This document shows, in pieces, positions 1 to 54,081 of a stretch of 54,081 bases of DNA. The notes under the pieces are model-generated. The model did no database searches. It worked only from the letters and a program-made list of their open reading frames with translations, and had not been told where the DNA came from. How positions within the stretch are numbered: position 1 is the first letter of the stretch; the number at the start of each line of letters is the position of its first letter. Source of the DNA: a virus. Taxonomy: Duplodnaviria; Caudoviricetes. The stretch spans positions 1 to 54,081 of IMG/VR virus record IMGVR_UViG_3300023179_000140. One strand, written 5' to 3'. The position numbers and the translations under genes are program-made.

Positions 1-1
1 T

Positions 2-202
2 CTAAAAGCGCAGGAGTTAAGCGAGTTGTACGAAGCGCAACTCTCAGCTCTCCCGCCCGAGCCCGACTACCGGGCGCTGCTGGTGGAGGCGGCGGAGGAG
101 ATTCAAGCGTTGGCCAAAGAAGGCCTAACGATTGATGCCGAGTTAAAGCACGATTTACGGACGCTTGCCGCCCGCATCCGCGCCGTATTGGAGGATAAAT
201 GA
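2..202 (+). CDS. hypothetical protein, 5'-truncated (…LKAQELSELYEAQ…ARIRAVLEDK*)
   Basis: Open frame 2 from the window edge to TGA at 200-202; ATGA overlap with the next ORF. Confidence 0.6.
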   Translation, partial: LKAQELSELYEAQLSALPPEPDYRALLVEAAEEIQALAKEGLTIDAELKHDLRTLAARIRAVLEDK

Positions 203-471
203 ACGGCATCACAATTACAAAACAAAGCGGCGACTATCACGCCTGCATCACAGGCATGCCAAGTATGTGGGGGTGCGGAATCACTCCAGATGAGGCAATC
301 ATTTCGCTGGTAGCCGCTGTCAACGAGCAGGCCGAGGCATTTAAGGCGCTGCTGGTGGAGTGCGAAACCGAGTTTGTCGGCATGGTGAACGATGGTTTTG
401 AAGACCCAAAACAAGAAGTCGCAGTACGTGGCCTAATCGCCCGCATTCGAGAGGCGCTGAAGGGGAAATGA
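199..471 (+). CDS. hypothetical phage protein
   Basis: GGAGG RBS; ATGA overlaps at both ends. Confidence 0.7.
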   Translation: MNGITITKQSGDYHACITGMPSMWGCGITPDEAIISLVAAVNEQAEAFKALLVECETEFVGMVNDGFEDPKQEVAVRGLIARIREALKGK

Positions 472-752
472 CAACCGCTGATCAGTCTTTTCAAGAGTGC
501 TATGAATTGGTGCAGCATTACAAGCGCACGGTAGCCGCCATTGAAGCCGAACTCGCCGCCGCCAAGCGGGACGCGGCGCGGATGACGTACATCATCGAGC
601 GGTCAAACCTGGGCGATCGATGGCTGACTGATGACGTATGGGATCAAGCCGCCGCACTTTGCCCGGTTGATAAAGATGAAGCCGAAGATATCCAGAAGTG
701 GGTGCGGGCCGTAATTGACGCCGCGATGGGGGCTAAAGATGCGACAACGTAA
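468..752 (+). CDS. hypothetical phage protein (coiled coil, 'AKRDAAR…IDAAM' module)
   Basis: ATGA coupling; sequence typical of phage accessory ORFs. Confidence 0.7.
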   Translation: MTTADQSFQECYELVQHYKRTVAAIEAELAAAKRDAARMTYIIERSNLGDRWLTDDVWDQAAALCPVDKDEAEDIQKWVRAVIDAAMGAKDATT

Positions 753-1239
753 CCCAAACTGCCGCGTCTGCAAGCTGGGCGGGTACCTCGTCCACGGCGC
801 ACACCCGGAGTGCAAGCGGGCGGTTGACCGGGAGCACAAGCGAAAGCTAAATGGTACCGTGGTCTACACCAAGTGCCGGGAGTGCGGCACCGGCGGCGAA
901 CTCAACCGCGCGGGCCGTCACAAGGATTGCCAGGAGATCGTGCGCAAGCGGCTCCACGCGGCGAACCTGAAGCGGCACCGGGCCAAGGCGAAGGCTGAAG
1001 GTCGAGCACGACCGACGCCGAAGCCTGCCAAGAAAGCGGCGGCGCTGGAGCCACGGAAGCCGCTGATCGCGCCTAAGCGGGCGGTGGAGAAGGAATGCGT
1101 GCTGCTGGACACTCGGCCAACTTACGGGCCGTATGAGGTGCCGCGAGTGCTGCCGCAAGGCTTGCGCGATTACTTTGGAGTGCATGGGCCAATACGTAGT
1201 GCTACAGATGACTGGGCCGCACGCGGGGCCGGAGTATGA
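739..1239 (+). CDS. basic protein with two CxxC…H…C putative Zn-binding modules
   Basis: CRVC…HPEC and CREC…HKDC; K/R-rich linker; start set at ATG 739. Confidence 0.6.
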   Translation: MRQRNPNCRVCKLGGYLVHGAHPECKRAVDREHKRKLNGTVVYTKCRECGTGGELNRAGRHKDCQEIVRKRLHAANLKRHRAKAKAEGRARPTPKPAKKAAALEPRKPLIAPKRAVEKECVLLDTRPTYGPYEVPRVLPQGLRDYFGVHGPIRSATDDWAARGAGV

Positions 1240-1337
1240 CTTGGGCAGAGGCGGTGCGGGATATAGTGTTCACGGTTGCTATGGCGATCATTGCCATGAC
1301 ATTTTACACAGGAGAATACCCATGGAAAAGAAAATGA
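1236..1337 (+). CDS. 33-aa single-TM peptide (MTWAEAVRDIVFTVAMAIIAMTFYTGEYPWKRK)
   Basis: Not in the ORF track; ATGA overlap with the upstream stop; one hydrophobic helix. Confidence 0.5.
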   Translation: MTWAEAVRDIVFTVAMAIIAMTFYTGEYPWKRK

Positions 1338-1765
1338 CGCCCGCTGAACTCCGCGCCCTGCACGCGAAAAGCACGCCGGGGGAGTGGGAAGCGCGCAAGG
1401 GATACAATGGTGCGGCGCTGTGTCTTTACCTGCACCGTGGGCCAGATAGCGATGGTGACAGGCTGATGGGAGACGGCAACGACGTTGAGTTCATCGCCGC
1501 CGCACACAACAACCTCCCCGCCATCCTGGACCGGCTAGAGCGGGAGCGGGATGCAATGGCGCATGCTTTGGACGTTAGCGGGTTTGACCTTGGCAACGCT
1601 GAAGCTTGGCTAACCGCCCGCGACGCCCGCATGAAGGCGCTGGGCGCGGCGGAGTTAATGGAGAGTATCCATCGAGATTGTGAGCCGGGAGGACTGCTTA
1701 CATTTGTCGAGCCAGTAGTAAAGGCGTGGGGGGCGCGGCTGCGGCGGAAAGCGGGAGGTAAGTGA
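1322..1765 (+). CDS. Ead/Ea22-like protein
   Basis: ELRALHAKSTPGEW…FIAAAHNNLPAILDRLE signature; AGGAG upstream of ATG 1322. Confidence 0.65.
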   Translation: MEKKMTPAELRALHAKSTPGEWEARKGYNGAALCLYLHRGPDSDGDRLMGDGNDVEFIAAAHNNLPAILDRLERERDAMAHALDVSGFDLGNAEAWLTARDARMKALGAAELMESIHRDCEPGGLLTFVEPVVKAWGARLRRKAGGK

Positions 1766-2433
1766 TGTTATCACCAAATCATAAAACCAAGTATTACAAA
1801 GGCGATCACGGCAGAAATGACTGTAATTGCGACGCCCTCCGCGCCGAAGTGACCCGTCTCCGCGCGGAAATGGCGGCGGCGCTGTGCGCATCAGGCTCAA
1901 ATCATAAAGCATGGCTAGAGGCTGTATGCGATGCGGCAGAAAAACGAACACATTTAGAAATAGAGATCGGCCTTACCGAGCAACAGCGCGATGCAGCCAT
2001 CGCCCGCGCCGAATCAGCCGAGGCCGAGTTGTGTGATGTGGTTCGCGATTGCGGTGGTAATGCGGCAAACGTCGATAACAAACGCCAGTGGGTCGCGTTG
2101 CACTTCCAGTCTCACAAGGCTCGCGCCGAAGCAGCCGAGAAGGACGCGGACATATGCCGAGCCAGCCGCGCTGAGATCATGGCCCACGCCGAGCGGCTGC
2201 GGGCGGCGCTGTTCGACATCCGACAACACGTTGCGCCATCGGGCATCGACCGGGACGATGCGGCGGTCGATGCGATCTGTATTGCCGCCATCGCCGCAAA
2301 CCCCGCGCAATCGCTGGCGAAGCTAAAGGCGCAAGTGCTCGACGCGGTGGCATTAGTGACGCTCGCGGATTATCCCGAGGCGGCGGCAAAGGTGCGGGCT
2401 GAGGCTGAACGGATGGCAAGTGAGGCGGAATGA
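1762..2433 (+). CDS. coiled-coil hypothetical phage protein
   Basis: RAESAE/RAEAAE repeats; overlap coupling. Confidence 0.65.
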   Translation: MMLSPNHKTKYYKGDHGRNDCNCDALRAEVTRLRAEMAAALCASGSNHKAWLEAVCDAAEKRTHLEIEIGLTEQQRDAAIARAESAEAELCDVVRDCGGNAANVDNKRQWVALHFQSHKARAEAAEKDADICRASRAEIMAHAERLRAALFDIRQHVAPSGIDRDDAAVDAICIAAIAANPAQSLAKLKAQVLDAVALVTLADYPEAAAKVRAEAERMASEAE

Positions 2434-2651
2434 AGGCGGCCGATGTTTGCCGCGAAAACGGCTGGGTCGTAGGCGACCGGCTGGTAGGCACCGAGGAGAA
2501 AGGCTGCTTGGCAGAGGATACATCAATCATTGAAATCACTGCGATTGGTCGATCTAATGTGCTGGCGGTGAGGGTAGCCAGTCAACGGTATCGGGTGACC
2601 GGCGCGGAGCTGGTTTGGAGTTTGGATCATCGAGATTGGAGGAAGGTATGA
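2430..2651 (+). CDS. hypothetical phage protein (CRENGWVVGDRLVG type)
   Basis: ATGA coupling on both sides. Confidence 0.7.
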   Translation: MKAADVCRENGWVVGDRLVGTEEKGCLAEDTSIIEITAIGRSNVLAVRVASQRYRVTGAELVWSLDHRDWRKV

Positions 2652-3040
2652 CAAACGAGCAAATGGACCGGCTGGCGGCGATCGAGATTATGAAATGGGA
2701 GTTACTCCCCGGACACCGCGAACTGTTGAGCGTGGACGTGTATCTCTCAACAAACGAGAGCCACACGCCGAACGATGAGCCGCTGGAGGCAAGTGTTTGG
2801 TCCCCCACCACCAACGAAGCTCACGCGGCGCTCGTCCGCGAGAAGATGCGGGCGGATGGGTGGGCACTGGTAATTGAGGCAGATCATTTTGGCTTGTATC
2901 GAGTCGAGTGGAGCCGGTTTGAAGCCGACAATTTATTTGCTTCGCGATTTACGCGGTGGTGGGATACTCTGCCGCTTGCACTAACAACAGCAGCTCTGCT
3001 GGCCGTGGGCGCGTGCAAGGAGGAGGAGATCAATGGATAA
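2648..3040 (+). CDS. phage ABA-sandwich/BC1872-like protein
   Basis: DRLAAIEIMKW…WSPTTNEAHA…LPLALTTAAL pattern. Confidence 0.55.
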   Translation: MTNEQMDRLAAIEIMKWELLPGHRELLSVDVYLSTNESHTPNDEPLEASVWSPTTNEAHAALVREKMRADGWALVIEADHFGLYRVEWSRFEADNLFASRFTRWWDTLPLALTTAALLAVGACKEEEING

Positions 3041-3290
3041 GCCATGCGCCACATGCGGTAAGCCATCTTGCTTATTATGCGACGGGAAAGTATACAAGCT
3101 GTTGAACGGAGAACTCCATCGCTTTGGTCGATCAATGGGCAGTAACATCCCTCGCGCTGCTACTACATGCGATGCTCCGATGTGTTTTGAGCATCGCCAC
3201 AAAATATCAGATGTCCACATGCGCACTGACAAGGGTTGTCGGTGGAACACCATTGACCTTTGCCCGCTTTGCAATCAGGAGACGAAATGA
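3033..3290 (+). CDS. Cys-rich putative Zn-finger protein
   Basis: CATC…LLCD…TCDAPMC…H…DLCPLC; GGAGGAG RBS. Confidence 0.65.
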   Translation: MDKPCATCGKPSCLLCDGKVYKLLNGELHRFGRSMGSNIPRAATTCDAPMCFEHRHKISDVHMRTDKGCRWNTIDLCPLCNQETK

Positions 3291-3487
3291 AGACGAATTA
3301 TGCGGCTATGGCCTATCTTTCTTATCGGCAGTACACCGGAGGAGTATCACTAGCAACCGGTCAAGCGCTGCCGGAATGGCACGAACTCCGTGAGGATATT
3401 CAGAACGCTTGGCACGCAGCGGCGGCTGCGGTTGAAACACACGTGCTGTTAGACCTGGAACGGACTCGAATAGCGAGGATGGTATGA
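3287..3487 (+). CDS. hypothetical phage protein
   Basis: AGGAG RBS; ATGA coupling. Confidence 0.65.
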   Translation: MKTNYAAMAYLSYRQYTGGVSLATGQALPEWHELREDIQNAWHAAAAAVETHVLLDLERTRIARMV

Positions 3488-3768
3488 GCGCAAATAACCC
3501 CACACCCGCCGACCTCGCCGCGCTGGCGGGAAGGCTGGAGGAAGACGCGGCGATTTACTACGGCAGCAAGCACCCGCAAATGGCCGCCGACCTGCGCATG
3601 GCAGCGCGGTGCGTGCGGGCCTGGGCGAAACTGGACAACATGATCGAAGAAAGCGACACATTTTTGCAGTTTCGGTCACTCGGCGCAAGCAAGCAGGTGT
3701 GGGTGCCATGCCAATCATGCGGTACTGGACCCACCGCCCTCGCAGCCGTCGAAGAGGTGAAGCCATGA
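3484..3768 (+). CDS. hypothetical phage protein
   Basis: ATGA coupling. Confidence 0.6.
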   Translation: MSANNPTPADLAALAGRLEEDAAIYYGSKHPQMAADLRMAARCVRAWAKLDNMIEESDTFLQFRSLGASKQVWVPCQSCGTGPTALAAVEEVKP

Positions 3769-3932
3769 CCCAAAAGCAAAAGCTGGCCATTTTGGACATT
3801 TGCCTAAACCTGCTACAAAGCGGGCTGGCGTTCGGATTTCAAAAAGAACGCAAAGAGCCGGAGTACTCCGCTACGCGCGGGCTGGCTGAGATTGTAAAGA
3901 TAGTGGAGGGAGAAGATGGCAAATCAGACTGA
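3765..3932 (+). CDS. hypothetical protein (MTQKQKLAIL…)
   Basis: GAGGTG RBS; ATGA coupling; start later than in the ORF track. Confidence 0.55.
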   Translation: MTQKQKLAILDICLNLLQSGLAFGFQKERKEPEYSATRGLAEIVKIVEGEDGKSD

Positions 3933-4275
3933 GCGCCTCATCAACTGCACCGCCCGCGAAATCCGCGCCTACCAGGCCGGGGGGCGGGTGCTGAGAAGGC
4001 GGGTGAAGCAGCAACCACAGCCAAATAAAGGCAAGGGGCTTGCTCCTGTACGGCCCTACCTCACATCAATGGCGAAGTGGACGTGGGTACTGGCTGCTAC
4101 CGGAATGGGCGATGGGACGACTGGGTTTTACTCCCCCTTCGGCTCCCCCGGCGATCGGCTAGTGTTAGTCCCGCGCGGGTGCCGAGGCCAGTATTGTTAC
4201 GAGGCCACCGTCCGCGCCGTCCGAGTTGAGCAGAGCGACGGCGTGTGGTGGTGGGTAGCGGAGGTGGAGGGATGA
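3916..4275 (+). CDS. ASCH/PUA-like phage protein, shortened
   Basis: IRAYQAGGRVLRRRVKQQP…SPFGSPGDRL resembles the 'RAILDGRKTQTRR…KPQP…PYGQPGDRL' family. Confidence 0.5.
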   Translation: MANQTERLINCTAREIRAYQAGGRVLRRRVKQQPQPNKGKGLAPVRPYLTSMAKWTWVLAATGMGDGTTGFYSPFGSPGDRLVLVPRGCRGQYCYEATVRAVRVEQSDGVWWWVAEVEG

Positions 4276-5165
4276 AGGCACCGTTTCCATGGGCCGGCGG
4301 AAAATCACGGGTGGCCGCTGAAGTTTGGGACCGCTTCGGCGACGTGGCGAATTACGTGGAACCGTTTTTTGGTTCCGGCGCGGTGCTACTGAACCGTCCA
4401 ACCTCACCCGGCACAGAGACTATAAATGATCTCGATTGCATGGTGGCCAACTTCTGGCGGGCGCTTCAGCATGATCCTGATTCGGTAGCCTTCCACGCGG
4501 AGAATCCAGTCAACGAAGCAGACCAACACGCGCGGCACCTGTGGCTTTGTTCACAGGCCGAATTCCGCGAAAAGATGAAGGTAGACCCGGATTATCACGA
4601 TGTCAAGATCGCAGGATGGTGGGTATGGGGCCAATGTATTTGGATTGGTTCGGGGTGGTGTGCGGTGCAGCTTCCCCACCTTGGGGACGCGGGGAAGGGG
4701 GTACATCGTAAGCGTCCCCACCTTGGGAACGCGGAAGAACCGATCTACGCTTACATGCGTGAGCTTGCGGCGCGGCTGCGGCGCGTGCGTGTCTGCTGTG
4801 GCGATTGGAGCCGAGTTCTCGGGCCTTCTGTTACCTTCAAACACGGAATTACCGGAGTGTTCCTAGATCCGCCATACGCGGACACAGCAGGCCGGACGGC
4901 TGATCTGTACGCCTCGGACAGCTTAACCGTTGCGCACAACGTCCGAGAATGGGCCATTGCCAACGGCGATAACCGAGACCTGCGCATTGCGCTCTGCGGC
5001 TACGAAGGCGAGCACCAGATGCCGGATTCGTGGGCGTGCCTAGCATGGAAGGCGGCTGGCGGGTACGGCAACCAAGGCGCGGAAAACAAGAATGCGGCAC
5101 GTGAGCGCATTTGGTTTAGTCCGGCGTGTTTGAAACCGCAGGGTACCTTGTGGAGTGCGCAATGA
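4272..5165 (+). CDS. DNA N6-adenine methyltransferase (D12/Dam class)
   Basis: PFPWAGGKS, YVEPFFGSGAV (SAM binding), INDLD, FLDPPY (catalytic). Confidence 0.92.
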   Translation: MKAPFPWAGGKSRVAAEVWDRFGDVANYVEPFFGSGAVLLNRPTSPGTETINDLDCMVANFWRALQHDPDSVAFHAENPVNEADQHARHLWLCSQAEFREKMKVDPDYHDVKIAGWWVWGQCIWIGSGWCAVQLPHLGDAGKGVHRKRPHLGNAEEPIYAYMRELAARLRRVRVCCGDWSRVLGPSVTFKHGITGVFLDPPYADTAGRTADLYASDSLTVAHNVREWAIANGDNRDLRIALCGYEGEHQMPDSWACLAWKAAGGYGNQGAENKNAARERIWFSPACLKPQGTLWSAQ

Positions 5166-5371
5166 AATGGGGCTGGCAGCAGATCGACGCGAACAACTAC
5201 CGCTACGACAAAACATGGTCCGTCCAGCGAGACTTGGCCAGCGGCAAGTGGTACGCGATGCGGGACGGGAAGTACTGCTTGGCGGATTTTTCGGACGCGG
5301 GCGGTGCTATGCACGAAGCGGATCTACTGAGGGAGGCGGACAAGCTGTATGCGAAAACCGATAGCGATTGA
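5162..5371 (+). CDS. hypothetical protein
   Basis: ATGA coupling to the adenine MTase. Confidence 0.6.
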   Translation: MKWGWQQIDANNYRYDKTWSVQRDLASGKWYAMRDGKYCLADFSDAGGAMHEADLLREADKLYAKTDSD

Positions 5372-6251
5372 CTTGTTTTGCGGCCTCGGTGGTTGGTCTG
5401 AAGGCTTACTATCTCAGGGGTACGACGTGACAGGCTACGACATTGAGGCGCATGAATACGGCGACCAAAAGTATCCCGCTACGCTAGTTCTACGGGACGT
5501 GTTGACAATCCACGGCAGCGAGTTCAAGGATGCCACCCTCATCGTGGCGTCCCCGCCTTGCCAAGAGTACAGCTACATGGCCATGCCATTTAAGCGAGGC
5601 AAACAAATCGCGGCGGCGCTTCGAGGGCAAGGTGAATTTCCAGAGGGTTATACCGGATCTCGCACGGTTGAGCAACTCAACGCACTGTTCAACGCCTGTT
5701 TCCGTATCCAACGGGAGACATCCGAAACGACTGGGCATTACGTACCCATGGTTGTTGAAAACGTGAAAGGGGCGCAGCCGTGGGTGGGGAATGCGAAAGC
5801 GAACTTCGGATCGTTCTACCTGTGGGGCGACGTGGATATGGTGGGGGACAGGATTTACGCCGGAAATCTGAAAATGGGGAGCGGGGTTAAGGCGGAGCGA
5901 CGGGGGCAGAAGATGAACCCAGACGGCACAGCACACGGGCATGGATCATGGTTTAAGGTGGCGGATTCGAAGAATCGCGGGGTTAAGGTACTCAACTCTA
6001 CTAAGAACACGGGCGGCAGTTGGTTTGCAATCGGATCTCCTGGGCAGACTGAGTTGAGCATGAATCCAGTCAACGGCACAAAAGGGAATGGCTCGTGGTT
6101 TGGTAGGTACACAGAAGCAAAGGCAGATGGCCGTGGAGTATCAAGTCGATACACGTCAAGCAAATCCCACGCCCGCAAAGCCGCATCCGCGCAGATCGCA
6201 AAGATACCTTTTGCGCTGTCCGAGTACATAGCAAAGGCGTACCTCCCATAA
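5349..6251 (+). CDS. DNA C5-cytosine methyltransferase-like protein
   Basis: DLFCGLGG (motif I), SPPCQ (motif IV), ENV (motif VI); C-terminal half atypical. Confidence 0.85.
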   Translation: MRKPIAIDLFCGLGGWSEGLLSQGYDVTGYDIEAHEYGDQKYPATLVLRDVLTIHGSEFKDATLIVASPPCQEYSYMAMPFKRGKQIAAALRGQGEFPEGYTGSRTVEQLNALFNACFRIQRETSETTGHYVPMVVENVKGAQPWVGNAKANFGSFYLWGDVDMVGDRIYAGNLKMGSGVKAERRGQKMNPDGTAHGHGSWFKVADSKNRGVKVLNSTKNTGGSWFAIGSPGQTELSMNPVNGTKGNGSWFGRYTEAKADGRGVSSRYTSSKSHARKAASAQIAKIPFALSEYIAKAYLP

Positions 6252-6281
6252 AACAAAGCCCCTAGGCTTGCGCCCAAGGGC
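6250..6281 (-). terminator. Rho-independent terminator ending the late operon
   Basis: Minus strand GCCCTTGGGC-GCAA-GCCTAGGGGC-TTTGTTTT: 10-bp stem with G-U pairs, GNRA loop, U tract; lies between convergent genes. Confidence 0.85.
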
Positions 6282-6307
6282 AAAAGGAAAGAGGAAGAGG
6301 TTCACCA

Positions 6308-8929
6308 CTATTGTACTGTAATCGGGAAGTTCTCTCCAGCCGCAACCACGACATCGCCGCTAGTCAGATACTCCACCCGCATCTGCGCCGCCGTTCCCTG
6401 GCGCGTGTCTAACCCGGTGACAGTACACGGCGACGACGTGCAGGTCGTTGCCGCCGTGGTGCCGTTGGGCAGTGTCACGGTGGCCCGCATCTTCGCAGCG
6501 CTGGGCGGTGCGCCGGTCAACGTGTAGCTCACGGAGACGGATGCTGATACCGGCGTGATGTTGGCGTTGGTTGAGCCAAGACGATGGACTAGGTATTGCC
6601 AATTTCGGCAAGACTGACCATAGAACTTTCCGTTGCTGGATGTGGATGTTAGCATCCCGTATTGGCCATCCGCCCCCGTCCCGATCCACTCACCCATCAT
6701 GGCGGACCAAAGATTGTCGCCGGCCGCCAGAATTGGAGCCGACGCGCCCAACAGATACGTCATGCCGTAGGCGTCAACCGCAAGGTCGTTTTGCTGCCTT
6801 TGCCCTTGAATGTCCGTGTCGGAGGAGCACCCGGTACCAGTGTCCCCATTGGCGTAGTAGTTCGAGTAGACCACACGGCGGGCTTGAAGGTTGCCGAACG
6901 ATCCGGTACAGGTGAAGGCTGGCGTGATGCGGGCGGCGTTGGTCAAAACGTAGTTGCCGTAGTCCTGGATAACGGAAGCTGTCAGCGTCGTCTCTATGGC
7001 GGCACGATAGATCCTGACCATCGCCTCCATGAAGATGCCAGAATGCCAAACGATGTCTCCGTAGCCGAACAGTGATGCGTCCCCGGACTCGTACCGATAC
7101 CCGCCGTTCAACACCGTTGATGCCACAGCCTTTGCGTAAAGCTCGCCGCTCGTTCCCGTGCCTACCATCGGCGTTGTCAGCGTGACTTGCGTGTTAGAGT
7201 CTACGGACTGGATGACGTATTGCTTGTTGCTGTCCGCGCCGTCGTAAAACGCGATGCTCTGCCCTGCCGTGAAAAACGATAGGAACCCCGTCCCGCTGCC
7301 GGTAATGATCGCCGATCCGTTGGACGCGCTGATCGTCCCGGCCCCGGTGGTGTAGGCGTTGGTGCATTCAAACCGCGTGGTTCCGGTGAGACACTGAAGG
7401 CCCCGCGCGTAGTTGGTCATTTCGGTGACCAGCCGCGCCGCGTACGCCGTCCTAGTGGCCGGTGTCGGGTGAGCAACGGCTATCCCAGTCGCAGCCATGA
7501 ACGCATAGCCGGACTCGCGGAGGCCGAAGTACGGCGACGTGTAGCCGTTGTCGGTGCCTCTTTGTTCAACGTAAAGATCGAAATAATAATTGGCGTAGGC
7601 GGTGTAGCAAGTCCACTTCAGGCCCCCTGCCAGTTCGCCTGTTTCGTACGCACGAATCATCAAGCCTTGGATGCTGGCGTTTCTCGGTGCGAGCCAATTC
7701 GACGCCCCGCATGTCCCCGCTGTTGCCTGTGCCGCCCAAATCTGCGAATACCATTTATCGGCACATGCCCGCGCCGCCGTCTGGAATCTTGTCAATCCGG
7801 TGCGGTAGTAGTTCTGGTACTGTGCAAGACACGAATCATAATAGTTCTGTGCCTCCGTCGATGTGAAGGCGTTTGTGTAGTTCACCGTATCCGCGATCCA
7901 ATAATCACCCATTGTGCGGCGGTTCCGTTCGGCCCACGCCCACTCTTGAACACCAGCCGCCAGCATGTCACCCAACATCAGACCGATGGTGGAATCCGGT
8001 ACAACGACAACGCCCGCCGCGTTCGTGGCCACACTGCCAATCGTCAAAGAGGTTACCCCCTTCACGCCGTTGATAGTGGCCTCACAAGTAAGCGAGTATT
8101 GCCCGAACCCAGCGTTCCAGGTGACGGTGGGTGCCGAGGCGGTCGCGCTTGAGAACGACACTGATAGCGGTGGTGCCCCCTGTTGCCTCCACTTGTAGCT
8201 GTCCGCGTTGGTCCCGGCGCATGTCGGCGTGAAAGTGCTATTGCTGCGCACTGTCAACTCCTCGCCTACTATCGGGACGACTGGCGTTGATGGGTAGGTC
8301 GGCGATCCAGTCATAGTCAGATTCAGCCCGGTGGGGCTGCTGTCCGTGCCGCCGCCTTCGAACTCGTAATCCAAAAGGTTGCCGCCCGTGATGTTGGTAG
8401 GCATGGCACTATCCCGCGCTACCGTAGTTGAATACACCCGCAGCCACGCAAGGCCCGCAGGGACGCCGGTGCTGCCTCCGCTGCCATTGTGGAGCACGTC
8501 GAGTGGCGTGTTATTGAGGCTGATATTTGAAACGGTCGCCGCGACGAACTGTCCTCCGTTGTACGTTGCCCCGGTCGCCGCCCAGCTTTCGATGGTCCAC
8601 ATGGTTGTATTCCATTGAACTCTGACGATGACATCGCTTTGCGAGGCTGGGATAGTTGTGGAAATGGCCGGGGAGCCGCTGTCATAGAAGCTGGTGCAGG
8701 TAATGTTGCCAGCATTTTTACTGCACAGTAATGACCCGGCGTCCAGAATACGCCCCGTGCTGGTCCAATCGTGCAGGCGGAACTCGATTCGCACCTGCGT
8801 CATGTTCGTCCATGGCGTGGTGTTGGGGAGCGTGGCGGTGCCGTACTTGCCGCTGGCCCCTTGCAGGGAACGGTACGGGGCCTGAGCGAATAGGCAGGAC
8901 GACGCGATCATGAATAGGGCAAGTCTCAT
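6308..8929 (-). CDS. signal-peptide-bearing multidomain protein (LamG-like, Ig/PKD-like, helical enzyme-like core, beta-barrel insert); putative receptor-binding or glycan-active protein
   Basis: MRLALFMIASSCLFA|Q N-terminus; 'GLAWLRVY…LLDYEFE' LamG-like ending; 'SYKWRQQ…GQYSLT' PKD-like segment; Tyr/Trp-rich helical core. Confidence 0.6.
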   Translation of the reverse strand: MRLALFMIASSCLFAQAPYRSLQGASGKYGTATLPNTTPWTNMTQVRIEFRLHDWTSTGRILDAGSLLCSKNAGNITCTSFYDSGSPAISTTIPASQSDVIVRVQWNTTMWTIESWAATGATYNGGQFVAATVSNISLNNTPLDVLHNGSGGSTGVPAGLAWLRVYSTTVARDSAMPTNITGGNLLDYEFEGGGTDSSPTGLNLTMTGSPTYPSTPVVPIVGEELTVRSNSTFTPTCAGTNADSYKWRQQGAPPLSVSFSSATASAPTVTWNAGFGQYSLTCEATINGVKGVTSLTIGSVATNAAGVVVVPDSTIGLMLGDMLAAGVQEWAWAERNRRTMGDYWIADTVNYTNAFTSTEAQNYYDSCLAQYQNYYRTGLTRFQTAARACADKWYSQIWAAQATAGTCGASNWLAPRNASIQGLMIRAYETGELAGGLKWTCYTAYANYYFDLYVEQRGTDNGYTSPYFGLRESGYAFMAATGIAVAHPTPATRTAYAARLVTEMTNYARGLQCLTGTTRFECTNAYTTGAGTISASNGSAIITGSGTGFLSFFTAGQSIAFYDGADSNKQYVIQSVDSNTQVTLTTPMVGTGTSGELYAKAVASTVLNGGYRYESGDASLFGYGDIVWHSGIFMEAMVRIYRAAIETTLTASVIQDYGNYVLTNAARITPAFTCTGSFGNLQARRVVYSNYYANGDTGTGCSSDTDIQGQRQQNDLAVDAYGMTYLLGASAPILAAGDNLWSAMMGEWIGTGADGQYGMLTSTSSNGKFYGQSCRNWQYLVHRLGSTNANITPVSASVSVSYTLTGAPPSAAKMRATVTLPNGTTAATTCTSSPCTVTGLDTRQGTAAQMRVEYLTSGDVVVAAGENFPITVQ

Positions 8930-9972
8930 GGGATGAATGCCACCATAGGGTAAGCGTTGGCCGTAATGGAACCAGTAACAGCGGTGATACTGCCTGTGGT
9001 GGCCGGCAGGGCCAGCGTTCCGCCAGATCCAGTAGAGACATTTGCAGCAGTGCCAATTGCCACGGTGCTGGAAAAAGCGAAACCGGAACCGGAACCAGTG
9101 TTATAGGCAATCGTCCCGCCGTTGGATACATAGATGCCGGTAGCGGCATCGCCGCCAAATGCAAACCGATATGTCGTTCCTGCCGTCAGCGTCACTGTTC
9201 CGGCGAATGAGCACACATGGCCGTTGCCACTCCCGCTGGAATTGGCGCAGTTTGCGGTTGAATTGGTCACCCGAGTACTACCCGCAAAGGTGTAGATTGA
9301 AAATGCTACTGACGCCACACCGGACGCCTGATAAGCGATCTTCGTAAATGACATATTAAACGTTGGCGTGAAGCTGTACGCCTTGACCACAGTTGCTCCT
9401 GGATTGAATGCAATTTCTGATCCGGTAGGCGGACCAAAAGGCCAGTACACATCGACCAGCGTAGGTGTTGCACCTCCCCCGCCATCTCCTTGGATGATGT
9501 ATTGGGTGCCGTCATAGCAGATGGTGATGGGCCGGTCTGCTGTGATATCGCCCGCCGCTAACGCGGAACCGGCGCGGTTGAGTATGGACTTCGCGCCCAG
9601 AGTGTCCACGTTAATCGTCGCCGTCGTCACATTGGCAAAGTTGGCGTTTAGCGTCAGGCATCCGCCCGTGGTGTAGGCGGTGAGTGCGGGAGTCAGAGAA
9701 CAGGTGTAGGTGGCGTTGCCGGTGGTGCTCCGGCAGTACGTCGATGTCCCCGCTTGTGCCGTGGCGCGGCTTTGGATAATGGCCGTGTCAACCGTCCAAA
9801 GGCCTGCCGTATCGATGAGGCCTGATCCGGCCGTCACCGAACTACCAGCGCCCACCAAGTCAAGTTGCCCGGTGAAGGGGTTCAGCTTGACGGTCTGCGC
9901 CGACAAGGACGCCGCAAAAAACAAGGCAGCGGATAGTCCCGCTGCCCTTCCTGCCTTCAGTGCTTTGGTCAT
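8926..9972 (-). CDS. signal-peptide-bearing tail-fibre-like protein
   Basis: …AALFFAASLSA|Q; 'LTAYTTG…ANVTTATINVDTLGAKSI…LAAGDI…ICYDGTQY' fibre module; beta-rich C-terminus. Confidence 0.65.
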   Translation of the reverse strand: MTKALKAGRAAGLSAALFFAASLSAQTVKLNPFTGQLDLVGAGSSVTAGSGLIDTAGLWTVDTAIIQSRATAQAGTSTYCRSTTGNATYTCSLTPALTAYTTGGCLTLNANFANVTTATINVDTLGAKSILNRAGSALAAGDITADRPITICYDGTQYIIQGDGGGGATPTLVDVYWPFGPPTGSEIAFNPGATVVKAYSFTPTFNMSFTKIAYQASGVASVAFSIYTFAGSTRVTNSTANCANSSGSGNGHVCSFAGTVTLTAGTTYRFAFGGDAATGIYVSNGGTIAYNTGSGSGFAFSSTVAIGTAANVSTGSGGTLALPATTGSITAVTGSITANAYPMVAFIP

Positions 9973-9978
9973 GGCCGT

Positions 9979-10263
9979 TTACTGACGCCCCCCAGCCCGC
10001 GACGCCAGCTTTGCAACGGCATCCGGATTCTCAAACCCGAATCCGTCATACACGACCCTCTTGGCGGTCGGCACGTATTTGAGTGCGATCACGTCAATCT
10101 GCTGTCTGGCAGCAGCGACGAAATCCTCGAACGGATCAATATCCGGGACCTGAACCGTGTCGGTTCGAATGCCAGCGACCTGGAAGTTAACAAGGCGAAC
10201 GTCCTTGTTTTCTTCCGCCTGAACGATGTCCAGAACTTTGACTACTACCCATGTTGATGCCAT
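9979..10263 (-). CDS. hypothetical protein
   Basis: AAGGA RBS; within the late operon. Confidence 0.65.
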   Translation of the reverse strand: MASTWVVVKVLDIVQAEENKDVRLVNFQVAGIRTDTVQVPDIDPFEDFVAAARQQIDVIALKYVPTAKRVVYDGFGFENPDAVAKLASRAGGRQ

Positions 10264-10275
10264 TTTGTTTTTCCT

Positions 10276-11640
10276 TTACTGAATGAAGATTGACCACGCA
10301 CGCCAAGTTGTTTGAGTTGTCGCGCCGCCCGTGCAAGACACGCCAATGCGATCACCAGCGACAACAGCTATCGATGGGGTTGCTGTCCATGACCTAGGGT
10401 TAGACCCATAGGATAGAGCAACAATAGTTATCGTGGGAGTTTGATCCACTTGGTTCAAACGAATGCGACACGTTGCGTCGTTTGACGGTGCCGTTGTGCC
10501 AGTAACAATTACGAACCTTGTTATCGTACCGGCGAAGGGGACCGTAAATTGACGACCGGCCTCGCCAGTACCCATGGTCGCTGCTCCAGCGCAATACGCA
10601 AGCGTTGACGCCACTAAAGCGCTATCCAGGCATGTAGACCCAATGTAATATCCAGCGCCTAGATTCGTCCTGGCTGTAGCCGCATCTGATGCCCCTGTTC
10701 CGCCTTGCAGTACCGTGACAGCGGCATTGTCTGTTAACACGGTGGCGCTGGCATTGGGGAGGGTGAACGTCTTCTCGGATGTCGTTGGTCCAGACAGCTT
10801 CGCGAAGCCGTTGCCGGTACCGCCAAACGTAGACGAGATTACTTGAGTGAGTGCCGCTGTGCCATCGAAGTTGTTGCCGTAAATGGCGCGAGGGGTAGCA
10901 AGCGCTGTTGCTGTCGCCGCATTACCTGTCGTTGACCCGGATGATCCACTGACATTCCCCGTCACATTCCCCGTCAACGACCCCGAAAACGTCCCTGACG
11001 TGGTACCGGGAAGAGTTGGGTTATTCGGAATGCTCAGCGTGATAGCCCCGGTGGAGGCGCTTGCCGTGATTTGGTTGGCCGTGCCAGTGATGGTCGTAGG
11101 GAGCGGCGTGCAGGACTCGGAATTTCCGGAGGCGTCCACACCGGGAGTGAAACTGCCAGCGCTGCAATTAGTCCCGTTGGCGGCTAGGGCTGTTGCGGTC
11201 GCTGCATTCCCAGGAATGTTCGTCTGATCGCCGGTATTCGTCCCGCTCAGATTGGACCCGGTGACCGTTCCAACCGCAGCCACGCTGGACGGTGTGATCC
11301 CGCCAAGCGTCAGCGTGATCGCTGGTGTTGTGGTGGCCGTCGCCACGCTGCCAGAAACACCATTGGCCGTGGTGACCGACACGGACGTTACGGTACCGGT
11401 TCCGCCACTGCTCGGTATGGCTGGAGCCCACGCCGATCCAGAGTCCCGGCACAAGAGCGTAACCGACCCGCCGCCAACCGTACAACTGGCGGTGGAGGCA
11501 GCGTCGGTGACGAAGGCAATTCGATTGCGGACGCCAAAAGCGGGAAGTTTGGCCACGGTATAGGACTGCACAATCGGCCACAGAGGGCGGATCTGCGCAG
11601 CCAACGGCAGCAGCGCCAACGCGAGTATCAGGCGAACCAT
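10276..11640 (-). CDS. signal-peptide-bearing tail-fibre-like protein
   Basis: MVRLILALALLPLAA|Q; fibre motifs GTVTSVSV, GNAATATAL (twice), FDGTA, QGGTGASDAATARTNLG. Confidence 0.75.
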   Translation of the reverse strand: MVRLILALALLPLAAQIRPLWPIVQSYTVAKLPAFGVRNRIAFVTDAASTASCTVGGGSVTLLCRDSGSAWAPAIPSSGGTGTVTSVSVTTANGVSGSVATATTTPAITLTLGGITPSSVAAVGTVTGSNLSGTNTGDQTNIPGNAATATALAANGTNCSAGSFTPGVDASGNSESCTPLPTTITGTANQITASASTGAITLSIPNNPTLPGTTSGTFSGSLTGNVTGNVSGSSGSTTGNAATATALATPRAIYGNNFDGTAALTQVISSTFGGTGNGFAKLSGPTTSEKTFTLPNASATVLTDNAAVTVLQGGTGASDAATARTNLGAGYYIGSTCLDSALVASTLAYCAGAATMGTGEAGRQFTVPFAGTITRFVIVTGTTAPSNDATCRIRLNQVDQTPTITIVALSYGSNPRSWTATPSIAVVAGDRIGVSCTGGATTQTTWRAWSIFIQ

Positions 11641-12122
11641 GACTTCACCTTGTCGATCCAGCTAACCGGCGGAGGCGGTAGTGGAGGTAGTTCCGGCTTC
11701 ATTGCCGCAAGATCTCGCGCCTCCTCTAAAAGCGCGACCATTTCTGCCTTGAGCGCGTTGGCAACCCGCACCACATTCGTCGGAGGCATGCTTGCCATTT
11801 GAAGGACGGCCTGAAAGACTCCTCTCTCAACCTTGGGAGCAAGCCGCCCGTCTGGGATGCCGATGCGGATATGTTGGTCAGACTGGATGCCGCCAGGCCG
11901 AAGTAGCAGGATGTTCGTCCCGGCTATGTCGGCAATGCGGTTGATTAGCTTGCGCTCCCACTCCGAATCAACGCCATCGACTGTCGGCACAGGGCCGTCG
12001 CAATGAACGATCTCCACCGTGTACAGATACCCCTCATCGCTGACCACCACAGTGGGATCTTGATTCAGCATTCCGCGAATCGCAATTGCGGAATCGGTAT
12101 TACCTAAGATTCTGATTCTCAT
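11628..12122 (-). CDS. hypothetical protein
   Basis: Late-operon position; Pro-rich C-terminus; start set at ATG 12122. Confidence 0.6.
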   Translation of the reverse strand: MRIRILGNTDSAIAIRGMLNQDPTVVVSDEGYLYTVEIVHCDGPVPTVDGVDSEWERKLINRIADIAGTNILLLRPGGIQSDQHIRIGIPDGRLAPKVERGVFQAVLQMASMPPTNVVRVANALKAEMVALLEEARDLAAMKPELPPLPPPPVSWIDKVKSWFA

Positions 12123-12126
12123 ATTT

Positions 12127-12456
12127 TCACCCAATGAACAGCACAGAGACGTTGAACGAACCGGAGGAGCTTTTCAGGTATGAAACAGCGTCGCCATTCT
12201 GCGCCGCCGCATAGCCCGTGATGCCCCTAGGGTCATCGGACATAATCCACTCTTCCTGCGTGCCGGCCGGAATGGTCAGTTGGGTTGTGGCCGACGAACT
12301 GACGATCCGGCGGTAAATATCAAGAGCGCCAGCCTCGTTGTTTGACACGATGATCCGCTTGACGTTAAACGGCCTGCCGGACAAGGACGCGCTCGGGACA
12401 ACAACTGGAGTCCATACTACCGAATCAACAGCGATGAGTGACTGTGCGATGTTCAT
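12127..12456 (-). CDS. hypothetical beta-rich (jelly-roll-like) protein
   Basis: Short all-beta pattern; adjacent to neighbouring late genes. Confidence 0.6.
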   Translation of the reverse strand: MNIAQSLIAVDSVVWTPVVVPSASLSGRPFNVKRIIVSNNEAGALDIYRRIVSSSATTQLTIPAGTQEEWIMSDDPRGITGYAAAQNGDAVSYLKSSSGSFNVSVLFIG

Positions 12457-12457
12457 G

Positions 12458-12994
12458 TCATTGATATTGCGTCGGGCTGGTCGTGCAAGTGGTCGTCGAG
12501 GAAGGCACGCCGGTGGACCACCCAGACCAAATCATGTTGCTGCCGCTGTAAACAAAGAACTGCACCGACCAGATACTTGATGTCGTCCTGGGTGCTCGCG
12601 TGGTGAATACAATCGTCCCCGTTAAAGCACCGAAGGCCGTCGCGTCAACCGGGATGGAGAGTGTGGTGGAACTGATGATCGTCGCTGTTCTCGCTCCATT
12701 GATTGCAACCCAGTTCCCCGTGCCGCCGGACACGGAGATGTTTGGCTTGGAACTGACATCGAACCCATGCCCGCCGCTGACGGTCAGTACGGTCGGACTG
12801 GCGTTGGTAGCGGATGCCACCGAGATTGCCGGCGACACGGGCTGAATCGAAGCGGCCTTGCAGAGATAAATCAGGTTAGATCCTGAGTACCCGGCGATGT
12901 ACTGATAGCCGACATCCGGGTTTCGCTGCGATAGCCGGAACTCGGTTTGCGCGAATGCCGACAGTGACGCCAGCACGAGGAGTAGTTTTTTCAT
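12458..12994 (-). CDS. signal-peptide-bearing protein with an FCCH-like beta-barrel
   Basis: MKKLLLVLASLSAFA|Q; SATNASPTVLTVSGGHGF…INGARTATIISSTTLSI. Confidence 0.7.
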   Translation of the reverse strand: MKKLLLVLASLSAFAQTEFRLSQRNPDVGYQYIAGYSGSNLIYLCKAASIQPVSPAISVASATNASPTVLTVSGGHGFDVSSKPNISVSGGTGNWVAINGARTATIISSTTLSIPVDATAFGALTGTIVFTTRAPRTTSSIWSVQFFVYSGSNMIWSGWSTGVPSSTTTCTTSPTQYQ

Positions 12995-13302
12995 GAGTTG
13001 CCTTTCAATTTAATTGCTTGCGAGAGCGCTACGGACACCGGGTGAATCCAGCGCTCATGAACCGGGTCCGTCAGTTCCGAGCACACATGGAGAAGTTCAT
13101 GCGCCATAATGCGGTCTGGGTCCTTGTGCTGCCCGTCGCGCACCCTGATGGTCCACGGCGGTCGCTGGCTTCCGTCGTATTCGACCGTGGCATCACAGTG
13201 CGGGATCTGGTCGGCCGGTACCATATACAGCTTCGGCATCGGACGGATTTTCAAAATTCCGCACCAAAACTTTAATAGCGATCGCCACTCTTTAAGGTTC
13301 AT
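12991..13302 (-). CDS. small zincin-like metallopeptidase-fold protein
   Basis: AHELLH (HExxH) motif followed by …HE. Confidence 0.6.
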   Translation of the reverse strand: MNLKEWRSLLKFWCGILKIRPMPKLYMVPADQIPHCDATVEYDGSQRPPWTIRVRDGQHKDPDRIMAHELLHVCSELTDPVHERWIHPVSVALSQAIKLKGNS

Positions 13303-13436
13303 TTAACAACCAGCCTCAGATTCGCGAGCATTGCGGCCATGAGCGCTTGGATGTGTGGCTTGGCAAACAGCTTGGCAATGTCCACCACTGTCCGCCCACA
13401 CGGGTAAACTTTGACAGTATCTGATCTGCTAGTCAT
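13299..13436 (-). CDS. 45-aa hypothetical peptide (MTSRSDTVKVYPCGRTVVDIAKLFAKP…)
   Basis: Not in the ORF track; ATGA overlaps at both ends; bounded by a 13-bp direct repeat. Confidence 0.6.
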   Translation of the reverse strand: MTSRSDTVKVYPCGRTVVDIAKLFAKPHIQALMAAMLANLRLVVK

Positions 13437-13666
13437 TTAACAACCTTCCGGTAGTGTGGGACGGGGTACGGACGGCCGCCTGCCATGATGCGAAACTTCT
13501 TCACCTCGACTAAGCCAGCGCTTACGCCGCGCTTGAGTATCTCTGCCGTTCGCGGCGTTGAAAGGCCTGCTTCCGCCGCGTGTCGCTCTGCGGTTTCCCA
13601 TCCATCTGGCACTTCGTCAAGCCCTCCGTTTTGCAGCGCGGTAGCCAGTTCTTTCAAGAAGCTCAT
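13433..13666 (-). CDS. winged-helix-like protein
   Basis: GWETAERHAAEAGLS…AEILKRGVSAGLVE…F…PHY; ATGA coupling. Confidence 0.6.
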   Translation of the reverse strand: MSFLKELATALQNGGLDEVPDGWETAERHAAEAGLSTPRTAEILKRGVSAGLVEVKKFRIMAGGRPYPVPHYRKVVK

Positions 13667-14406
13667 AGCGGAAACCGCCATTCTTCCGGCTCGCCGTCAC
13701 CGCACTCGCATTGCGTTAGATTGAGCGCCGCCGAAGTGTCGCTAACCTCTCCCCACACGCAACCATGAGCCCATGCGTGCCAGGATCGATGGTTGAAAGC
13801 GTACTCCATCTTGTGCTTGTTGGCCGTCATCCCAACGCAGTAGCCAACAGCCCCGCCGTGCCGTCGCGCTTGCGCGATGCCGGGTTTGTGGAGATGTGCA
13901 ATGACGCAGTTGCCGTAGTTTTCGGCGTGGTCGCGAAGAGCCTGTTCGTTGTAATAGATCCCGTGGCCCCACTTGTACCCGCCGAACTCGAACCACTGCT
14001 TGACCGGGTGATAGGGGTTGACGACCGTTCCGTTCTCCCGGTCAATCTCGCGGATGCTATTCAGGACGCGCGAAGCCGCGTACGAAATCACCGCGTTGTT
14101 CGTCCCCACTAGTTTGTATATCCGGTGGTCGTGATTGCCCTCTATGCGGTGCGTCGGGCGATACCGCTTCAGCCAATCACTCCCCGCGTCAAAGTCTACA
14201 TCCACGTCAGCCGATTCATCGCTGGTGCCTTTTGCGCCGGTTCGGAACGCCGTGAAGTCGCGAACGTCTCCGTGGTCGATGACAATTTCCGGGTTAAATC
14301 GCTCCCGGAAAGCTAAAATGTTGTCCTGTGCCGTTTGGCAGGCGTATGCGCCATGATTGCAGCCAACCGACATGATCCGCCGCCACTTCTGGACGACGGC
14401 GGGCAC
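13663..14406 (-). CDS. calcineurin-like metallophosphoesterase
   Basis: GCNHG, DHGD..D, EGNHD, GHG and AHLH motifs; GTG start overlapping the upstream TAG. Confidence 0.85.
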   Translation of the reverse strand: MPAVVQKWRRIMSVGCNHGAYACQTAQDNILAFRERFNPEIVIDHGDVRDFTAFRTGAKGTSDESADVDVDFDAGSDWLKRYRPTHRIEGNHDHRIYKLVGTNNAVISYAASRVLNSIREIDRENGTVVNPYHPVKQWFEFGGYKWGHGIYYNEQALRDHAENYGNCVIAHLHKPGIAQARRHGGAVGYCVGMTANKHKMEYAFNHRSWHAWAHGCVWGEVSDTSAALNLTQCECGDGEPEEWRFPL

Positions 14407-14726
14407 TACTTGCCCCCACCGTGTTGCACTATCCATGACGCCACCGCGCCAATAATTCCCGCTGGAATCGTTGACACAAGAGCCACGAACCGCCACGCGC
14501 CACGAACTTCCGCCAACGCTGTTTCTAGCACGGCTATACGGTCTTCGTTCTTTGCCGTGCGTCCGTTTAGCGTTCCGAGGTGAGACTCAATACTGATGAG
14601 CTTTTGCTCAATTACTGCTTCTGACGTGCGGCAATGCGCCACGTCGTCGCGCAATGTGACAAGGACTTGCCCCATGCGATGAAGTGCTTCGAGCGGTTCC
14701 TGTGAGGCCAAGATAGACTCCGGCAT
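14406..14726 (-). CDS. coiled-coil plus C-terminal TM protein (holin/XhlA-like)
   Basis: HLGTLNGRT…RIAVLE followed by one TM helix. Confidence 0.6.
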   Translation of the reverse strand: MPESILASQEPLEALHRMGQVLVTLRDDVAHCRTSEAVIEQKLISIESHLGTLNGRTAKNEDRIAVLETALAEVRGAWRFVALVSTIPAGIIGAVASWIVQHGGGK

Positions 14727-14732
14727 TGGGAT

Positions 14733-14906
14733 CTACTGCTTCTTTGAATCTTTTGCAAACCACCCCAACAAGGTAGTTGAGATCACGGCAATGGCTTGCG
14801 CTACCGGTGCAAGATCAGCCGGAATTCCAAATGCGCCAGGGTTGGCTACCGCCGCTCCTGCCAGCGCCGCCACGAATCCACAGATGCTTGTTTTCCAGTC
14901 GTTCAT
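14733..14906 (-). CDS. small two-TM holin-like protein
   Basis: MNDWKTSICG…LLGWFAKDS, typical of small holins; AAGGGG RBS. Confidence 0.65.
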   Translation of the reverse strand: MNDWKTSICGFVAALAGAAVANPGAFGIPADLAPVAQAIAVISTTLLGWFAKDSKKQ

Positions 14907-14938
14907 CGCTTCCCCTTTATCGCACGTATTGAAAGTAT

Positions 14939-14968
14939 GCAGAGGACACACCAAAGTATGCCCTCTGC
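14939..14968 (-). terminator. 13-bp hairpin (C-UUUG-G loop) with a weak U tract upstream of the holin-like genes
   Basis: GCAGAGGGCATAC-TTTG-GTGTGTCCTCTGC-ATACTTT. Confidence 0.55.
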
Positions 14969-14979
14969 CGGTGATTGCA

Positions 14980-15357
14980 TTAAGCCGTGAGAGCCCGCTT
15001 GATAGCCTTGCGGACTTCCGGGATGTTGAGCATGGCGGACTCGGCGTCGAGGTCCAGTTCATCGCAGATGCTGCGAAACGCAGTGGTCGGATCGCCGATG
15101 ATCTTTTCCGTGGCGATCAGCGACGCGACAACAAATAGCCGCCCTGACGGCCCCTGCACGTGGACATAGTACTTCTCTCCGGGAGCGAGTTCCCCTGCCG
15201 GAACTTGATCGATAGGATAGATCTCCATCGCTCCTCCGCCGACCTCTTCCACGCAAAGCTGGCCGAAGGGTAAGCCAAGCGCCTGCTTGGACTTCACCCA
15301 CGCCTCGGCAACTTCAATGGAAACATTCTGTGTTCTGTTGGGTGCTACGAAATTCAT
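14980..15357 (-). CDS. hypothetical protein
   Basis: GAGGA RBS; late-operon position. Confidence 0.65.
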   Translation of the reverse strand: MNFVAPNRTQNVSIEVAEAWVKSKQALGLPFGQLCVEEVGGGAMEIYPIDQVPAGELAPGEKYYVHVQGPSGRLFVVASLIATEKIIGDPTTAFRSICDELDLDAESAMLNIPEVRKAIKRALTA

Positions 15358-15375
15358 ATAATTCCTCGTGTGTGG

Positions 15376-18300
15376 TTATTTCTGTTTAGCCCTGCGCTCG
15401 GCAATCGCTTCCAGGACTTTATCGGTCAAAATCTTTTTCTCTTGGAATGGCTCAAGGATGGCGACCGCTTCGTCCTCGCTCTTTCCTTTAATCAGGCCGA
15501 GAAAATATTCCGCTCGCTCGTCGGCGCTCTTGTGAAGAAGGTATCGATCTGACTTGCTCAGTCCCGACTGTTCTCCCTGTACCATTTTAGCGATATAATC
15601 TTCTGTTTCCTCACTCATGGTGCCATTATCTAGGGCCTCAATCATGCGCCGCTCGCCCTCTACCCTGTCGTCCTTCCAAGCGTTGAACAATTCCCGCGCC
15701 ATCCGCATGTTCGGGGCCTTTTCTTTTGCGATGGTTTGCGACGCCTCGTCGATAGCCGCCATCTCGCGCTCGTCGGTCGCGCCGCCACGGGCTTGAAGCG
15801 CACGCCGGCCAAACGCTTGCGCAGTGGACTCGCCGCCGACCGGCACTTTCCGCAGGTAGTCGAGCACGGCATTATTGCCTGGAATGGCGTCAGCCACACC
15901 TTTGCGGGCTCGGTCCACGACGTTTAGGACCTGCGGTGCGACAGTGCCAAGGTGGCCCTTGATCATGTGGTCTACCTTCAACGGAGCCGCACCGATGGCA
16001 TCTCCGATCATCTGCGCCGTCCCGCTGGTGGAGTCGAAGCGCTGTTCGGATGTTGGGAGCGAAAGCATCCGCTGCGGAACGATATCACGGTTCGTGAAGA
16101 AATTCTTATTGACCGACACCTCAACGGCGGGCTTAGCTGTCATCGGCACAAACTGGCCCGCCATCTGTTCGCCGGTCCCGGAGATCGGGTTGAGATAGTT
16201 GTAGACGGCGGCAAGATATTCTTGGGCCTTTACTGGATCGCCGCCGTACTGCGCTTCGATGTTCCGGCGCACCAACGTGCCGACATCGCTGATCCCAGGA
16301 GCCATCGGTAGTTTAATCGCGTCGTATGTGCCTCTGCTGTTCTTCTTCGGATTCTCCGGCAACCAAATTAGAGACTTGTCTTTCTCCCACGGCTCAATAT
16401 CTTCCCACGCCTTCCGTTTCTCCGGCGTGCTGATATTGTGCAGTGTGGCGATAGCCACCGGGATCGCCACCGTCATAGCTGCTCTGGTCGCAAACCCCAC
16501 CGGGTCCTTGCGCATCGCGCTGATCGAACTTCGAGTACCCTGGATGCCAGCGTTGGCGTATGGGAATAGGACCATCAGGCCGCGCTTATAGTTGCCGCCC
16601 CGGTAAAAGTCGCCGGTGGCCTGGCGTGATGCCTTGGCGGCGGTAGCAGCGGCGTCTTGCTCTCCCATCCCTCGCTTGATCGCCTCAGCCTTGGCGATGC
16701 GGTATGCCTGCATGCGGGTCATGTCTTCCGTCATGCCGATGAAGTTCTCGACATCGCGCCAACCGCCGCGAAGGGCGTTTGTGACGCGGCTTGTGCCGGA
16801 CTCAAAACGATGCGTGCGCGCCACGCTCTGATTCGGAAGCGTGGACTCATCCCGAAATACATTCCCGAGGGTGTTGTATTTCTGAGCCCGGATGTCGCGC
16901 ACCCCAAGGAGCGGTTGCTCCCGGTACAGGTCGAACGAGTTGCCGCCGCCACCGTTCCAAACCATCTCGTCGTACATGCCGTTGCGGGCGGAGACGTAGT
17001 TGTCGCCCACATCGCGGATCGCCTGAAGCGTGGCCTTAGCAATATCCATGTGGATGCCGGTGAGATCACCGATCTTTCCGGCTATCGACTTGGACCCTGG
17101 ATTCGCCTTCTCCGCCATGCGGTCCACGCTTATTTGGTTCAAGTGCCGCGTCGCTTGGTCGCGCGTGAAATTGTATAGCGCGAATATCGGATTGATGCCA
17201 GTGGTACCGACCTTGAACGCCCGCACCGCCCCGCCAAGAATCTGCTGAAGCAAGCCCATGCCCTGCGCGTCCAAACTCTTGGCTGCCCGAACGTACTCAA
17301 CCGGCGCGGCAACGTGCTGGGCGTTGCCGTTCTCAAGGTAGGTGAAGTACTGCTCCGGCTTCATCTTCTCGGCAGTCTTTGCGGAAATGCGGCGGATGAA
17401 CTTGTCGCCACCGGGAAGGTCGCCATATTGCGCGGCAGTGCGGGCGGCTTCGTTCTGCGCCGCCTCCCGGATCACTTGGTTGGTTTTTTTGAGAAGGTTC
17501 TCTAGCGGGCTATCAATCGCCAGTTTGTCTGAGCCCTTGAGCTTTTGAATGACATTCGTGGACGACTTGCTGGCCGTCGCGCGCGTGTTCTGAAACGGCT
17601 CCACCCCTTCCGGCATAATGCGGTGAAGATCGGCGTAGTCTGGATACATCTTTCGGAGATTGTCAATTTCTGCCTGACTTTTTATCCCCGACTGCACCAT
17701 CATATCCTCAAGCGCGGTGACGTGATTCTTGACGGCATCGAGATGCTGCTGGTACTTCGGCGTGAACTCAGCGATAAGCGCGTCGTCCTTCAGGATTTCA
17801 TCCGGTTCTCGGCCCAACTCAATCTGTCCGCGCTCCTCCAGCCGCGCGATCTCTTTCATCGCTCGCTCGGCGGCGGTCTTGCTCCCTGATTGCTTTGCCG
17901 CAGCGTAGGATGTTTTGGCAGCGGCAAGGTCAGCCGCGTTCTGCGCATTCGTGCGGTCAATCTCAGCGGCTCGACGGGCCAGCAAAAGCCGGTCGAACCC
18001 CTCCACGTCCATCTGCGTCGGCAAGTTTTGGATGGCCTTCGTCAGTCCGGTCTTCTTGGCGAAGACTCCGGCGCGGGAGTTGGCTCGATAGACGTTCGCT
18101 ACCGCCCGATCAAATTCCATGCTGGGGCGAATGGAGTAGGTGTCATTGTCGCCTTTGATGATCTCCCGGTGAACGTCTTCCATGGGAGCTATCGCGTCCA
18201 CCAAATCCGGCCGCAATCCATGCCAGTACAACTGAAGCAGCGACGGCTTAGACGCTTGCATTGCCCGTCGTGCGGCCTCTCGCTTGGCCACCTGTTCGGA

Positions 18301-20436
18301 GACGTGTAGTTCAGACGGCGTGAGCGGCCTGCCGGGATTGGCGAACGGCTTCCACGAACCAGCCTCGCTGCTGCGCCGGTTGTACTTGGCGCGGGCCTCT
18401 CGCCGTGCCTTCGGGTCCTGCGATGACATGCCGTCAATAATGGCGTTATCTTGCGGCGATAGTGTGTCCGGGTCCATGCCCAGCGTGCGGGCGATCTTGG
18501 CGCGTGCGGCGGCTCGCTGTGCTAATGGATCGGCTGGGGCTGGGGCGGCTGGTTTGGGTTGCGGAGCCTGGGGAGCGGCGGAGCCAGGCACGCCTTTATC
18601 CGTAGACCACGACACGCCGATATAGGTTCGGCCATCACCGTCGGTCACCATCTGATCACGCTTATAATCGTCAAGTAGGGACGGAGCGTCGTGTTCGTGC
18701 AACACAATATCGCCATTACGGCTTGCTTCGAGCATGGCGGCGTCAAAGCGGTCCTTTGGCAGACCAGAAGCCGCCCTGACATCCTCAACCAGCACCGCTT
18801 CTCCAACTCGCCCAGAAGCACCGCGCATGGCGTTCCGGACGATTTGGCTGTCGGGGAGGTTGGGGGATGGAGGCGGCTCCGTAGTTGGCGGCTGTGGCGC
18901 TTCCACGGCACGCTCCGCAACCGGCGCGGGCGGCGCTACCTCATGGGCATCTCCTGATGCTTGTCTGAGTTCGCTATTGACCCGATTTATAGCCCTTGAT
19001 CCATCTGCGCTCAGGAGATCTCCTTGAGTTGGCTTGATCGCATACCCATCTTTAGCCGCCTGCTTTATAAGAGATGAGCCAATTCCCGTTCTTTGGAACT
19101 CAGGCCTGACCGCAAGGTGAAGTATTCCACCGTCCATATTGCCCCTATACGGGCTATCCATTTTGATCGTTCCAACTACCTTTAATTCTCCAGATTGATC
19201 TCTAAACGCGGCGTAATAGTTACCTGGGGATGGGCTGGCCACAGGTTCTTCTTTAGGCGTCCACGGTCTAGTCCTGAAAATCTCTATTCCGTCTGGCCTA
19301 CCTAACGACGAAACTTGTTCGGAGTTTCCATCAATAACATGCCATGTATTCCCGTATCCAGAGTGTTTTTCTAAATATCGACTGCCGAGATTGTCGGTAT
19401 TGGGTCTGTAGTCGCCAACAGGCTGAACCGGCGCAACCTCCGGCGCAGGCGGCAACTCCATCGGAGCCTCCACCACCTTCGCCACTTTGTCGTAATTCTC
19501 CAGCAGCTTCGCCGTGCGGTCGTTGCCTTCAGCCACCTGTTCCGCAAACGGAGGCCTCGGCGTGGCAGGCGCAGTAACCCCTTCCTGCGTCGGCATCAGC
19601 GTCTTCGGCAACTCAAACCGATTCATCCGCGCCTGAGAGCCTTCTGCCGCCTCATTGACCATCTCTCGCCCTTGCTGGCGGGTACGGCGGTTTTCTCCCA
19701 GGCCATAGCCGATATCCATGGCCGCATCCATGTCACCAAGGATGCGTGGTCGCATGCGGGCCTGAACCTGCGGCGAAGTGCGGAAGTCTCGTACAGCGCC
19801 TTTTGCACCGAGCACGCCCAGCGCCGTCGTCCCGAGTAACTCGGTGACTGCCTGTGCCTTGTCGCCTGATGTCGTATTCTCGTCGGAGAACACATCCCTG
19901 ACACCCTTGACCTGCTCCGGCAGCGTCATCAACTGCTCGCCGGTAAACGCCGCGCCAATGCCCGCTTGGACCAGCTTGGGAGCCATGCCGATACCAGTGG
20001 CCATTGCAGCATTCAATGGGTTTATATTGCTGTTGATAAGATTGCCGACACCCCTTGCCGCGCCTTCAATTGCGCTCCCGCCTGTTTCCGCAAGATAATC
20101 TTTGACCCGTCTTTTAACCGGCTCGGTCTTCCATGAGCCACCGCCAACTTCAAGAGATCCAATGTTAGGTGCCCCGCCTTCGAGCGCAACATTGTCAAAA
20201 GTTGGAGTGGTGGCGAAGTCCTTCACCTTCTCCCACGTCGTCTTTTCGGCGCTCGTGACGCCGGGCATCCGCAATGCCCGGTTGAAATCCTGCGCTGGCG
20301 TGGAGGTTGGCTTGACCGTGGGCGCGACGACGTTGGGGAGTGGTGCGACCGAGCGCTTAGGCGCGGCGTATTCTTCCCACGGCTTAGGGCCGGAGTCTGT
20401 CGTTGTTGCGTATTCTTCCCACGGTCCCGCTGGCAT
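15376..20436 (-). CDS. large polyvalent internal virion (ejection) protein with a GNAT domain and LPD38-like C-terminus
   Basis: 1686 aa; LAVRPEFQRTGIGSSL acetyl-CoA motif; 'DFYRGG…FPYANAGIQG…PWEKDK…IKLP…NKNFFTNRDIVP…PLKVDHMIKGHLG' LPD38-like region. Confidence 0.8.
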   Translation of the reverse strand: MPAGPWEEYATTTDSGPKPWEEYAAPKRSVAPLPNVVAPTVKPTSTPAQDFNRALRMPGVTSAEKTTWEKVKDFATTPTFDNVALEGGAPNIGSLEVGGGSWKTEPVKRRVKDYLAETGGSAIEGAARGVGNLINSNINPLNAAMATGIGMAPKLVQAGIGAAFTGEQLMTLPEQVKGVRDVFSDENTTSGDKAQAVTELLGTTALGVLGAKGAVRDFRTSPQVQARMRPRILGDMDAAMDIGYGLGENRRTRQQGREMVNEAAEGSQARMNRFELPKTLMPTQEGVTAPATPRPPFAEQVAEGNDRTAKLLENYDKVAKVVEAPMELPPAPEVAPVQPVGDYRPNTDNLGSRYLEKHSGYGNTWHVIDGNSEQVSSLGRPDGIEIFRTRPWTPKEEPVASPSPGNYYAAFRDQSGELKVVGTIKMDSPYRGNMDGGILHLAVRPEFQRTGIGSSLIKQAAKDGYAIKPTQGDLLSADGSRAINRVNSELRQASGDAHEVAPPAPVAERAVEAPQPPTTEPPPSPNLPDSQIVRNAMRGASGRVGEAVLVEDVRAASGLPKDRFDAAMLEASRNGDIVLHEHDAPSLLDDYKRDQMVTDGDGRTYIGVSWSTDKGVPGSAAPQAPQPKPAAPAPADPLAQRAAARAKIARTLGMDPDTLSPQDNAIIDGMSSQDPKARREARAKYNRRSSEAGSWKPFANPGRPLTPSELHVSEQVAKREAARRAMQASKPSLLQLYWHGLRPDLVDAIAPMEDVHREIIKGDNDTYSIRPSMEFDRAVANVYRANSRAGVFAKKTGLTKAIQNLPTQMDVEGFDRLLLARRAAEIDRTNAQNAADLAAAKTSYAAAKQSGSKTAAERAMKEIARLEERGQIELGREPDEILKDDALIAEFTPKYQQHLDAVKNHVTALEDMMVQSGIKSQAEIDNLRKMYPDYADLHRIMPEGVEPFQNTRATASKSSTNVIQKLKGSDKLAIDSPLENLLKKTNQVIREAAQNEAARTAAQYGDLPGGDKFIRRISAKTAEKMKPEQYFTYLENGNAQHVAAPVEYVRAAKSLDAQGMGLLQQILGGAVRAFKVGTTGINPIFALYNFTRDQATRHLNQISVDRMAEKANPGSKSIAGKIGDLTGIHMDIAKATLQAIRDVGDNYVSARNGMYDEMVWNGGGGNSFDLYREQPLLGVRDIRAQKYNTLGNVFRDESTLPNQSVARTHRFESGTSRVTNALRGGWRDVENFIGMTEDMTRMQAYRIAKAEAIKRGMGEQDAAATAAKASRQATGDFYRGGNYKRGLMVLFPYANAGIQGTRSSISAMRKDPVGFATRAAMTVAIPVAIATLHNISTPEKRKAWEDIEPWEKDKSLIWLPENPKKNSRGTYDAIKLPMAPGISDVGTLVRRNIEAQYGGDPVKAQEYLAAVYNYLNPISGTGEQMAGQFVPMTAKPAVEVSVNKNFFTNRDIVPQRMLSLPTSEQRFDSTSGTAQMIGDAIGAAPLKVDHMIKGHLGTVAPQVLNVVDRARKGVADAIPGNNAVLDYLRKVPVGGESTAQAFGRRALQARGGATDEREMAAIDEASQTIAKEKAPNMRMARELFNAWKDDRVEGERRMIEALDNGTMSEETEDYIAKMVQGEQSGLSKSDRYLLHKSADERAEYFLGLIKGKSEDEAVAILEPFQEKKILTDKVLEAIAERRAKQK

Positions 20437-21705
20437 TTATTTGACCTGCTCCCAACTCGACGGCGATGCTGGGTCACCGCCTTTGAAGCGGTAGCCGCCC
20501 TTGACGGTACCAACGGCGGGAGCCGGCGGCTTGGCCGCTGCTGGTTTAGCCGCCGGTGCAGCGCCGCCGCCTCTCAGCGCCCCACGCAAGTCTACTTTCC
20601 CGCCGCGCTGTGGTTTGCGCAGTTTCTCCCCTTTCATGGCCATCAAGCGCTGCCGAACTTGCTCCGCCGTCTCGTCTCTTTCTGCCCACGAGTTGATGTC
20701 GGCCAGCGCCTTGTCTTCACCGCCGCTCTCTGCGATGAAGGCGTCTGTTCTCTCTTGGATCTTTCGCCGGTTCTCAGCCGCCGACTGATTCGCCGTTAAT
20801 CCGCCAGTGCCGCGTGCGGCGGTTGGGCGGTTCGCTCGGTTTGCCGTAGCCTGCTTGGCTTCGTTTGCCAGCCTTCGCTGCTCCTGATATAACTTCGCGG
20901 CCTCTGCGTCCACCTCGGCTTGCTCCCAATCAGGGTGAGCGTCTTTGATGGATTGCTTCAGGGTGTCATATCCACGGTCGGAGCGCGGCGCATTGTTCAT
21001 AATCGGCGCAACCATACTGCCGTTGGCGTAATAAAAGTCTTTGCCCTCTACCCCGTCACCGAAGTACGGCTTGTTGTCGCGGCCCATCTTGATTCTGGTT
21101 TCCGGCGGCTTGGGGTTGGTGAACTTGGGATTGCCATTTATATCCACGGCTACTTGTCCTTGACCGACATTATGTAGCCGCTCACCATAACTTCTGCCAC
21201 GCGCCCGTTCTGCATCACGCCGTGCAGCAGATGCTTCTGCCATCGCCATCTGGCTTTGCGTCTGCGCCGCCTCATGATCTAACTTCGACTGCCCCATCAT
21301 GGTCGCCACCCGTCCTTGATACTCCCGCATCTGACGGTCGTAACCAGGCGCAAGGATCTCGCGGCCAATCGGAGGAACGTACATCGACGCGACGGTGCCA
21401 AGGATCTTGCGAGTCAGCCCAACCTTCGGCGGCGCGGGCGGCTCCGGCAACTCCATGCGCTGCGATTGACGCGGCGGAAGCGGCCCGTACTCGCGCTGCG
21501 GAACAGCCACCGGTGCGTCCTCTAGCAAGCCGCTCATGCCGCGCGGCTCTGGCGCGTCGTACTCAGCCATGGGCGTACGGGGTCGGTATTGCGGCGGCGG
21601 CGGCGGGGGCGGGAGCGCCGGGGCCTCTTCGCGTTCATCGTACAGGCCATCCGGGGCGAAGCCGGGGGTGCGGAGGAGTTTACGAGGGTCGAAGAATGGT
21701 CCCAT
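20437..21705 (-). CDS. putative ejection/internal virion protein
   Basis: Helical, A/Q/E-rich; C-terminal GTVKGGYRFKGGDPASPSSWE; lies upstream of the giant polyvalent protein. Confidence 0.65.
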   Translation of the reverse strand: MGPFFDPRKLLRTPGFAPDGLYDEREEAPALPPPPPPPQYRPRTPMAEYDAPEPRGMSGLLEDAPVAVPQREYGPLPPRQSQRMELPEPPAPPKVGLTRKILGTVASMYVPPIGREILAPGYDRQMREYQGRVATMMGQSKLDHEAAQTQSQMAMAEASAARRDAERARGRSYGERLHNVGQGQVAVDINGNPKFTNPKPPETRIKMGRDNKPYFGDGVEGKDFYYANGSMVAPIMNNAPRSDRGYDTLKQSIKDAHPDWEQAEVDAEAAKLYQEQRRLANEAKQATANRANRPTAARGTGGLTANQSAAENRRKIQERTDAFIAESGGEDKALADINSWAERDETAEQVRQRLMAMKGEKLRKPQRGGKVDLRGALRGGGAAPAAKPAAAKPPAPAVGTVKGGYRFKGGDPASPSSWEQVK

Positions 21706-21707
21706 GG

Positions 21708-23399
21708 TTAGTATCCAAAAGCAGACTTAGACGACTTGAACGCATTAGACGGGTTGCCGATGAACGATCCGAGCCCGCTCCCCAGGGCCCGCTTGAAGTT
21801 GGCTCCGAACCCGTTAGAGTCCTTCCCAAGCTGGTATTGTGCCGCCGCGTTCGTCCCGGCTTGCGCCGCTTGCTGCGTCTGCCCGTAATTACGGAGACGA
21901 TTGCCGAACGTGTTCTGCACGTTGTCGTTAGCGAGCTTCTGCTGCCCCGCAAGCCAGTCGCGGTACTCTTTCTCTTGCGCCAACTTCTGATCGGCGACAG
22001 TTCTGGTCCGATTGCTGGTCGCTTCATTGGCAAATCGGCGACGGTCGTATTGGTCTGACTGTGCTCCGGTTTCCGTCTGTTGGCGATTACCGGCCAGTGC
22101 AGCGGCACGGCGCGAGGCTTCGGCATCGGCGGCATTGTACAGCGCGGCCCCGGTTTCACCGGAGTATCTGGCGGCATCGCGCGTATTGTCGTTGACCCGG
22201 TTGATGGCGTTATAGCTGCGGTCGGCGTTGTTGTCGGCGATCTGGTATCGGCGGGTCTGCTTATCTCGCTCCGTCCCAACGCGGGCCTGTTCGTAATCGG
22301 TTGCCGCACCATACGCCCGGTCGCCGAGACCCATCTCCGCATCGGCCTCACGGCCAGACAATCCCATTTCCGCGCCAGACAGCATTCCTGCGTAGTTGTC
22401 TTCCGCGCCGAGCCGCATACCTTCGGCGGTCTTCAGGCGGTCGGCTTGCATGCCTTTCGCCGCGATACGGGCGTCCAGCATGGCTCGATTGGCTTGTTGG
22501 TCGCCACGGGTCGTCAGTTCGTTGTAGGCCCCTGCTAACGCCAGCGGGGACATCCCGCCGGACCCGGCTGCTGCGCGTTCAATAGCGTCTATCCGGCCAC
22601 GAGAGACATTGCCTTGTGTCAGCGCCGCCGCTTGCGTGAAGTCGTTGACATCCCGATCTGTCATCTCGTACTTGCGCCGGAACTCAGGGTCGAGCGATAG
22701 CTTGCCGTAGTCGATGGCACCGCGCACGCGGCCAGCGCCGCCATCAAGCGCCCCGCGAACACCGGAAGCCTGGTTGCCGACGATATTGCCGAGTTCGTCC
22801 CGGTATCCCGTGGACAGCGATAGCGCGTCCTCGTTGTAGGTGTTGTTGAGCGCTCGTCCGGACTCATCGACGTTCTCGTGAATACGCTTATTTCCTTCGG
22901 TATTGATCGAGTCCAGCCATGCCGGGTCAAACCATGCAAGGCCTTTGTTGGGGTCGCCGTATATCTGATCCCGCTCAGCGCCAGACAGGAATCGAGACTC
23001 TCGCTCCTCCGGCGTCATCTGCATGTCGTCAAGTCCGCGTCGCCCCAGGATGTCTTCCTGTTGCTGCTGGCCGTACCCGCCACGACCAGCGGCAATCTCG
23101 CCGTATGCGGAGTCTCCCTGTCCACGGTAGTACTGGTTCCACCAATCTTGGTCTTGGCCGTAATTCACCAACTCCTGATTGAATTGGTCGCCCTGTCCGG
23201 TGGCGCGGGCGCGGTTATTGTTCGACTGCTGAACAAAGTCGGTGCCATCGTAGAACGGCTGCGTTGAGTACGGCACGGACCCGCGCGGCGGCGGCCCATA
23301 CTGCTGCGGCGGCGGCTCTGGGTTGAGGTACTCGTCGTACCCGTCCGACATGCGCCGGGACCCGACACCGTCACGCCCGTAATCCATTCGCACCGCCAT
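21708..23399 (-). CDS. putative DNA-transfer/ejection protein
   Basis: Long A/Q/G-rich helical protein with C-terminal ALGSGLGSFIG; gene order. Confidence 0.65.
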   Translation of the reverse strand: MAVRMDYGRDGVGSRRMSDGYDEYLNPEPPPQQYGPPPRGSVPYSTQPFYDGTDFVQQSNNNRARATGQGDQFNQELVNYGQDQDWWNQYYRGQGDSAYGEIAAGRGGYGQQQQEDILGRRGLDDMQMTPEERESRFLSGAERDQIYGDPNKGLAWFDPAWLDSINTEGNKRIHENVDESGRALNNTYNEDALSLSTGYRDELGNIVGNQASGVRGALDGGAGRVRGAIDYGKLSLDPEFRRKYEMTDRDVNDFTQAAALTQGNVSRGRIDAIERAAAGSGGMSPLALAGAYNELTTRGDQQANRAMLDARIAAKGMQADRLKTAEGMRLGAEDNYAGMLSGAEMGLSGREADAEMGLGDRAYGAATDYEQARVGTERDKQTRRYQIADNNADRSYNAINRVNDNTRDAARYSGETGAALYNAADAEASRRAAALAGNRQQTETGAQSDQYDRRRFANEATSNRTRTVADQKLAQEKEYRDWLAGQQKLANDNVQNTFGNRLRNYGQTQQAAQAGTNAAAQYQLGKDSNGFGANFKRALGSGLGSFIGNPSNAFKSSKSAFGY

Positions 23400-23400
23400 A

Positions 23401-23907
23401 TCAATACCGCCCCATCGTCGGCTCTACCTGACGACGGTATTCAGACCCGGCAATGTCTTCTTCGATGGGCTGAGGCATGGGCATAGGCATCGGCGTCTCC
23501 TCGCCAATGTATCCGCCGCCGTATCCACCCAGCCCGCGCTGCGGGACCATGGGCGGCATCCCCCACGAGCGCTGCTGATAGCGCGTCTCTTGCGGCATCG
23601 GACGGTACTGTTGCTGTTCCGGCTGCGGCATGGGCCGTTCGTCGTCATACTTCGACATCGGCCGAGCCGGGGGCGGCTGGTATCCGCGTTGCGGTTGCTG
23701 CATTTGACGCTGAGGCCCGCCGTAGCCGCCGTACTGCGGCTGCCGGTAGGGAGGTTGAGGCTGGCGCTGCTGGCCGTACATGCGCTGCTGCGGCTGCTGC
23801 GGCTGAGGGCGTCCGTATGGCATGCGGTCGCCGGTGTTGCGCATGGGCTGCTGCCGGTCCTGCTGTGGCTGCGGTTGCTGTGATTGTCCGGGTACGACGA
23901 ATGGCAT
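23401..23907 (-). CDS. low-complexity Q/P/R/Y/G/M-rich disordered protein
   Basis: AAGGAG RBS; abuts the downstream gene. Confidence 0.6.
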   Translation of the reverse strand: MPFVVPGQSQQPQPQQDRQQPMRNTGDRMPYGRPQPQQPQQRMYGQQRQPQPPYRQPQYGGYGGPQRQMQQPQRGYQPPPARPMSKYDDERPMPQPEQQQYRPMPQETRYQQRSWGMPPMVPQRGLGGYGGGYIGEETPMPMPMPQPIEEDIAGSEYRRQVEPTMGRY

Positions 23908-23911
23908 ATGG

Positions 23912-24175
23912 CTACTCCTTTGATGGTATCAAGCACCCTAGATCGGCGCTCAGCTTAAATGCGGTTTCAGTGTGGCCGTCGCGGGCGGCGATAGCCATGC
24001 AGATGTCGTTCAATGACTCTCGCGCCACGTCTACTTGGCGCTGTGCGGCCTCGATACGGTCAAGGTATTTCCGTATCGTCGCCTTTTCATTCGGCTGGAG
24101 CGGAATGGCTCCTTCTGGGATGGGAAGAGGTTGGCTGAACATAGTGCTGTAGGGGCGGTTTTTAAGCCGCCCCAT
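23912..24175 (-). CDS. hypothetical coiled-coil protein
   Basis: Late-operon position; start may be further downstream. Confidence 0.55.
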   Translation of the reverse strand: MGRLKNRPYSTMFSQPLPIPEGAIPLQPNEKATIRKYLDRIEAAQRQVDVARESLNDICMAIAARDGHTETAFKLSADLGCLIPSKE

Positions 24176-24180
24176 CTTTC

Positions 24181-25524
24181 TTAGGTTTCCTGAAGCGTGA
24201 CGGTAACCTGAACTCCAGCCACCGCAGTAAGCGTGCCAGCGAAGTCAAGGCTCAGCCGATCCCCGGCCAAGAGTGTATTGGCCCAATCGGAGATAAACGT
24301 GCCAGTTTGCACTGTGTTGATAGTGCCTTTGAGGTTGAAGCCCGCGTTGGCGTTGTTTGAGAGCAAGTCAGTCCCGGCCCCCGGAGCATCAGTCAGCCGG
24401 TCTAGTGTCAACTGAACGTTGACTGCGCTACCGTCTGTGCCAAGCGTCGAATGAACCTCCGATACTGCCACCACCCGAACAGGACGATTGGCCGTGAAGA
24501 AGCACTGATCGGCCAAGCCGGAGTTTGCGTTCATATTCCAGACAACATCGAACACGCGGAAGTACGGCGCAAAAGTAACCGTAATGACCACGCCGGCCAG
24601 CGCGGTAAGCGTACCGGCAAAGTCAACGGACAGCCGATCTCCAGGAGCGAGCCGAAGGTTGGCGGCAGTTGCGGTCAATGTGCCGTTTTGAACAGTGTTG
24701 ATTGCGCCCTTGCAATCAAAACCAGCGTTTGAATTATTCGTGAGCAAGTCAGTACCAGCGCCAGGTGCGGCGGTGCCGGTATCTTTAGTAACCTGCACGT
24801 TGACAGCACTCGCGTCCGTACCTAGCGCCGAATGCACGTAGTCGATGCGCGTGATGAGCATGTTCTTCGTTGCCGTGAAGAAACACTGATCGGCCAGGCC
24901 TGCGTTCGCGTTCATCACAAAGCTGGCTTGGTCGCCGGAATATCCGGGTGCCAGATTCAACACCACCACAACGCCAGCGACGGAAGTCGTGACGCCAGTG
25001 ATGTTAATCGAGATCCTGTCGCCAGCGGCAATGAACGCATTTGCCGGGGTCGTGCTTGCGCTGATGGTCTGTAGCGTGTTTGCGGTCCCCTTGAGATTGA
25101 ACGTAGAGGAAAGAACAGAAGCGCCAACCGTGGGCGCTTGCGTTCCAGTGTCCTTGTCAATATCAAGGGTAACCGCGCCGCCATCGGTTCCAGCCGTGGA
25201 GTGAATTTCGGTGGCGCTAATGACTTCGTAAGCACCATCCGAGATCCAAATCGTTTGGTCAACAACCCCGGCGTTTGCGTTCATCACGAAGCGAACGGTT
25301 TTAAGGGCGCTGGAGGTCGCGCTGTAGCCAAGGATCAGCCGATTGGACGCATCAAGGCGAAGTGCCTGAATGGACGACGCACCGTTGGCGGTCGAGAAGG
25401 TCAGGCTGTAGTCGTTGTCGAAATCCTTGTCGATGGCTGAAACGCTTGGCAGTAAGCCGAACCGCTTGGCGAATGGAGCACGCTGAGCGGAAAAGAAGTT
25501 TTTGACTGAGCCGCGAAATGGCAT
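24181..25524 (-). CDS. virion decoration/fibre-like protein with three tandem ~125-aa beta domains
   Basis: Three copies of MNAN.G..DQ…HS..GTD..AV…GDR.S…. Confidence 0.7.
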   Translation of the reverse strand: MPFRGSVKNFFSAQRAPFAKRFGLLPSVSAIDKDFDNDYSLTFSTANGASSIQALRLDASNRLILGYSATSSALKTVRFVMNANAGVVDQTIWISDGAYEVISATEIHSTAGTDGGAVTLDIDKDTGTQAPTVGASVLSSTFNLKGTANTLQTISASTTPANAFIAAGDRISINITGVTTSVAGVVVVLNLAPGYSGDQASFVMNANAGLADQCFFTATKNMLITRIDYVHSALGTDASAVNVQVTKDTGTAAPGAGTDLLTNNSNAGFDCKGAINTVQNGTLTATAANLRLAPGDRLSVDFAGTLTALAGVVITVTFAPYFRVFDVVWNMNANSGLADQCFFTANRPVRVVAVSEVHSTLGTDGSAVNVQLTLDRLTDAPGAGTDLLSNNANAGFNLKGTINTVQTGTFISDWANTLLAGDRLSLDFAGTLTAVAGVQVTVTLQET

Positions 25525-25613
25525 GGTTGTATTACGGGAGTTACCCGGTTCCTTTCGTTTGCTATGGGGTTTCGTGGTGAGCTATTTGTGATAGCTAGTC
25601 GCTTGAGGACTTA

Positions 25614-26957
25614 TCAGACCGCGCTCGTGAGGACGCCCTTGGAGTGGGTGATCGTCACGTTGGTATAGGTCAAGGTCTGAATAAAAGAGGCAGATGTCGT
25701 AGATAAGCCGCCGAAATTAACGCTTGTAATGGCGTTGGCAGTGGTGTAGGAAAAACTGGTGGGGATACTGGCAGTGTTGTCGATACCAGGGGTTCCACTG
25801 ACGGAATAAGCCGTGGCGTTGATTGCCCGCGCGCTAGTGACAACCGCAGTCCCGCCAACGCGATATTCGTTTGTTACATTGACGTTTGTAGCGGTGATGG
25901 TCCCGGATGACCCAGTAAGGGTGATGGTCGCCGTGGCCGTGGAGTTTCTGACGGTCACCGACCCACCCGTACCGGAAGACGTTAAGTTGATCGCAAGGAC
26001 CGGGGTAGAGTTGTAGACGCTTATGCCAGATCTGGCCACTTGAACATACTCGCCCGTGAGCGCGGCGTTATTTGCGAACATGGTCCCCTGGAACAAGCGA
26101 ATCTGATTTGTTGTGAAGGTGTCACGAAAGATTGCGTCTGGACCCGTCGATGGGTTTAGTTCGATGTACCCGTTATTCACCACGTCCGTCAGGGTAATCA
26201 AGGCATTTTTGATCTTCAGTTGTCCATCAGCGTACGCCCGCAATTTGTAGTTGGTAAAAGAGTCACCAACCGCAATGGTCTGAAACCGGCCTCCGCCGAA
26301 GTATCGAGTCGCCGTGCCGCCGGTCGTGTATGCGCCAGATCCAGCCACATCTATGCCGGACAAATCGGTCAATTCAAATGTGTTGGGGGTAGCGCCCTGA
26401 ACGATGCGATAGCCGTTCGTTGCCGTGTTACCACCGACGGCTGCAATAAATACCGTATCCCCGTCCTCGTAGCCATGAGCATTCGAGGTAACGACAATCG
26501 GGGTCGCGTTCGTTGCGCCAGTAATCGTCTTCGGCGAATCAGCCTGTACGCCAAGCCAGCCAACCTCATTCGCGCCTCCGTCTTGTATTGAGAGAGATCC
26601 GTTCTTCCCGATAATCACGTCGCCATTCACGTCAGCAAAGAATGGGGCGGTATCCGGGCCGTCTGCGCCAACGTAGAGTTGCTGAACCCATCCGCCGAAA
26701 TAGGGCGCTCTCGATCCTATCCAGCCGATCAGCTTCCCGCTTGCATCTCGAATGATGATCTCGCCGAACGTGTTACTCGCCGAATCCCGCATGGCTTTTT
26801 CCAGCCGGTTGGTCGATGACTGAATCTGGTTCAGTGCGCTTGCGATGATCGTCATGTCACCGCCCTTCCCGTTGAGGCCCGCCACGGCAGCGCGGATGTC
26901 CAGTGAATATGGGGAGCGCTGTGCGAGGAGTGGCTGGGAGGGGATGGTTATGCTCAT
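25614..26957 (-). CDS. tail spike/needle-like protein with an FCCH-like insert
   Basis: N-terminal coiled coil; beta-strand repeats; ITGATNATPIVVTSNAHG domain. Confidence 0.6.
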   Translation of the reverse strand: MSITIPSQPLLAQRSPYSLDIRAAVAGLNGKGGDMTIIASALNQIQSSTNRLEKAMRDSASNTFGEIIIRDASGKLIGWIGSRAPYFGGWVQQLYVGADGPDTAPFFADVNGDVIIGKNGSLSIQDGGANEVGWLGVQADSPKTITGATNATPIVVTSNAHGYEDGDTVFIAAVGGNTATNGYRIVQGATPNTFELTDLSGIDVAGSGAYTTGGTATRYFGGGRFQTIAVGDSFTNYKLRAYADGQLKIKNALITLTDVVNNGYIELNPSTGPDAIFRDTFTTNQIRLFQGTMFANNAALTGEYVQVARSGISVYNSTPVLAINLTSSGTGGSVTVRNSTATATITLTGSSGTITATNVNVTNEYRVGGTAVVTSARAINATAYSVSGTPGIDNTASIPTSFSYTTANAITSVNFGGLSTTSASFIQTLTYTNVTITHSKGVLTSAV

Positions 26958-29107
26958 CGGATCATCGTGTATCGTGTGAAGTAATGCCGCAGGAGCGACA
27001 GGCGGAAATGCGCGTCAAGGGTGTTTGCGTTGGAAATTGTGTAGTACGCCCGCTCGGAGATGAGCCGCATCCCACGGAAGTACTCACGGCCCGGAGCCGT
27101 GGCCAGCGTGATCGGTGACAGCGTGGCCGTTTGCGCCCCGTCGAGCGTTGACGCTGTGATGTTCAGGGTTCCTGAACCGCGAACGCGAAAGTCTGCGCCG
27201 TGGTGTTGAAGCGTTCCGCCGTCGCCATCGTTGGCGAACAAGCCGCTCTGGTAAAGCGCGTCAATGGGGTTCGATCCGTCCCGGTACAGGTTGGTTTCGT
27301 TGTCCTGCTTCTGCCGGTAGATTGCGCCCGCCGCCGCCAGACCGACCCACAACTCTTGGCGTTTGTTGGTGTAGTTGTTCACCATCGTAATGGCGCTCGG
27401 GGCAAGCCCCTGGAGCGGCCACCGGGAAAACTTAATCGTATCGACCGAATCGCCCTTAGTGTAATTCCACGTCAATAACTCTGTGTTATAGGTCGGAGCA
27501 ACGCTATAAGCGACATTTGTTTGCGTGCCCGCTGATCCAGTCAACACGAGCGCCGTCCGGCTGGTGACCGACGAGATAGAGTACGAGACGCCATTAATGG
27601 TGATGGCCTGCCCAGATACCCAGGCTGTCGAAAAGTCGTCGTTGTCGTTCTGGTATCCGGCGTCAACCCACGTCACAGCGGTACCGACCGTTGACACCCG
27701 CCCGGTGGCGGTCATTGGCGCGGCAACGAACACTGTGTTGATCGTGTTGGAATCCACTACACGGAGGCAGTACGGGGCCGCCGTCCAGTTGATTTTATTC
27801 CAGATGGTCGAGTTCATGTACGACGCTGGCATATCGTCGTACGCGCCTCCCGCAAAGCGGTAGAGCCCGCTGGTGTGCGCCACCCATCCAATCCCTCGCG
27901 CCATATCGAAGCTGACGCCCTCCGGGCACATCGTGCCAATAGAGGAGTCTATGCACGTCGCCGCCGCCCATGAGGACGGGTCATCTCCAGTGTCGCCGAC
28001 CGCATACGTCCAATCGTCGCCGATAGCGTAGATCACCTTGTCTTTATAGAATCCGGTCGTAACCTGCAACTGGCCTGGAAGGTAGACAAGGTTGCGACTG
28101 GCTGAAATTTCTTGGTATTGATTAGGGTTCGAAATGAACATCCCCTGCCCGTACGCAGAATTGCGGAACACGTATGCCATGCGGTTCCCGGCGTTGAATA
28201 CGGCGCTCGGGTTGAATGGCGCGACACCGCTTGAATCCTGCGTTAAAAGGAAGAAATACTTGGTTGCGTCGGAAACTCCCGCGTCAATCACGAGGTCATC
28301 ATCGGAGATACTAATAGTCGTAGATACCGCTAAGCCGCCGCCAGCCGGGGTGCCCAGCACAGTCCCAGGAACGAAATAGTACGTCGCAGGGTCTACCGTC
28401 GTTGTCATGATGATTTGGATGGACCCAGCCCACGCTGGCCATACTGTCGTCGGTGTGACAGTTACAAGAAACTGCTTATTGGCGGATGTGGTCGTGACGG
28501 AAGTGGCTTGCAGAACGAGCGATGTGTTCGTCGGCGCTGGGCGTCCGGTGAACCCGTTCCTCGTCGTCATGATGAACCCGATCTTCCGGGTTCCTTCCGT
28601 GCAGTTGCCACCGGCACTCGGAGCACCACCCGTCAGTGTTACCTCGGTAGTCAACATGGGGCGGGCGAACAGCGAGTCCGCGCCGATGCTGTTGCCGTAC
28701 ACGTTGCCGCCGTCTACGCCAACGCCAGACGTGTTGTAGTGGGCTGCATAGAACTTGGCTCCGGCGTTAGCAAATAGCGCCCCGCGCGCTCCGGTCACCG
28801 CATACAGGTCGGTGGCAGACGGAGCGGACAGGTCGGCCAGTCGGACGCCGTACCCTTGCTTGTGCCAGATGAGATAGGACTTGCCGCTCGACGAAGCGTC
28901 GCCGAATAGCCAGTGCTTCATCGAATTGACTATATCGTTTGGGTTAAACGCCGACGCGAAGCCGTTTCTGACAAACACCGACCCAGGGATGAATGAGCAA
29001 TTGAGCGCACGAAGAGCACGCTCCGGCGGGATGTCGTCTTGGTCAATAAGACGCCATTCGCCACCGAAGTCCGATATCTCCTCTTTTGCCCACGTCGAAT
29101 CGATCAT
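26954..29107 (-). CDS. tail tubular/nozzle (stabilization)-like protein
   Basis: 717 aa, beta-propeller-like pattern; follows the adaptor-like gene in podovirus gene order. Confidence 0.65.
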   Translation of the reverse strand: MIDSTWAKEEISDFGGEWRLIDQDDIPPERALRALNCSFIPGSVFVRNGFASAFNPNDIVNSMKHWLFGDASSSGKSYLIWHKQGYGVRLADLSAPSATDLYAVTGARGALFANAGAKFYAAHYNTSGVGVDGGNVYGNSIGADSLFARPMLTTEVTLTGGAPSAGGNCTEGTRKIGFIMTTRNGFTGRPAPTNTSLVLQATSVTTTSANKQFLVTVTPTTVWPAWAGSIQIIMTTTVDPATYYFVPGTVLGTPAGGGLAVSTTISISDDDLVIDAGVSDATKYFFLLTQDSSGVAPFNPSAVFNAGNRMAYVFRNSAYGQGMFISNPNQYQEISASRNLVYLPGQLQVTTGFYKDKVIYAIGDDWTYAVGDTGDDPSSWAAATCIDSSIGTMCPEGVSFDMARGIGWVAHTSGLYRFAGGAYDDMPASYMNSTIWNKINWTAAPYCLRVVDSNTINTVFVAAPMTATGRVSTVGTAVTWVDAGYQNDNDDFSTAWVSGQAITINGVSYSISSVTSRTALVLTGSAGTQTNVAYSVAPTYNTELLTWNYTKGDSVDTIKFSRWPLQGLAPSAITMVNNYTNKRQELWVGLAAAGAIYRQKQDNETNLYRDGSNPIDALYQSGLFANDGDGGTLQHHGADFRVRGSGTLNITASTLDGAQTATLSPITLATAPGREYFRGMRLISERAYYTISNANTLDAHFRLSLLRHYFTRYTMIR

Positions 29108-30052
29108 TTAGATGTAACCGTAGTTGTCCATTTGCGGCCGGAACGGTCGCGGGCCGCGATCATACGGATCTCGATTTTGAATCTGCCGGACGGCGGTGAC
29201 AAGCAATTGCCGCAGGCTTCCACCGATCACGCCGCTCGTGTACGCTGGCCCTACGGCTTCCTCCCATAATGAGGCTGCTCGATCATTCGCGCCCTGTGCC
29301 TTGCATGCCTTTGAGCCGGCGAACTGAGACAAAAAGTCAATGCAGTCGTTGACTGCTACCGTATCCGTTCCGGTCGTTGGTACTGCCGCGCTTGACCAAT
29401 ACGGCACTCGAATCTGCTGCTCTGTCGTTGACGGCATGAACTGAAAGAAGCCGTCCTGGTACACCACAGAACTGATGCCGTCTACGGCCTGCGTTGTCGC
29501 CGGAAGAGCGCTTGCCCAAGGCAATGGACCAAACTCATTTTGGCTGGTCACAACGTTGCCGCCGCTGGTATACGTGCCAGTCGTGACAAGGCCGTTGGCA
29601 AAAAGTTGGGACGCCGAGCTTGCTGTGACCGTACACGCGACGTTCGCTCCATTTAGTCCGCCCAGTTGCTGTAATACCACCACCGCCCCAGTGGACAACC
29701 CGTGGATTCCGGTACAGGTAATGTCCAAAAAGCCAGAGGCCTGCGTAGCAGCAGCCACGCCTATCGAAGTTAACGACCCGCGCACGGATACTGGACCGGA
29801 CGGTTCTGAGAAGTCAGTGATAAGCGCCGTCGATGGGTAGAATACCGATGTATTTGCGGGAAGAGTGTAATAGAACGTGCGCGACACGCGCGGAACAGCG
29901 AGGGTGCGCATCCCGCGCCACAACTCGCGGCACGCCGCTTGGATATGCGGCAACAGCAAGGCGTTGGTGTAGATTTGGCCACCAGCCACCTCGGTGTCAC
30001 CGCACTCCGAGCGGGTTTTATCGTAGATTTCAGTGAGCGTTGGAAACGACAT
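29108..30052 (-). CDS. head-tail adaptor-like protein with a beta-barrel insert
   Basis: TLTEIYDKTRSECGD…LLPHIQAACRELW N-terminal helices typical of adaptors. Confidence 0.65.
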   Translation of the reverse strand: MSFPTLTEIYDKTRSECGDTEVAGGQIYTNALLLPHIQAACRELWRGMRTLAVPRVSRTFYYTLPANTSVFYPSTALITDFSEPSGPVSVRGSLTSIGVAAATQASGFLDITCTGIHGLSTGAVVVLQQLGGLNGANVACTVTASSASQLFANGLVTTGTYTSGGNVVTSQNEFGPLPWASALPATTQAVDGISSVVYQDGFFQFMPSTTEQQIRVPYWSSAAVPTTGTDTVAVNDCIDFLSQFAGSKACKAQGANDRAASLWEEAVGPAYTSGVIGGSLRQLLVTAVRQIQNRDPYDRGPRPFRPQMDNYGYI

Positions 30053-31028
30053 ATCCCTTTGCGGTCATCTGATCGAGCAACTGCCGGTTCTTCATGCACA
30101 GATCTGGGATCATGGCGATCAGGTACTCGTCCTTTTCCGCCTGACCCTTCTTTGCGTGCATCTCGGCCTTCTGTTCGCCGTTGAGCGCGTTTACCAACAA
30201 GACGCGAGCGTCCGGCGGAAGCGTAGTGCCGACGTTGGACCGGATGAACAGAGGTTCCGTTTCCGCCTTCGTAGTGGTGCCTTGCGTTTGCTTGGGGGCC
30301 TGCATCTTGGTGACGATGGCCGCAACCACGGGGTCGGCGTCGGGTGATAGGCCGTCCTGATATTTGATGTAGTACTCGATGAGATCGACGCCGCAGGACT
30401 TGCAACCTTTGGCTTCGTACTTGATGGACTCGCCGCACTTCAAGCACTTCTTCATCGTCTCGACGGTCTGCGCGTTGTACCACGGCAGCGCGATAGCCTG
30501 ATCGCCGAACATCCATTTGGCCAACTCCCGGTGGAACCCATCGGAGATGTACTTGGAGTCCCCGTTGCTGGCCTTGTCGCTGGCGTCACGGATCGCCCAC
30601 TCAGCCAACTGCGCGACCTGCGCTGACAGCGTACGCAGCACCGCCGCAAACTCCGGCGTCCCCTCCATCAAGTCATTCGGCATGACGTACAGCCCAAAGC
30701 TACCCACTGGCGCGATGGAGCGATTCCATTCAGCCACAAGCGACTGAGCCAGAACAGACGCCCGAATCGGGGCCGGCTGTAGCGTTGGGTCAGGGTTTGA
30801 GTCGTTCAACTCATCGAAGCCGCCGCGAATGAGTTGGTAGGTGTCGGCCACTGTGAGGATGTGGTACTTGTCACGCGGCTGCGCCGGAATGCGGAAGGTG
30901 TACTGACAATGGCCAAGCGATTGCGTCTTGGTCCTTTCCAGCGGGCAGATCGAGAGAATCCGAACCTCAGACACCATGGATGGCAGGATGCTCGGGAAAT
31001 TGGGTAAAACTTGTGTTGCTGCGCTCAT
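30030..31028 (-). CDS. hypothetical protein with a Zn ribbon
   Basis: KKCLKCGESIKYEAKGCKSCG. Confidence 0.65.
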   Translation of the reverse strand: MSAATQVLPNFPSILPSMVSEVRILSICPLERTKTQSLGHCQYTFRIPAQPRDKYHILTVADTYQLIRGGFDELNDSNPDPTLQPAPIRASVLAQSLVAEWNRSIAPVGSFGLYVMPNDLMEGTPEFAAVLRTLSAQVAQLAEWAIRDASDKASNGDSKYISDGFHRELAKWMFGDQAIALPWYNAQTVETMKKCLKCGESIKYEAKGCKSCGVDLIEYYIKYQDGLSPDADPVVAAIVTKMQAPKQTQGTTTKAETEPLFIRSNVGTTLPPDARVLLVNALNGEQKAEMHAKKGQAEKDEYLIAMIPDLCMKNRQLLDQMTAKGYVVSNAH

Positions 31029-31648
31029 ACTGATTCCTTTGTGAGAATTACTGGTTCCGCCGAAGGCGCGTTGAAAAACGATGCTGAACTTTTGCTGCCT
31101 GGAACTTCCATGCCTGCGCTAAAACGGTCGCGCACCATATCGCCGAATCGAACCGCATCTGCCCTTTCGCGCTTGTCCTGGATTTCTTCCGCCTTGTCAA
31201 AGAAGTCACGCACGGCCACTCGGTTGGCTCTGGCCCCTTGGATCATGTTCCATGTGTCGGTGCGAGTGGGGATCACTCCCGGCTTGAGTGCCGTGTGCTG
31301 CAATGGCTGCCAGATGCCGCCGACCGGATACTCGACACGCACGCCGAAGCGCTGCCGGAAGATAGATTCCTGATCGGCCGGGACAAAACGGCACAACACC
31401 CAGCTATTCGGAATCATGGGGAGCATCGGCATATCCACGTATTCCGGTGACAACTCAATGAGCCCGGTGGCCGGGTTGGCTTTATAGTGGTACTGCGGAT
31501 CAATGCCGGTTGGCGATGTCGAGGACTCCAGGATCTTTTGCACGCGAATGCGAAGCGTCGATGAGTGCTTCCACGCCCAAAGCGGCTGCGTCCCAAGTTC
31601 CGCCCGGAGTACTGCATTTTCCTGATCTACGATTTCTTGGGCGGTCAT
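31025..31648 (-). CDS. hypothetical protein downstream of the capsid gene
   Basis: ATGA coupling. Confidence 0.65.
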   Translation of the reverse strand: MTAQEIVDQENAVLRAELGTQPLWAWKHSSTLRIRVQKILESSTSPTGIDPQYHYKANPATGLIELSPEYVDMPMLPMIPNSWVLCRFVPADQESIFRQRFGVRVEYPVGGIWQPLQHTALKPGVIPTRTDTWNMIQGARANRVAVRDFFDKAEEIQDKRERADAVRFGDMVRDRFSAGMEVPGSKSSASFFNAPSAEPVILTKESV

Positions 31649-31681
31649 TCTTTCTCTGCCTTCATGTCAACTCCTGGTAGG

Positions 31682-31707
31682 GTGCGGGGACCCAAAGGCC
31701 CCCGCAC
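31682..31707 (-). terminator. GC-rich hairpin just after the capsid gene (stabiliser or attenuator; no U tract)
   Basis: GTGCGGGGGCC-TTTG-GGTCCCCGCAC. Confidence 0.55.
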
Positions 31708-31712
31708 TATTG

Positions 31713-33053
31713 TTAGTAGCTGGACGGAACAGCGAGGCCGGAGATAAAGAATCCGGCACCGGGGTCCATACAGCCGGTGTCCATCTTCTGAACGATCTTC
31801 ATTTCGTACGCCGCAACAACGTTGCCGGTCGTCGCAGAGTTGACCGCCTTCATCTTCTGGCCGTCGCCGTAGTCAAACCATTCGGACGGGTGACCTTCGA
31901 CGCGGAACCAGTTCTTCGCGTTGAACGAATCCACGCGGGCCTTGTCTTGGCGCTTATCCACGATGAACGACACGCCGGCCGCCTGGAACTCGTTATCGGC
32001 CTTCGGCTGAAGGTCGATCATGTTGGCGCTGGTCGAGTTGCGCTGGAACACGGAGACGGCGGTAACCGTATCCTGCAACTGCGCACGCTGGGCCATGTGA
32101 ACCACGCACTGCATTCCATCCATAATCGACTGGTCGCGTTTCTGGATGGCCAGGTTCTTCGCGAGTTCGATGGTGGAGAAGGTCAGCGCGGCGCTGGCCG
32201 CCGGAATCTGCACCGGCAGCAGTTCGCTGTAGGTGGACTTCAGCTTCCCGAGGTAGTAATTGGCGGTCGTGGCGTCGTTGACATAGCCAAGGCCATGCCG
32301 CCACGAGTCGCCGGTCAGACCGGGGGCGTTGGAAGTGCCGCCACCGGGCCAAGTGGAACTGAACGTGGTCAACGCAGCGGGGCCATAGGCGTCCACATTG
32401 TAGACCGCCAGCAAGTCGCCGGATACCATGGCGGTGGGAGCGACGCTGAAGGTGACGATCTTGGAGTTCCAGTCGATGTTGCTGATGTAGTACGGGCCGT
32501 TTGCGCGTTTGGTCGCGCCGGTCGAATCCCACACATCAACGGCAGCGCCGAGCCACAGGCGGTTCACACCGAGGGTGTCGGTGGTGCCTGCAAAGGTGAG
32601 TTGCGTGGTGGACGGGCTGGCACTGGACGAGTTCGTCAGTTTGCCGGTGCCGTCGCCGAACAGGAAGGTGTTGTCGTACACTTCCAGTTGCGTGAAGGCG
32701 TTAGTGAGGATTTCCTGAAGCACGTCGGCCATGGCGCTGCCGTTGGACTTCATGTAGTCCTTCTGTTCCTTGGTGATCTCGAAGTTGAAAACACTGTCGA
32801 AATAACCAGCGGTCAGAGAGTTGAAGTTCGGCCCGGTGCCGGACCCCATGTCGCCACGGTTGGCGGAGTACTTCTGGAACGTGCCGCCCACCCAACGCAT
32901 GAAGGGGATGCGGTAGAGGTAGCGGGAGGCCGCTACGGTTTTGCTGATTTTCAGCTTGGAGGCAAGGCTCGTGGACAGGTCATAGTAACGGGCAAGAATG
33001 TCCGAAACCTGTTCAAGCTGGATATTGTAGGAATCTGCAATGGAAGCAGGCAT
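31713..33053 (-). CDS. major capsid protein (HK97 fold inferred)
   Basis: 446 aa after portal and scaffold; AGGAG RBS; downstream hairpin; LFGDGTG motif. Confidence 0.75.
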   Translation of the reverse strand: MPASIADSYNIQLEQVSDILARYYDLSTSLASKLKISKTVAASRYLYRIPFMRWVGGTFQKYSANRGDMGSGTGPNFNSLTAGYFDSVFNFEITKEQKDYMKSNGSAMADVLQEILTNAFTQLEVYDNTFLFGDGTGKLTNSSSASPSTTQLTFAGTTDTLGVNRLWLGAAVDVWDSTGATKRANGPYYISNIDWNSKIVTFSVAPTAMVSGDLLAVYNVDAYGPAALTTFSSTWPGGGTSNAPGLTGDSWRHGLGYVNDATTANYYLGKLKSTYSELLPVQIPAASAALTFSTIELAKNLAIQKRDQSIMDGMQCVVHMAQRAQLQDTVTAVSVFQRNSTSANMIDLQPKADNEFQAAGVSFIVDKRQDKARVDSFNAKNWFRVEGHPSEWFDYGDGQKMKAVNSATTGNVVAAYEMKIVQKMDTGCMDPGAGFFISGLAVPSSY

Positions 33054-33077
33054 TTAGTTCTCCTGGATGCGTCCAGG

Positions 33078-34478
33078 CTATCCTCGAAGTGCTTGGAACC
33101 TTTCAGCCAGAATCCGCCGTGTCGCGTCTGCCGATGACTCACCGGGGTTGACTGCGATGGACTGAAAGCTGGTCGATTGGCCGGGGGCAGTTCCGGGGCC
33201 TGGAGCGGTTTTCGTACTGGCCTGTTGCATTACGGCGCGAGCTTGATCTGCTGATTGCATCACAGTCGCGCCAGCCGCTTTCAAATAGTTCTGGCGAACC
33301 GCCGGAAGCGAGTCCGCGTACCCTTGTCGCCACAAACGAATCACCCGATCCATCTGGGATGTATCCCCTCTGGCGGTCATTGCGTTGATGTGGTTATTGA
33401 TCTCGTTCCGGATAGCCAAGTTGCTCATTGCAATCTCCCGCATCTCGCCAACCATCTGCTTGCGGAGGGCATCGAAGATGATCGGCTGATTGGCGTATGC
33501 TGCCTTCAGCGGCTTGAGCGCGGCATCGGCGTCCCGTTCGAGAGCCGTATCGAAGTTGCGAATGACCGTTGACCGGACTGATTCCTGTGCTTGCTGTTGA
33601 CCACGGCCTTCCAACTCGGCTATGCGCTGCCGGAGCGCGGCCACCTCATCGTTTGGCTTGGCGGCCGGCGCGGCTTGCGGCTGCGCCTGGAGCGGCGCTC
33701 CGGTGACTTTGGCGAGGATGTTAGCGGCGTCTACGAGACGCGCTTTATCATCGTCAGAGTAACCGGCGCTTTGCGCCATCTGGGTAAGCGTGCTGACGAC
33801 ATTGGTGCCGTAATGAGTACCGATCTTCTGGTACGCTTCCGGGTTTGACTGCGCCAGCAGCACGGGAAAGTTTTCGGCGAACTGGTCCGCCCCACGCATC
33901 GTGGCCCCGCTTGCGTCCTTACCGACCCAGAAGTCAACGAAGTTCTTCATCGCATCCGGAGTGCCGGTGCTGAAGTCCCGTATCATCTGGTCCATGGTCG
34001 CGTGCGCTTGGTGCCACTCTCGCACTTGGTCCGCGTCGGGCCGGAATCCAATACCGCCCTCCTCGGGAGGAGCGGCTAGTTTTGAGAGTTGTGTGTGGTT
34101 CTCATAGATCCTCTGAAAACGAGGGTTGGTCTTGAGAAGCTGCTGAAACTCGACTTCCGCCTCGCGGCGGGTCATCGGCGCTTCAAGAGCGGGGGCGGCT
34201 GGGTCTGCGGCAGGTTCCTCGTTCAGAGGGTTCTTGCTGAGATCCAGCTCAAAGTCATCTTCAGCTTGGATCGGAAGATCCGTCTGTGGCTGAGCACCCG
34301 GTTCAAGAGACCCCGCAGGAGCCTCTGGCGGCGGTGCTGTTACGGCCGGTTCGGGAGCGGCAACGGGCGCTTGCTGCTGCAACACAGCAAGTGGCACCGG
34401 TGCCTGGTTTAGCGATGCGGCTATCGCCTCTCGAAGTCCGCCGACGTTAATTTGAATGCCTTCCGGATTGGCTGACAT
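33078..34478 (-). CDS. capsid scaffolding-like protein
   Basis: P/A/E-rich disordered N-terminus then helical; between portal and capsid; AAGGAG RBS. Confidence 0.65.
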   Translation of the reverse strand: MSANPEGIQINVGGLREAIAASLNQAPVPLAVLQQQAPVAAPEPAVTAPPPEAPAGSLEPGAQPQTDLPIQAEDDFELDLSKNPLNEEPAADPAAPALEAPMTRREAEVEFQQLLKTNPRFQRIYENHTQLSKLAAPPEEGGIGFRPDADQVREWHQAHATMDQMIRDFSTGTPDAMKNFVDFWVGKDASGATMRGADQFAENFPVLLAQSNPEAYQKIGTHYGTNVVSTLTQMAQSAGYSDDDKARLVDAANILAKVTGAPLQAQPQAAPAAKPNDEVAALRQRIAELEGRGQQQAQESVRSTVIRNFDTALERDADAALKPLKAAYANQPIIFDALRKQMVGEMREIAMSNLAIRNEINNHINAMTARGDTSQMDRVIRLWRQGYADSLPAVRQNYLKAAGATVMQSADQARAVMQQASTKTAPGPGTAPGQSTSFQSIAVNPGESSADATRRILAERFQALRG

Positions 34479-34486
34479 TGTTCTCC

Positions 34487-36712
34487 TTACGCCCCTTCCA
34501 GGGCTGCGCCCACAAGTTCCTCTGGAACAAGCGGTGTAGTTGGCTCAAAGCCGCTCGGCGGCATCGAACCGATATCGGTTTGCGATGGCATTGGCGGTCC
34601 ACCAGGAGCGGATGGATCGCCGCCTTGCATTGGATCTCCAGGCATGGGAGGTGGCGCGGCCATGGCCGCATGCTCTTTCCCCCACAGAATCACGTTCATG
34701 TACCCTTCCGGATTCTCGGCCTTCGCCGCGCGTCCGGCGTCGTCTATGGCCCATTCCTTGACGATCTGGACCACAAGCGCGTGATCGTCCACAAAGTCGT
34801 CTGCTGGCTGCGACGCCATCAACTGCGGTTGCCCGGTCATCGGGTCGAACTGCTGCGTCGGTTTCTCTCGCAGGAGCATATTGATGTCGAAGAGCGTCTT
34901 GTCGCGCTGCTTCTCGCCAGGTAGGATGTAGTCGCTGTTACCAATGGACTTCAGGAACGCCATCACGTTGCGCGGGTCCTGCATGCCGATCATGTTCCAG
35001 AACTCGGGACCTTTATCCATGATCTGGAAGGATTGCGCCCGGATTTGGCCCCATGTCATCGGAATAGCTTCCTCGCACTCCACTTTCCATCGGCCATTTA
35101 GAACAGCGCGGAGTCGGGGAATTTCCACTTCCTTCACGGGGTTTGACCGCTCGCCGCCGAAGTAGGCTTTCGACAAGCCGTATTTTGCGATCTGGCGTAT
35201 CCCGTTAGTGAATACGCCAGCCCAGAAACGCCGCATGAAGTTCCAAGTTACGTTATGGGGCAGAAGCGCCATGTTTCGGTTGATCTCGGCTTCGCCTAGC
35301 GTTTGCTGTTTCGTCTCGCTGCCGGAAAGCGCCGGGGTGATTCCGGAGTTTTCCCGCATTGCGTTTTTCGAGTACTCCAAGAGCGTCACCGCTGATTGCG
35401 GGATCTCGATTGGTTCTGATGTGTGAATACCCTTGCGGATGTCACCACCCTGCCCCGGCATCACCGGCAGGTAGTCCACCGGATTGGAAGCGTGGAGGCT
35501 GATGGCTCCTGGGTCGATAACCTGCGGATCGTAAAACGTGATCGGGTTGCCCTTCTCGGCAACTTCCTGGAACACGTTGTACATATCGTCGATGCCGCGA
35601 TTCAACCTCGCCGTCTCGTCGCCGAGGGCCGGCTCATCAAGGGACTGGCCAACTTCCGCCGGACACTCGAACCAGACATCGTGCATGTTCTCCGATTCGA
35701 TCCGGATCACATACCCGTTGACCATAACGACCTTTGCGCCGCCAGCATGCTCGGAACGCAGAACGGCCGCAAGCTGCTTGCCTTGCTCATCCTGCATCTC
35801 CAGCATGTCGTACATCTGCGGCTGCAACCAGATGAGCGATTCCGTCCAGTAGTTCGTGGACAGGGGCCGGTTGTACGCCGCTGCCGACGCCGCCTGATCG
35901 CGGGCGGTCTTGCCGTAGTTGTCGAAGCCTTGCGATGATCCGCCGATTTTGGCGTAAATCTCCGGGTTCTTTGCTTCCGGGTAGCGGGAGAGGATTGTGG
36001 ACTTGTGCAGTTCCCGCTCGAAGATCAGCCACGGCGCGTCGATTAACGACTTGATGCGAGTTGGCTTGATGATCTCGTAGTCCGTCGCAAGGATCAGCGA
36101 TACGCTGCCATTGGCAAAAGAGTCGTAGCCGTCAAGTACCGGAACGTCCTCAAAATACCCCGGCTCCACCTCGACCGATTCCATCCGGTATTTAGGAATC
36201 TCGGTGTACCCGAACCGCCGCCCGTCCGCCCCGAATGGCGTATACCCGTACACCGGGCCGCAGGTCCACAAGTAGAAGACCAGATAGCTATTCAGGACCT
36301 CAACGTCCCAATGCCACCGCAACTCCGCCAGAATCTTATTTGCGTCTTCAGCCTCGGTCACCTGATCGTCGTCGCGCTGATTGATTGCCGATGCCGTTGC
36401 GTTTGGGGTACGTCCGAGCACGCCAATCAACTTCTTGGCGTCGCCCTTGTAGTAGTTGAGCGAGTTGTTGTACGCACGCCGTCCCGTCTCTGAAGTGTTC
36501 AGCGGCCCGCCGGTGTTATTGCCGACTGGACCCCACTCCACGCGGTTCGTGACTCCCAGAAGCGGCGCGATGTAATGAAAGCCCTGCCACATGAAGTTGT
36601 TCCGGATCAACCGGCGCAACGTCACCTGGCGGTTCGTCGTGACATCGGCGTAGCAGGCCGACCGGACGAAGCCGCTCAGTTGTGTGCGGGTTTCATTAGT
36701 GAGTGGTGTCAA
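34487..36712 (-). CDS. portal protein (P22-like size)
   Basis: 741 aa; MRENSGITPALSG…TLGE motif; P/G/M-rich tail; downstream of TerL. Confidence 0.8.
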   Translation of the reverse strand: MTPLTNETRTQLSGFVRSACYADVTTNRQVTLRRLIRNNFMWQGFHYIAPLLGVTNRVEWGPVGNNTGGPLNTSETGRRAYNNSLNYYKGDAKKLIGVLGRTPNATASAINQRDDDQVTEAEDANKILAELRWHWDVEVLNSYLVFYLWTCGPVYGYTPFGADGRRFGYTEIPKYRMESVEVEPGYFEDVPVLDGYDSFANGSVSLILATDYEIIKPTRIKSLIDAPWLIFERELHKSTILSRYPEAKNPEIYAKIGGSSQGFDNYGKTARDQAASAAAYNRPLSTNYWTESLIWLQPQMYDMLEMQDEQGKQLAAVLRSEHAGGAKVVMVNGYVIRIESENMHDVWFECPAEVGQSLDEPALGDETARLNRGIDDMYNVFQEVAEKGNPITFYDPQVIDPGAISLHASNPVDYLPVMPGQGGDIRKGIHTSEPIEIPQSAVTLLEYSKNAMRENSGITPALSGSETKQQTLGEAEINRNMALLPHNVTWNFMRRFWAGVFTNGIRQIAKYGLSKAYFGGERSNPVKEVEIPRLRAVLNGRWKVECEEAIPMTWGQIRAQSFQIMDKGPEFWNMIGMQDPRNVMAFLKSIGNSDYILPGEKQRDKTLFDINMLLREKPTQQFDPMTGQPQLMASQPADDFVDDHALVVQIVKEWAIDDAGRAAKAENPEGYMNVILWGKEHAAMAAPPPMPGDPMQGGDPSAPGGPPMPSQTDIGSMPPSGFEPTTPLVPEELVGAALEGA

Positions 36713-37046
36713 TTTTCAAATCTCTCTCAAGCTCAGCCATGACATCCATCATTTGCTTGTGCTCCAGCATCGCGCCATGCTGAATCGGACGGCGGGACGG
36801 CTCCGGAGCCTTCGGCTTCTCATAGACATTGCTGTTGATCGGCGGCTTGCCCATCAACGCCGCCATCCAGTCCTCGACCTTGTTGCACTTCTCAACCAAC
36901 AACGCGACCGCGCGGCTTTCCGCCTCACGCGCAGCGGTCATCTGGGCGTACATCGACCGGCTGTCGTCTTCAGCCTTGATGCGCCCAGCTACAGCATGCT
37001 CCAACTCCCGCTCCAGTTCACGGATGCGGGAGTAGGGATTAATCAC
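36696..37046 (-). CDS. coiled-coil hypothetical protein
   Basis: Overlap coupling; between TerL and portal. Confidence 0.6.
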   Translation of the reverse strand: MINPYSRIRELERELEHAVAGRIKAEDDSRSMYAQMTAAREAESRAVALLVEKCNKVEDWMAALMGKPPINSNVYEKPKAPEPSRRPIQHGAMLEHKQMMDVMAELERDLKIDTTH

Positions 37047-37348
37047 GCGCCGCGCTCCTTGTGGAGGTTGCAGCCGCCGCCGGGGTCAACAATGATCTTC
37101 AATGGCTGGCACTCGCCGGACTCTTCCAAGTACTGACACGTCGAGCACACCTGCTGGCCATCGCGATAGCAAACGGCCTCCGGCGTGATAGTGACGGCTG
37201 CGGCCTCTTCTGACTCGTGCTCTGGCGTCTCGCTCATCTCATCTTCCATCCCGCCCACACGCACATTGTTGTTCAGCGCCGTAATGACGCCGCCAGCTTT
37301 CGGCGGAAGCGCCATGGCCATGCCAAGATTGTTGGGGAATGCACTCAT
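37043..37348 (-). CDS. small protein with a HiPIP-like four-Cys motif
   Basis: YRDGQQVCSTCQY…GECQ…VDPGGGCNLH; ATG 37348 overlaps the upstream stop. Confidence 0.55.
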   Translation of the reverse strand: MSAFPNNLGMAMALPPKAGGVITALNNNVRVGGMEDEMSETPEHESEEAAAVTITPEAVCYRDGQQVCSTCQYLEESGECQPLKIIVDPGGGCNLHKERGA

Positions 37349-37779
37349 GATGTTGGTCCTTCTAGCGGAGGCGTAAAGAAGTCCCACCCGCTGTTGTAAT
37401 ACTCAAATCCTAATGTCGTTCTGGTGTTTGCGGTTGTGCCGACCAGTTGCGCGTTTCTATTGCGAACGGTAGACGGCAGGTTGAACTCCCAACCTCCAGT
37501 ACCGTCTTGCGTGACGTGAAGGAAGAACCGGGTCCCCTCCGGTATGGACAGCCCGCCGTTGATGACGAACTGACTGCTGAAGACATTGCCGGTCAGCGTG
37601 ATGTACTGAGACAGACCATTGGCCAGATCGAACGTCGGACTGGATGAGTATGCGACCGTTGCCACCGCTTCCAAGGGGTCATTGTCAGCAATCCACGTTA
37701 GATCTCGGGTGGCCGGGAATAACCCGAAGCCGACCATATTCCGTTTACTCGATGCTGCCAAGAAGTTTTTGAAGCTCAC
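37345..37779 (-). CDS. fibre-tip-like beta protein
   Basis: FDLANG…ITLTGN…LHVTQDGTGG motif of the kind seen in phage fibre distal domains. Confidence 0.6.
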   Translation of the reverse strand: MSFKNFLAASSKRNMVGFGLFPATRDLTWIADNDPLEAVATVAYSSSPTFDLANGLSQYITLTGNVFSSQFVINGGLSIPEGTRFFLHVTQDGTGGWEFNLPSTVRNRNAQLVGTTANTRTTLGFEYYNSGWDFFTPPLEGPTS

Positions 37780-39665
37780 GTGATGTACACTCCGGCGTTT
37801 GCGCCTCGTCCGATCCGGAACCCTCTAACGGTCTTTTTACCAAGCCTGTCGGCGATGAACGGGCGGGCCTGGAATTTCTGCTCTTCCGTCATACCTGGGT
37901 AGCGGTCAAGTTCCGCGTCAATGCGGTTGGCCAGTGGGGTCTTGATCTGCTGGAATAGGTTGGTCGCCTCGGCGGCGTAGCGGAAGGCGTCTCTAACGTC
38001 GTCGTGTAACTGAACGATGTCTTTGTTGCCGCGTTTTGGAGAAGCGATGTCTTCCAAATCGTTTGGCGAACTTACGGCGCTTTCAATGGCATCCGGCAGG
38101 TACCGCAGCCGGGAGGATATCTGAAGCCTCGGAAGCGCTTCCTGTTTGCCGTCGAACTCTTGCCGGTACTTGAAGAACTCGTGAGCGTCTTTTGCCGCCA
38201 GGTCCATCGCATACTGATGATCGTATTGCGACAAGTCCGGGGCCGCTACCGACTCCCACGACATCAAATTCCGGATGCGATCCCAGCCGTGGTGCCGGCG
38301 GTTTGACGAGCGGCGTAACGGCATTTTCGATTCCGTCCGGATCAGCAAGCGGGCGTCGAAGTCGGTGTTGTCGGTGTCTTCCTTCGAAAGAATTTCGCTG
38401 GAACCGGCACCGAATATCTCCATGATTCCGTCGCGAATATTTTCGGCCGTCGTGCCGAAGCTATCCCGGCGCTGCTCGATTGCGTCCGGGGAGATGAATA
38501 CCGGAATGACGGGGGCCGCGCCGCATGCCTTCAGGCCGGTCATATCGGGAACGCACCACCGGGCTAACACTGCGCCCAATTCCAGCGATCCAAGACCTTT
38601 TTGAACCAACTCATCAATCACCCACACCCGGCCATCTGGAGACATGGCGACTTTCAATGCTGCGAAATAGTGAGAGAAACCCCAGTCAAGGCCGATAAGC
38701 CTCGGCCACCACGGTTGGATCACCACCTTCCCTGCGTCGAATATGTGGCACGCATTTGGCGGTTCGCCGTTACGCGGCTGCCGCCGGAACTCGAAGAACT
38801 TGCCGCCCGCCGCATCCCAGTCACCCTCCAGGTATGCGGCGCGAAGAGATGGGTTGCTGATCGTTGCAAGACGGGCTTGGTATGTCGGATCTTTTTCGAT
38901 AAACGCCGGGTTCCCCGACATCTTCCAGTGATAGTAGACCCGTTCAATGTACGTCCGCTCTTTGGTGAGTGGGTTAATCAGCGGGATCTTGATAACCTCG
39001 CCCGCCTTATACATCTTGCCGTTCTCGTCGTACTGCTTGATAAACCGCTCTTTAACCCACGGCAATCCGGGACCTTCCGGGTTGCAAGCCAGAAGGATCT
39101 GAGCCCGCATTTTCTTGTGCGGCGAGCGGATGGAGGAGAAGACCTTTTCGTACACTTCCATGCTCGGCTCGAACGTGATTTCATCCCAGAACAGTCGGGT
39201 CAGCGATTGTCCAGTGAGGCGCTGATACGACTCGCTGTCAGCCATGTGAGTCAGCGTGATCTTTGCGCCGGACTTCCACGTAAACTCGCGCGGCTGAGTG
39301 GTGTATGTCGCACCCAGTAGGTCACCCTTAGTACCGTACACGCGCTTGGCGTCTTCGATCCAGGAGTTCAAATCGTCGCTGTTTTTACGAACAACTGCGG
39401 CACGGAAAACAGGGTTGTTGACATACAGGATATCAGTTTGATCTTTGAGTTTATCCGGCACGTCAAGGTTGCCACGAACAAGCCAAACGATGCTGGCGGT
39501 CGTTTTCCCGGTACCCTTTTCACCGCTAATTAGCGTTTCGAAATAATACCGATGCTGTAGGTCGGATTGCTGCCCTTCCTGCATGACGATAACCGAATCC
39601 GACTGCTCGCGAATGCGGTCAATCTCGGCTTGGCTCGATACTGTTGCGAATCCGGTTTGAGCCAT
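37776..39665 (-). CDS. terminase large subunit
   Basis: ISGEKGTGKT (Walker A), LFWDE (Walker B), LACNPEG, GLDWGF and HDDVRDAFRY (nuclease). Confidence 0.93.
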   Translation of the reverse strand: MAQTGFATVSSQAEIDRIREQSDSVIVMQEGQQSDLQHRYYFETLISGEKGTGKTTASIVWLVRGNLDVPDKLKDQTDILYVNNPVFRAAVVRKNSDDLNSWIEDAKRVYGTKGDLLGATYTTQPREFTWKSGAKITLTHMADSESYQRLTGQSLTRLFWDEITFEPSMEVYEKVFSSIRSPHKKMRAQILLACNPEGPGLPWVKERFIKQYDENGKMYKAGEVIKIPLINPLTKERTYIERVYYHWKMSGNPAFIEKDPTYQARLATISNPSLRAAYLEGDWDAAGGKFFEFRRQPRNGEPPNACHIFDAGKVVIQPWWPRLIGLDWGFSHYFAALKVAMSPDGRVWVIDELVQKGLGSLELGAVLARWCVPDMTGLKACGAAPVIPVFISPDAIEQRRDSFGTTAENIRDGIMEIFGAGSSEILSKEDTDNTDFDARLLIRTESKMPLRRSSNRRHHGWDRIRNLMSWESVAAPDLSQYDHQYAMDLAAKDAHEFFKYRQEFDGKQEALPRLQISSRLRYLPDAIESAVSSPNDLEDIASPKRGNKDIVQLHDDVRDAFRYAAEATNLFQQIKTPLANRIDAELDRYPGMTEEQKFQARPFIADRLGKKTVRGFRIGRGANAGVYIT

Positions 39666-41476
39666 TACTTACCGATCCACTTGCCAAGTGCCACGTAATA
39701 AATGAAATCCAGCCGCCCGTACTGGGCGATTGACACAGCCGCCGCGATATTGCCAGCGGCGGTAAAGTTAACTGTCCCGGCGTCGGTCTTCACGATGGTG
39801 ATTTGCCGCCCATCCCACACTGGTGTCAGAGATGTCACGTTTGTCGTCCCGGATACCTCGATATTGCGAAGGACTCCCGTAGCACCGGCAGCGCTTAATG
39901 ACGCGCTGGCAATGACTGTGAAAAGGTCATCAACGCCAGAGTTTGCGCTGATAATCACATTCTCCATAGTTGGCGTGGGGTCTTTGAATATCGGGGCCGT
40001 GACGTTACCGCGCACGTCGTTGCCGGTGATATTGTAGCCTCGGAACTTGCCAGTGGCACCCGCAAGGTAAATGCCGACTTGCTGTGTTGCCGCTCCATAG
40101 AACGTGATGTTGTTGCCGATCACATTGCCGGTAATGGTGGTGCGTGCTTCATACGAGCCGGAGCCACCGGAGCCAGTTGCCGGTAGGACAATTCCATACC
40201 CGGTCCCGCCAAGCCCGCAGTTATTGATGTTATTACCGGCAACCGTCACGCTTCTGGGAGCCTTGTCTGTGACCCCCAGCGTAATGCCGCTCCCGTACTG
40301 GCCGGAGATGTTGTTGCCAATAATTGCAACCGATTCAACGTCGTTGCCGAAGTAGATAGCGCTGGCGGTTGCGCTGCCGGATTGAGTCGCAAAGTGGCAG
40401 TTCTCAATCTTGAACTGGCTGAACACTACGTTGTGCGCCCCAGGTGCAACATAGAATCCGTGCGAATAACAGGCATCGAATATCACATTTGATGCGTATA
40501 TGAAGTTCATAATATACGCAGAGTTGTTCTCGATCTCAATGCCGTACGTGCCGTTATAGGCCCCGCCGGTGATGACGATGCCGTCAGCGCGTATGATCTT
40601 TAGGCCCGATCCGCCCGTCGCGGTTGGAGTATCTCGCGATGACCTTGTATTGAGGATATAGGCCGCGTGAGTGTTGAGCGTGATTCCGTGCCCAGTCGTA
40701 TAAACACTGGAGTATGCCCCCTGGATGGAGACATAGACGTTATCGAAGATCACGCCGCTTGAAACGGTACCGGCAACCTGCGGGTCAACCACGATAGGGT
40801 TGACGCCGTTATAGACCGTGATGTCTCGAAGCAGGGCCTCGAACGGCTGATTCACGATCAAATGAATCCCAGCGCCAGATGGGTTATCGAAGCCGTTAGC
40901 GTTGAGCACGCTGAAATTTTTCATTATCAACTGACCGTTGCCTAGGGTCGAGTTGTACAGGATCAAGTCGCCAGATGGGTAGGAAGAGTGACGCCTCACG
41001 CGCGAGGCCGGGTCGCCGCCGCCGGTGATCTGGACCGTTGCGCCCAGCCTGCCGTACAAAGTGCACTTCGCGTAAAACACCAGACCGGCATCCGGAATAA
41101 ACCCGTTCAAGGGAGCCGTCGCGCCGTAAAACCACTCCTGCATCCCATCCGTCGAACTGGTGATTTTCCAATCGCCGGTGTGCGTGTTGACGGTCGTAAA
41201 GGTGAGCGTTCCGCCTAGGTTGCCGGACGTGCAGGTCCCGCCCGTAATCAGCACCGCCTCTGCCGTCCCTACGCCGCCGGAAATGTAGATGTAGTGCTGG
41301 ACATTACTTCCGCTGATACCCAGTGGAGCGCGGCGCAGCGTGATCGTCTTTGCGCCGGCCGTCGCCAGACTGCCGCTGGTGATGTCGGACGATCTCAATG
41401 TGAACTGAAAGCCTTTAATCGACTGGCTTGGCCCTTCGTTTATCAGTTTGTAATTGACGTTAGGCATGGACGGCAA
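39665..41476 (-). CDS. right-handed beta-helix (pectate-lyase-like) tailspike-type protein
   Basis: Repeated I.GN.I / GI.L parallel beta-helix rungs. Confidence 0.75.
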   Translation of the reverse strand: MPSMPNVNYKLINEGPSQSIKGFQFTLRSSDITSGSLATAGAKTITLRRAPLGISGSNVQHYIYISGGVGTAEAVLITGGTCTSGNLGGTLTFTTVNTHTGDWKITSSTDGMQEWFYGATAPLNGFIPDAGLVFYAKCTLYGRLGATVQITGGGDPASRVRRHSSYPSGDLILYNSTLGNGQLIMKNFSVLNANGFDNPSGAGIHLIVNQPFEALLRDITVYNGVNPIVVDPQVAGTVSSGVIFDNVYVSIQGAYSSVYTTGHGITLNTHAAYILNTRSSRDTPTATGGSGLKIIRADGIVITGGAYNGTYGIEIENNSAYIMNFIYASNVIFDACYSHGFYVAPGAHNVVFSQFKIENCHFATQSGSATASAIYFGNDVESVAIIGNNISGQYGSGITLGVTDKAPRSVTVAGNNINNCGLGGTGYGIVLPATGSGGSGSYEARTTITGNVIGNNITFYGAATQQVGIYLAGATGKFRGYNITGNDVRGNVTAPIFKDPTPTMENVIISANSGVDDLFTVIASASLSAAGATGVLRNIEVSGTTNVTSLTPVWDGRQITIVKTDAGTVNFTAAGNIAAAVSIAQYGRLDFIYYVALGKWIGK

Positions 41477-41846
41477 CTACCCCTATGCGGACGTGGTTTT
41501 CGGCAAAGGCGCTACACCTGGCTGTGTGGTGAAAGAACGTTGATGCCCCTACCTGCGTCCACGTGCGTGACCCTTGTGCCTTGGCTTGTAATGCCTTCGA
41601 AGAGTTGCGCCGCAGGTAGACCTCAATCGTCTTGATCGGCACCTGCAAGGTTACGTGACGCAGGAAGACCTCCCGCTCGCCGTTCTCCATGCGCTTCCCC
41701 AGTCGCCCAAGTCCTTCCACCCACCCCTTTGCCGCGAACATGGCCGTCTGTTGGGCGTCAAGGCGCAAAAGCATTGCGCCGTTCTGGTCCCGGCACGGGA
41801 TACCATCTCTCAGGTGGAGCTTGATGTCTTGGGGTAGTATTTGCAA
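41460..41846 (-). CDS. hypothetical protein, first gene of the late block
   Basis: In-frame TTG at 41846 just after a terminator; overlaps the next gene. Confidence 0.5.
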   Translation of the reverse strand: MQILPQDIKLHLRDGIPCRDQNGAMLLRLDAQQTAMFAAKGWVEGLGRLGKRMENGEREVFLRHVTLQVPIKTIEVYLRRNSSKALQAKAQGSRTWTQVGASTFFHHTARCSAFAENHVRIGVVAVHA

Positions 41847-41855
41847 GTTGGCACC

Positions 41856-41904
41856 AAAAAAAAAGACAGGCCACCGACGCCCGGATAAGGGGTCAATGGC
41901 CTGT
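41856..41904 (-). terminator. Rho-independent terminator between the small-gene block and the late genes
   Basis: ACAGGCCATTGAC…GTCGGTGGCCTGT 13-bp stem (G-U pairs) followed by C and T9. Confidence 0.75.
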
Positions 41905-41963
41905 TCTGCACGACGCATGGTGAGGCGGACCTTGGAGGAGATGACTACCTCTACATAGTGCGA

Positions 41964-42152
41964 TTATTTTTTGGTGATGTCAAATGGTGGTGGAACATCG
42001 CACGTATCGTAGCACTCCACCCCGTCAACGATCGTCAGATGGCAGCCTCTCATCTGGCTGCGCTGCGCAGCGGTGATGGTGTGGGCGGGGGTGTAGTGGG
42101 GTAGGTGGCTGCCCGCCAGTAACTTGCCTTGGTCCGTCTCATTAGACATCAT
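41964..42152 (-). CDS. hypothetical protein
   Basis: Overlaps the upstream ORF; ends before the terminator. Confidence 0.5.
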   Translation of the reverse strand: MMSNETDQGKLLAGSHLPHYTPAHTITAAQRSQMRGCHLTIVDGVECYDTCDVPPPFDITKK

Positions 42153-42324
42153 CGGGCTCCACTATCCAGGTTATCGACGCCCCGGCATACAGCCGGTTGC
42201 TTGAAAGTGCGTCGCCTGGGTTGGCGAACGTCAAGTTTGTTGCGATGCGCTCTTGCTGCATCACCGGCTTTGCCACCGCGAAGCCGGTTAAGGCGGTCAG
42301 GAAGGCGCGGCGGTTCACCACCAT
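42142..42324 (-). CDS. small protein with a twin-arginine-like N-terminus
   Basis: NRRAFLTALTGFAVA. Confidence 0.55.
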   Translation of the reverse strand: MVVNRRAFLTALTGFAVAKPVMQQERIATNLTFANPGDALSSNRLYAGASITWIVEPDDV

Positions 42325-42665
42325 ACCACGCTCCTGTGACTTCCACGCTGAGCGAAGCAGTTGGGTGCCTTGCTGTACTCTTTTGCCTTCGCTACGTTCT
42401 CCCTAGCCCATCCCATCCATTCATCCGCCTTTTCTTTTTCTTCTATCGGCAGTTCGCTCGATAGCCCGCATAGATGCCGGATCATCCGCTTAGACCTTTC
42501 AGAGTATCCGGGATCGCCCAACACTAGGCTATCTAACAGTTTCATATCGTCTCTGGTGTACTGCTTTTGCGCCATCGTTTCACAGACAAGCCAGACGATC
42601 CCGTACTCGTCGGCGTCAAGGTTGAGGTCGTTGGGGTCTGGGGTGAATGGGTCGTGGGCTACCAT
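42315..42665 (-). CDS. hypothetical protein
   Basis: GAGGTG upstream; overlap coupling. Confidence 0.55.
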   Translation of the reverse strand: MVAHDPFTPDPNDLNLDADEYGIVWLVCETMAQKQYTRDDMKLLDSLVLGDPGYSERSKRMIRHLCGLSSELPIEEKEKADEWMGWARENVAKAKEYSKAPNCFAQRGSHRSVVWW

Positions 42666-43036
42666 ACAACAAGCACCTCTTTTTCCGGGTATGAGCACTT
42701 GATTCCAATGACGCTACCAACCTCCGGTATCTCCCGTGCTGCCGACAACGCCGTGTACAGATCTTTGGCGGCTATGTAGGCGGTTTTTACGGCACCGGAC
42801 ATGTCCTGGCTTGTCGTGAACTCGACCGTAAATAGTGCTTTGGTGTTAATTTCTTTTTTCTGTTTTTGATTGCTGCGAAGTGCGGCTACAATTCCCTTAC
42901 ACTCACCATCCGTTGTGTACTCAACCATACTTGACGGCGACCACTGCCCGCCATGAACCCTGGTGGATCCACATTCGCATCGTTCGATATCAGGGTGAGG
43001 CAGAATAGTTTTTTGTGGTTTGTGGACGTGGCTCAT
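42659..43036 (-). CDS. hypothetical protein
   Basis: ATGA coupling; H-x-H…CECG. Confidence 0.55.
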   Translation of the reverse strand: MSHVHKPQKTILPHPDIERCECGSTRVHGGQWSPSSMVEYTTDGECKGIVAALRSNQKQKKEINTKALFTVEFTTSQDMSGAVKTAYIAAKDLYTALSAAREIPEVGSVIGIKCSYPEKEVLVVW

Positions 43037-43341
43037 CGCTTGCCCCCGCCCCACATATCTGAAACCGCCCACGGGCCTGGGTCGAGGCGGCGGTCACCCA
43101 CGCTAAACTCGCACCCCTCAATCGCCACCCCGTTGCCTTGCACGTATTGATCCGCCAACCAACCATACTGCGTTGGGTTGCTGGTAGTTGCGGTATGTCC
43201 GCCACAAAGCGGGCAAAGCCCATCTCGACCCAAGTATGGCAAGTTGATATCCCAGCCGGTTCCGCTCACTATAGCGCGTGCGGTCAATGCGCAGTCTTGG
43301 CAGAGAGGGATAAAGCCGGTGTCTAGCAAAGCGGCAGTCAT
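43033..43341 (-). CDS. Zn-ribbon hypothetical protein
   Basis: CQDC…CPLC; ATGA coupling. Confidence 0.55.
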   Translation of the reverse strand: MTAALLDTGFIPLCQDCALTARAIVSGTGWDINLPYLGRDGLCPLCGGHTATTSNPTQYGWLADQYVQGNGVAIEGCEFSVGDRRLDPGPWAVSDMWGGGKR

Positions 43342-43553
43342 ACCGCCGGCTCCCCGCCACCATACCCAACGCCCGCAGTCGTGTCCAGAACGCTACCGTG
43401 GACGACAACCGAATCCTCTACGGAGCACCCTGGGGGTAGGATTAGGTAAATGTCGCGAAACTCGCAGTCTTTGAAATGCGTGTCCGGCTGCGCGATCATG
43501 ATGCCATACGGCACATTGTCGCGGTTGAATGTCTGCCCTGTAATCGTCGTCAT
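43338..43553 (-). CDS. hypothetical protein
   Basis: ATGA coupling at both ends. Confidence 0.5.
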   Translation of the reverse strand: MTTITGQTFNRDNVPYGIMIAQPDTHFKDCEFRDIYLILPPGCSVEDSVVVHGSVLDTTAGVGYGGGEPAV

Positions 43554-43837
43554 ACCGTATCCCAATTTCCAATCTTCGGTTCGATCTCTTGCCGACAGCA
43601 CGCGCACGGGCCGGTGTTCTTCGCGCCAGTCACTTGGCAGTAGGGCGGATAGATGAAGGTTTGCGGCGCGAGCGATGCGTCCAGTTTCACCCCGGAGATG
43701 TCGCAGTGCATCTCCTCATGCCACTTCAAATGCACCTCCATATCCTCCTTACTCAGAATCACCGCCGCGCACGTGTCGCAGCGGTACACGTAGGGCCTAT
43801 GGCCCCAGCCGTCTTGTTGGAGGTGGTGGATGTCCAT
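43550..43837 (-). CDS. C2H2-like Zn-finger protein
   Basis: YRCDTC…HLKWH. Confidence 0.6.
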   Translation of the reverse strand: MDIHHLQQDGWGHRPYVYRCDTCAAVILSKEDMEVHLKWHEEMHCDISGVKLDASLAPQTFIYPPYCQVTGAKNTGPCACCRQEIEPKIGNWDTV

Positions 43838-44172
43838 TATTGCCCCCTCAGCGCCGTCAGCCGCGCCACTTCTTTTTCGGCCTCTTCGCGCTGCATCTCT
43901 TTTGACTTCAGTTCTTCGGCCTTTCGCTTCGCGGCTATGAGTTGTGCCTCCAGGTTCTCGCGATAGGCGTGCTGGGCTCTGCGAATCTGTGTGGCCCTCG
44001 CCTCAATCATTGACTTTGGCACGTCGAATCCAAGAAGCTCGTACTGGCTGATGACCGCGTTCAGGGTGCAGAGTTCCTCAACGATATCACGGAGGTGAGA
44101 TTTGCCGTACATTACATCCGCCTCCCACGCTCGGCGCATTTGAATCTGTGTGAGTTCGCTATCTGTGACCAT
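43837..44172 (-). CDS. coiled-coil hypothetical protein (MVTDSELTQ…)
   Basis: Start set at ATG 44172, divergent from 44198. Confidence 0.6.
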   Translation of the reverse strand: MVTDSELTQIQMRRAWEADVMYGKSHLRDIVEELCTLNAVISQYELLGFDVPKSMIEARATQIRRAQHAYRENLEAQLIAAKRKAEELKSKEMQREEAEKEVARLTALRGQ

Positions 44173-44199
44173 GCCCAATTGTTGTACAATTAAAGGCAT
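44171..44199. promoter_or_regulatory. divergent, probably leaderless promoter/operator
   Basis: 25 nt between divergent ATGs; AATTGT-TGT-ACAATT palindrome; TACAAT 7 nt before ATG 44198. Confidence 0.55.
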
Positions 44200-44323
44200 G
44201 AACGCAAGCACAAAAAAGCCCGGACCAATCCCAAAGCAATACGAATGCGGGGCCTGCGGCGCGATTCTCACCGCTCGCGAGTGGCAGCGGCACCCGCCGC
44301 GATGTGCTGGAGGTAAGAAATGA
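44198..44323 (+). CDS. 41-aa C2HC Zn-finger peptide (MNASTKKPGPIPKQYECGACGAILTAREWQRHPPRCAGGKK)
   Basis: Not in the ORF track; ATGA overlap with 44320; similar to the N-terminus of 47990. Confidence 0.65.
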   Translation: MNASTKKPGPIPKQYECGACGAILTAREWQRHPPRCAGGKK

Positions 44324-44703
44324 GCATTAAACACGGCGACCAATGGACACTTGGACATTTGATTTACGCGCTAAAGAGCTTTGATGGGGCGCGGAAAATT
44401 CGATTTGATTTTGCCGCCATGGTACCGGGGGCAATATCGTCGTATCGAGGGTACTACGAGGATCTTGCCGTTGAACCGCAGTTTTGCAGTAAAGGGGTTG
44501 CCACGTCTGATTTTATTGAACGGCTCACACTTCAAGTCGGGTCAGTCGAAATCGGCTACAAGGGGGGCGAATATCGAAGCTCTTTGAATACCGCCCTATG
44601 GGTGGCGAGGCACAGCGAGTCTACTGGAACCTACATTACTGGGGTGGACGACCTGCATGGCGGCCCAGTCATTACAACAAGGACGGAACTGGATTGGTTA
44701 TGA
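44320..44703 (+). CDS. conserved-type hypothetical phage protein (SYRGYYEDLA…GYKGG)
   Basis: GGAGGT RBS; recognisable phage motif. Confidence 0.7.
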   Translation: MSIKHGDQWTLGHLIYALKSFDGARKIRFDFAAMVPGAISSYRGYYEDLAVEPQFCSKGVATSDFIERLTLQVGSVEIGYKGGEYRSSLNTALWVARHSESTGTYITGVDDLHGGPVITTRTELDWL

Positions 44704-45119
44704 TTTGGACGCGAGAGCACGATAGGGTTTTGGCAGAACTAGAAGGGATCAAGGTGATCCTCGGCGAAAATATACCGCCGGGGACTAACGACCCGCACGC
44801 CGACTGGGAATGGGGCGCGGATTATCCAGATCGCGGCGAACTCTACTATTTATTTGTGAAGGATGGGCTGACGTACTGGCGACTAATCGACAACTACAAC
44901 ATGGAGATCGCCGACGCCATTCGCGCGGCGGAGGCGTGGGTGGGGCAAGATCCGGAGAATAGGTTTTATGATATTGAACGTCGCTTGCGCGAGAGCAGCG
45001 ATAAGAAGTTCACTGTGACGCTGGGCGAAGTCAACTTTGATGACGCAACTCGCTGGGTCGGGAAATCCGATGATCTGGCCGAGGCCATCGCCGCCGCTCT
45101 CTACGAGGCCGTGCAATGA
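44700..45119 (+). CDS. phage ABA-sandwich-like protein
   Basis: DRVLAELEG…YNMEIADA…LAEAIAAAL; ATGA coupling. Confidence 0.55.
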   Translation: MIWTREHDRVLAELEGIKVILGENIPPGTNDPHADWEWGADYPDRGELYYLFVKDGLTYWRLIDNYNMEIADAIRAAEAWVGQDPENRFYDIERRLRESSDKKFTVTLGEVNFDDATRWVGKSDDLAEAIAAALYEAVQ

Positions 45120-45478
45120 AAGCCTCTGACATCAGCGACGAAAGCGTCTATCAGTTAATGAAGCGGGCAATTCAGTACAACCAGAAAAGGTGTGGTGTTG
45201 GATGTGTATTTGCTAATCCACTTCAACTCACACCGCCGGGCGGACGGATTCCTCCAAAGGTATTTGCCGCTAAAATTCGGAGAATGGTTAAAAAGGGAAG
45301 GCTTAGGCTTGCCCCTGCCGGACTAACATTTGAGTTTTGGGAGGACTTCAATGTTCTCGGGGACTGCTTAATGCTGCCAGAGAAAGAAATGCAGGTGGTT
45401 GACGTTGAAGTCACCGCCGATGAACTATTGGCGATCATGGGAGGTCGGTATGTCCCGCTGGCGAACGAACGGCACTAA
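45116..45478 (+). CDS. hypothetical protein (winged-helix-like)
   Basis: MKASDISDE…PPKVFAAKIRRMVKKG. Confidence 0.6.
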   Translation: MKASDISDESVYQLMKRAIQYNQKRCGVGCVFANPLQLTPPGGRIPPKVFAAKIRRMVKKGRLRLAPAGLTFEFWEDFNVLGDCLMLPEKEMQVVDVEVTADELLAIMGGRYVPLANERH

Positions 45479-45626
45479 AATCTGCAAACAGTGCAAGTAT
45501 AAAGGGCCTATGGAGGAGTTCTCGCGCTTCAACCCGCATCTCTGCTGGGCTTGCTGTGACCAGCCGTTCACCGGCACGCCGTCCACGAACCCGGTTCATT
45601 TGCCGGGGTGGATGTGGGAGAAGTGA
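45450..45626 (+). CDS. small Zn-finger protein
   Basis: KICKQC…EF…CWAC; GGAGGT RBS. Confidence 0.55.
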   Translation: MSRWRTNGTKICKQCKYKGPMEEFSRFNPHLCWACCDQPFTGTPSTNPVHLPGWMWEK

Positions 45627-47036
45627 GTGAGCCGCATCCAAGTAGTCTCCCAGGTCGGCATCACCTCCATCGGCTTCGACGAGGCCAGGTTACACGTTGA
45701 CATCGACATGCGACCGACCGACTCAGAGGGTGATTGGCTTCAGCGCCGGGGCCGGTGCGGGCGGGCATACCCAGCTATCAACGGGAACCGGGACTACCAG
45801 GAAACCGGCATTGAGGCGATGCGGCGAGAGCTTGCGGCAAAGCGAAACCCGGTCTATGTGCTCGGGTGTGGCGGCGGCAAGAGCTATATGGCTGGGATGG
45901 TTGCGGCGGCGGCCGGAGCGAAAGGACGCAGCGTCGGGCTGCTTACCGTGCGGCGGGTTTTGGTGGACGACATCAGCAATCGGTTTTCGGCAATGGGCGT
46001 CCAGCATGGTGTCATTATGGCTGGCCGACAGGACAACGAGCACCGCTCGAAGGTCGCCAGCGCCCACACGGTCGCAGCACGCAATCTGACGCTAAACGTT
46101 GACGTATTGTTCGTAGACGAGGGGCATCAATACGTTGCCGGTGAATTCCGCGCCATTCTTGATCGGCACGCCAATATTCCCCGTGTCATCCTCACGGCGA
46201 CTCCGATCCGGGCAGACGGGCTGGGGCTTGGTCGTATCGCCGACTCGATCATCCTGGGGCCGACGACGCAGGAGTTGATCAACCGTGGCTTCCTTGTGCC
46301 TACACGAATCTTTTGCCGCCACGCTCCCGACGTGTCGCAGCTACGGCGCAACAGTTCGGGAGAGTTCAATGAACGTGAGAACGAAGAGGTGATGGGCCGG
46401 TCTGAAATCGTCGGCGATTGCGTGAAGGAGTGGTTGTACCGGGCTAGGAATTTGCCGACCATCGTTCACGCCGTGTCCATTAAGCACTCTCTGGCCATCG
46501 TCAAGCGCTTCCAGGGCGCTGGTGTCAATGCGGTTCACGTGGACGCTGATACGCCGGACGATGAGCGCAAGCGAGTCTTCGACGATATGTGCCGCGATGC
46601 GCCACCGAAGAAGCACAGCCTGTTGATTGACTTGGCCGGCAACAGTTTACGATTTGGATTTCCGGAAGATCATCGCGAATGGTCGCTTGACGACTGGGAC
46701 CCAACGGAGCCCAAGCCTGCGGCCCTCGCCATTCGCCGCTGCGAGCAGTGCTGGTGCGTCTTTCGCACAACGAAGCCGGAATGTCCACAATGCGGCGATC
46801 CGTATGTCCCGACGCAACGGGAGATCAAAGAGCGAAAAGCGGAACTTGTCGAGCGGCAGCGAGAGGCGAAAGACGCCGCCGTTGAACGCTGGCGCAAGTC
46901 GCAAGGCGACGACGAGCGGCGGGCGCGGTACATGGCGCTGGTTGAAAAGGCGAGGACGATGGGATACAAACCGAACTGGGCGGCTGTTATGCTGAACAAG
47001 ACAACCGGCCATTGGCCAAAGAAAGAGTGGAAATGA
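45627..47036 (+). CDS. SF2 DEAD/DEAH-like helicase with permuted motif order and a C-terminal Zn ribbon
   Basis: RDYQ, GGGKS, DEGH, TATP; QRRGRCGR (motif VI) at the N-terminus; CEQC…CPQC. Confidence 0.88.
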   Translation: MSRIQVVSQVGITSIGFDEARLHVDIDMRPTDSEGDWLQRRGRCGRAYPAINGNRDYQETGIEAMRRELAAKRNPVYVLGCGGGKSYMAGMVAAAAGAKGRSVGLLTVRRVLVDDISNRFSAMGVQHGVIMAGRQDNEHRSKVASAHTVAARNLTLNVDVLFVDEGHQYVAGEFRAILDRHANIPRVILTATPIRADGLGLGRIADSIILGPTTQELINRGFLVPTRIFCRHAPDVSQLRRNSSGEFNERENEEVMGRSEIVGDCVKEWLYRARNLPTIVHAVSIKHSLAIVKRFQGAGVNAVHVDADTPDDERKRVFDDMCRDAPPKKHSLLIDLAGNSLRFGFPEDHREWSLDDWDPTEPKPAALAIRRCEQCWCVFRTTKPECPQCGDPYVPTQREIKERKAELVERQREAKDAAVERWRKSQGDDERRARYMALVEKARTMGYKPNWAAVMLNKTTGHWPKKEWK

Positions 47037-47389
47037 GCGCAAGCACCGACCTTACCAACCGGCTGATGTTGGCGATCCAAGAGTCAGTTCCTGGATGCCG
47101 TATCTGGCGGCAGAATACTGGAGTTGCGTACCCGATATCCATGGTTGACGGCGGCCGGCTCAAGCCAAACGCGAGGCCGGTGAAGTATGGAGTACCGGGC
47201 GTGCCGGATATTATCGGCGTGCTGCCGGATGGCCGGTGGCTGGGGGTCGAGGTCAAGGTTGGCCGGGATAAGCAGAGCGAGCAGCAGCTCAACTTTCAGT
47301 CAATGCTAGAGCAGCGAGGTGGCGTCTATGTCGTCGCCCGTGACCTCGACACCGCCGTGGCTGAGGTTAAGCGGCGGGTGTGCAAGTAA
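47033..47389 (+). CDS. VRR-NUC (PD-(D/E)xK) nuclease
   Basis: RQNTG…GVPDIIG…GVEVK…QSEQQLNF…GGVYVVAR. Confidence 0.85.
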   Translation: MSASTDLTNRLMLAIQESVPGCRIWRQNTGVAYPISMVDGGRLKPNARPVKYGVPGVPDIIGVLPDGRWLGVEVKVGRDKQSEQQLNFQSMLEQRGGVYVVARDLDTAVAEVKRRVCK

Positions 47390-47549
47390 GGCTAGGCGGT
47401 ATTGCTTACGGTGACTCCCGAGCTACGCTCGCACCGCCCAGCCTTTTAGTCACGTCCGTCCCGTACGCGGCGGGCCGCTCGAAAAGGCACTCATGTCCGC
47501 CCTAAAGCAGCCACGTCCGTGCGGGTGCCTACCGCAGAACTACAGCGTA

Positions 47550-47948
47550 TCACGAAGCGGCCTTAGTGCTCCCCTCAATCTTCCCCGCCGCTTTTAGCAG
47601 GTCGTAATGTAGTTGGATCATGCCCCGCACGTAGGGCTCGATGGCTTCCTCGGGCAAGTCGATGCCAAAGGCCTGTTCGACCTCGATAATAAGCGACGGG
47701 AAGGCAACGCGCAGTGAGGATAGCGCCGCCTCGAATTGTTCCGCGCCAGTGCCGCCCTTGAGCCGAGCCGCTCCGATGGCGTTGAGGATGCTGCCGATCA
47801 TAGGTACTACCGGCTTGCCGGGCAGAACGGCCGACGCCACGCCGACCGCCAGCGGGCCGTAGTTGACGAATGCGTTGAGAATGTTCTTGAGAAGGCCTTT
47901 GAACTTCATGCTCTTAAGGTAGCGCACCACCACATCTTGCGGTTGCAT
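47550..47948 (-). CDS. hypothetical amphipathic or membrane-associated protein
   Basis: Lone minus-strand gene in the replication block; hydrophobic N-terminal helices. Confidence 0.6.
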   Translation of the reverse strand: MQPQDVVVRYLKSMKFKGLLKNILNAFVNYGPLAVGVASAVLPGKPVVPMIGSILNAIGAARLKGGTGAEQFEAALSSLRVAFPSLIIEVEQAFGIDLPEEAIEPYVRGMIQLHYDLLKAAGKIEGSTKAAS

Positions 47949-47989
47949 GGAGCGAGGATTGGGGTGTAGGATGGGGGTCTACTTAATTT

Positions 47990-48514
47990 ATGTCGCAAAA
48001 GCGCCCAGTTGGAAGACCAAAGATCATCACACCTTGCCCGCTGTGCAAGAAAAGAATGGGCCGGGCGTTGCTCCGGGTTCATATCGCCAGATGCGGAAAT
48101 AACCGGGAGATGATCTCGGCGAAGGACGAGTGTTTAATGCTTCTTGAAAAGGCATTCTCCATGGAACCGCGCCTGTGCTACGAGGGGATTGGCGTCGATG
48201 ATGGAACCGGCAACCGGGCCTTTCGAGGCCGGAAGTTTATAGAAAGCCAAGACCGGCTGGAGAGCGAGTTCGAGCAGTTGATCGCCTGCGAAGAATGGCT
48301 TGTCCCGCAGCACCGCAAGAGAGCAATCAACAAAAAATTCAGCTCATATAAGCTGAAGCACATCGTTGAGCACACAAAAAACAAACACGTCTCAAATGGC
48401 GCTCTGTGTGCGATGGCAATTGGCCTGGAGTTCAAATACGAGGTAGACGGGCCGAATATCTACATCAACATCTCCAACGATTTGTACGATTACGACGGCA
48501 CGCCGACGGCCTGA
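47990..48514 (+). CDS. C2HC Zn finger fused to a primase-adjacent 'SSYKLKH…VSNG' domain
   Basis: GRPK…CPLC…HIARC; SSYKLKHIVE…HVSNGAL. Confidence 0.65.
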   Translation: MSQKRPVGRPKIITPCPLCKKRMGRALLRVHIARCGNNREMISAKDECLMLLEKAFSMEPRLCYEGIGVDDGTGNRAFRGRKFIESQDRLESEFEQLIACEEWLVPQHRKRAINKKFSSYKLKHIVEHTKNKHVSNGALCAMAIGLEFKYEVDGPNIYINISNDLYDYDGTPTA

Positions 48515-48516
48515 CT

Positions 48517-50655
48517 ATGACACCACAGAAATTTATACCAGCATCAATCCCGCATGATCTCGCGGATCTTGATCAATGGGTAGTTTGGGGTAATGACCCA
48601 GACTCTGGTAAAGCAAAATGCCCATTCAACGCCGAAAAAGGCTACAAAGCATCATCGACCGACCCAAGCACTTGGACAGATTGCCAAACAGCGCTGGATG
48701 CGGCCAAATCATCCGACCTATACCTTGGAGTTGGAGTGGTTTTGTATGCGCAGGACCCATTCTGCGGCATTGACTTGGATGACTGTCTTGATAGCAAGCA
48801 GCAGCCAAAGCCATGGGCCGTTGAGATTTTCCGTCGCTTCGGAGAAACCTACGCTGAGATAAGCCCATCTGGGACCGGCGTTAAGTTCTGGTGTAGAGCG
48901 TCTATACCATCGTCACGAGTATTCAGGTATGGCGACGGGCAGATTGAAATATACTCCCAGTCCAGGTACTTCACTGTCACCGGGAACCGCTGGAGGACAT
49001 CCACGTCTGAAATCCTCGACTGCCAAGCAACTGTAGATTGGCTTCAAACACTTGACCCAAAGAAGAAGAGTGGGCCTTTCCGGCTTCCAGGCCAGATAAT
49101 AAAAGGCTCGCAACACAAGACCCTTATCTCTTATGCCGCGTCTCTTTGGGCAAAAAACTTAGATCAAGATGAAGTCAGACAGCTAACTATTTCCGCATCG
49201 AAAAGATGCCAAGAGGTCCCACCAGAGCAGCACGCGATCAATATTGCGAACTGGATTATCGCAAACCGTCGTCGCGGGTATTCGGAAGAGGTAGAAGCTA
49301 AGCTAAATGGCAAATCGCCAAAGGACTATACGTTTGCTGGTGAAGAAGATGGCCACCCTTCGCCGCCGGAACTAGCCGAAGAACCAGACGAAACCCCGTT
49401 AGATTTCGTTCCATGGCCGGAGCCGCTGTCAGAATCCGCCTTCCATGGGCCACTTGGTGATCTATGTAAAATTATTGAACCAGAGACAGAAGCCGACATT
49501 GCGGCGGTACTTTTTCAAGCAATCGTGATGATCGGGAACGTCTTTGGCCGTGGTGTTCACTTCATGGCCGAGGGGACGCCTCACTTCTGCAACGAATTTG
49601 TCGGAATCGTCGGAGCCACCGCGAAGGGCCGCAAGGGTTCCAGTTTCGGACAGGTAAAGTCGGTCATCAATTCCATCGCCCCTGAGTGGGCCAGCAAGCG
49701 CACGAAGTCCGGCCTCACGTCCGGAGAGGGCCTGATCTTCCACGTCCGCGACGAGATCCGGGAGATCAAGCAGCAAAAAGGCCAGATGGTTGAGGTTGTC
49801 ACGGACGCCGGCGAGTCCGATAAGCGCATGCTGGTCGTAGAAGAAGAACTGTCAAGCGCCATTAAAGCCATGTCGCGCGAGGGGAACACGCTTTCCGGCG
49901 TACTCCGTCAGGCCTGGGACAGCCCGATGGTGCTGGCCCCGATGACCAAGAACAACCGGATTACCGCCAGCCACCCCCACGTCAGCATTATCGGGCACAT
50001 CACGCGGGATGAACTGCTGAAGAACCTGAAGGCCGTCGAGAACACCAACGGTAATACCAACCGGTTCCTGTGGTGCTGCGCAAAACGCGCCAGGCTCCTG
50101 CCTTTCGGCGGGAATCCTAACAGAGCGGCTCTGGCCGAGGTCGCGCAACGCATTGATTTTGCAGTCGGTTGGGCGCAAACCGTGAAACAGGAGATCACCT
50201 TCGACGCCGAGGCGTCGGAAATGTGGGAGATCGTCTACGAAGAGCTTGGCAATATCCCAGGCGGCACGGTTGGGGCCATTTTATCCCGCGCCGAGCCTCA
50301 TGTCCGCCGGATTGCCATGATTTACGCCGCTCTCGACCGCAGCGCGATGATAAAGCCGGAGCACTTGGAGGCAGCGCTGGAGATTTGGCGCTATTCGGCT
50401 GCCTCTGTCCAGTGGATTTTCGGCGGAACCGACTCCGGGGAGTCCGTTCAGAGCAAAACGGCCGATAAAATCGCGAAATTCATCGATTCCAAGCCGGAAG
50501 GGTGCTGCCGACGAGATATCGCGCAGTACATGGGCGGCAAAACAAAGGCCGCTGAAATCGAGTATCACCTATCCCAGATGCTGAGCAACGGAAAGATCAT
50601 CTGCAAGCCAGAAAACAGGGCCAGGAAAACCGTGGATTACTACTACCGAGCCTGA
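48517..50655 (+). CDS. primase-polymerase (AEP) fused to a DUF3987-like ATPase/helicase domain
   Basis: QWVVW, ASSTDPSTW, GIDLDDC, EISPSGTG, EIYSQSRYFTVTG; C-terminal GATAKGRKGS, SGEGL, EELS, LRQAWD, NRFL. Confidence 0.88.
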   Translation: MTPQKFIPASIPHDLADLDQWVVWGNDPDSGKAKCPFNAEKGYKASSTDPSTWTDCQTALDAAKSSDLYLGVGVVLYAQDPFCGIDLDDCLDSKQQPKPWAVEIFRRFGETYAEISPSGTGVKFWCRASIPSSRVFRYGDGQIEIYSQSRYFTVTGNRWRTSTSEILDCQATVDWLQTLDPKKKSGPFRLPGQIIKGSQHKTLISYAASLWAKNLDQDEVRQLTISASKRCQEVPPEQHAINIANWIIANRRRGYSEEVEAKLNGKSPKDYTFAGEEDGHPSPPELAEEPDETPLDFVPWPEPLSESAFHGPLGDLCKIIEPETEADIAAVLFQAIVMIGNVFGRGVHFMAEGTPHFCNEFVGIVGATAKGRKGSSFGQVKSVINSIAPEWASKRTKSGLTSGEGLIFHVRDEIREIKQQKGQMVEVVTDAGESDKRMLVVEEELSSAIKAMSREGNTLSGVLRQAWDSPMVLAPMTKNNRITASHPHVSIIGHITRDELLKNLKAVENTNGNTNRFLWCCAKRARLLPFGGNPNRAALAEVAQRIDFAVGWAQTVKQEITFDAEASEMWEIVYEELGNIPGGTVGAILSRAEPHVRRIAMIYAALDRSAMIKPEHLEAALEIWRYSAASVQWIFGGTDSGESVQSKTADKIAKFIDSKPEGCCRRDIAQYMGGKTKAAEIEYHLSQMLSNGKIICKPENRARKTVDYYYRA

Positions 50656-50664
50656 TTTGGACGA

Positions 50665-50861
50665 GTTGTTGGTTGTTGTTGGTTGTTGAATTGTTGGTCG
50701 GCCTAATGGGTACCTATTGAGTGGCTTACACTCACATCCTTTTGTTTTCATATACTTAACTATTTTATGTGTGATATATACATACCAACAATAAAAGCAT
50801 CAAATAGCAGAATATACCCCCCCCCACAACCAACAACCAACAAACCAACAATCCCAACAAT
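50665..50861. repeat. facing TTGTTGG / CCAACAA repeat arrays around an AT-rich core; candidate replication origin
   Basis: GTTGTTGGTTGTTGTTGGTTGTTG…TTGTTGG on the left; CAACCAACAACCAACAAACCAACAATCCCAACAAT on the right; directly after the primase gene. Confidence 0.65.
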
Positions 50862-51226
50862 AGAAGCAGCGCCGATGCACCTCAAAGCGCCCTGCCCTGC
50901 AATCGCAACCACCGACCCACCTCAACCTACCACCCACCTCTCTCCGAACGCAGGACGGCCTGGTTGCGCTTAAATGGCACCCAACCTCCTCGAAGGGGAC
51001 CCTGGGTGAAAATAGGGTGGGGGTGTTTGGAAGGGGGATAGGGATCAAGCGGGATAGCCCAGTTGCAGTGCGGATGGGACCAGTGCCGGCGCGACCATGG
51101 CCGGGGGTGTACCGCATCGCGACCGTCACTTTCAACCCGCCGCGACGCCACGCCAATGGTCCCAGCCGAGCCAATGCAACTACACAATCCTGTCAGATTG
51201 TATAGTTCGAAATATGTGAGTGTCCT

Positions 51227-51730
51227 TCACTCACTCTTCGCGTCTATAGTTTGCGTAACTACCTTGTTTTCAATAGTTTCACCCTTAGCGAGTGCGTGTA
51301 TCACTATAGATTGTGCGAGCATCTTTGTCGCGGCCGCCTGGTCGCCCCCGTCAGGTGCCCATTGGCCAAGCTCCTTTGCTGCTTGACCTAGGATATTGAC
51401 GGCTTGCGCGACCATTTTTCCGTCCAGCTTGCCCTTATCCTGTGATTCAATTTCGTCCCGGACTCTCTTATATAGATAGTCCAGTTCCCTCACTCGCCGA
51501 AGCTTGGTCGCGATCGCTACCTGTGCGAACTCACTCAGTGGTCCGCCTTGCGCATCGAGGACTTGTCGCGTGATGTCCCTGTTGGCGTGTCCGGCCGTCC
51601 TATGATGAGCAACACTGGCGACTGTAACGCCAAATTCCTCAGCTATGGCGTGATTGCCCACCCCCTCCATGATCCGAATATTGATCGCATCCGCCTTTTT
51701 ATCCTTGCAAACCACGCATGATCGCGCCAT
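51227..51730 (-). CDS. terminase small subunit-like HTH protein
   Basis: MARSCVVC…IN…G…AIAEEFGVT..SV.HH…H then helical body; AAGGG RBS. Confidence 0.55.
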   Translation of the reverse strand: MARSCVVCKDKKADAINIRIMEGVGNHAIAEEFGVTVASVAHHRTAGHANRDITRQVLDAQGGPLSEFAQVAIATKLRRVRELDYLYKRVRDEIESQDKGKLDGKMVAQAVNILGQAAKELGQWAPDGGDQAAATKMLAQSIVIHALAKGETIENKVVTQTIDAKSE

Positions 51731-51766
51731 CCCTTAACTATAACCTGCATCATACATGCATAATAT

Positions 51767-51846
51767 TGTCTAAATTTTATACACTGTCTAAATTTTGTAC
51801 ACCGAAGCCTCAACTTTACACCATAAAGTGTCTAAATTTTATACAC
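51767..51846. repeat. three 18-bp near-palindromic direct repeats TGTCTAAATTTT(A/G)TACAC
   Basis: Copies at 51767-51784, 51785-51802 and 51829-51846 in a divergent intergenic region. Confidence 0.85.
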
Positions 51847-52023
51847 TCTCGCCTTAACCATAGTTAACCTCGCATTTTTTTTCGCTCCTCGCTAACATTA
51901 CCCTTGCATTGCTCAAACACTACTGCTAATCTGGGTTTGTCAGGCAGAGGTTGACGGAAAAGAGAGACACAATGGCGCGCTACCCTCGAAAGCGCGCCTG
52001 ATGAGATGAGGGAGAGAGAGATC

Positions 52024-52224
52024 ATGAGAGACCCGATTAGAACCGTTATTTTTCGCCCATATCGTAAAGGCATGGGGCCAGTGTTTACCCTTCGGATGTT
52101 CGACACTGGAGGGTATATAGGCGGTAAGTATCGCGTAGCCTATACCCTGAGGAGCGAAGGGAAAACGAGGTTGGCCAGTATGCCTCGTATCGGCAAAAAG
52201 TTGAAGAGGCACACGCCGCTGTAG
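52024..52224 (+). CDS. hypothetical early protein
   Basis: GAGGGAG upstream of the ATG. Confidence 0.55.
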   Translation: MRDPIRTVIFRPYRKGMGPVFTLRMFDTGGYIGGKYRVAYTLRSEGKTRLASMPRIGKKLKRHTPL

Positions 52225-52239
52225 GGATGACGTACTAAC

Positions 52240-52377
52240 ATGCCACACTCCACCTATCACGGCATCACCATCTACCGCAACACAGACCCCGGCTATCGCC
52301 TGCGATGGTACGCCATCGGTGTTGGCGCGGCCGATACGCTGGCGGGACTCAAGCAACTCATTAGGGAAGGGAGATAA
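52240..52377 (+). CDS. 45-aa hypothetical peptide (MPHSTYHGITIYRNTDPGYRLRW…ADTLAGLKQLIREGR)
   Basis: Not in the ORF track; fills the gap between neighbours; phage-like ADTLAG motif. Confidence 0.55.
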   Translation: MPHSTYHGITIYRNTDPGYRLRWYAIGVGAADTLAGLKQLIREGR

Positions 52378-52381
52378 GGCG

Positions 52382-52591
52382 ATGACATTTTTATATGCCC
52401 GTCACGAGTCCTATAGACTCGGATGCGATCACACGGTTATCGCCAAAGACTTGAAAACAGTTCGAGGTATCCAAAACCGCATCATTCGCGGCCACGCGCC
52501 GGCCGGAAAGTGGTTTATCTACCGCGTTCATGAGAATGACTGGTACAAAGGAACTGGCCATTTTCTTGTGGGTAAAGTCAACAAGCGCTAG
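52382..52591 (+). CDS. hypothetical early protein
   Basis: GGGAG RBS. Confidence 0.6.
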   Translation: MTFLYARHESYRLGCDHTVIAKDLKTVRGIQNRIIRGHAPAGKWFIYRVHENDWYKGTGHFLVGKVNKR

Positions 52592-52675
52592 TCCGCGTTC
52601 CTGCGCCATTTTTGCGAGTGGCGCAGGGGGCAAGACTAGCTCAAATGCCCGCATAGCGGGCGGAAAGAAGGACAT

Positions 52676-53320
52676 ATGGAAACGACTATCATTTTCAACG
52701 CGCTGGAGACGTGGATCAACCGGAGGCCAGGTCTGGAGTATGCCAATTACGGCAACCAGACGGCCTACCGCTCCGAGCTTCGCTCCATCGCTAAGGATCG
52801 CCGCGAAGCACTGGCAGCACTGGCGGAGGCCCGGTCATTGACACCGCGCCATGAGTTGCTGCTTGCCTCATTCCCGGCGGCATTTAGCGGCCGTCTGGAG
52901 TGGGATGGCGCAAAATTGGACTATTGCACCGGGCAATATTTCCCCACCGAATACCGGAAGGCAGCGGCGGCCGTGTTGCGCCGATACATCCATCAGTGCA
53001 AAGTGACGGAGGCGGCGGAACGGCCGCGAACGTACATCTACAACTCAATGGCCGACGTTCGCCGCGCTAATGAGGAGTCTGGCGGGTGCTGGTTTGACAA
53101 GTCATCCATGCGGTTTTTCAAGTCGCGCATCGAAACGGGTATTGTCCGGTCCGGGGATTGCGCCCGATTCATCAGCTCCGAGCAAGGCCCGCACGGTCGT
53201 CGCGCCTATACCATCCGGGAGGCGCAACCGGACGGCGGCATCGACACGGTGGGAAAGTTCCAGGGGTATGCTACACTGCGGGCGGCAAAGGCCGCTATTT
53301 TGGGGGAGGTGGAAAAGTGA
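52676..53320 (+). CDS. two-domain hypothetical early protein
   Basis: AAGGA RBS; domain 1 ending GQYFPTEYRKA; domain 2 with WFDKSSMRFFKSRI. Confidence 0.7.
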   Translation: METTIIFNALETWINRRPGLEYANYGNQTAYRSELRSIAKDRREALAALAEARSLTPRHELLLASFPAAFSGRLEWDGAKLDYCTGQYFPTEYRKAAAAVLRRYIHQCKVTEAAERPRTYIYNSMADVRRANEESGGCWFDKSSMRFFKSRIETGIVRSGDCARFISSEQGPHGRRAYTIREAQPDGGIDTVGKFQGYATLRAAKAAILGEVEK

Positions 53321-53622
53321 CCAACGGCGAAGTATTCTTATCTGCCTATCCACGGGCAATGACTGCGGACTATGTGTTTATGGTGGAAAAGGAGGCTAAC
53401 CACGAGATGGAGCGCCGCAAGATCCGGCGAACAATGGGAAACATTAAGGAGGCGCGGGAAACAGCCGAGAAGCGAATCCAAGCGTGGGCGGATGAGTCGG
53501 AAGAATATAACATCGAGCGCCTATCTACTTTCGTCGCCTCTCATCGTCCGGCGTGTGTTTGGGCGGTATTGATTGGCCGTGAGGCCAAGGAATCGGCCAC
53601 CAACCGGAGGGCCGCGCAATGA
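53317..53622 (+). CDS. hypothetical protein
   Basis: GTG start overlapping the upstream stop; GGAGGT RBS. Confidence 0.55.
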   Translation: MTNGEVFLSAYPRAMTADYVFMVEKEANHEMERRKIRRTMGNIKEARETAEKRIQAWADESEEYNIERLSTFVASHRPACVWAVLIGREAKESATNRRAAQ

Positions 53623-53690
53623 CCGCCTTCTACTGCCTACTTTGGCTAGTGGCGGTAATGGCGCTTGTGCGGGCATGGAAGGAGCGTTAG
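53619..53690 (+). CDS. 23-aa single-TM peptide (MTAFYCLLWLVAVMALVRAWKER)
   Basis: GGAGG RBS; ATGA coupling. Confidence 0.45.
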   Translation: MTAFYCLLWLVAVMALVRAWKER

Positions 53691-53761
53691 ACCACGGTGC
53701 GGCGCTACTCTAACAGGTAGCTCCGCGCGGCTGGTACTAAGCCGAACTCGAAAGGGAAAAC

Positions 53762-54022
53762 ATGAAAAAGATTGTAACCGTAACAGAGGTTGAAGGCGAA
53801 GGCCTTGTAGGCCTCTTGGGCAAGCGCGTGCTGCTACTATGCGCCAATTATTTCTACTCCGGCGTACTCGCCGGGGTCAATACATCAGACGTACTACTAG
53901 AGGACGCCGGAATCGTTTACGAAACCGGCCCGCTAAACGCGGCGAAGTTTCAAGATGAACAGAAATTCGCCGGCCCGTTGTATGTTCGAGTGGCGTCGAT
54001 TGAGTCCTACCGGGAGGTGTAA
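53762..54022 (+). CDS. Sm/LSm-fold-like small protein
   Basis: LLGKRVLL…YSGVLAGVN…VLLEDA resembles the Sm1 motif. Confidence 0.6.
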   Translation: MKKIVTVTEVEGEGLVGLLGKRVLLLCANYFYSGVLAGVNTSDVLLEDAGIVYETGPLNAAKFQDEQKFAGPLYVRVASIESYREV

Positions 54023-54024
54023 CC

Positions 54025-54081
54025 ATGCGCGGTAGAAAACAAAGGGTCGCGCGGTCGGGGTCGGGGTCGGGGTCGCGGTCG
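54025..54081 (+). CDS. Ser/Gly/Arg-repeat protein, 3'-truncated (MRGRKQRVARSGSGSGSRS…)
   Basis: GGAGGT RBS; tandem GGTCGG/GGTCGC hexamers. Confidence 0.55.
   Translation, partial: MRGRKQRVARSGSGSGSRS

Follow-up and report, generated by a model that had tools for sequence, protein, structure and literature searches.

A late gene block of a freshwater tailed phage is predicted to encode exported, fibre-like proteins

Phage tail fibres are normally made in the cytoplasm, and to our knowledge canonical tail fibres and tailspikes carry no signal peptides. Exported phage proteins encoded near receptor-binding genes include T5 Llp, lambda Lom and Bor, and Cor. These are small lipoproteins or outer-membrane proteins with no relation to fibres, and they work at the host envelope through receptor blocking or exclusion. 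Secreted glycan-cleaving enzymes, such as PslG, PelA, AlgL and BcsZ, are encoded in exopolysaccharide loci. In the accessible part of one survey, proteins lacking a signal peptide are assigned to phages and not to the cell surface on that ground (PMC6199706). The temperate phages of Porphyromonas gingivalis carry, according to the available text of the report, five scattered leader-bearing genes of unknown function that follow the Q-rule, and the authors read these leaders as an adaptation to the general secretion system of the host (PMC10367356); the Q-rule of Bacteroidetes is treated in the accessible part of PMC5837995. The mosaic adhesive trimer (MAT) fibres of Bdellovibrio bacteriovorus are encoded, in the portion of the report available, by chromosomal genes and are displayed on the predator surface (PMC10769870).

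We analyzed a 54-kb contig of a freshwater tailed phage, the whole of which is referred to here as the window. The first-pass annotation had reported four open reading frames (178, 454, 348 and 873 aa) with signal-peptide-like N-termini, and all four are present on the minus strand with the N-termini quoted. They lie in a block (6308-12994) that forms the 3′ end of a long minus-strand late gene run; the relevant features are as follows.

6258..6281, minus strand: terminator-like hairpin (10 pairs, 7 of them G-C, with a T-run), 27 nt past the stop of the 873-aa gene
6308..8929, minus strand: predicted exported multidomain protein, 873 aa (leader residues 1-15 at 8885-8929)
8926..9972, minus strand: predicted exported fibre-like protein, 348 aa (leader residues 1-25 at 9898-9972)
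9979..10263, minus strand: leaderless protein, 94 aa, 0 Cys
10276..11640, minus strand: predicted exported fibre protein, 454 aa (leader residues 1-15 at 11596-11640)
11628..12134, minus strand: leaderless protein, 168 aa, 1 Cys, Pro-rich C-terminus
12127..12456, minus strand: leaderless protein, 109 aa, 0 Cys
12458..12994, minus strand: predicted exported protein, 178 aa (leader residues 1-15 at 12950-12994)
12991..13302, minus strand: 103-aa protein with HELLH, directly upstream of the block, its stop overlapping the start of the 178-aa gene
25614..26957, minus strand: leaderless fibre-like candidate, 447 aa, 0 Cys, in the structural module outside the exported block

The genes are tightly packed, with ATGA stop/start overlaps at 8926-8929 and 12991-12994 and 13 nt shared between the start of the 454-aa gene and the gene upstream of it; together with the N-termini of homologues, this packing fixes the start codons of the leader genes. 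Plus-strand methyltransferase genes converge on the block and end at 6251. The only convincing terminator is the hairpin placed past the last block gene, which likely marks the end of the late transcription unit. A promoter and terminator scan found neither element bracketing the block genes, and promoter-like sites numbered 6, vs 4.8 +/- 2.3 in shuffles. All 22 of 22 short contigs from a second freshwater study that fall on the block match it at at least 99% identity, one spanning the 348/873 junction including the 873-aa leader (8909-9130) and another the 168/454 junction (11601-11822), which argues that the block is not an assembly artefact. Among the neighbours, the 103-aa protein has a weak Peptidase_M91 match (E 0.004, below the cut-off), the 109- and 168-aa proteins match nothing in Pfam, PHROG or NCBIfam, and the 94-aa protein has no Pfam or PHROG match and only a chance-level one in NCBIfam (E 0.16). 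Of these three interleaved leaderless genes, only those for the 109- and 168-aa proteins recur, in a single syntenic locus (L087), where homologues at the same positions share 49% and 45% identity, respectively.

All four leaders have the n-h-c form and end in Ala/Gln, the slash marking the predicted cut: ...LSAFA/Q in the 178-aa protein (cut after SAFA, before Q16), ...LPLAA/Q in the 454-aa protein, ...ASLSA/Q in the 348-aa protein and MRLALFMIASSCLFA/Q in the 873-aa protein. None contains a lipobox. In a first scan, 21 of 305 six-frame ORFs of at least 60 aa were listed, and among these a strong hydrophobic core with an A/Q site was found in the four block genes and one other, an out-of-frame 96-aa ORF that was set aside because its site is implausibly early. 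Applied to 42 chosen window proteins, a second version of the scan picked out the four block proteins and no others. By this home-made, heuristic n-h-c scan, leaders are signal-peptide-like in 57 of 61 members of the 178-aa family, 61 of the 119 matches listed for the 454-aa protein, 90 of 116 full-length relatives of the 873-aa protein, and 53 of 68 close vs 2 of 15 distant matches of the 348-aa protein. A homologue search thus bore out the proposed Sec/signal peptidase I-like leaders: each of the four families retains them, with a changing sequence but a constant form. Homologues do not begin past the hydrophobic segment, an outcome that the first-pass annotation had named as refuting. Hydrophobic cores differ among members of the 178-aa family, an [AGSCT]/Q site is found in 55/61 of them, and Q16 and C45 are conserved at at least 90%.

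Given the form of the leaders and its conservation, we consider it highly likely, from sequence, that the four proteins are exported by Sec; after passage through the translocon, signal peptidase I would cut after Ala, and the new N-terminal Gln may cyclise. We regard it as very improbable that the N-termini are instead neither exported nor cleaved, serving as anchors in the membrane, as tethers of the signal-arrest-release kind or as helices that dock inside the tail, or that the true starts lie downstream. The Ala/Gly/Ser-rich leader of the 348-aa protein does resemble a signal-arrest-release segment, but the n-h-c form and small-residue/Gln site are kept while length and sequence vary, the start codons are fixed as above, family searches found no lysozyme-type domain, and the cysteine content points to an oxidising compartment.

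Across the four leader proteins, 32 of 1853 residues are Cys (1.73%); a set of 16 late and structural proteins has 39 among 8340 (0.47%; Fisher p 1.5e-7, a value that is too small because related sequences are treated as independent), and the 1686-, 563-, 422-, 466- and 447-aa proteins of the structural module have none. The 8 Cys of the 454-aa protein form four pairs by spacing, with close pairs at residues 53/64, 159/177 and 337/350; the 348-aa protein has 6 (close pairs 80/91 and 242/254), and the 178-aa protein has conserved Cys45 and Cys170. Presence of a leader tracks Cys content: among the listed homologues of the 454-aa fibre protein, at least 4 Cys are found in 48/61 with a leader and 13/58 without, and in distant, leaderless relatives of the 348-aa protein the corresponding domain contains 0-3 Cys. 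This link argues for an oxidising compartment and lends indirect support to the earlier proposal of periplasmic disulfide bonding, so that the four proteins would fold there with disulfide bonds. Export combined with oxidative folding is well supported at the level of sequence. The export signals thus suggest that fibre-like and sugar-binding proteins fold outside the cytoplasm.

The mature parts carry modules of virion receptor-binding proteins. Behind its leader, the 454-aa protein has a small N-terminal domain with Cys, then the tail-fibre repeats and, last, a C-terminal domain; the motifs quoted from it are present (GNAATATAL twice, QGGTGASDAATARTNLG once), and it has 2158 homologues and weak tail-fibre PHROG matches. 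In the 348-aa protein, which holds the quoted motif TATINVDTLGAKSI, an NPxTGxxD motif is conserved at the mature N-terminus, tail-fibre PHROG domains (phrog_28171, phrog_27282) are found, and the leader stands in place of the N-terminal part of leaderless relatives. Modelled as a homotrimer, it gave an ipSAE of 0.91 against 0.00 for the best of three controls, with at least 77% contact agreement between runs and partner pLDDT of at least 80. Among proteins of solved structure, 20 of 30 pairs and 1 of 23 single chains attain the ipSAE mark, counts that apply only roughly to a run with three copies and an alignment of our own; the protein is probably trimeric. The FCCH-like barrel noted earlier is the 178-aa protein, whose AF2 model (pLDDT 83, helix at 2-14) matches the FCCH domain of UBA6/UBA1 (E 2e-5). 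The 873-aa protein departs from this pattern. Its AF2 model (pLDDT 91.7, pTM 0.91) predicts LamG-like and Ig/PKD-like domains, a helical region into which a beta element is inserted at 526-625, and a beta-sandwich at the C-terminus, with Laminin-G/neurexin LNS fold matches at about E 1e-5; it is a globular multidomain protein and not a fibre. The fibre character ascribed to all four is thus borne out for the 454-aa protein (repeat homology), the 348-aa protein (PHROGs, trimer model) and the 178-aa barrel, and fails for the 873-aa protein.

The 873-aa protein has 582 relatives, including a full-length viral one (E 9e-48), and TIGR03437, the Solibacter C-terminal domain, occurs in one family member (E 6e-49). 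In an Acidobacteriota genome, a 552-aa leader-bearing homologue of its helical and C-terminal part lies in a locus with genes for exosortase EpsH, DUF3485, three glycosyltransferases, Poly_export and Bac_transf. Family and fold searches revealed no catalytic residues, no known glycosidase or lyase family, and no sequence or fold match to the PslG, PelA, AlgL and BcsZ families. We consider it a candidate glycan-binding or glycan-cleaving protein.

Based on the LamG-like fold and the exopolysaccharide locus of the 552-aa homologue, we tentatively favor, at somewhat less than even confidence, a model in which the exported proteins target envelope glycans of the host itself, be it exopolysaccharide, capsule or lipopolysaccharide. 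The four precursors would be made late in infection, alongside the virion genes, a timing suggested by their common strand, the stop/start overlaps and the single convincing terminator past the last gene. Once exported, the proteins, at least the 348-aa one as a trimer, would present fibre repeats, an FCCH-like barrel and a tail-fibre domain, to which the 873-aa protein would add lectin-like and helical domains. They would not be built into particles while in the cytoplasm; working from the periplasmic or surface side, they would mask, bind or cut a matrix polymer or the receptor, so that progeny are freed without sticking to debris and superinfecting phage are excluded. In a variant of the model, the proteins would be displayed on the infected cell as adhesins. 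No outer-membrane route is evident for the exported proteins. Counting against the glycan model, the whole block consists of virion-type modules, and the conserved N-terminal modules behind the leaders resemble anchors.

These same features bear on a second possibility, which we judge less probable than action on envelope glycans and on balance unlikely: that the proteins are true receptor-binding fibres, exported by Sec, disulfide-bonded in the periplasm and docked on fibreless particles once the holin opens the inner membrane, or after lysis. Tailspike-less P22 heads can be completed in vitro, which offers a parallel for late docking. T7- and P22-like podoviruses have a fibre or tailspike gene at the corresponding position, and the block's place after three large ejection-like proteins (directly after them in L085, L086 and L093) favors a virion role. 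So do the tail-fibre repeat and PHROG homology, the trimer model, and the conserved N-terminal modules with variable tips, as in anchored receptor-binding proteins. Yet no precedent was found in the literature searched, export would keep the fibres apart from capsids until lysis, the leader replaces the N-terminal part of leaderless 348-aa relatives, and the 873-aa protein is globular, with a cellular homologue in a polysaccharide synthesis locus and no virion context. Moreover, the structural module holds the leaderless 447-aa candidate (phrog_584, E 4.5e-9; E1_FCCH, E 7e-6), labelled fibre-like from an FCCH match below the Pfam cut-off and a reading of the sequence by eye, so that the phage need not rely on the exported proteins to adsorb.

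The first-pass annotation had asked whether the leaders and the gene block are conserved, and the pattern does recur in related contigs. Uncultured metagenomic relatives carry runs of two to five leader-bearing genes; past the 178-aa homologue there are two in L086, three in L087, L092 and L093, four in L084, and five in L085 and L098, some leader ORFs with overextended starts having been assigned by eye. L087 is syntenic with the window block. The cassette recurs on divergent phage backbones, which fits virion fibres as well, and across 45-72 kb contigs the 178-aa family is core-like. In our preferred reading, drawn from these sequence comparisons, the block is a lineage-conserved phage cassette whose products would leave the cytoplasm.

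We find it improbable that the block is instead moron-like cargo drawn from a host repertoire of surface fibres and lectins, expressed from a prophage and altering the lysogen surface (adhesion, exclusion) in the manner of lambda Lom and Bor or the leader-bearing Porphyromonas phage genes. Leader-bearing fibre-repeat proteins are common in Bacteroidota and Acidobacteriota genomes, which would suit such an origin, as would the TIGR03437 domain and the five Q-rule leader genes described in the available text on Porphyromonas phages (PMC10367356). Against it, the phage is apparently lytic, with no integrase among the window proteins searched (some small ORFs lay outside the search), the block genes overlap upstream late genes and are bracketed by no promoter or terminator, and no integrated copy of the core-like 178-aa family was found in the genomes searched (0 of 401 Acidobacteriota; 1 weak, domain-level match among 401 Bacteroidota); this near absence of prophage-like copies also speaks for virion fibres.

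The locus can thus be set against the known systems. Like canonical fibres and tailspikes, the block combines fibre repeats and modular tips with a tail-fibre domain and an FCCH-like barrel, and it follows ejection-like proteins; unlike them, its proteins carry leaders, and their leaderless relatives are Cys-poor. The four proteins differ from Llp, Lom, Bor and Cor in being large, without lipobox and homologous to fibre modules. With PslG, PelA, AlgL and BcsZ the 873-aa family shares its setting, a leader-bearing homologue sitting in an exosortase-type polysaccharide locus. As in MAT fibres, to the extent that the available text describes them, there is a signal peptide, a conserved N-terminal domain, a trimeric fibre with swappable tips, phage-fibre-like modules and an extracytoplasmic location, a likeness of architecture, whereas the genes here are phage-borne and late (PMC10769870). 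As in the P. gingivalis phages, tailed-phage genes carry a predicted signal peptidase I cut exposing an N-terminal Gln; in contrast to those temperate phages, for which the accessible part of the report states no fibre homology, an apparently lytic phage, for which a Bacteroidota host is not established, here has a contiguous four-gene block of receptor-binding modules in the place of the fibre gene (PMC10367356).

Seven minus-strand genes make up the block at 6308-12994, and four of them encode proteins that start with a hydrophobic leader. The first-pass annotation had described these four ORFs with their N-termini, the motifs of their mature parts and three interleaved genes devoid of a leader, all of which we found as described.

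Genes of the block and landmarks of the late region
6281-6258, minus strand, strong terminator-like hairpin, 27 nt past the end of the block
6308-8929, minus strand, 873-aa protein with leader
8926-9972, minus strand, 348-aa protein with leader
9979-10263, minus strand, 94-aa leaderless protein
10276-11640, minus strand, 454-aa fibre-like protein with leader
11628-12134, minus strand, 168-aa leaderless protein
12127-12456, minus strand, 109-aa leaderless protein
12458-12994, minus strand, 178-aa protein with leader
34487-36712, minus strand, portal, weak match (phrog_156, E 2.3e-5)
37776-39665, minus strand, large terminase

The start codons of the four genes are fixed by ATGA overlaps and very short gaps. 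Using an n-h-c leader heuristic of our own, we found that exactly these four stand out among the 42 proteins of the window, and an earlier version of the scan, run on 305 six-frame ORFs, returned the same four among real genes. Basic residues in the n-regions (R2; K3, K6 and R9; R3; K2 and K3) give a net positive charge in the heuristic, the h-regions reach best 8-residue Kyte-Doolittle means of 2.2-3.4, and in the AF2 models of the 873- and 178-aa proteins these regions are helices spanning residues 2-13 and 2-14. Position -1 is Ala and position +1 is Gln in all four leaders. By inspection, position -3 is Ala in the 178-aa protein (AFA) and Leu in the other three (LFA, LSA, LAA), Leu not being a small residue and the heuristic permitting a wide set at this position. 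We call these N-termini putative signal peptides on the form of the sequence and on the comparison with homologues. Three other classes were considered and rejected: lipoproteins, since all four proteins have Gln instead of a lipobox Cys at +1; SAR endolysins, since none of the four has a lysozyme, amidase or peptidase domain; and type IX secretion cargo, since none has a Pfam or NCBIfam sorting-domain match at E up to 0.1 or 1. As a separate observation, codons ~9-17 of the 348-aa gene, which encode part of its leader and lie a short way downstream of the 94-aa gene, contain a perfect 11-pair G+C-rich hairpin with a T-run (9923-9948, minus strand), which could be an internal terminator or attenuator, or a product of chance.

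Leaders of this form recur in the homologues of each protein.

Homologues that pass the leader heuristic (SP-like), by family
178-aa family: 61 homologues, 57 SP-like, 55 with a site of a small residue followed by Gln
348-aa family, E 1e-13 or better: 68 homologues, 53 SP-like
348-aa family, E above 1e-8: 15 homologues, 2 SP-like
454-aa fibre: 119 homologues among the matches listed, 61 SP-like
873-aa family, at least 800 aa: 116 homologues, 90 SP-like

In none of the four families do the homologues start downstream of the hydrophobic segment, the outcome that had been named beforehand as contrary to the signal-peptide claim. In the alignment of the 178-aa family, Gln16 is at least 90% conserved and the hydrophobic core is freely variable, the pattern that would be expected of a working leader; that the leaders are not exported, or not cleaved, appears very improbable. 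The distant relatives of the 348-aa protein are ordinary leaderless proteins of tail-fibre type, and the repeats of the 454-aa protein are found both in leader-bearing proteins and in leaderless ones of phage type. At the other end of the 178-aa family, 56 of the 62 aligned members terminate in Gln, typically as ...QYQ or ...AQ, so that the mature protein would have Gln at both ends.

Cysteine accounts for 1.73% of residues in the four proteins versus 0.47% in 16 late or structural proteins (Fisher p 1.5e-7, the p-values for Cys being too small because the sequences are related, and the direction being the same in every comparison). It is absent from the 1686-, 563-, 422-, 466- and one 447-aa protein of the structural module and from two of the three leaderless proteins of the block. 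Candidate disulfide pairs are Cys 45/170 in the 178-aa protein, 53/64, 159/177, 337/350 and 391/436 in the 454-aa protein, and 80/91, 105/152 and 242/254 in the 348-aa protein. At least four Cys beyond residue 30 were counted in 48 of 61 leader-bearing fibre homologues versus 13 of 58 leaderless ones, and in 55 of 55 versus 14 of 28 members of the 348-aa family, several of the Cys-rich entries scored as leaderless being N-terminal fragments or having leaders that the heuristic missed. Moreover, the tail-fibre domain of the 348-aa family is free of Cys or has at most three in distant leaderless relatives, and has conserved Cys in leader-bearing ones. We read this as the same modules occurring in two lineages, one whose folding would be cytoplasmic and another that would fold in an oxidising compartment. 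That the four proteins are exported by Sec, cleaved before Gln and folded with the help of disulfides is a well-supported prediction that we consider highly probable.

The block lies in the genome of a tailed phage, represented by a single contig of 54,081 bases that is the entire record for this genome. We found no tRNA gene in the window and no terminal overlap at its ends, and the contig finishes in a short run of GGTCGGG-type repeats (54040-54081). Helicase and primase genes are on the plus strand, all the late genes are on the minus strand, starting at ~41.9 kb and ending at 6.3 kb, and the block forms their final part. Beyond the hairpin at 6281-6258 lie two plus-strand genes for DNA methyltransferases, which run towards it. 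The phage is very distant from those known: across 50,697 deposited phage records its terminase reaches only ~25% identity, the block DNA has no match, and the four proteins have none either, in a search whose low-complexity filter may mask fibre repeats. Window DNA is present in a lake-water metagenome run, and a second freshwater study contained 22 fragments of it, all at least 99% identical, some of which span two junctions of leader-coding genes. A chimeric assembly was rejected, the block being covered by an independent run and by synteny.

Several features of the late region are recorded here in their own right. The 1686-aa protein combines LPD38 and GNAT domains and has the look of an ejected polyvalent protein; over 15376-23907 (minus strand), it and the 422-, 563- and 168-aa proteins encoded upstream of its gene have no Cys at all, and this 168-aa protein is an extreme Gln/Pro-rich low-complexity sequence. 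The 447-aa structural-module protein at 24181-25524 (minus strand) consists of three ~140-aa internal repeats with a recurring FVMNANAG...ADQ...VHS..GTD motif, and its homologue in L079 matches it twice. L079 is a 19-kb relative without the block, the one contig found by an IMG/VR search with the terminase. Its own terminase match (3090-6020) is split, residues 20-54 lying at 3090-3194 and residues 52-629 at 4290-6020, ~1.1 kb apart, which could be due to an intron, to an intein or to insertion of a homing endonuclease. Two small genes (14406-15062, minus strand) that separate the block from the 1686-aa gene encode a 106-aa protein with a hydrophobic C terminus and a 109-aa protein with two hydrophobic segments in its second half; by eye, either could be a holin or a spanin. 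The window proteins searched yielded no endolysin domain. Finally, a metallophosphoesterase gene (277 aa) and the 82-aa gene that follows it (13433-14496, minus strand) recur as a pair at 37% and 36% identity in L034 (12196-13151), a contig of 20 kb from a Gammaproteobacteria MAG; the contig otherwise shares with the window only the fibre repeats used to fetch it, and the pair may be a small mobile two-gene module.

Using the 178-aa family, whose members occur on contigs of up to 45-72 kb, we fetched 25 metagenomic loci and read cassette runs from the long ones. In these, runs of large ORFs whose leaders end in AQ, GQ or SQ come after the 178-aa homologue (five in L085 and L098, four in L084, three in L087, L092 and L093, two in L086), several of them called by eye where the ORF start was overextended. 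Locus L087 keeps the gene order 178-109-168-454-like...348-like, and homologues of the 717- and 563-aa structural proteins of the window lie upstream in L086 and L093. In L085, L086 and L093 the cassette comes directly after three large proteins, which we take from their position only to be ejection proteins. Pfam gave mostly no match for 18 leader-bearing or neighbouring proteins of the related loci; an 896-aa protein of L086 may be tailspike-like. In IMG/VR, the 873-aa query had no match and the 178-aa query a single weak one, and 78 genome loci drawn from the fibre alignment contained no related phage. The conservation of leaders and gene block in related phages, which had been left for homologue searches to decide, was borne out across the four families and the related metagenomic loci. 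A lysogenic-conversion (moron) cargo is an improbable explanation of such a block: there is no integrase among the window proteins searched, no promoter or terminator brackets the block genes (scan counts overall not exceeding those of shuffles), and stops and starts overlap.

As for the mature proteins, none of the seven block proteins matched Pfam, the only NCBIfam matches, those of the 94- and 454-aa proteins, were at chance level and far below curated cut-offs, and a PDB sequence search of the 717-, 447- and 454-aa proteins returned nothing usable. The 873-aa protein had been grouped with the fibres, an assignment that its modelled structure contradicts: the confident AF2 model (pLDDT 91.7, pTM 0.91) begins with the leader helix, continues with a laminin-G/ConA-like and an Ig/PKD-like domain and a long stretch of helices interrupted by a beta insert, and closes with a C-terminal beta-sandwich. 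Its first domain resembles LNS and LG domains (Foldseek ~1e-5), residues 529-603 in the beta insert match the N terminus of the tail-fibre family phrog_1980, and predicted viral structures include a relative over the full length (E 9e-48). One member of the family has the Solibacter C-terminal domain TIGR03437 at its end (E 6e-49). The family profile matched 162 of 401 Acidobacteriota genomes, a tally that takes in three unpublished ones (G029, G054 and G157) on which we base no claim, nearly always via the PKD-like domain alone; more than this domain was matched only in G365, G069 and G039. The latter two each encode a ~550-aa leader-bearing protein that aligns with the helical and the C-terminal part, and in G069 its neighbours are genes for exosortase EpsH, DUF3485, three glycosyltransferases, Poly_export and Bac_transf, a context that suggests a role on exopolysaccharide. 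No catalytic family was identified for the protein, and as a single-sequence query it had no match in five genomes reached through loci.

The 178-aa protein has an FCCH-like barrel, a domain common in virion proteins, and the 348-aa protein matches phrog_28171 and phrog_27282. Modelled as three copies, the mature part of the latter gave a homotrimer with an ipSAE of 0.91 versus 0.00 for the best of three controls, with at least 77% contact agreement between runs and a partner pLDDT of at least 80. Of proteins solved as pairs, 20 of 30 attain this mark; of those solved as single chains, 1 of 23 does. These counts hold only roughly here, because the 348-aa protein was run with an alignment of our own and in three copies. 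The modelling supports a trimer for this protein. The repeats of the 454-aa protein are common to 2158 homologues (about half of the 119 listed being leader-bearing); the 873-aa family has 582 cluster representatives, and the 178- and 348-aa families count tens each.

Two readings of the putatively exported proteins have to be weighed. Our preferred one, which we hold tentatively, is that they act on the host envelope. We favour it because the 873-aa architecture combines a globular lectin with a helical part and has cellular kin in a polysaccharide locus, because the leader replaces the N-terminal part of leaderless fibre relatives, and because the structural module contains a fibre-like candidate (447 aa, 25614-26957) devoid of both leader and Cys, a candidate based on a sub-cut-off FCCH match, a match to a PHROG labelled "major tail protein" via the FCCH domain, and our reading of the sequence. 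Alternatively, the proteins might be tail fibres made as secretory precursors, which would pass through Sec, acquire a Gln N terminus by SPase I cleavage, form disulfide-bonded trimers in the periplasm and join fibreless particles only at lysis, once the inner membrane is breached. The position of the block, the receptor-binding-type modules, the conservation of the modules after the leaders next to variable tips, and the core-like recurrence of the cassette all speak for such fibres; we found no described case of exported tail fibres in the literature, virion-proteome papers included, and consider them unlikely, though the likeliest of the alternatives to action on the envelope. Conserved modules do follow the leaders, but none matched a known anchor domain.

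Acidobacteriota are indicated as possible hosts by the TIGR03437 domain and by the homologues at exopolysaccharide loci. The 178-aa family was found in none of 401 Acidobacteriota genomes; Bacteroidota yielded one weak domain-level match in 401 genomes, and one family member lies in a MAG labelled Bacteroidota, the sole MAG label obtained from cluster names. Gln at +1 of the SPase I site, the Q-rule, is described as Bacteroidetes-specific (PMC5837995). A crude scan found Gln more often than any other residue at +1 in a Ca. Solibacter MAG (G001, loci L118-L137; 16/68) and likewise in a Chitinophagaceae MAG (G004, loci L138-L157; 17/57), but rarely in a Binatia MAG (G005, loci L158-L177; 1/36), suggesting that the Q-rule may extend beyond Bacteroidota to Acidobacteriota.

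The cassette pairs, across several families, receptor-binding-type proteins with export signals and with the Cys signature of an oxidising compartment. If its proteins act on the envelope, it would be common for phages to target the host envelope with lectins of fibre-like build and with proteins active on glycans. Release, exclusion and the biofilm matrix would then be subject to a late auxiliary function of a new class. If they are virion fibres, the assembly of a tailed phage would be split over two cell compartments, which is undescribed for tailed phages. Host-range prediction from "tail fibre" annotations would misread the block genes, as would filters that remove leader-bearing proteins as non-viral. 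Tail fibres are usually regarded as cytoplasmic proteins. Cases for comparison are T5 Llp, lambda Lom and Bor, and the tailing of P22 heads in vitro. In one survey, lack of a signal peptide served to distinguish proteins of phage origin from those of the cell surface (PMC6199706). Phage-encoded exported proteins are an already known kind, to which the block would belong as a variant. Among phages, the nearest precedent comes from those of Porphyromonas, which have five Q-rule leader genes without a known function (PMC10367356). In architecture, the closest analogue is provided by the MAT fibres of Bdellovibrio, which combine a signal peptide, a conserved N-terminal domain, a trimeric fibre and a swappable tip with a surface location (PMC10769870).

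What the first reader, a model, noticed from the sequence alone, without database searches (positions are those of the whole stretch)
45627..47036. SF2 helicase with motifs V and VI moved to the N-terminus
Seen: residues 1-49 read IQVVSQVGITSIGFD (motif V-like) and MRPTDSEGDWLQRRGRCGR (QxxGRxGR, motif VI). They precede the Q motif (RDYQ, aa 55-58), Walker A (GGGKS), DEGH, TATP and motif IV. Where V-VI should sit, the protein runs directly from DDERKRVFDDMCRD (~46598) into APPKKHSLLIDLAGN, the strand that normally follows motif VI. Established: SF2 order is Q-I-II-III-IV-V-VI. Here the order is B-A-C instead of A-B-C, in one intact frame with all motifs kept. Inference: a functional rewired RecA2 domain, plausible because motif VI and the Q motif both face the ATP site, perhaps formed by tandem duplication and reciprocal loss.
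Basis: partly seen in the sequence, partly recalled or inferred. Interest (0 to 1): 0.85.

Follow-up and report, generated by a model that had tools for sequence, protein, structure and literature searches.

The report
Phage helicase with reordered core motifs
A phage DNA helicase carries two of its catalytic motifs at the very start of the protein instead of near the end, and about forty diverged relatives keep the same odd order, so it is a natural, selected rewiring of a motor whose motif order was thought fixed.

Summary
ORF 45627..47036 (+, 469 aa) is a RadD-like SF2 helicase (phrog_16, ResIII) in the replication module of an 86%-complete phage record.

- **Clean cut and paste.** A profile of 174 canonical relatives matches the protein in three pieces. 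Columns 285-331 (motifs V-VI) match aa 3-49, columns 12-281 match aa 54-321, and columns 327-469 match aa 322-467.
- **Shared order.** All 41 proteins that put motif VI before Walker A show this layout, down to about 33% identity. They come from separate contigs in four source collections, including a 66-kb IMG/VR phage.
- **One clade.** They are compatible with a single clade nested among canonical phage helicases.
- **Selection.** The moved segment is the most conserved part of the protein. G16, Q39, G42, R43 and R46 are invariant in 35 of 35.
- **Structure.** AlphaFold2 models the segment confidently, with the same strand, strand, helix pattern as the canonical sister.
- **Literature.** Six full-text searches found no permuted SF2 helicase.

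The segment most likely completes RecA2 in cis and adds a second tether to RecA1. Its 3-D placement, its enzymatic activity and its origin remain untested.

The parts
45627..47036 (+). Whole gene: permuted RadD-like SF2 helicase, 469 aa. The GTG start directly follows the upstream TGA. GGGAG at 45616-45620 gives a 6-base spacer to the start.
   Evidence: phrog_16 E 1.8e-56; ResIII 39.8 bits
45633..45773 (+). Moved segment B (aa 3-49): strand, motif V loop, strand, motif VI helix of RecA2, now at the N-terminus.
   Evidence: canonical profile columns 285-331, i-E 1.5e-10; Helicase_C 70-109/110; AF2 E6-9, E24-27, H34-42
45672..45680 (+). Motif V core G16-F-D18.
   Evidence: G16 invariant in 35 of 35; D18 in 30 of 35 (N in the other 5)
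45741..45764 (+). Motif VI, Q39-R-R-G-R-C-G-R46 (QxxGRxxR).
   Evidence: Q39, G42, R43, R46 invariant in 35 of 35. In a weak HMMER stretch that is not significant alone (0.6 bits), R46 lies opposite RadD Arg343. Arg343 contacts the ADP phosphate (PMC9049331, passages).
45774..45788 (+). New linker (aa 50-54, AINGN) joining motif VI to the Q motif. P49 and G53 flank it.
   Evidence: P49, G53, R55 invariant in 35 of 35; linker identity 0.457
45789..46331 (+). RecA1 (about aa 55-235): Q motif RDYQ 45789-45800, Walker A GGGKS 45870-45884, DEGH 46116-46127, TATP 46194-46205.
   Evidence: G82, G84, K85, D164, E165, A191, P193 invariant in 115 sequences. The domain limit is estimated from AF2 elements.
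46332..46589 (+). First internal part of RecA2 (about aa 236-321), including the motif IV strand.
   Evidence: canonical profile up to column 281; AF2 E278-281, H285-297, E302-305, H311-321
46590..46616 (+). Scar where segment B is missing (aa 322-330, CRDAPPKKH). The D324/A325 junction is at 46598/46599.
   Evidence: 45 columns that are filled in canonical relatives are gaps here. Internal B columns are filled 0.052 on average in 40 permuted rows against 1.0 in 195 canonical rows.
46617..46643 (+). Last RecA2 strand and DLAGN (aa 331-339).
   Evidence: AF2 E331-335; K328, D335 invariant in 115 sequences
46740..46793 (+). Four-cysteine zinc-ribbon-like cluster C372, C375, C386, C389.
   Evidence: all four invariant in 115 sequences
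46815..47006 (+). C-terminal helical domain (aa 397-460).
   Evidence: AF2 H397-425, H428-445, H451-460
47012..47389 (+). Downstream VRR-NUC nuclease gene, overlapping the helicase 3' end by 25 bases. This is the conserved partner gene.
   Evidence: PF08774 24.1 bits and phrog_93 E 4.8e-14. The same arrangement occurs in L081, where the helicase at 5992..7431 is followed by an ORF at 7428..7820. That ORF was aligned only by eye.
45399..45626 (+). Upstream 75-aa Cys-rich ORF in the same frame, ending in the TGA that abuts the helicase start. It is not part of the helicase.
   Evidence: no Pfam or PHROG match. Homologues begin at the same M-x-R-I/L-Q position.

Best explanation
The gene encodes an ATP-driven DNA motor of the RadD-like branch of SF2 helicases, and it belongs to a phage replication and recombination module.

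**What changed.** In an ancestor of this clade, the 47-residue piece of the second motor domain (RecA2) that carries motifs V and VI was relocated to the extreme N-terminus. The motif order became V-VI-Q-I-II-III-IV, followed by the last RecA2 strand, a zinc ribbon and a helical tail.

**How it most likely works (inferred).**
- RecA2 is assembled from three separate stretches of the chain: aa 3-49, about 236-321, and 331-345.
- The N-terminal piece inserts its two strands into the RecA2 sheet.
- It presents the motif VI arginines to the ATP bound by Walker A of RecA1, as in ordinary SF2 enzymes.
- The short conserved linker (P49...G53-x-R55) from motif VI to the Q motif adds a second covalent tie between the two motor domains. 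This should limit how far the cleft can open.

**Shown here:** the order, its conservation, its single-clade distribution and the selection on it.

**Inferred:** insertion in cis, ATPase competence and the effect of the extra tether.
For: 1. **Clean three-piece match.** The profile of 174 canonical relatives matches every full-length permuted protein in three pieces (40 of the 41, and in the same order). The fragment P0034, 324 aa, shows only the first two. Columns about 285-331 match the N-terminus with i-E from 3.8e-7 to 9.7e-21.
2. **Pfam sees the same split.** Helicase_C is contiguous in the canonical P0038 (profile 15-108 on aa 241-334). In permuted proteins it is split: profile 68-109 on aa 4-45 of P0037 (41.2 bits) and profile 15-62 on aa 296-343 of P0130.
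3. **Spread.** The 41 permuted proteins come from ncbi, lgn, jgi and ena contigs. Nine cluster representatives at 50% identity are among the best 150 of 14,441 hits.
4. **One clade.** In the IQ-TREE run of 61 rows, built without the moved columns, the permuted rows form one side of a branch (support 47). The core of 25 rows has support 97. The group is nested among canonical rows.
5. **Selection.** Segment B has the highest mean pairwise identity of all segments, 0.593 against 0.531 for the whole protein over 595 pairs. G16, Q39, G42, R43, R46, P49, G53, R55 and Q58 are invariant in 35 of 35.
6. **AlphaFold2.** Mean pLDDT is 92.6 and pTM 0.80. The first five 10-residue blocks score 91, 71, 97, 91 and 92. 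The elements E6-9, a short helix at 13-15, E24-27 and H34-42 have the same spacing as E294-297, the helix at 299-301, E312-315 and H322-331 of the canonical sister P0038.
7. **Docking test: weak support.** Residues 1-50 were tested against residues 236-345.
   - The median score was 0.54 (runs 0.54, 0.61, 0.54), and the best of 3 controls was 0.00.
   - The mark was reached by 58 of 80 solved complexes and 2 of 110 mismatched pairs. At 0.60 or under it was reached by only 7 of those 80 and by both mismatches that passed.
   - The runs agree in at least 78% of contacts. The partner's pLDDT is at least 52.
   - Pieces of one well-known fold may pass by likeness to solved structures.
8. **Synteny.** A VRR-NUC-like gene follows the helicase in both loci with DNA in hand.
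Against: - No coordinates or contact lists could be read, so the position of aa 3-49 inside RecA2 is inferred from homology, secondary structure, pLDDT and one weak docking pass.
- There are no biochemical data. No RNA run holding the stretch was listed.
- The Pfam Helicase_C hit in this very protein is below the curated cut-off (21.1 against 23.5 bits).
- FastTree placed one permuted protein, P0130, beside a canonical one. In IQ-TREE the branch uniting all permuted rows has only 47% support.
- The scan of species-representative genomes returned no permuted member. The three candidate loci were canonical on inspection. The clade is therefore known only from metagenomic or viral contigs.
- A linker of 8-12 residues between motif VI and the Q motif might be too short in some conformational states. 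That would favour insertion in trans.
Confidence: 0.8

Rival explanations
1. The permutation is real, but the N-terminal segment completes RecA2 of a neighbouring subunit. This domain swap in trans would make the enzyme an obligate dimer or ring.
For: The linker between the last motif VI arginine (R46) and the Q motif (R55-Q58) is short and conserved. The docking test shows only that the two pieces fit as separate chains, which would equally fit a swap.
Against: The AlphaFold2 monomer model is confident throughout, with pTM 0.80 and pLDDT 91-97 for the strands and helix of the segment. About 9-12 residues should be able to span the distance between motif VI and the Q motif at a closed ATP site. 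This rests on general knowledge of SF2 structures and was not measured here. No oligomer prediction was run.
Confidence: 0.12
2. The N-terminal segment is a decaying relic. The protein lacks a working motif V-VI and is an inactive or ATP-binding-only scaffold.
For: Nothing replaces motifs V-VI at the canonical site. [quoted passage not shown]
Against: The segment is the most conserved part of the protein, with mean pairwise identity 0.593. The motif VI residues Q39, G42, R43 and R46 are invariant in 35 of 35 sequences across a clade that diverges to about 40% identity. A relic would have drifted or been lost.
Confidence: 0.04
3. The order is an artefact: a misassembly, a chimeric contig or a wrong gene call.
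For: The window is a metagenome-derived viral record. The only run that holds the whole stretch is probably its own source.
Against: All 41 proteins that put motif VI before Walker A, from different contigs and four source collections, share the same breakpoints. They include an IMG/VR contig of 66,450 bases read here. A second assembler gives the identical sequence in one 47,040-base contig at word depth 35.7, with no joints or loose ends. The frame is open, with a Shine-Dalgarno-like GGGAG six bases before the start.
Confidence: 0.01

Closest known systems
Canonical phage and prophage RadD-like SF2 helicases (phrog_16; for example P0038, P0040, P0125, and the loci L001, L011, L013)
   Same: They are 30-41% identical over RecA1, the RecA2 parts, the four-Cys cluster and the C-terminal helices. 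They have the same length class, about 455-485 aa, and the same profile columns. The permuted clade is nested among them.
   Different: They have motifs V-VI between ...ER....-G and PGK..AIILDHAGN, that is, collinear Q-I-II-III-IV-V-VI. In the window's protein these 47 residues are at the N-terminus.
E. coli RadD (PDB 6JDE, 7R7J, 8H5Y, 8H5Z)
   Same: It is the best solved relative by sequence (E 1.9e-7, aa 55-319 on RadD 6-294) and by fold (Foldseek E 8e-15, TM 0.49). It has two RecA-like domains followed by zinc-binding elements and a C-terminal domain (PMC9049331, passages).
   Different: RadD has the canonical motif order, is 586 aa long and has two zinc fingers, ZF1 and ZF2 (PMC9049331). 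Here only one four-Cys cluster is conserved, and motifs V-VI come first. This protein is a distant relative, not an orthologue.
Circularly permuted GTPases (YlqF/RsgA type). Recalled from general knowledge; not tested or read here.
   Same: They are a precedent within P-loop NTPases for a conserved clade with reordered nucleotide-binding motifs that stays active.
   Different: Those are true circular permutations of one domain of a different NTPase class. Here an internal segment has moved while the C-terminal part stayed in place (B-A-C, not B-C-A), and the change also adds a second link between two domains.

Membership tests
SF2 helicase superfamily | Q motif, Walker A (I), DExH (II), motif III, and motifs V and VI with their key residues | tested here: met
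   RDYQ 55-58, GGGKS 82-86, DEGH 164-167, TATP 190-193, G16-F-D18 and Q39..G42-R43..R46 are all present. They are conserved.
SF2 helicase superfamily | Collinear motif order Q-I-Ia-II-III-IV-V-VI | tested here: not met
   Motifs V-VI precede Q. Profile columns 285-331 map to aa 3-49. Helicase_C 70-109 maps to aa 6-47.
Pfam PF04851 ResIII | Score above the curated cut-off | tested here: met
   39.8 bits against 22.5, on aa 55-195
Pfam PF00271 Helicase_C | Contiguous domain above the curated cut-off | tested here: not met
   21.1 bits against 23.5, with only profile 70-109 matched, at the N-terminus. Canonical P0038 gives 33.1 bits, contiguous over profile 15-108.
PHROG phrog_16 (phage DNA helicase) | Significant profile match | tested here: met
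   E 1.8e-56, aa 55-321 on profile 274-538 of 986
RadD (E. coli type) | Two RecA-like domains similar to RadD | tested here: met
   phmmer E 1.9e-7; Foldseek E 8e-15
RadD (E. coli type) | Two zinc fingers (ZF1 and ZF2), as described in PMC9049331 | tested here: not met
   Only one four-Cys cluster (C372, C375, C386, C389) is conserved.
RadD (E. coli type) | SSB interaction and acceleration of RecA strand exchange | not testable with these tools
   These are biochemical properties (abstracts of PMC10238739 and PMC8887467 in the listing).
Permuted RadD-like clade (defined here) | Motif V-VI segment at the N-terminus, none internally, and the same breakpoints | tested here: met
   All 41 proteins share the same order of pieces. 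The 40 full-length ones show all three pieces; the fragment P0034 shows the first two. P0001 lies inside the starred core clade.

The most novel reading that the evidence does not exclude
This clade would be the first natural SF2 helicase family with a permuted order of the conserved motifs (V-VI-Q-I-II-III-IV).

Its second motor domain is built from three separate stretches of the chain, and the two motor domains are joined by two covalent links instead of one. The extra tether, or alternatively a forced domain swap between subunits, would change how far the ATP cleft opens. That would alter the stepping cycle of the motor.

If so, it is a natural experiment on how much inter-domain freedom an SF2 translocase needs.
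Probability: 0.55. Interest if true: 0.85.

Novelty: new variant of a known kind. Interest (0 to 1): 0.8.

Why it matters
The collinear motif order Q-I-II-III-IV-V-VI is used to define, detect and annotate SF2 helicases. Pfam treats the second half as one contiguous Helicase_C domain.

- **Protein evolution.** A diverged, selected clade with motifs V-VI at the N-terminus shows that the two-RecA motor tolerates a non-circular rearrangement of its chain.
- **Mechanism.** The rearrangement offers a natural variant with a doubly tethered cleft for mechanistic work.
- **Annotation.** Domain-order rules and cut-offs miss part of the core here. The Helicase_C hit is below threshold in this protein, so such genes may be annotated as lacking the C-terminal helicase domain or as truncated.

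Tried and rejected
**Misassembly was rejected.** See the fourth rival explanation.

**Species-representative genomes.** Of the best 80 loci, three (L001, L011, L013) were reported as matching query residues from 3-4 onward. Their ORFs were read and are canonical, so tblastn had merged separate pieces. No permuted member came back from that collection.

**IMG/VR scan.** One of the 80 loci, L081, was reported as one 43%-identity match starting at query residue 4. Its ORF was read and is permuted. The ORFs of the other 79 loci were not read.

**Two further protein searches found no new permuted members.**
- The search on aa 1-90 gave 12 hits among 36 candidates, all already known.
- The search with a 26-row profile of permuted proteins gave 216 hits at E <= 1e-30, of which the best 120 were listed.

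**Intermediates with two copies of the segment.** None of the 264 proteins had two QxxGRxxR motifs. The 31 proteins added were not screened by script.

**Hint for a duplication origin.** The profile pieces for the N-terminal segment and the C-terminal part overlap by up to 5 columns (327-331 in P0001). The ends of local alignments are fuzzy, so this is not counted as evidence.

**Independent second origin for P0130.** FastTree placed it apart. IQ-TREE does not require this. P0130 also shares the breakpoints and an RP[WF]PAP linker with P0036. A second origin is judged unlikely but is not excluded.

**Rows dropped before the trees.**
- Twenty-nine of the 264 proteins were left out of the 235-row alignment because their length was outside 430-560 aa or the profile pieces were incomplete.
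- In one search, 14 crown permuted rows were dropped for speed, and 12 of the 172 more distant canonical rows were drawn at random as the outgroup.

**Expression and habitat.** No RNA holder was listed. Run X2, from another study, gave only two short identical pieces (55 and 151 bases) that bridge neither junction. It is not used as support or as habitat evidence.

**Literature.** Six full-text searches looked for a permuted or rearranged SF2 or P-loop helicase. They returned nothing on the topic, and the few papers listed concern other matters. A seventh search was for RadD. Subscription papers are not covered by the library. Supplementary files were not requested, and no claim here depends on them.

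**Other.** No terminal repeat of 20 bases or more and no tRNA were found in the window.
Full report
**What is there.**
- The window is a single viral record of 54,081 bases. It is linear and CheckV estimates it as 86% complete. GC content is 57.5%, and no tRNA or terminal repeat was found.
- It carries a large terminase gene (37776..39665, minus strand).
- On the plus strand from about 44 kb there is a replication and recombination block. It contains the helicase in question, a VRR-NUC nuclease (47012..47389) and a primase/helicase (48406..50655). Two DNA methyltransferase genes lie at 4245..5165 and 5349..6251.
- ORF 45627..47036 (+) is 469 aa. It begins with GTG directly after the TGA of an unrelated upstream 75-aa ORF in the same frame. 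GGGAG lies six bases before the start.

- The translation shows IQVVSQVGITSIGFD at residues 4-18 and MRPTDSEGDWLQRRGRCGR at 28-46.
- RDYQ follows at 55-58, GGGKS at 82-86, DEGH at 164-167 and TATP at 190-193.
- At 324/325 the chain runs straight from ...DDMCRD into APPKKHSLLIDLAGN.
- Pfam places ResIII on aa 55-195. It places the last 40 positions of Helicase_C (70-109 of 110) on aa 6-47 (E 3.8e-4, 21.1 bits, under the 23.5-bit cut-off).
- PHROGs assigns phrog_16, DNA helicase (E 1.8e-56).
- The nearest solved protein is E. coli RadD (E 1.9e-7). HMMER aligns RadD 6-294 to aa 55-319. In a weak extra stretch that is not significant alone, it aligns RadD 300-346 to aa 3-49.

**It is a clean cut and paste.**
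- I built a profile from 174 canonical relatives of 440-520 aa and searched it against the permuted proteins.
- In P0001, columns 285-331 match aa 3-49 (i-E 1.5e-10), columns 12-281 match aa 54-321 (8.6e-90), and columns 327-469 match aa 322-467 (2.7e-36).
- Nothing is lost or duplicated beyond a fuzzy overlap of at most five columns.
- All 40 full-length permuted proteins show the same three pieces in the same order. The N-terminal piece scores i-E from 3.8e-7 to 9.7e-21. The fragment P0034 (324 aa) shows the first two.
- Pfam sees the same split. Helicase_C is contiguous in canonical P0038 (profile 15-108 on aa 241-334). In the permuted proteins, profile 68-109 falls on aa 4-45 of P0037 (41.2 bits) and profile 15-62 falls on aa 296-343 of P0130.

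**It is not an artefact.**
- The first homology search gave 288 hits. Among the best 120, P0001-P0037 are 39-65% identical to the query over 94-100% of its length and are about 470-540 aa long (two fragments excepted).
- They come from separate contigs in ncbi, lgn, jgi and ena.
- A motif screen of the 264 proteins then in hand found motif VI before Walker A in 41, after it in 205, and undecided in 18. None had two copies.
- The exhaustive representative search gave 14,441 hits at E <= 0.001. Among the best 150, nine 50%-identity cluster representatives match in one stretch from residue 2-5. These are P0004, P0121, P0034, P0036, P0037, P0123, P0129, P0130 and P0146.
- One member lies on a 66,450-base IMG/VR contig. 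I read its ORF (L081, 5992..7431), and it has the same order and an ATG start. An ORF at 7428..7820 follows it in the position of the window's VRR-NUC gene.
- Logan's own assembly of the run that probably produced this record covers 45300-47200 in one contig of 47,040 bases, with no difference, gap, joint or loose end. The sample is the same, so only the assembler is independent.

**One clade, nested among canonical enzymes.**
- Trees were built on profile columns 13-281 and 333-469 only, leaving out the moved segment.
- FastTree on 235 rows put 39 of 40 permuted rows in one clade and placed P0130 beside a canonical row.
- IQ-TREE (LG+C20, quick search) on 61 rows used 26 permuted rows, 23 near canonical rows and 12 random outgroup rows. 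Fourteen crown permuted rows were dropped for speed. It placed all permuted rows on one side of a branch, with weak support (47). The core of 25 rows has support 97.
- P0130 is about equally distant from canonical P0125 (41% identity) and permuted P0036 (40%). It shares the breakpoints and the RP[WF]PAP linker with P0036.
- A single origin is the simplest reading.

**Selection.**
- In the 35-row alignment of permuted proteins, the moved segment has the highest mean pairwise identity.

| Segment | Mean pairwise identity |
|---|---|
| Moved segment B (aa 3-49) | 0.593 |
| RecA1 | 0.570 |
| Internal RecA2 part | 0.542 |
| C-terminal region | 0.434 |
| Whole protein | 0.531 |

- G16 (motif V), Q39, G42, R43 and R46 (motif VI), P49, G53, R55 and Q58 are invariant in 35 of 35.
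- In the weak RadD stretch, R46 falls opposite RadD Arg343. The RadD-ADP paper shows Arg343 contacting the nucleotide phosphate (PMC9049331, passages read).
- A relic would not be kept like this.

**Structure.**
- AlphaFold2 with a 115-row alignment gives mean pLDDT 92.6 and pTM 0.80. The first five ten-residue blocks score 91, 71, 97, 91 and 92.
- The N-terminal elements are E6-9, a three-residue helix at 13-15, E24-27 and H34-42.
- The canonical sister P0038 (pLDDT 92.0, pTM 0.84) has E294-297, a short helix at 299-301, E312-315 and H322-331 between the equivalent flanking elements. The spacings are identical.
- In P0001, helix 311-321 is followed directly by strand 331-335.
- A two-chain test of residues 1-50 against residues 236-345 gave weak support.
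  - The median score was 0.54 (runs 0.54, 0.61, 0.54), and the best of three controls was 0.00.
  - The mark was reached by 58 of 80 solved complexes and 2 of 110 mismatched pairs. At 0.60 or under it was reached by only 7 of those 80 and by both passing mismatches.
  - The runs agree in at least 78% of contacts. The partner's pLDDT is at least 52.
  - Pieces of a well-known fold can pass by likeness to solved structures.
- I could not read coordinates. The exact placement is therefore inferred, not seen.

**Mechanism proposed.**
- The protein is a DNA-dependent ATPase or translocase of the RadD-like kind. It works in phage replication or recombination beside a structure-specific nuclease.
- RecA2 is assembled from aa 3-49, about 236-321 and 331-345.
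- The motif VI arginines reach the ATP held by Walker A, as usual.
- The new conserved linker from motif VI to the Q motif ties the two motor domains a second time and should restrict cleft opening.
- The main rival is insertion of the segment into a neighbouring subunit, a domain swap.
- Both readings need a structure and an ATPase assay.

**Origin.**
- Tandem duplication followed by losses remains plausible but unshown. No protein with two copies of the segment was found.
- No remnant of a first RecA1 copy is detectable in the upstream ORF.

**Comparison and novelty.**
- The closest families are the canonical phage helicases of phrog_16 and, more distantly, E. coli RadD.
- This protein is not a RadD orthologue. 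It has one conserved four-Cys cluster against RadD's two zinc fingers, and it is 469 aa against 586 aa.
- It fails the collinear-order criterion of SF2.
- Six full-text searches for permuted or rearranged SF2 or P-loop helicases found nothing relevant. The library does not hold most subscription papers.
- The circularly permuted GTPases are a recalled analogy only.
- I rate this a new variant of a known kind. It is of high interest to helicase and protein-evolution specialists.

Noticed in passing
window 45399-45629: The 75-aa Cys-rich upstream ORF (CKQC...CWAC) is in the same frame as the helicase. Only a TGA that abuts the GTG start (TGAGTG) separates them. The ORF has no Pfam or PHROG match.
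   Followed up: partly
window 47012-47389; L081 7428-7820: A VRR-NUC nuclease gene overlaps the helicase 3' end by 25 bases in the window and by 4 bases in L081. This suggests a translationally coupled helicase-nuclease pair conserved in the permuted clade.
   Followed up: partly
proteins P0044, P0282, P0295: Some canonical relatives of 789-822 aa carry precomputed intein or homing-endonuclease Pfam families (PF14890, PF05204, PF05203, PF14528, PF07591). Inteins therefore seem to have invaded this helicase family.
   Followed up: no
window 48406-50655: A 749-aa primase/helicase has PHROG matches (phrog_3022, E 1.4e-41, N-terminal primase part; phrog_5311, C-terminal helicase part) but no Pfam match at E <= 0.001.
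   Followed up: no
window 4245-5165 and 5349-6251: Two adjacent DNA methyltransferase genes are present: D12-class N6-adenine (PF02086) and C5-cytosine (PF00145). Only the N-terminal parts of the profiles are matched.
   Followed up: no
proteins P0016, P0021 (536-537 aa), P0037 (527 aa), P0130 (537 aa): Some permuted members are about 50-70 aa longer. P0130 has an extra Cys-rich insert (CQACRH...CPRCDC) in the C-terminal region, possibly a second zinc element.
   Followed up: partly
window 15376-20436 (-): A very long ORF of 1686 aa lies in the structural module. It was not examined.
   Followed up: no
window 45300-45354 and 46691-46841: A run from a second freshwater study (X2) holds two short pieces identical to the window. 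The same phage or a very close one probably occurs elsewhere, but the pieces are too short to say more.
   Followed up: partly
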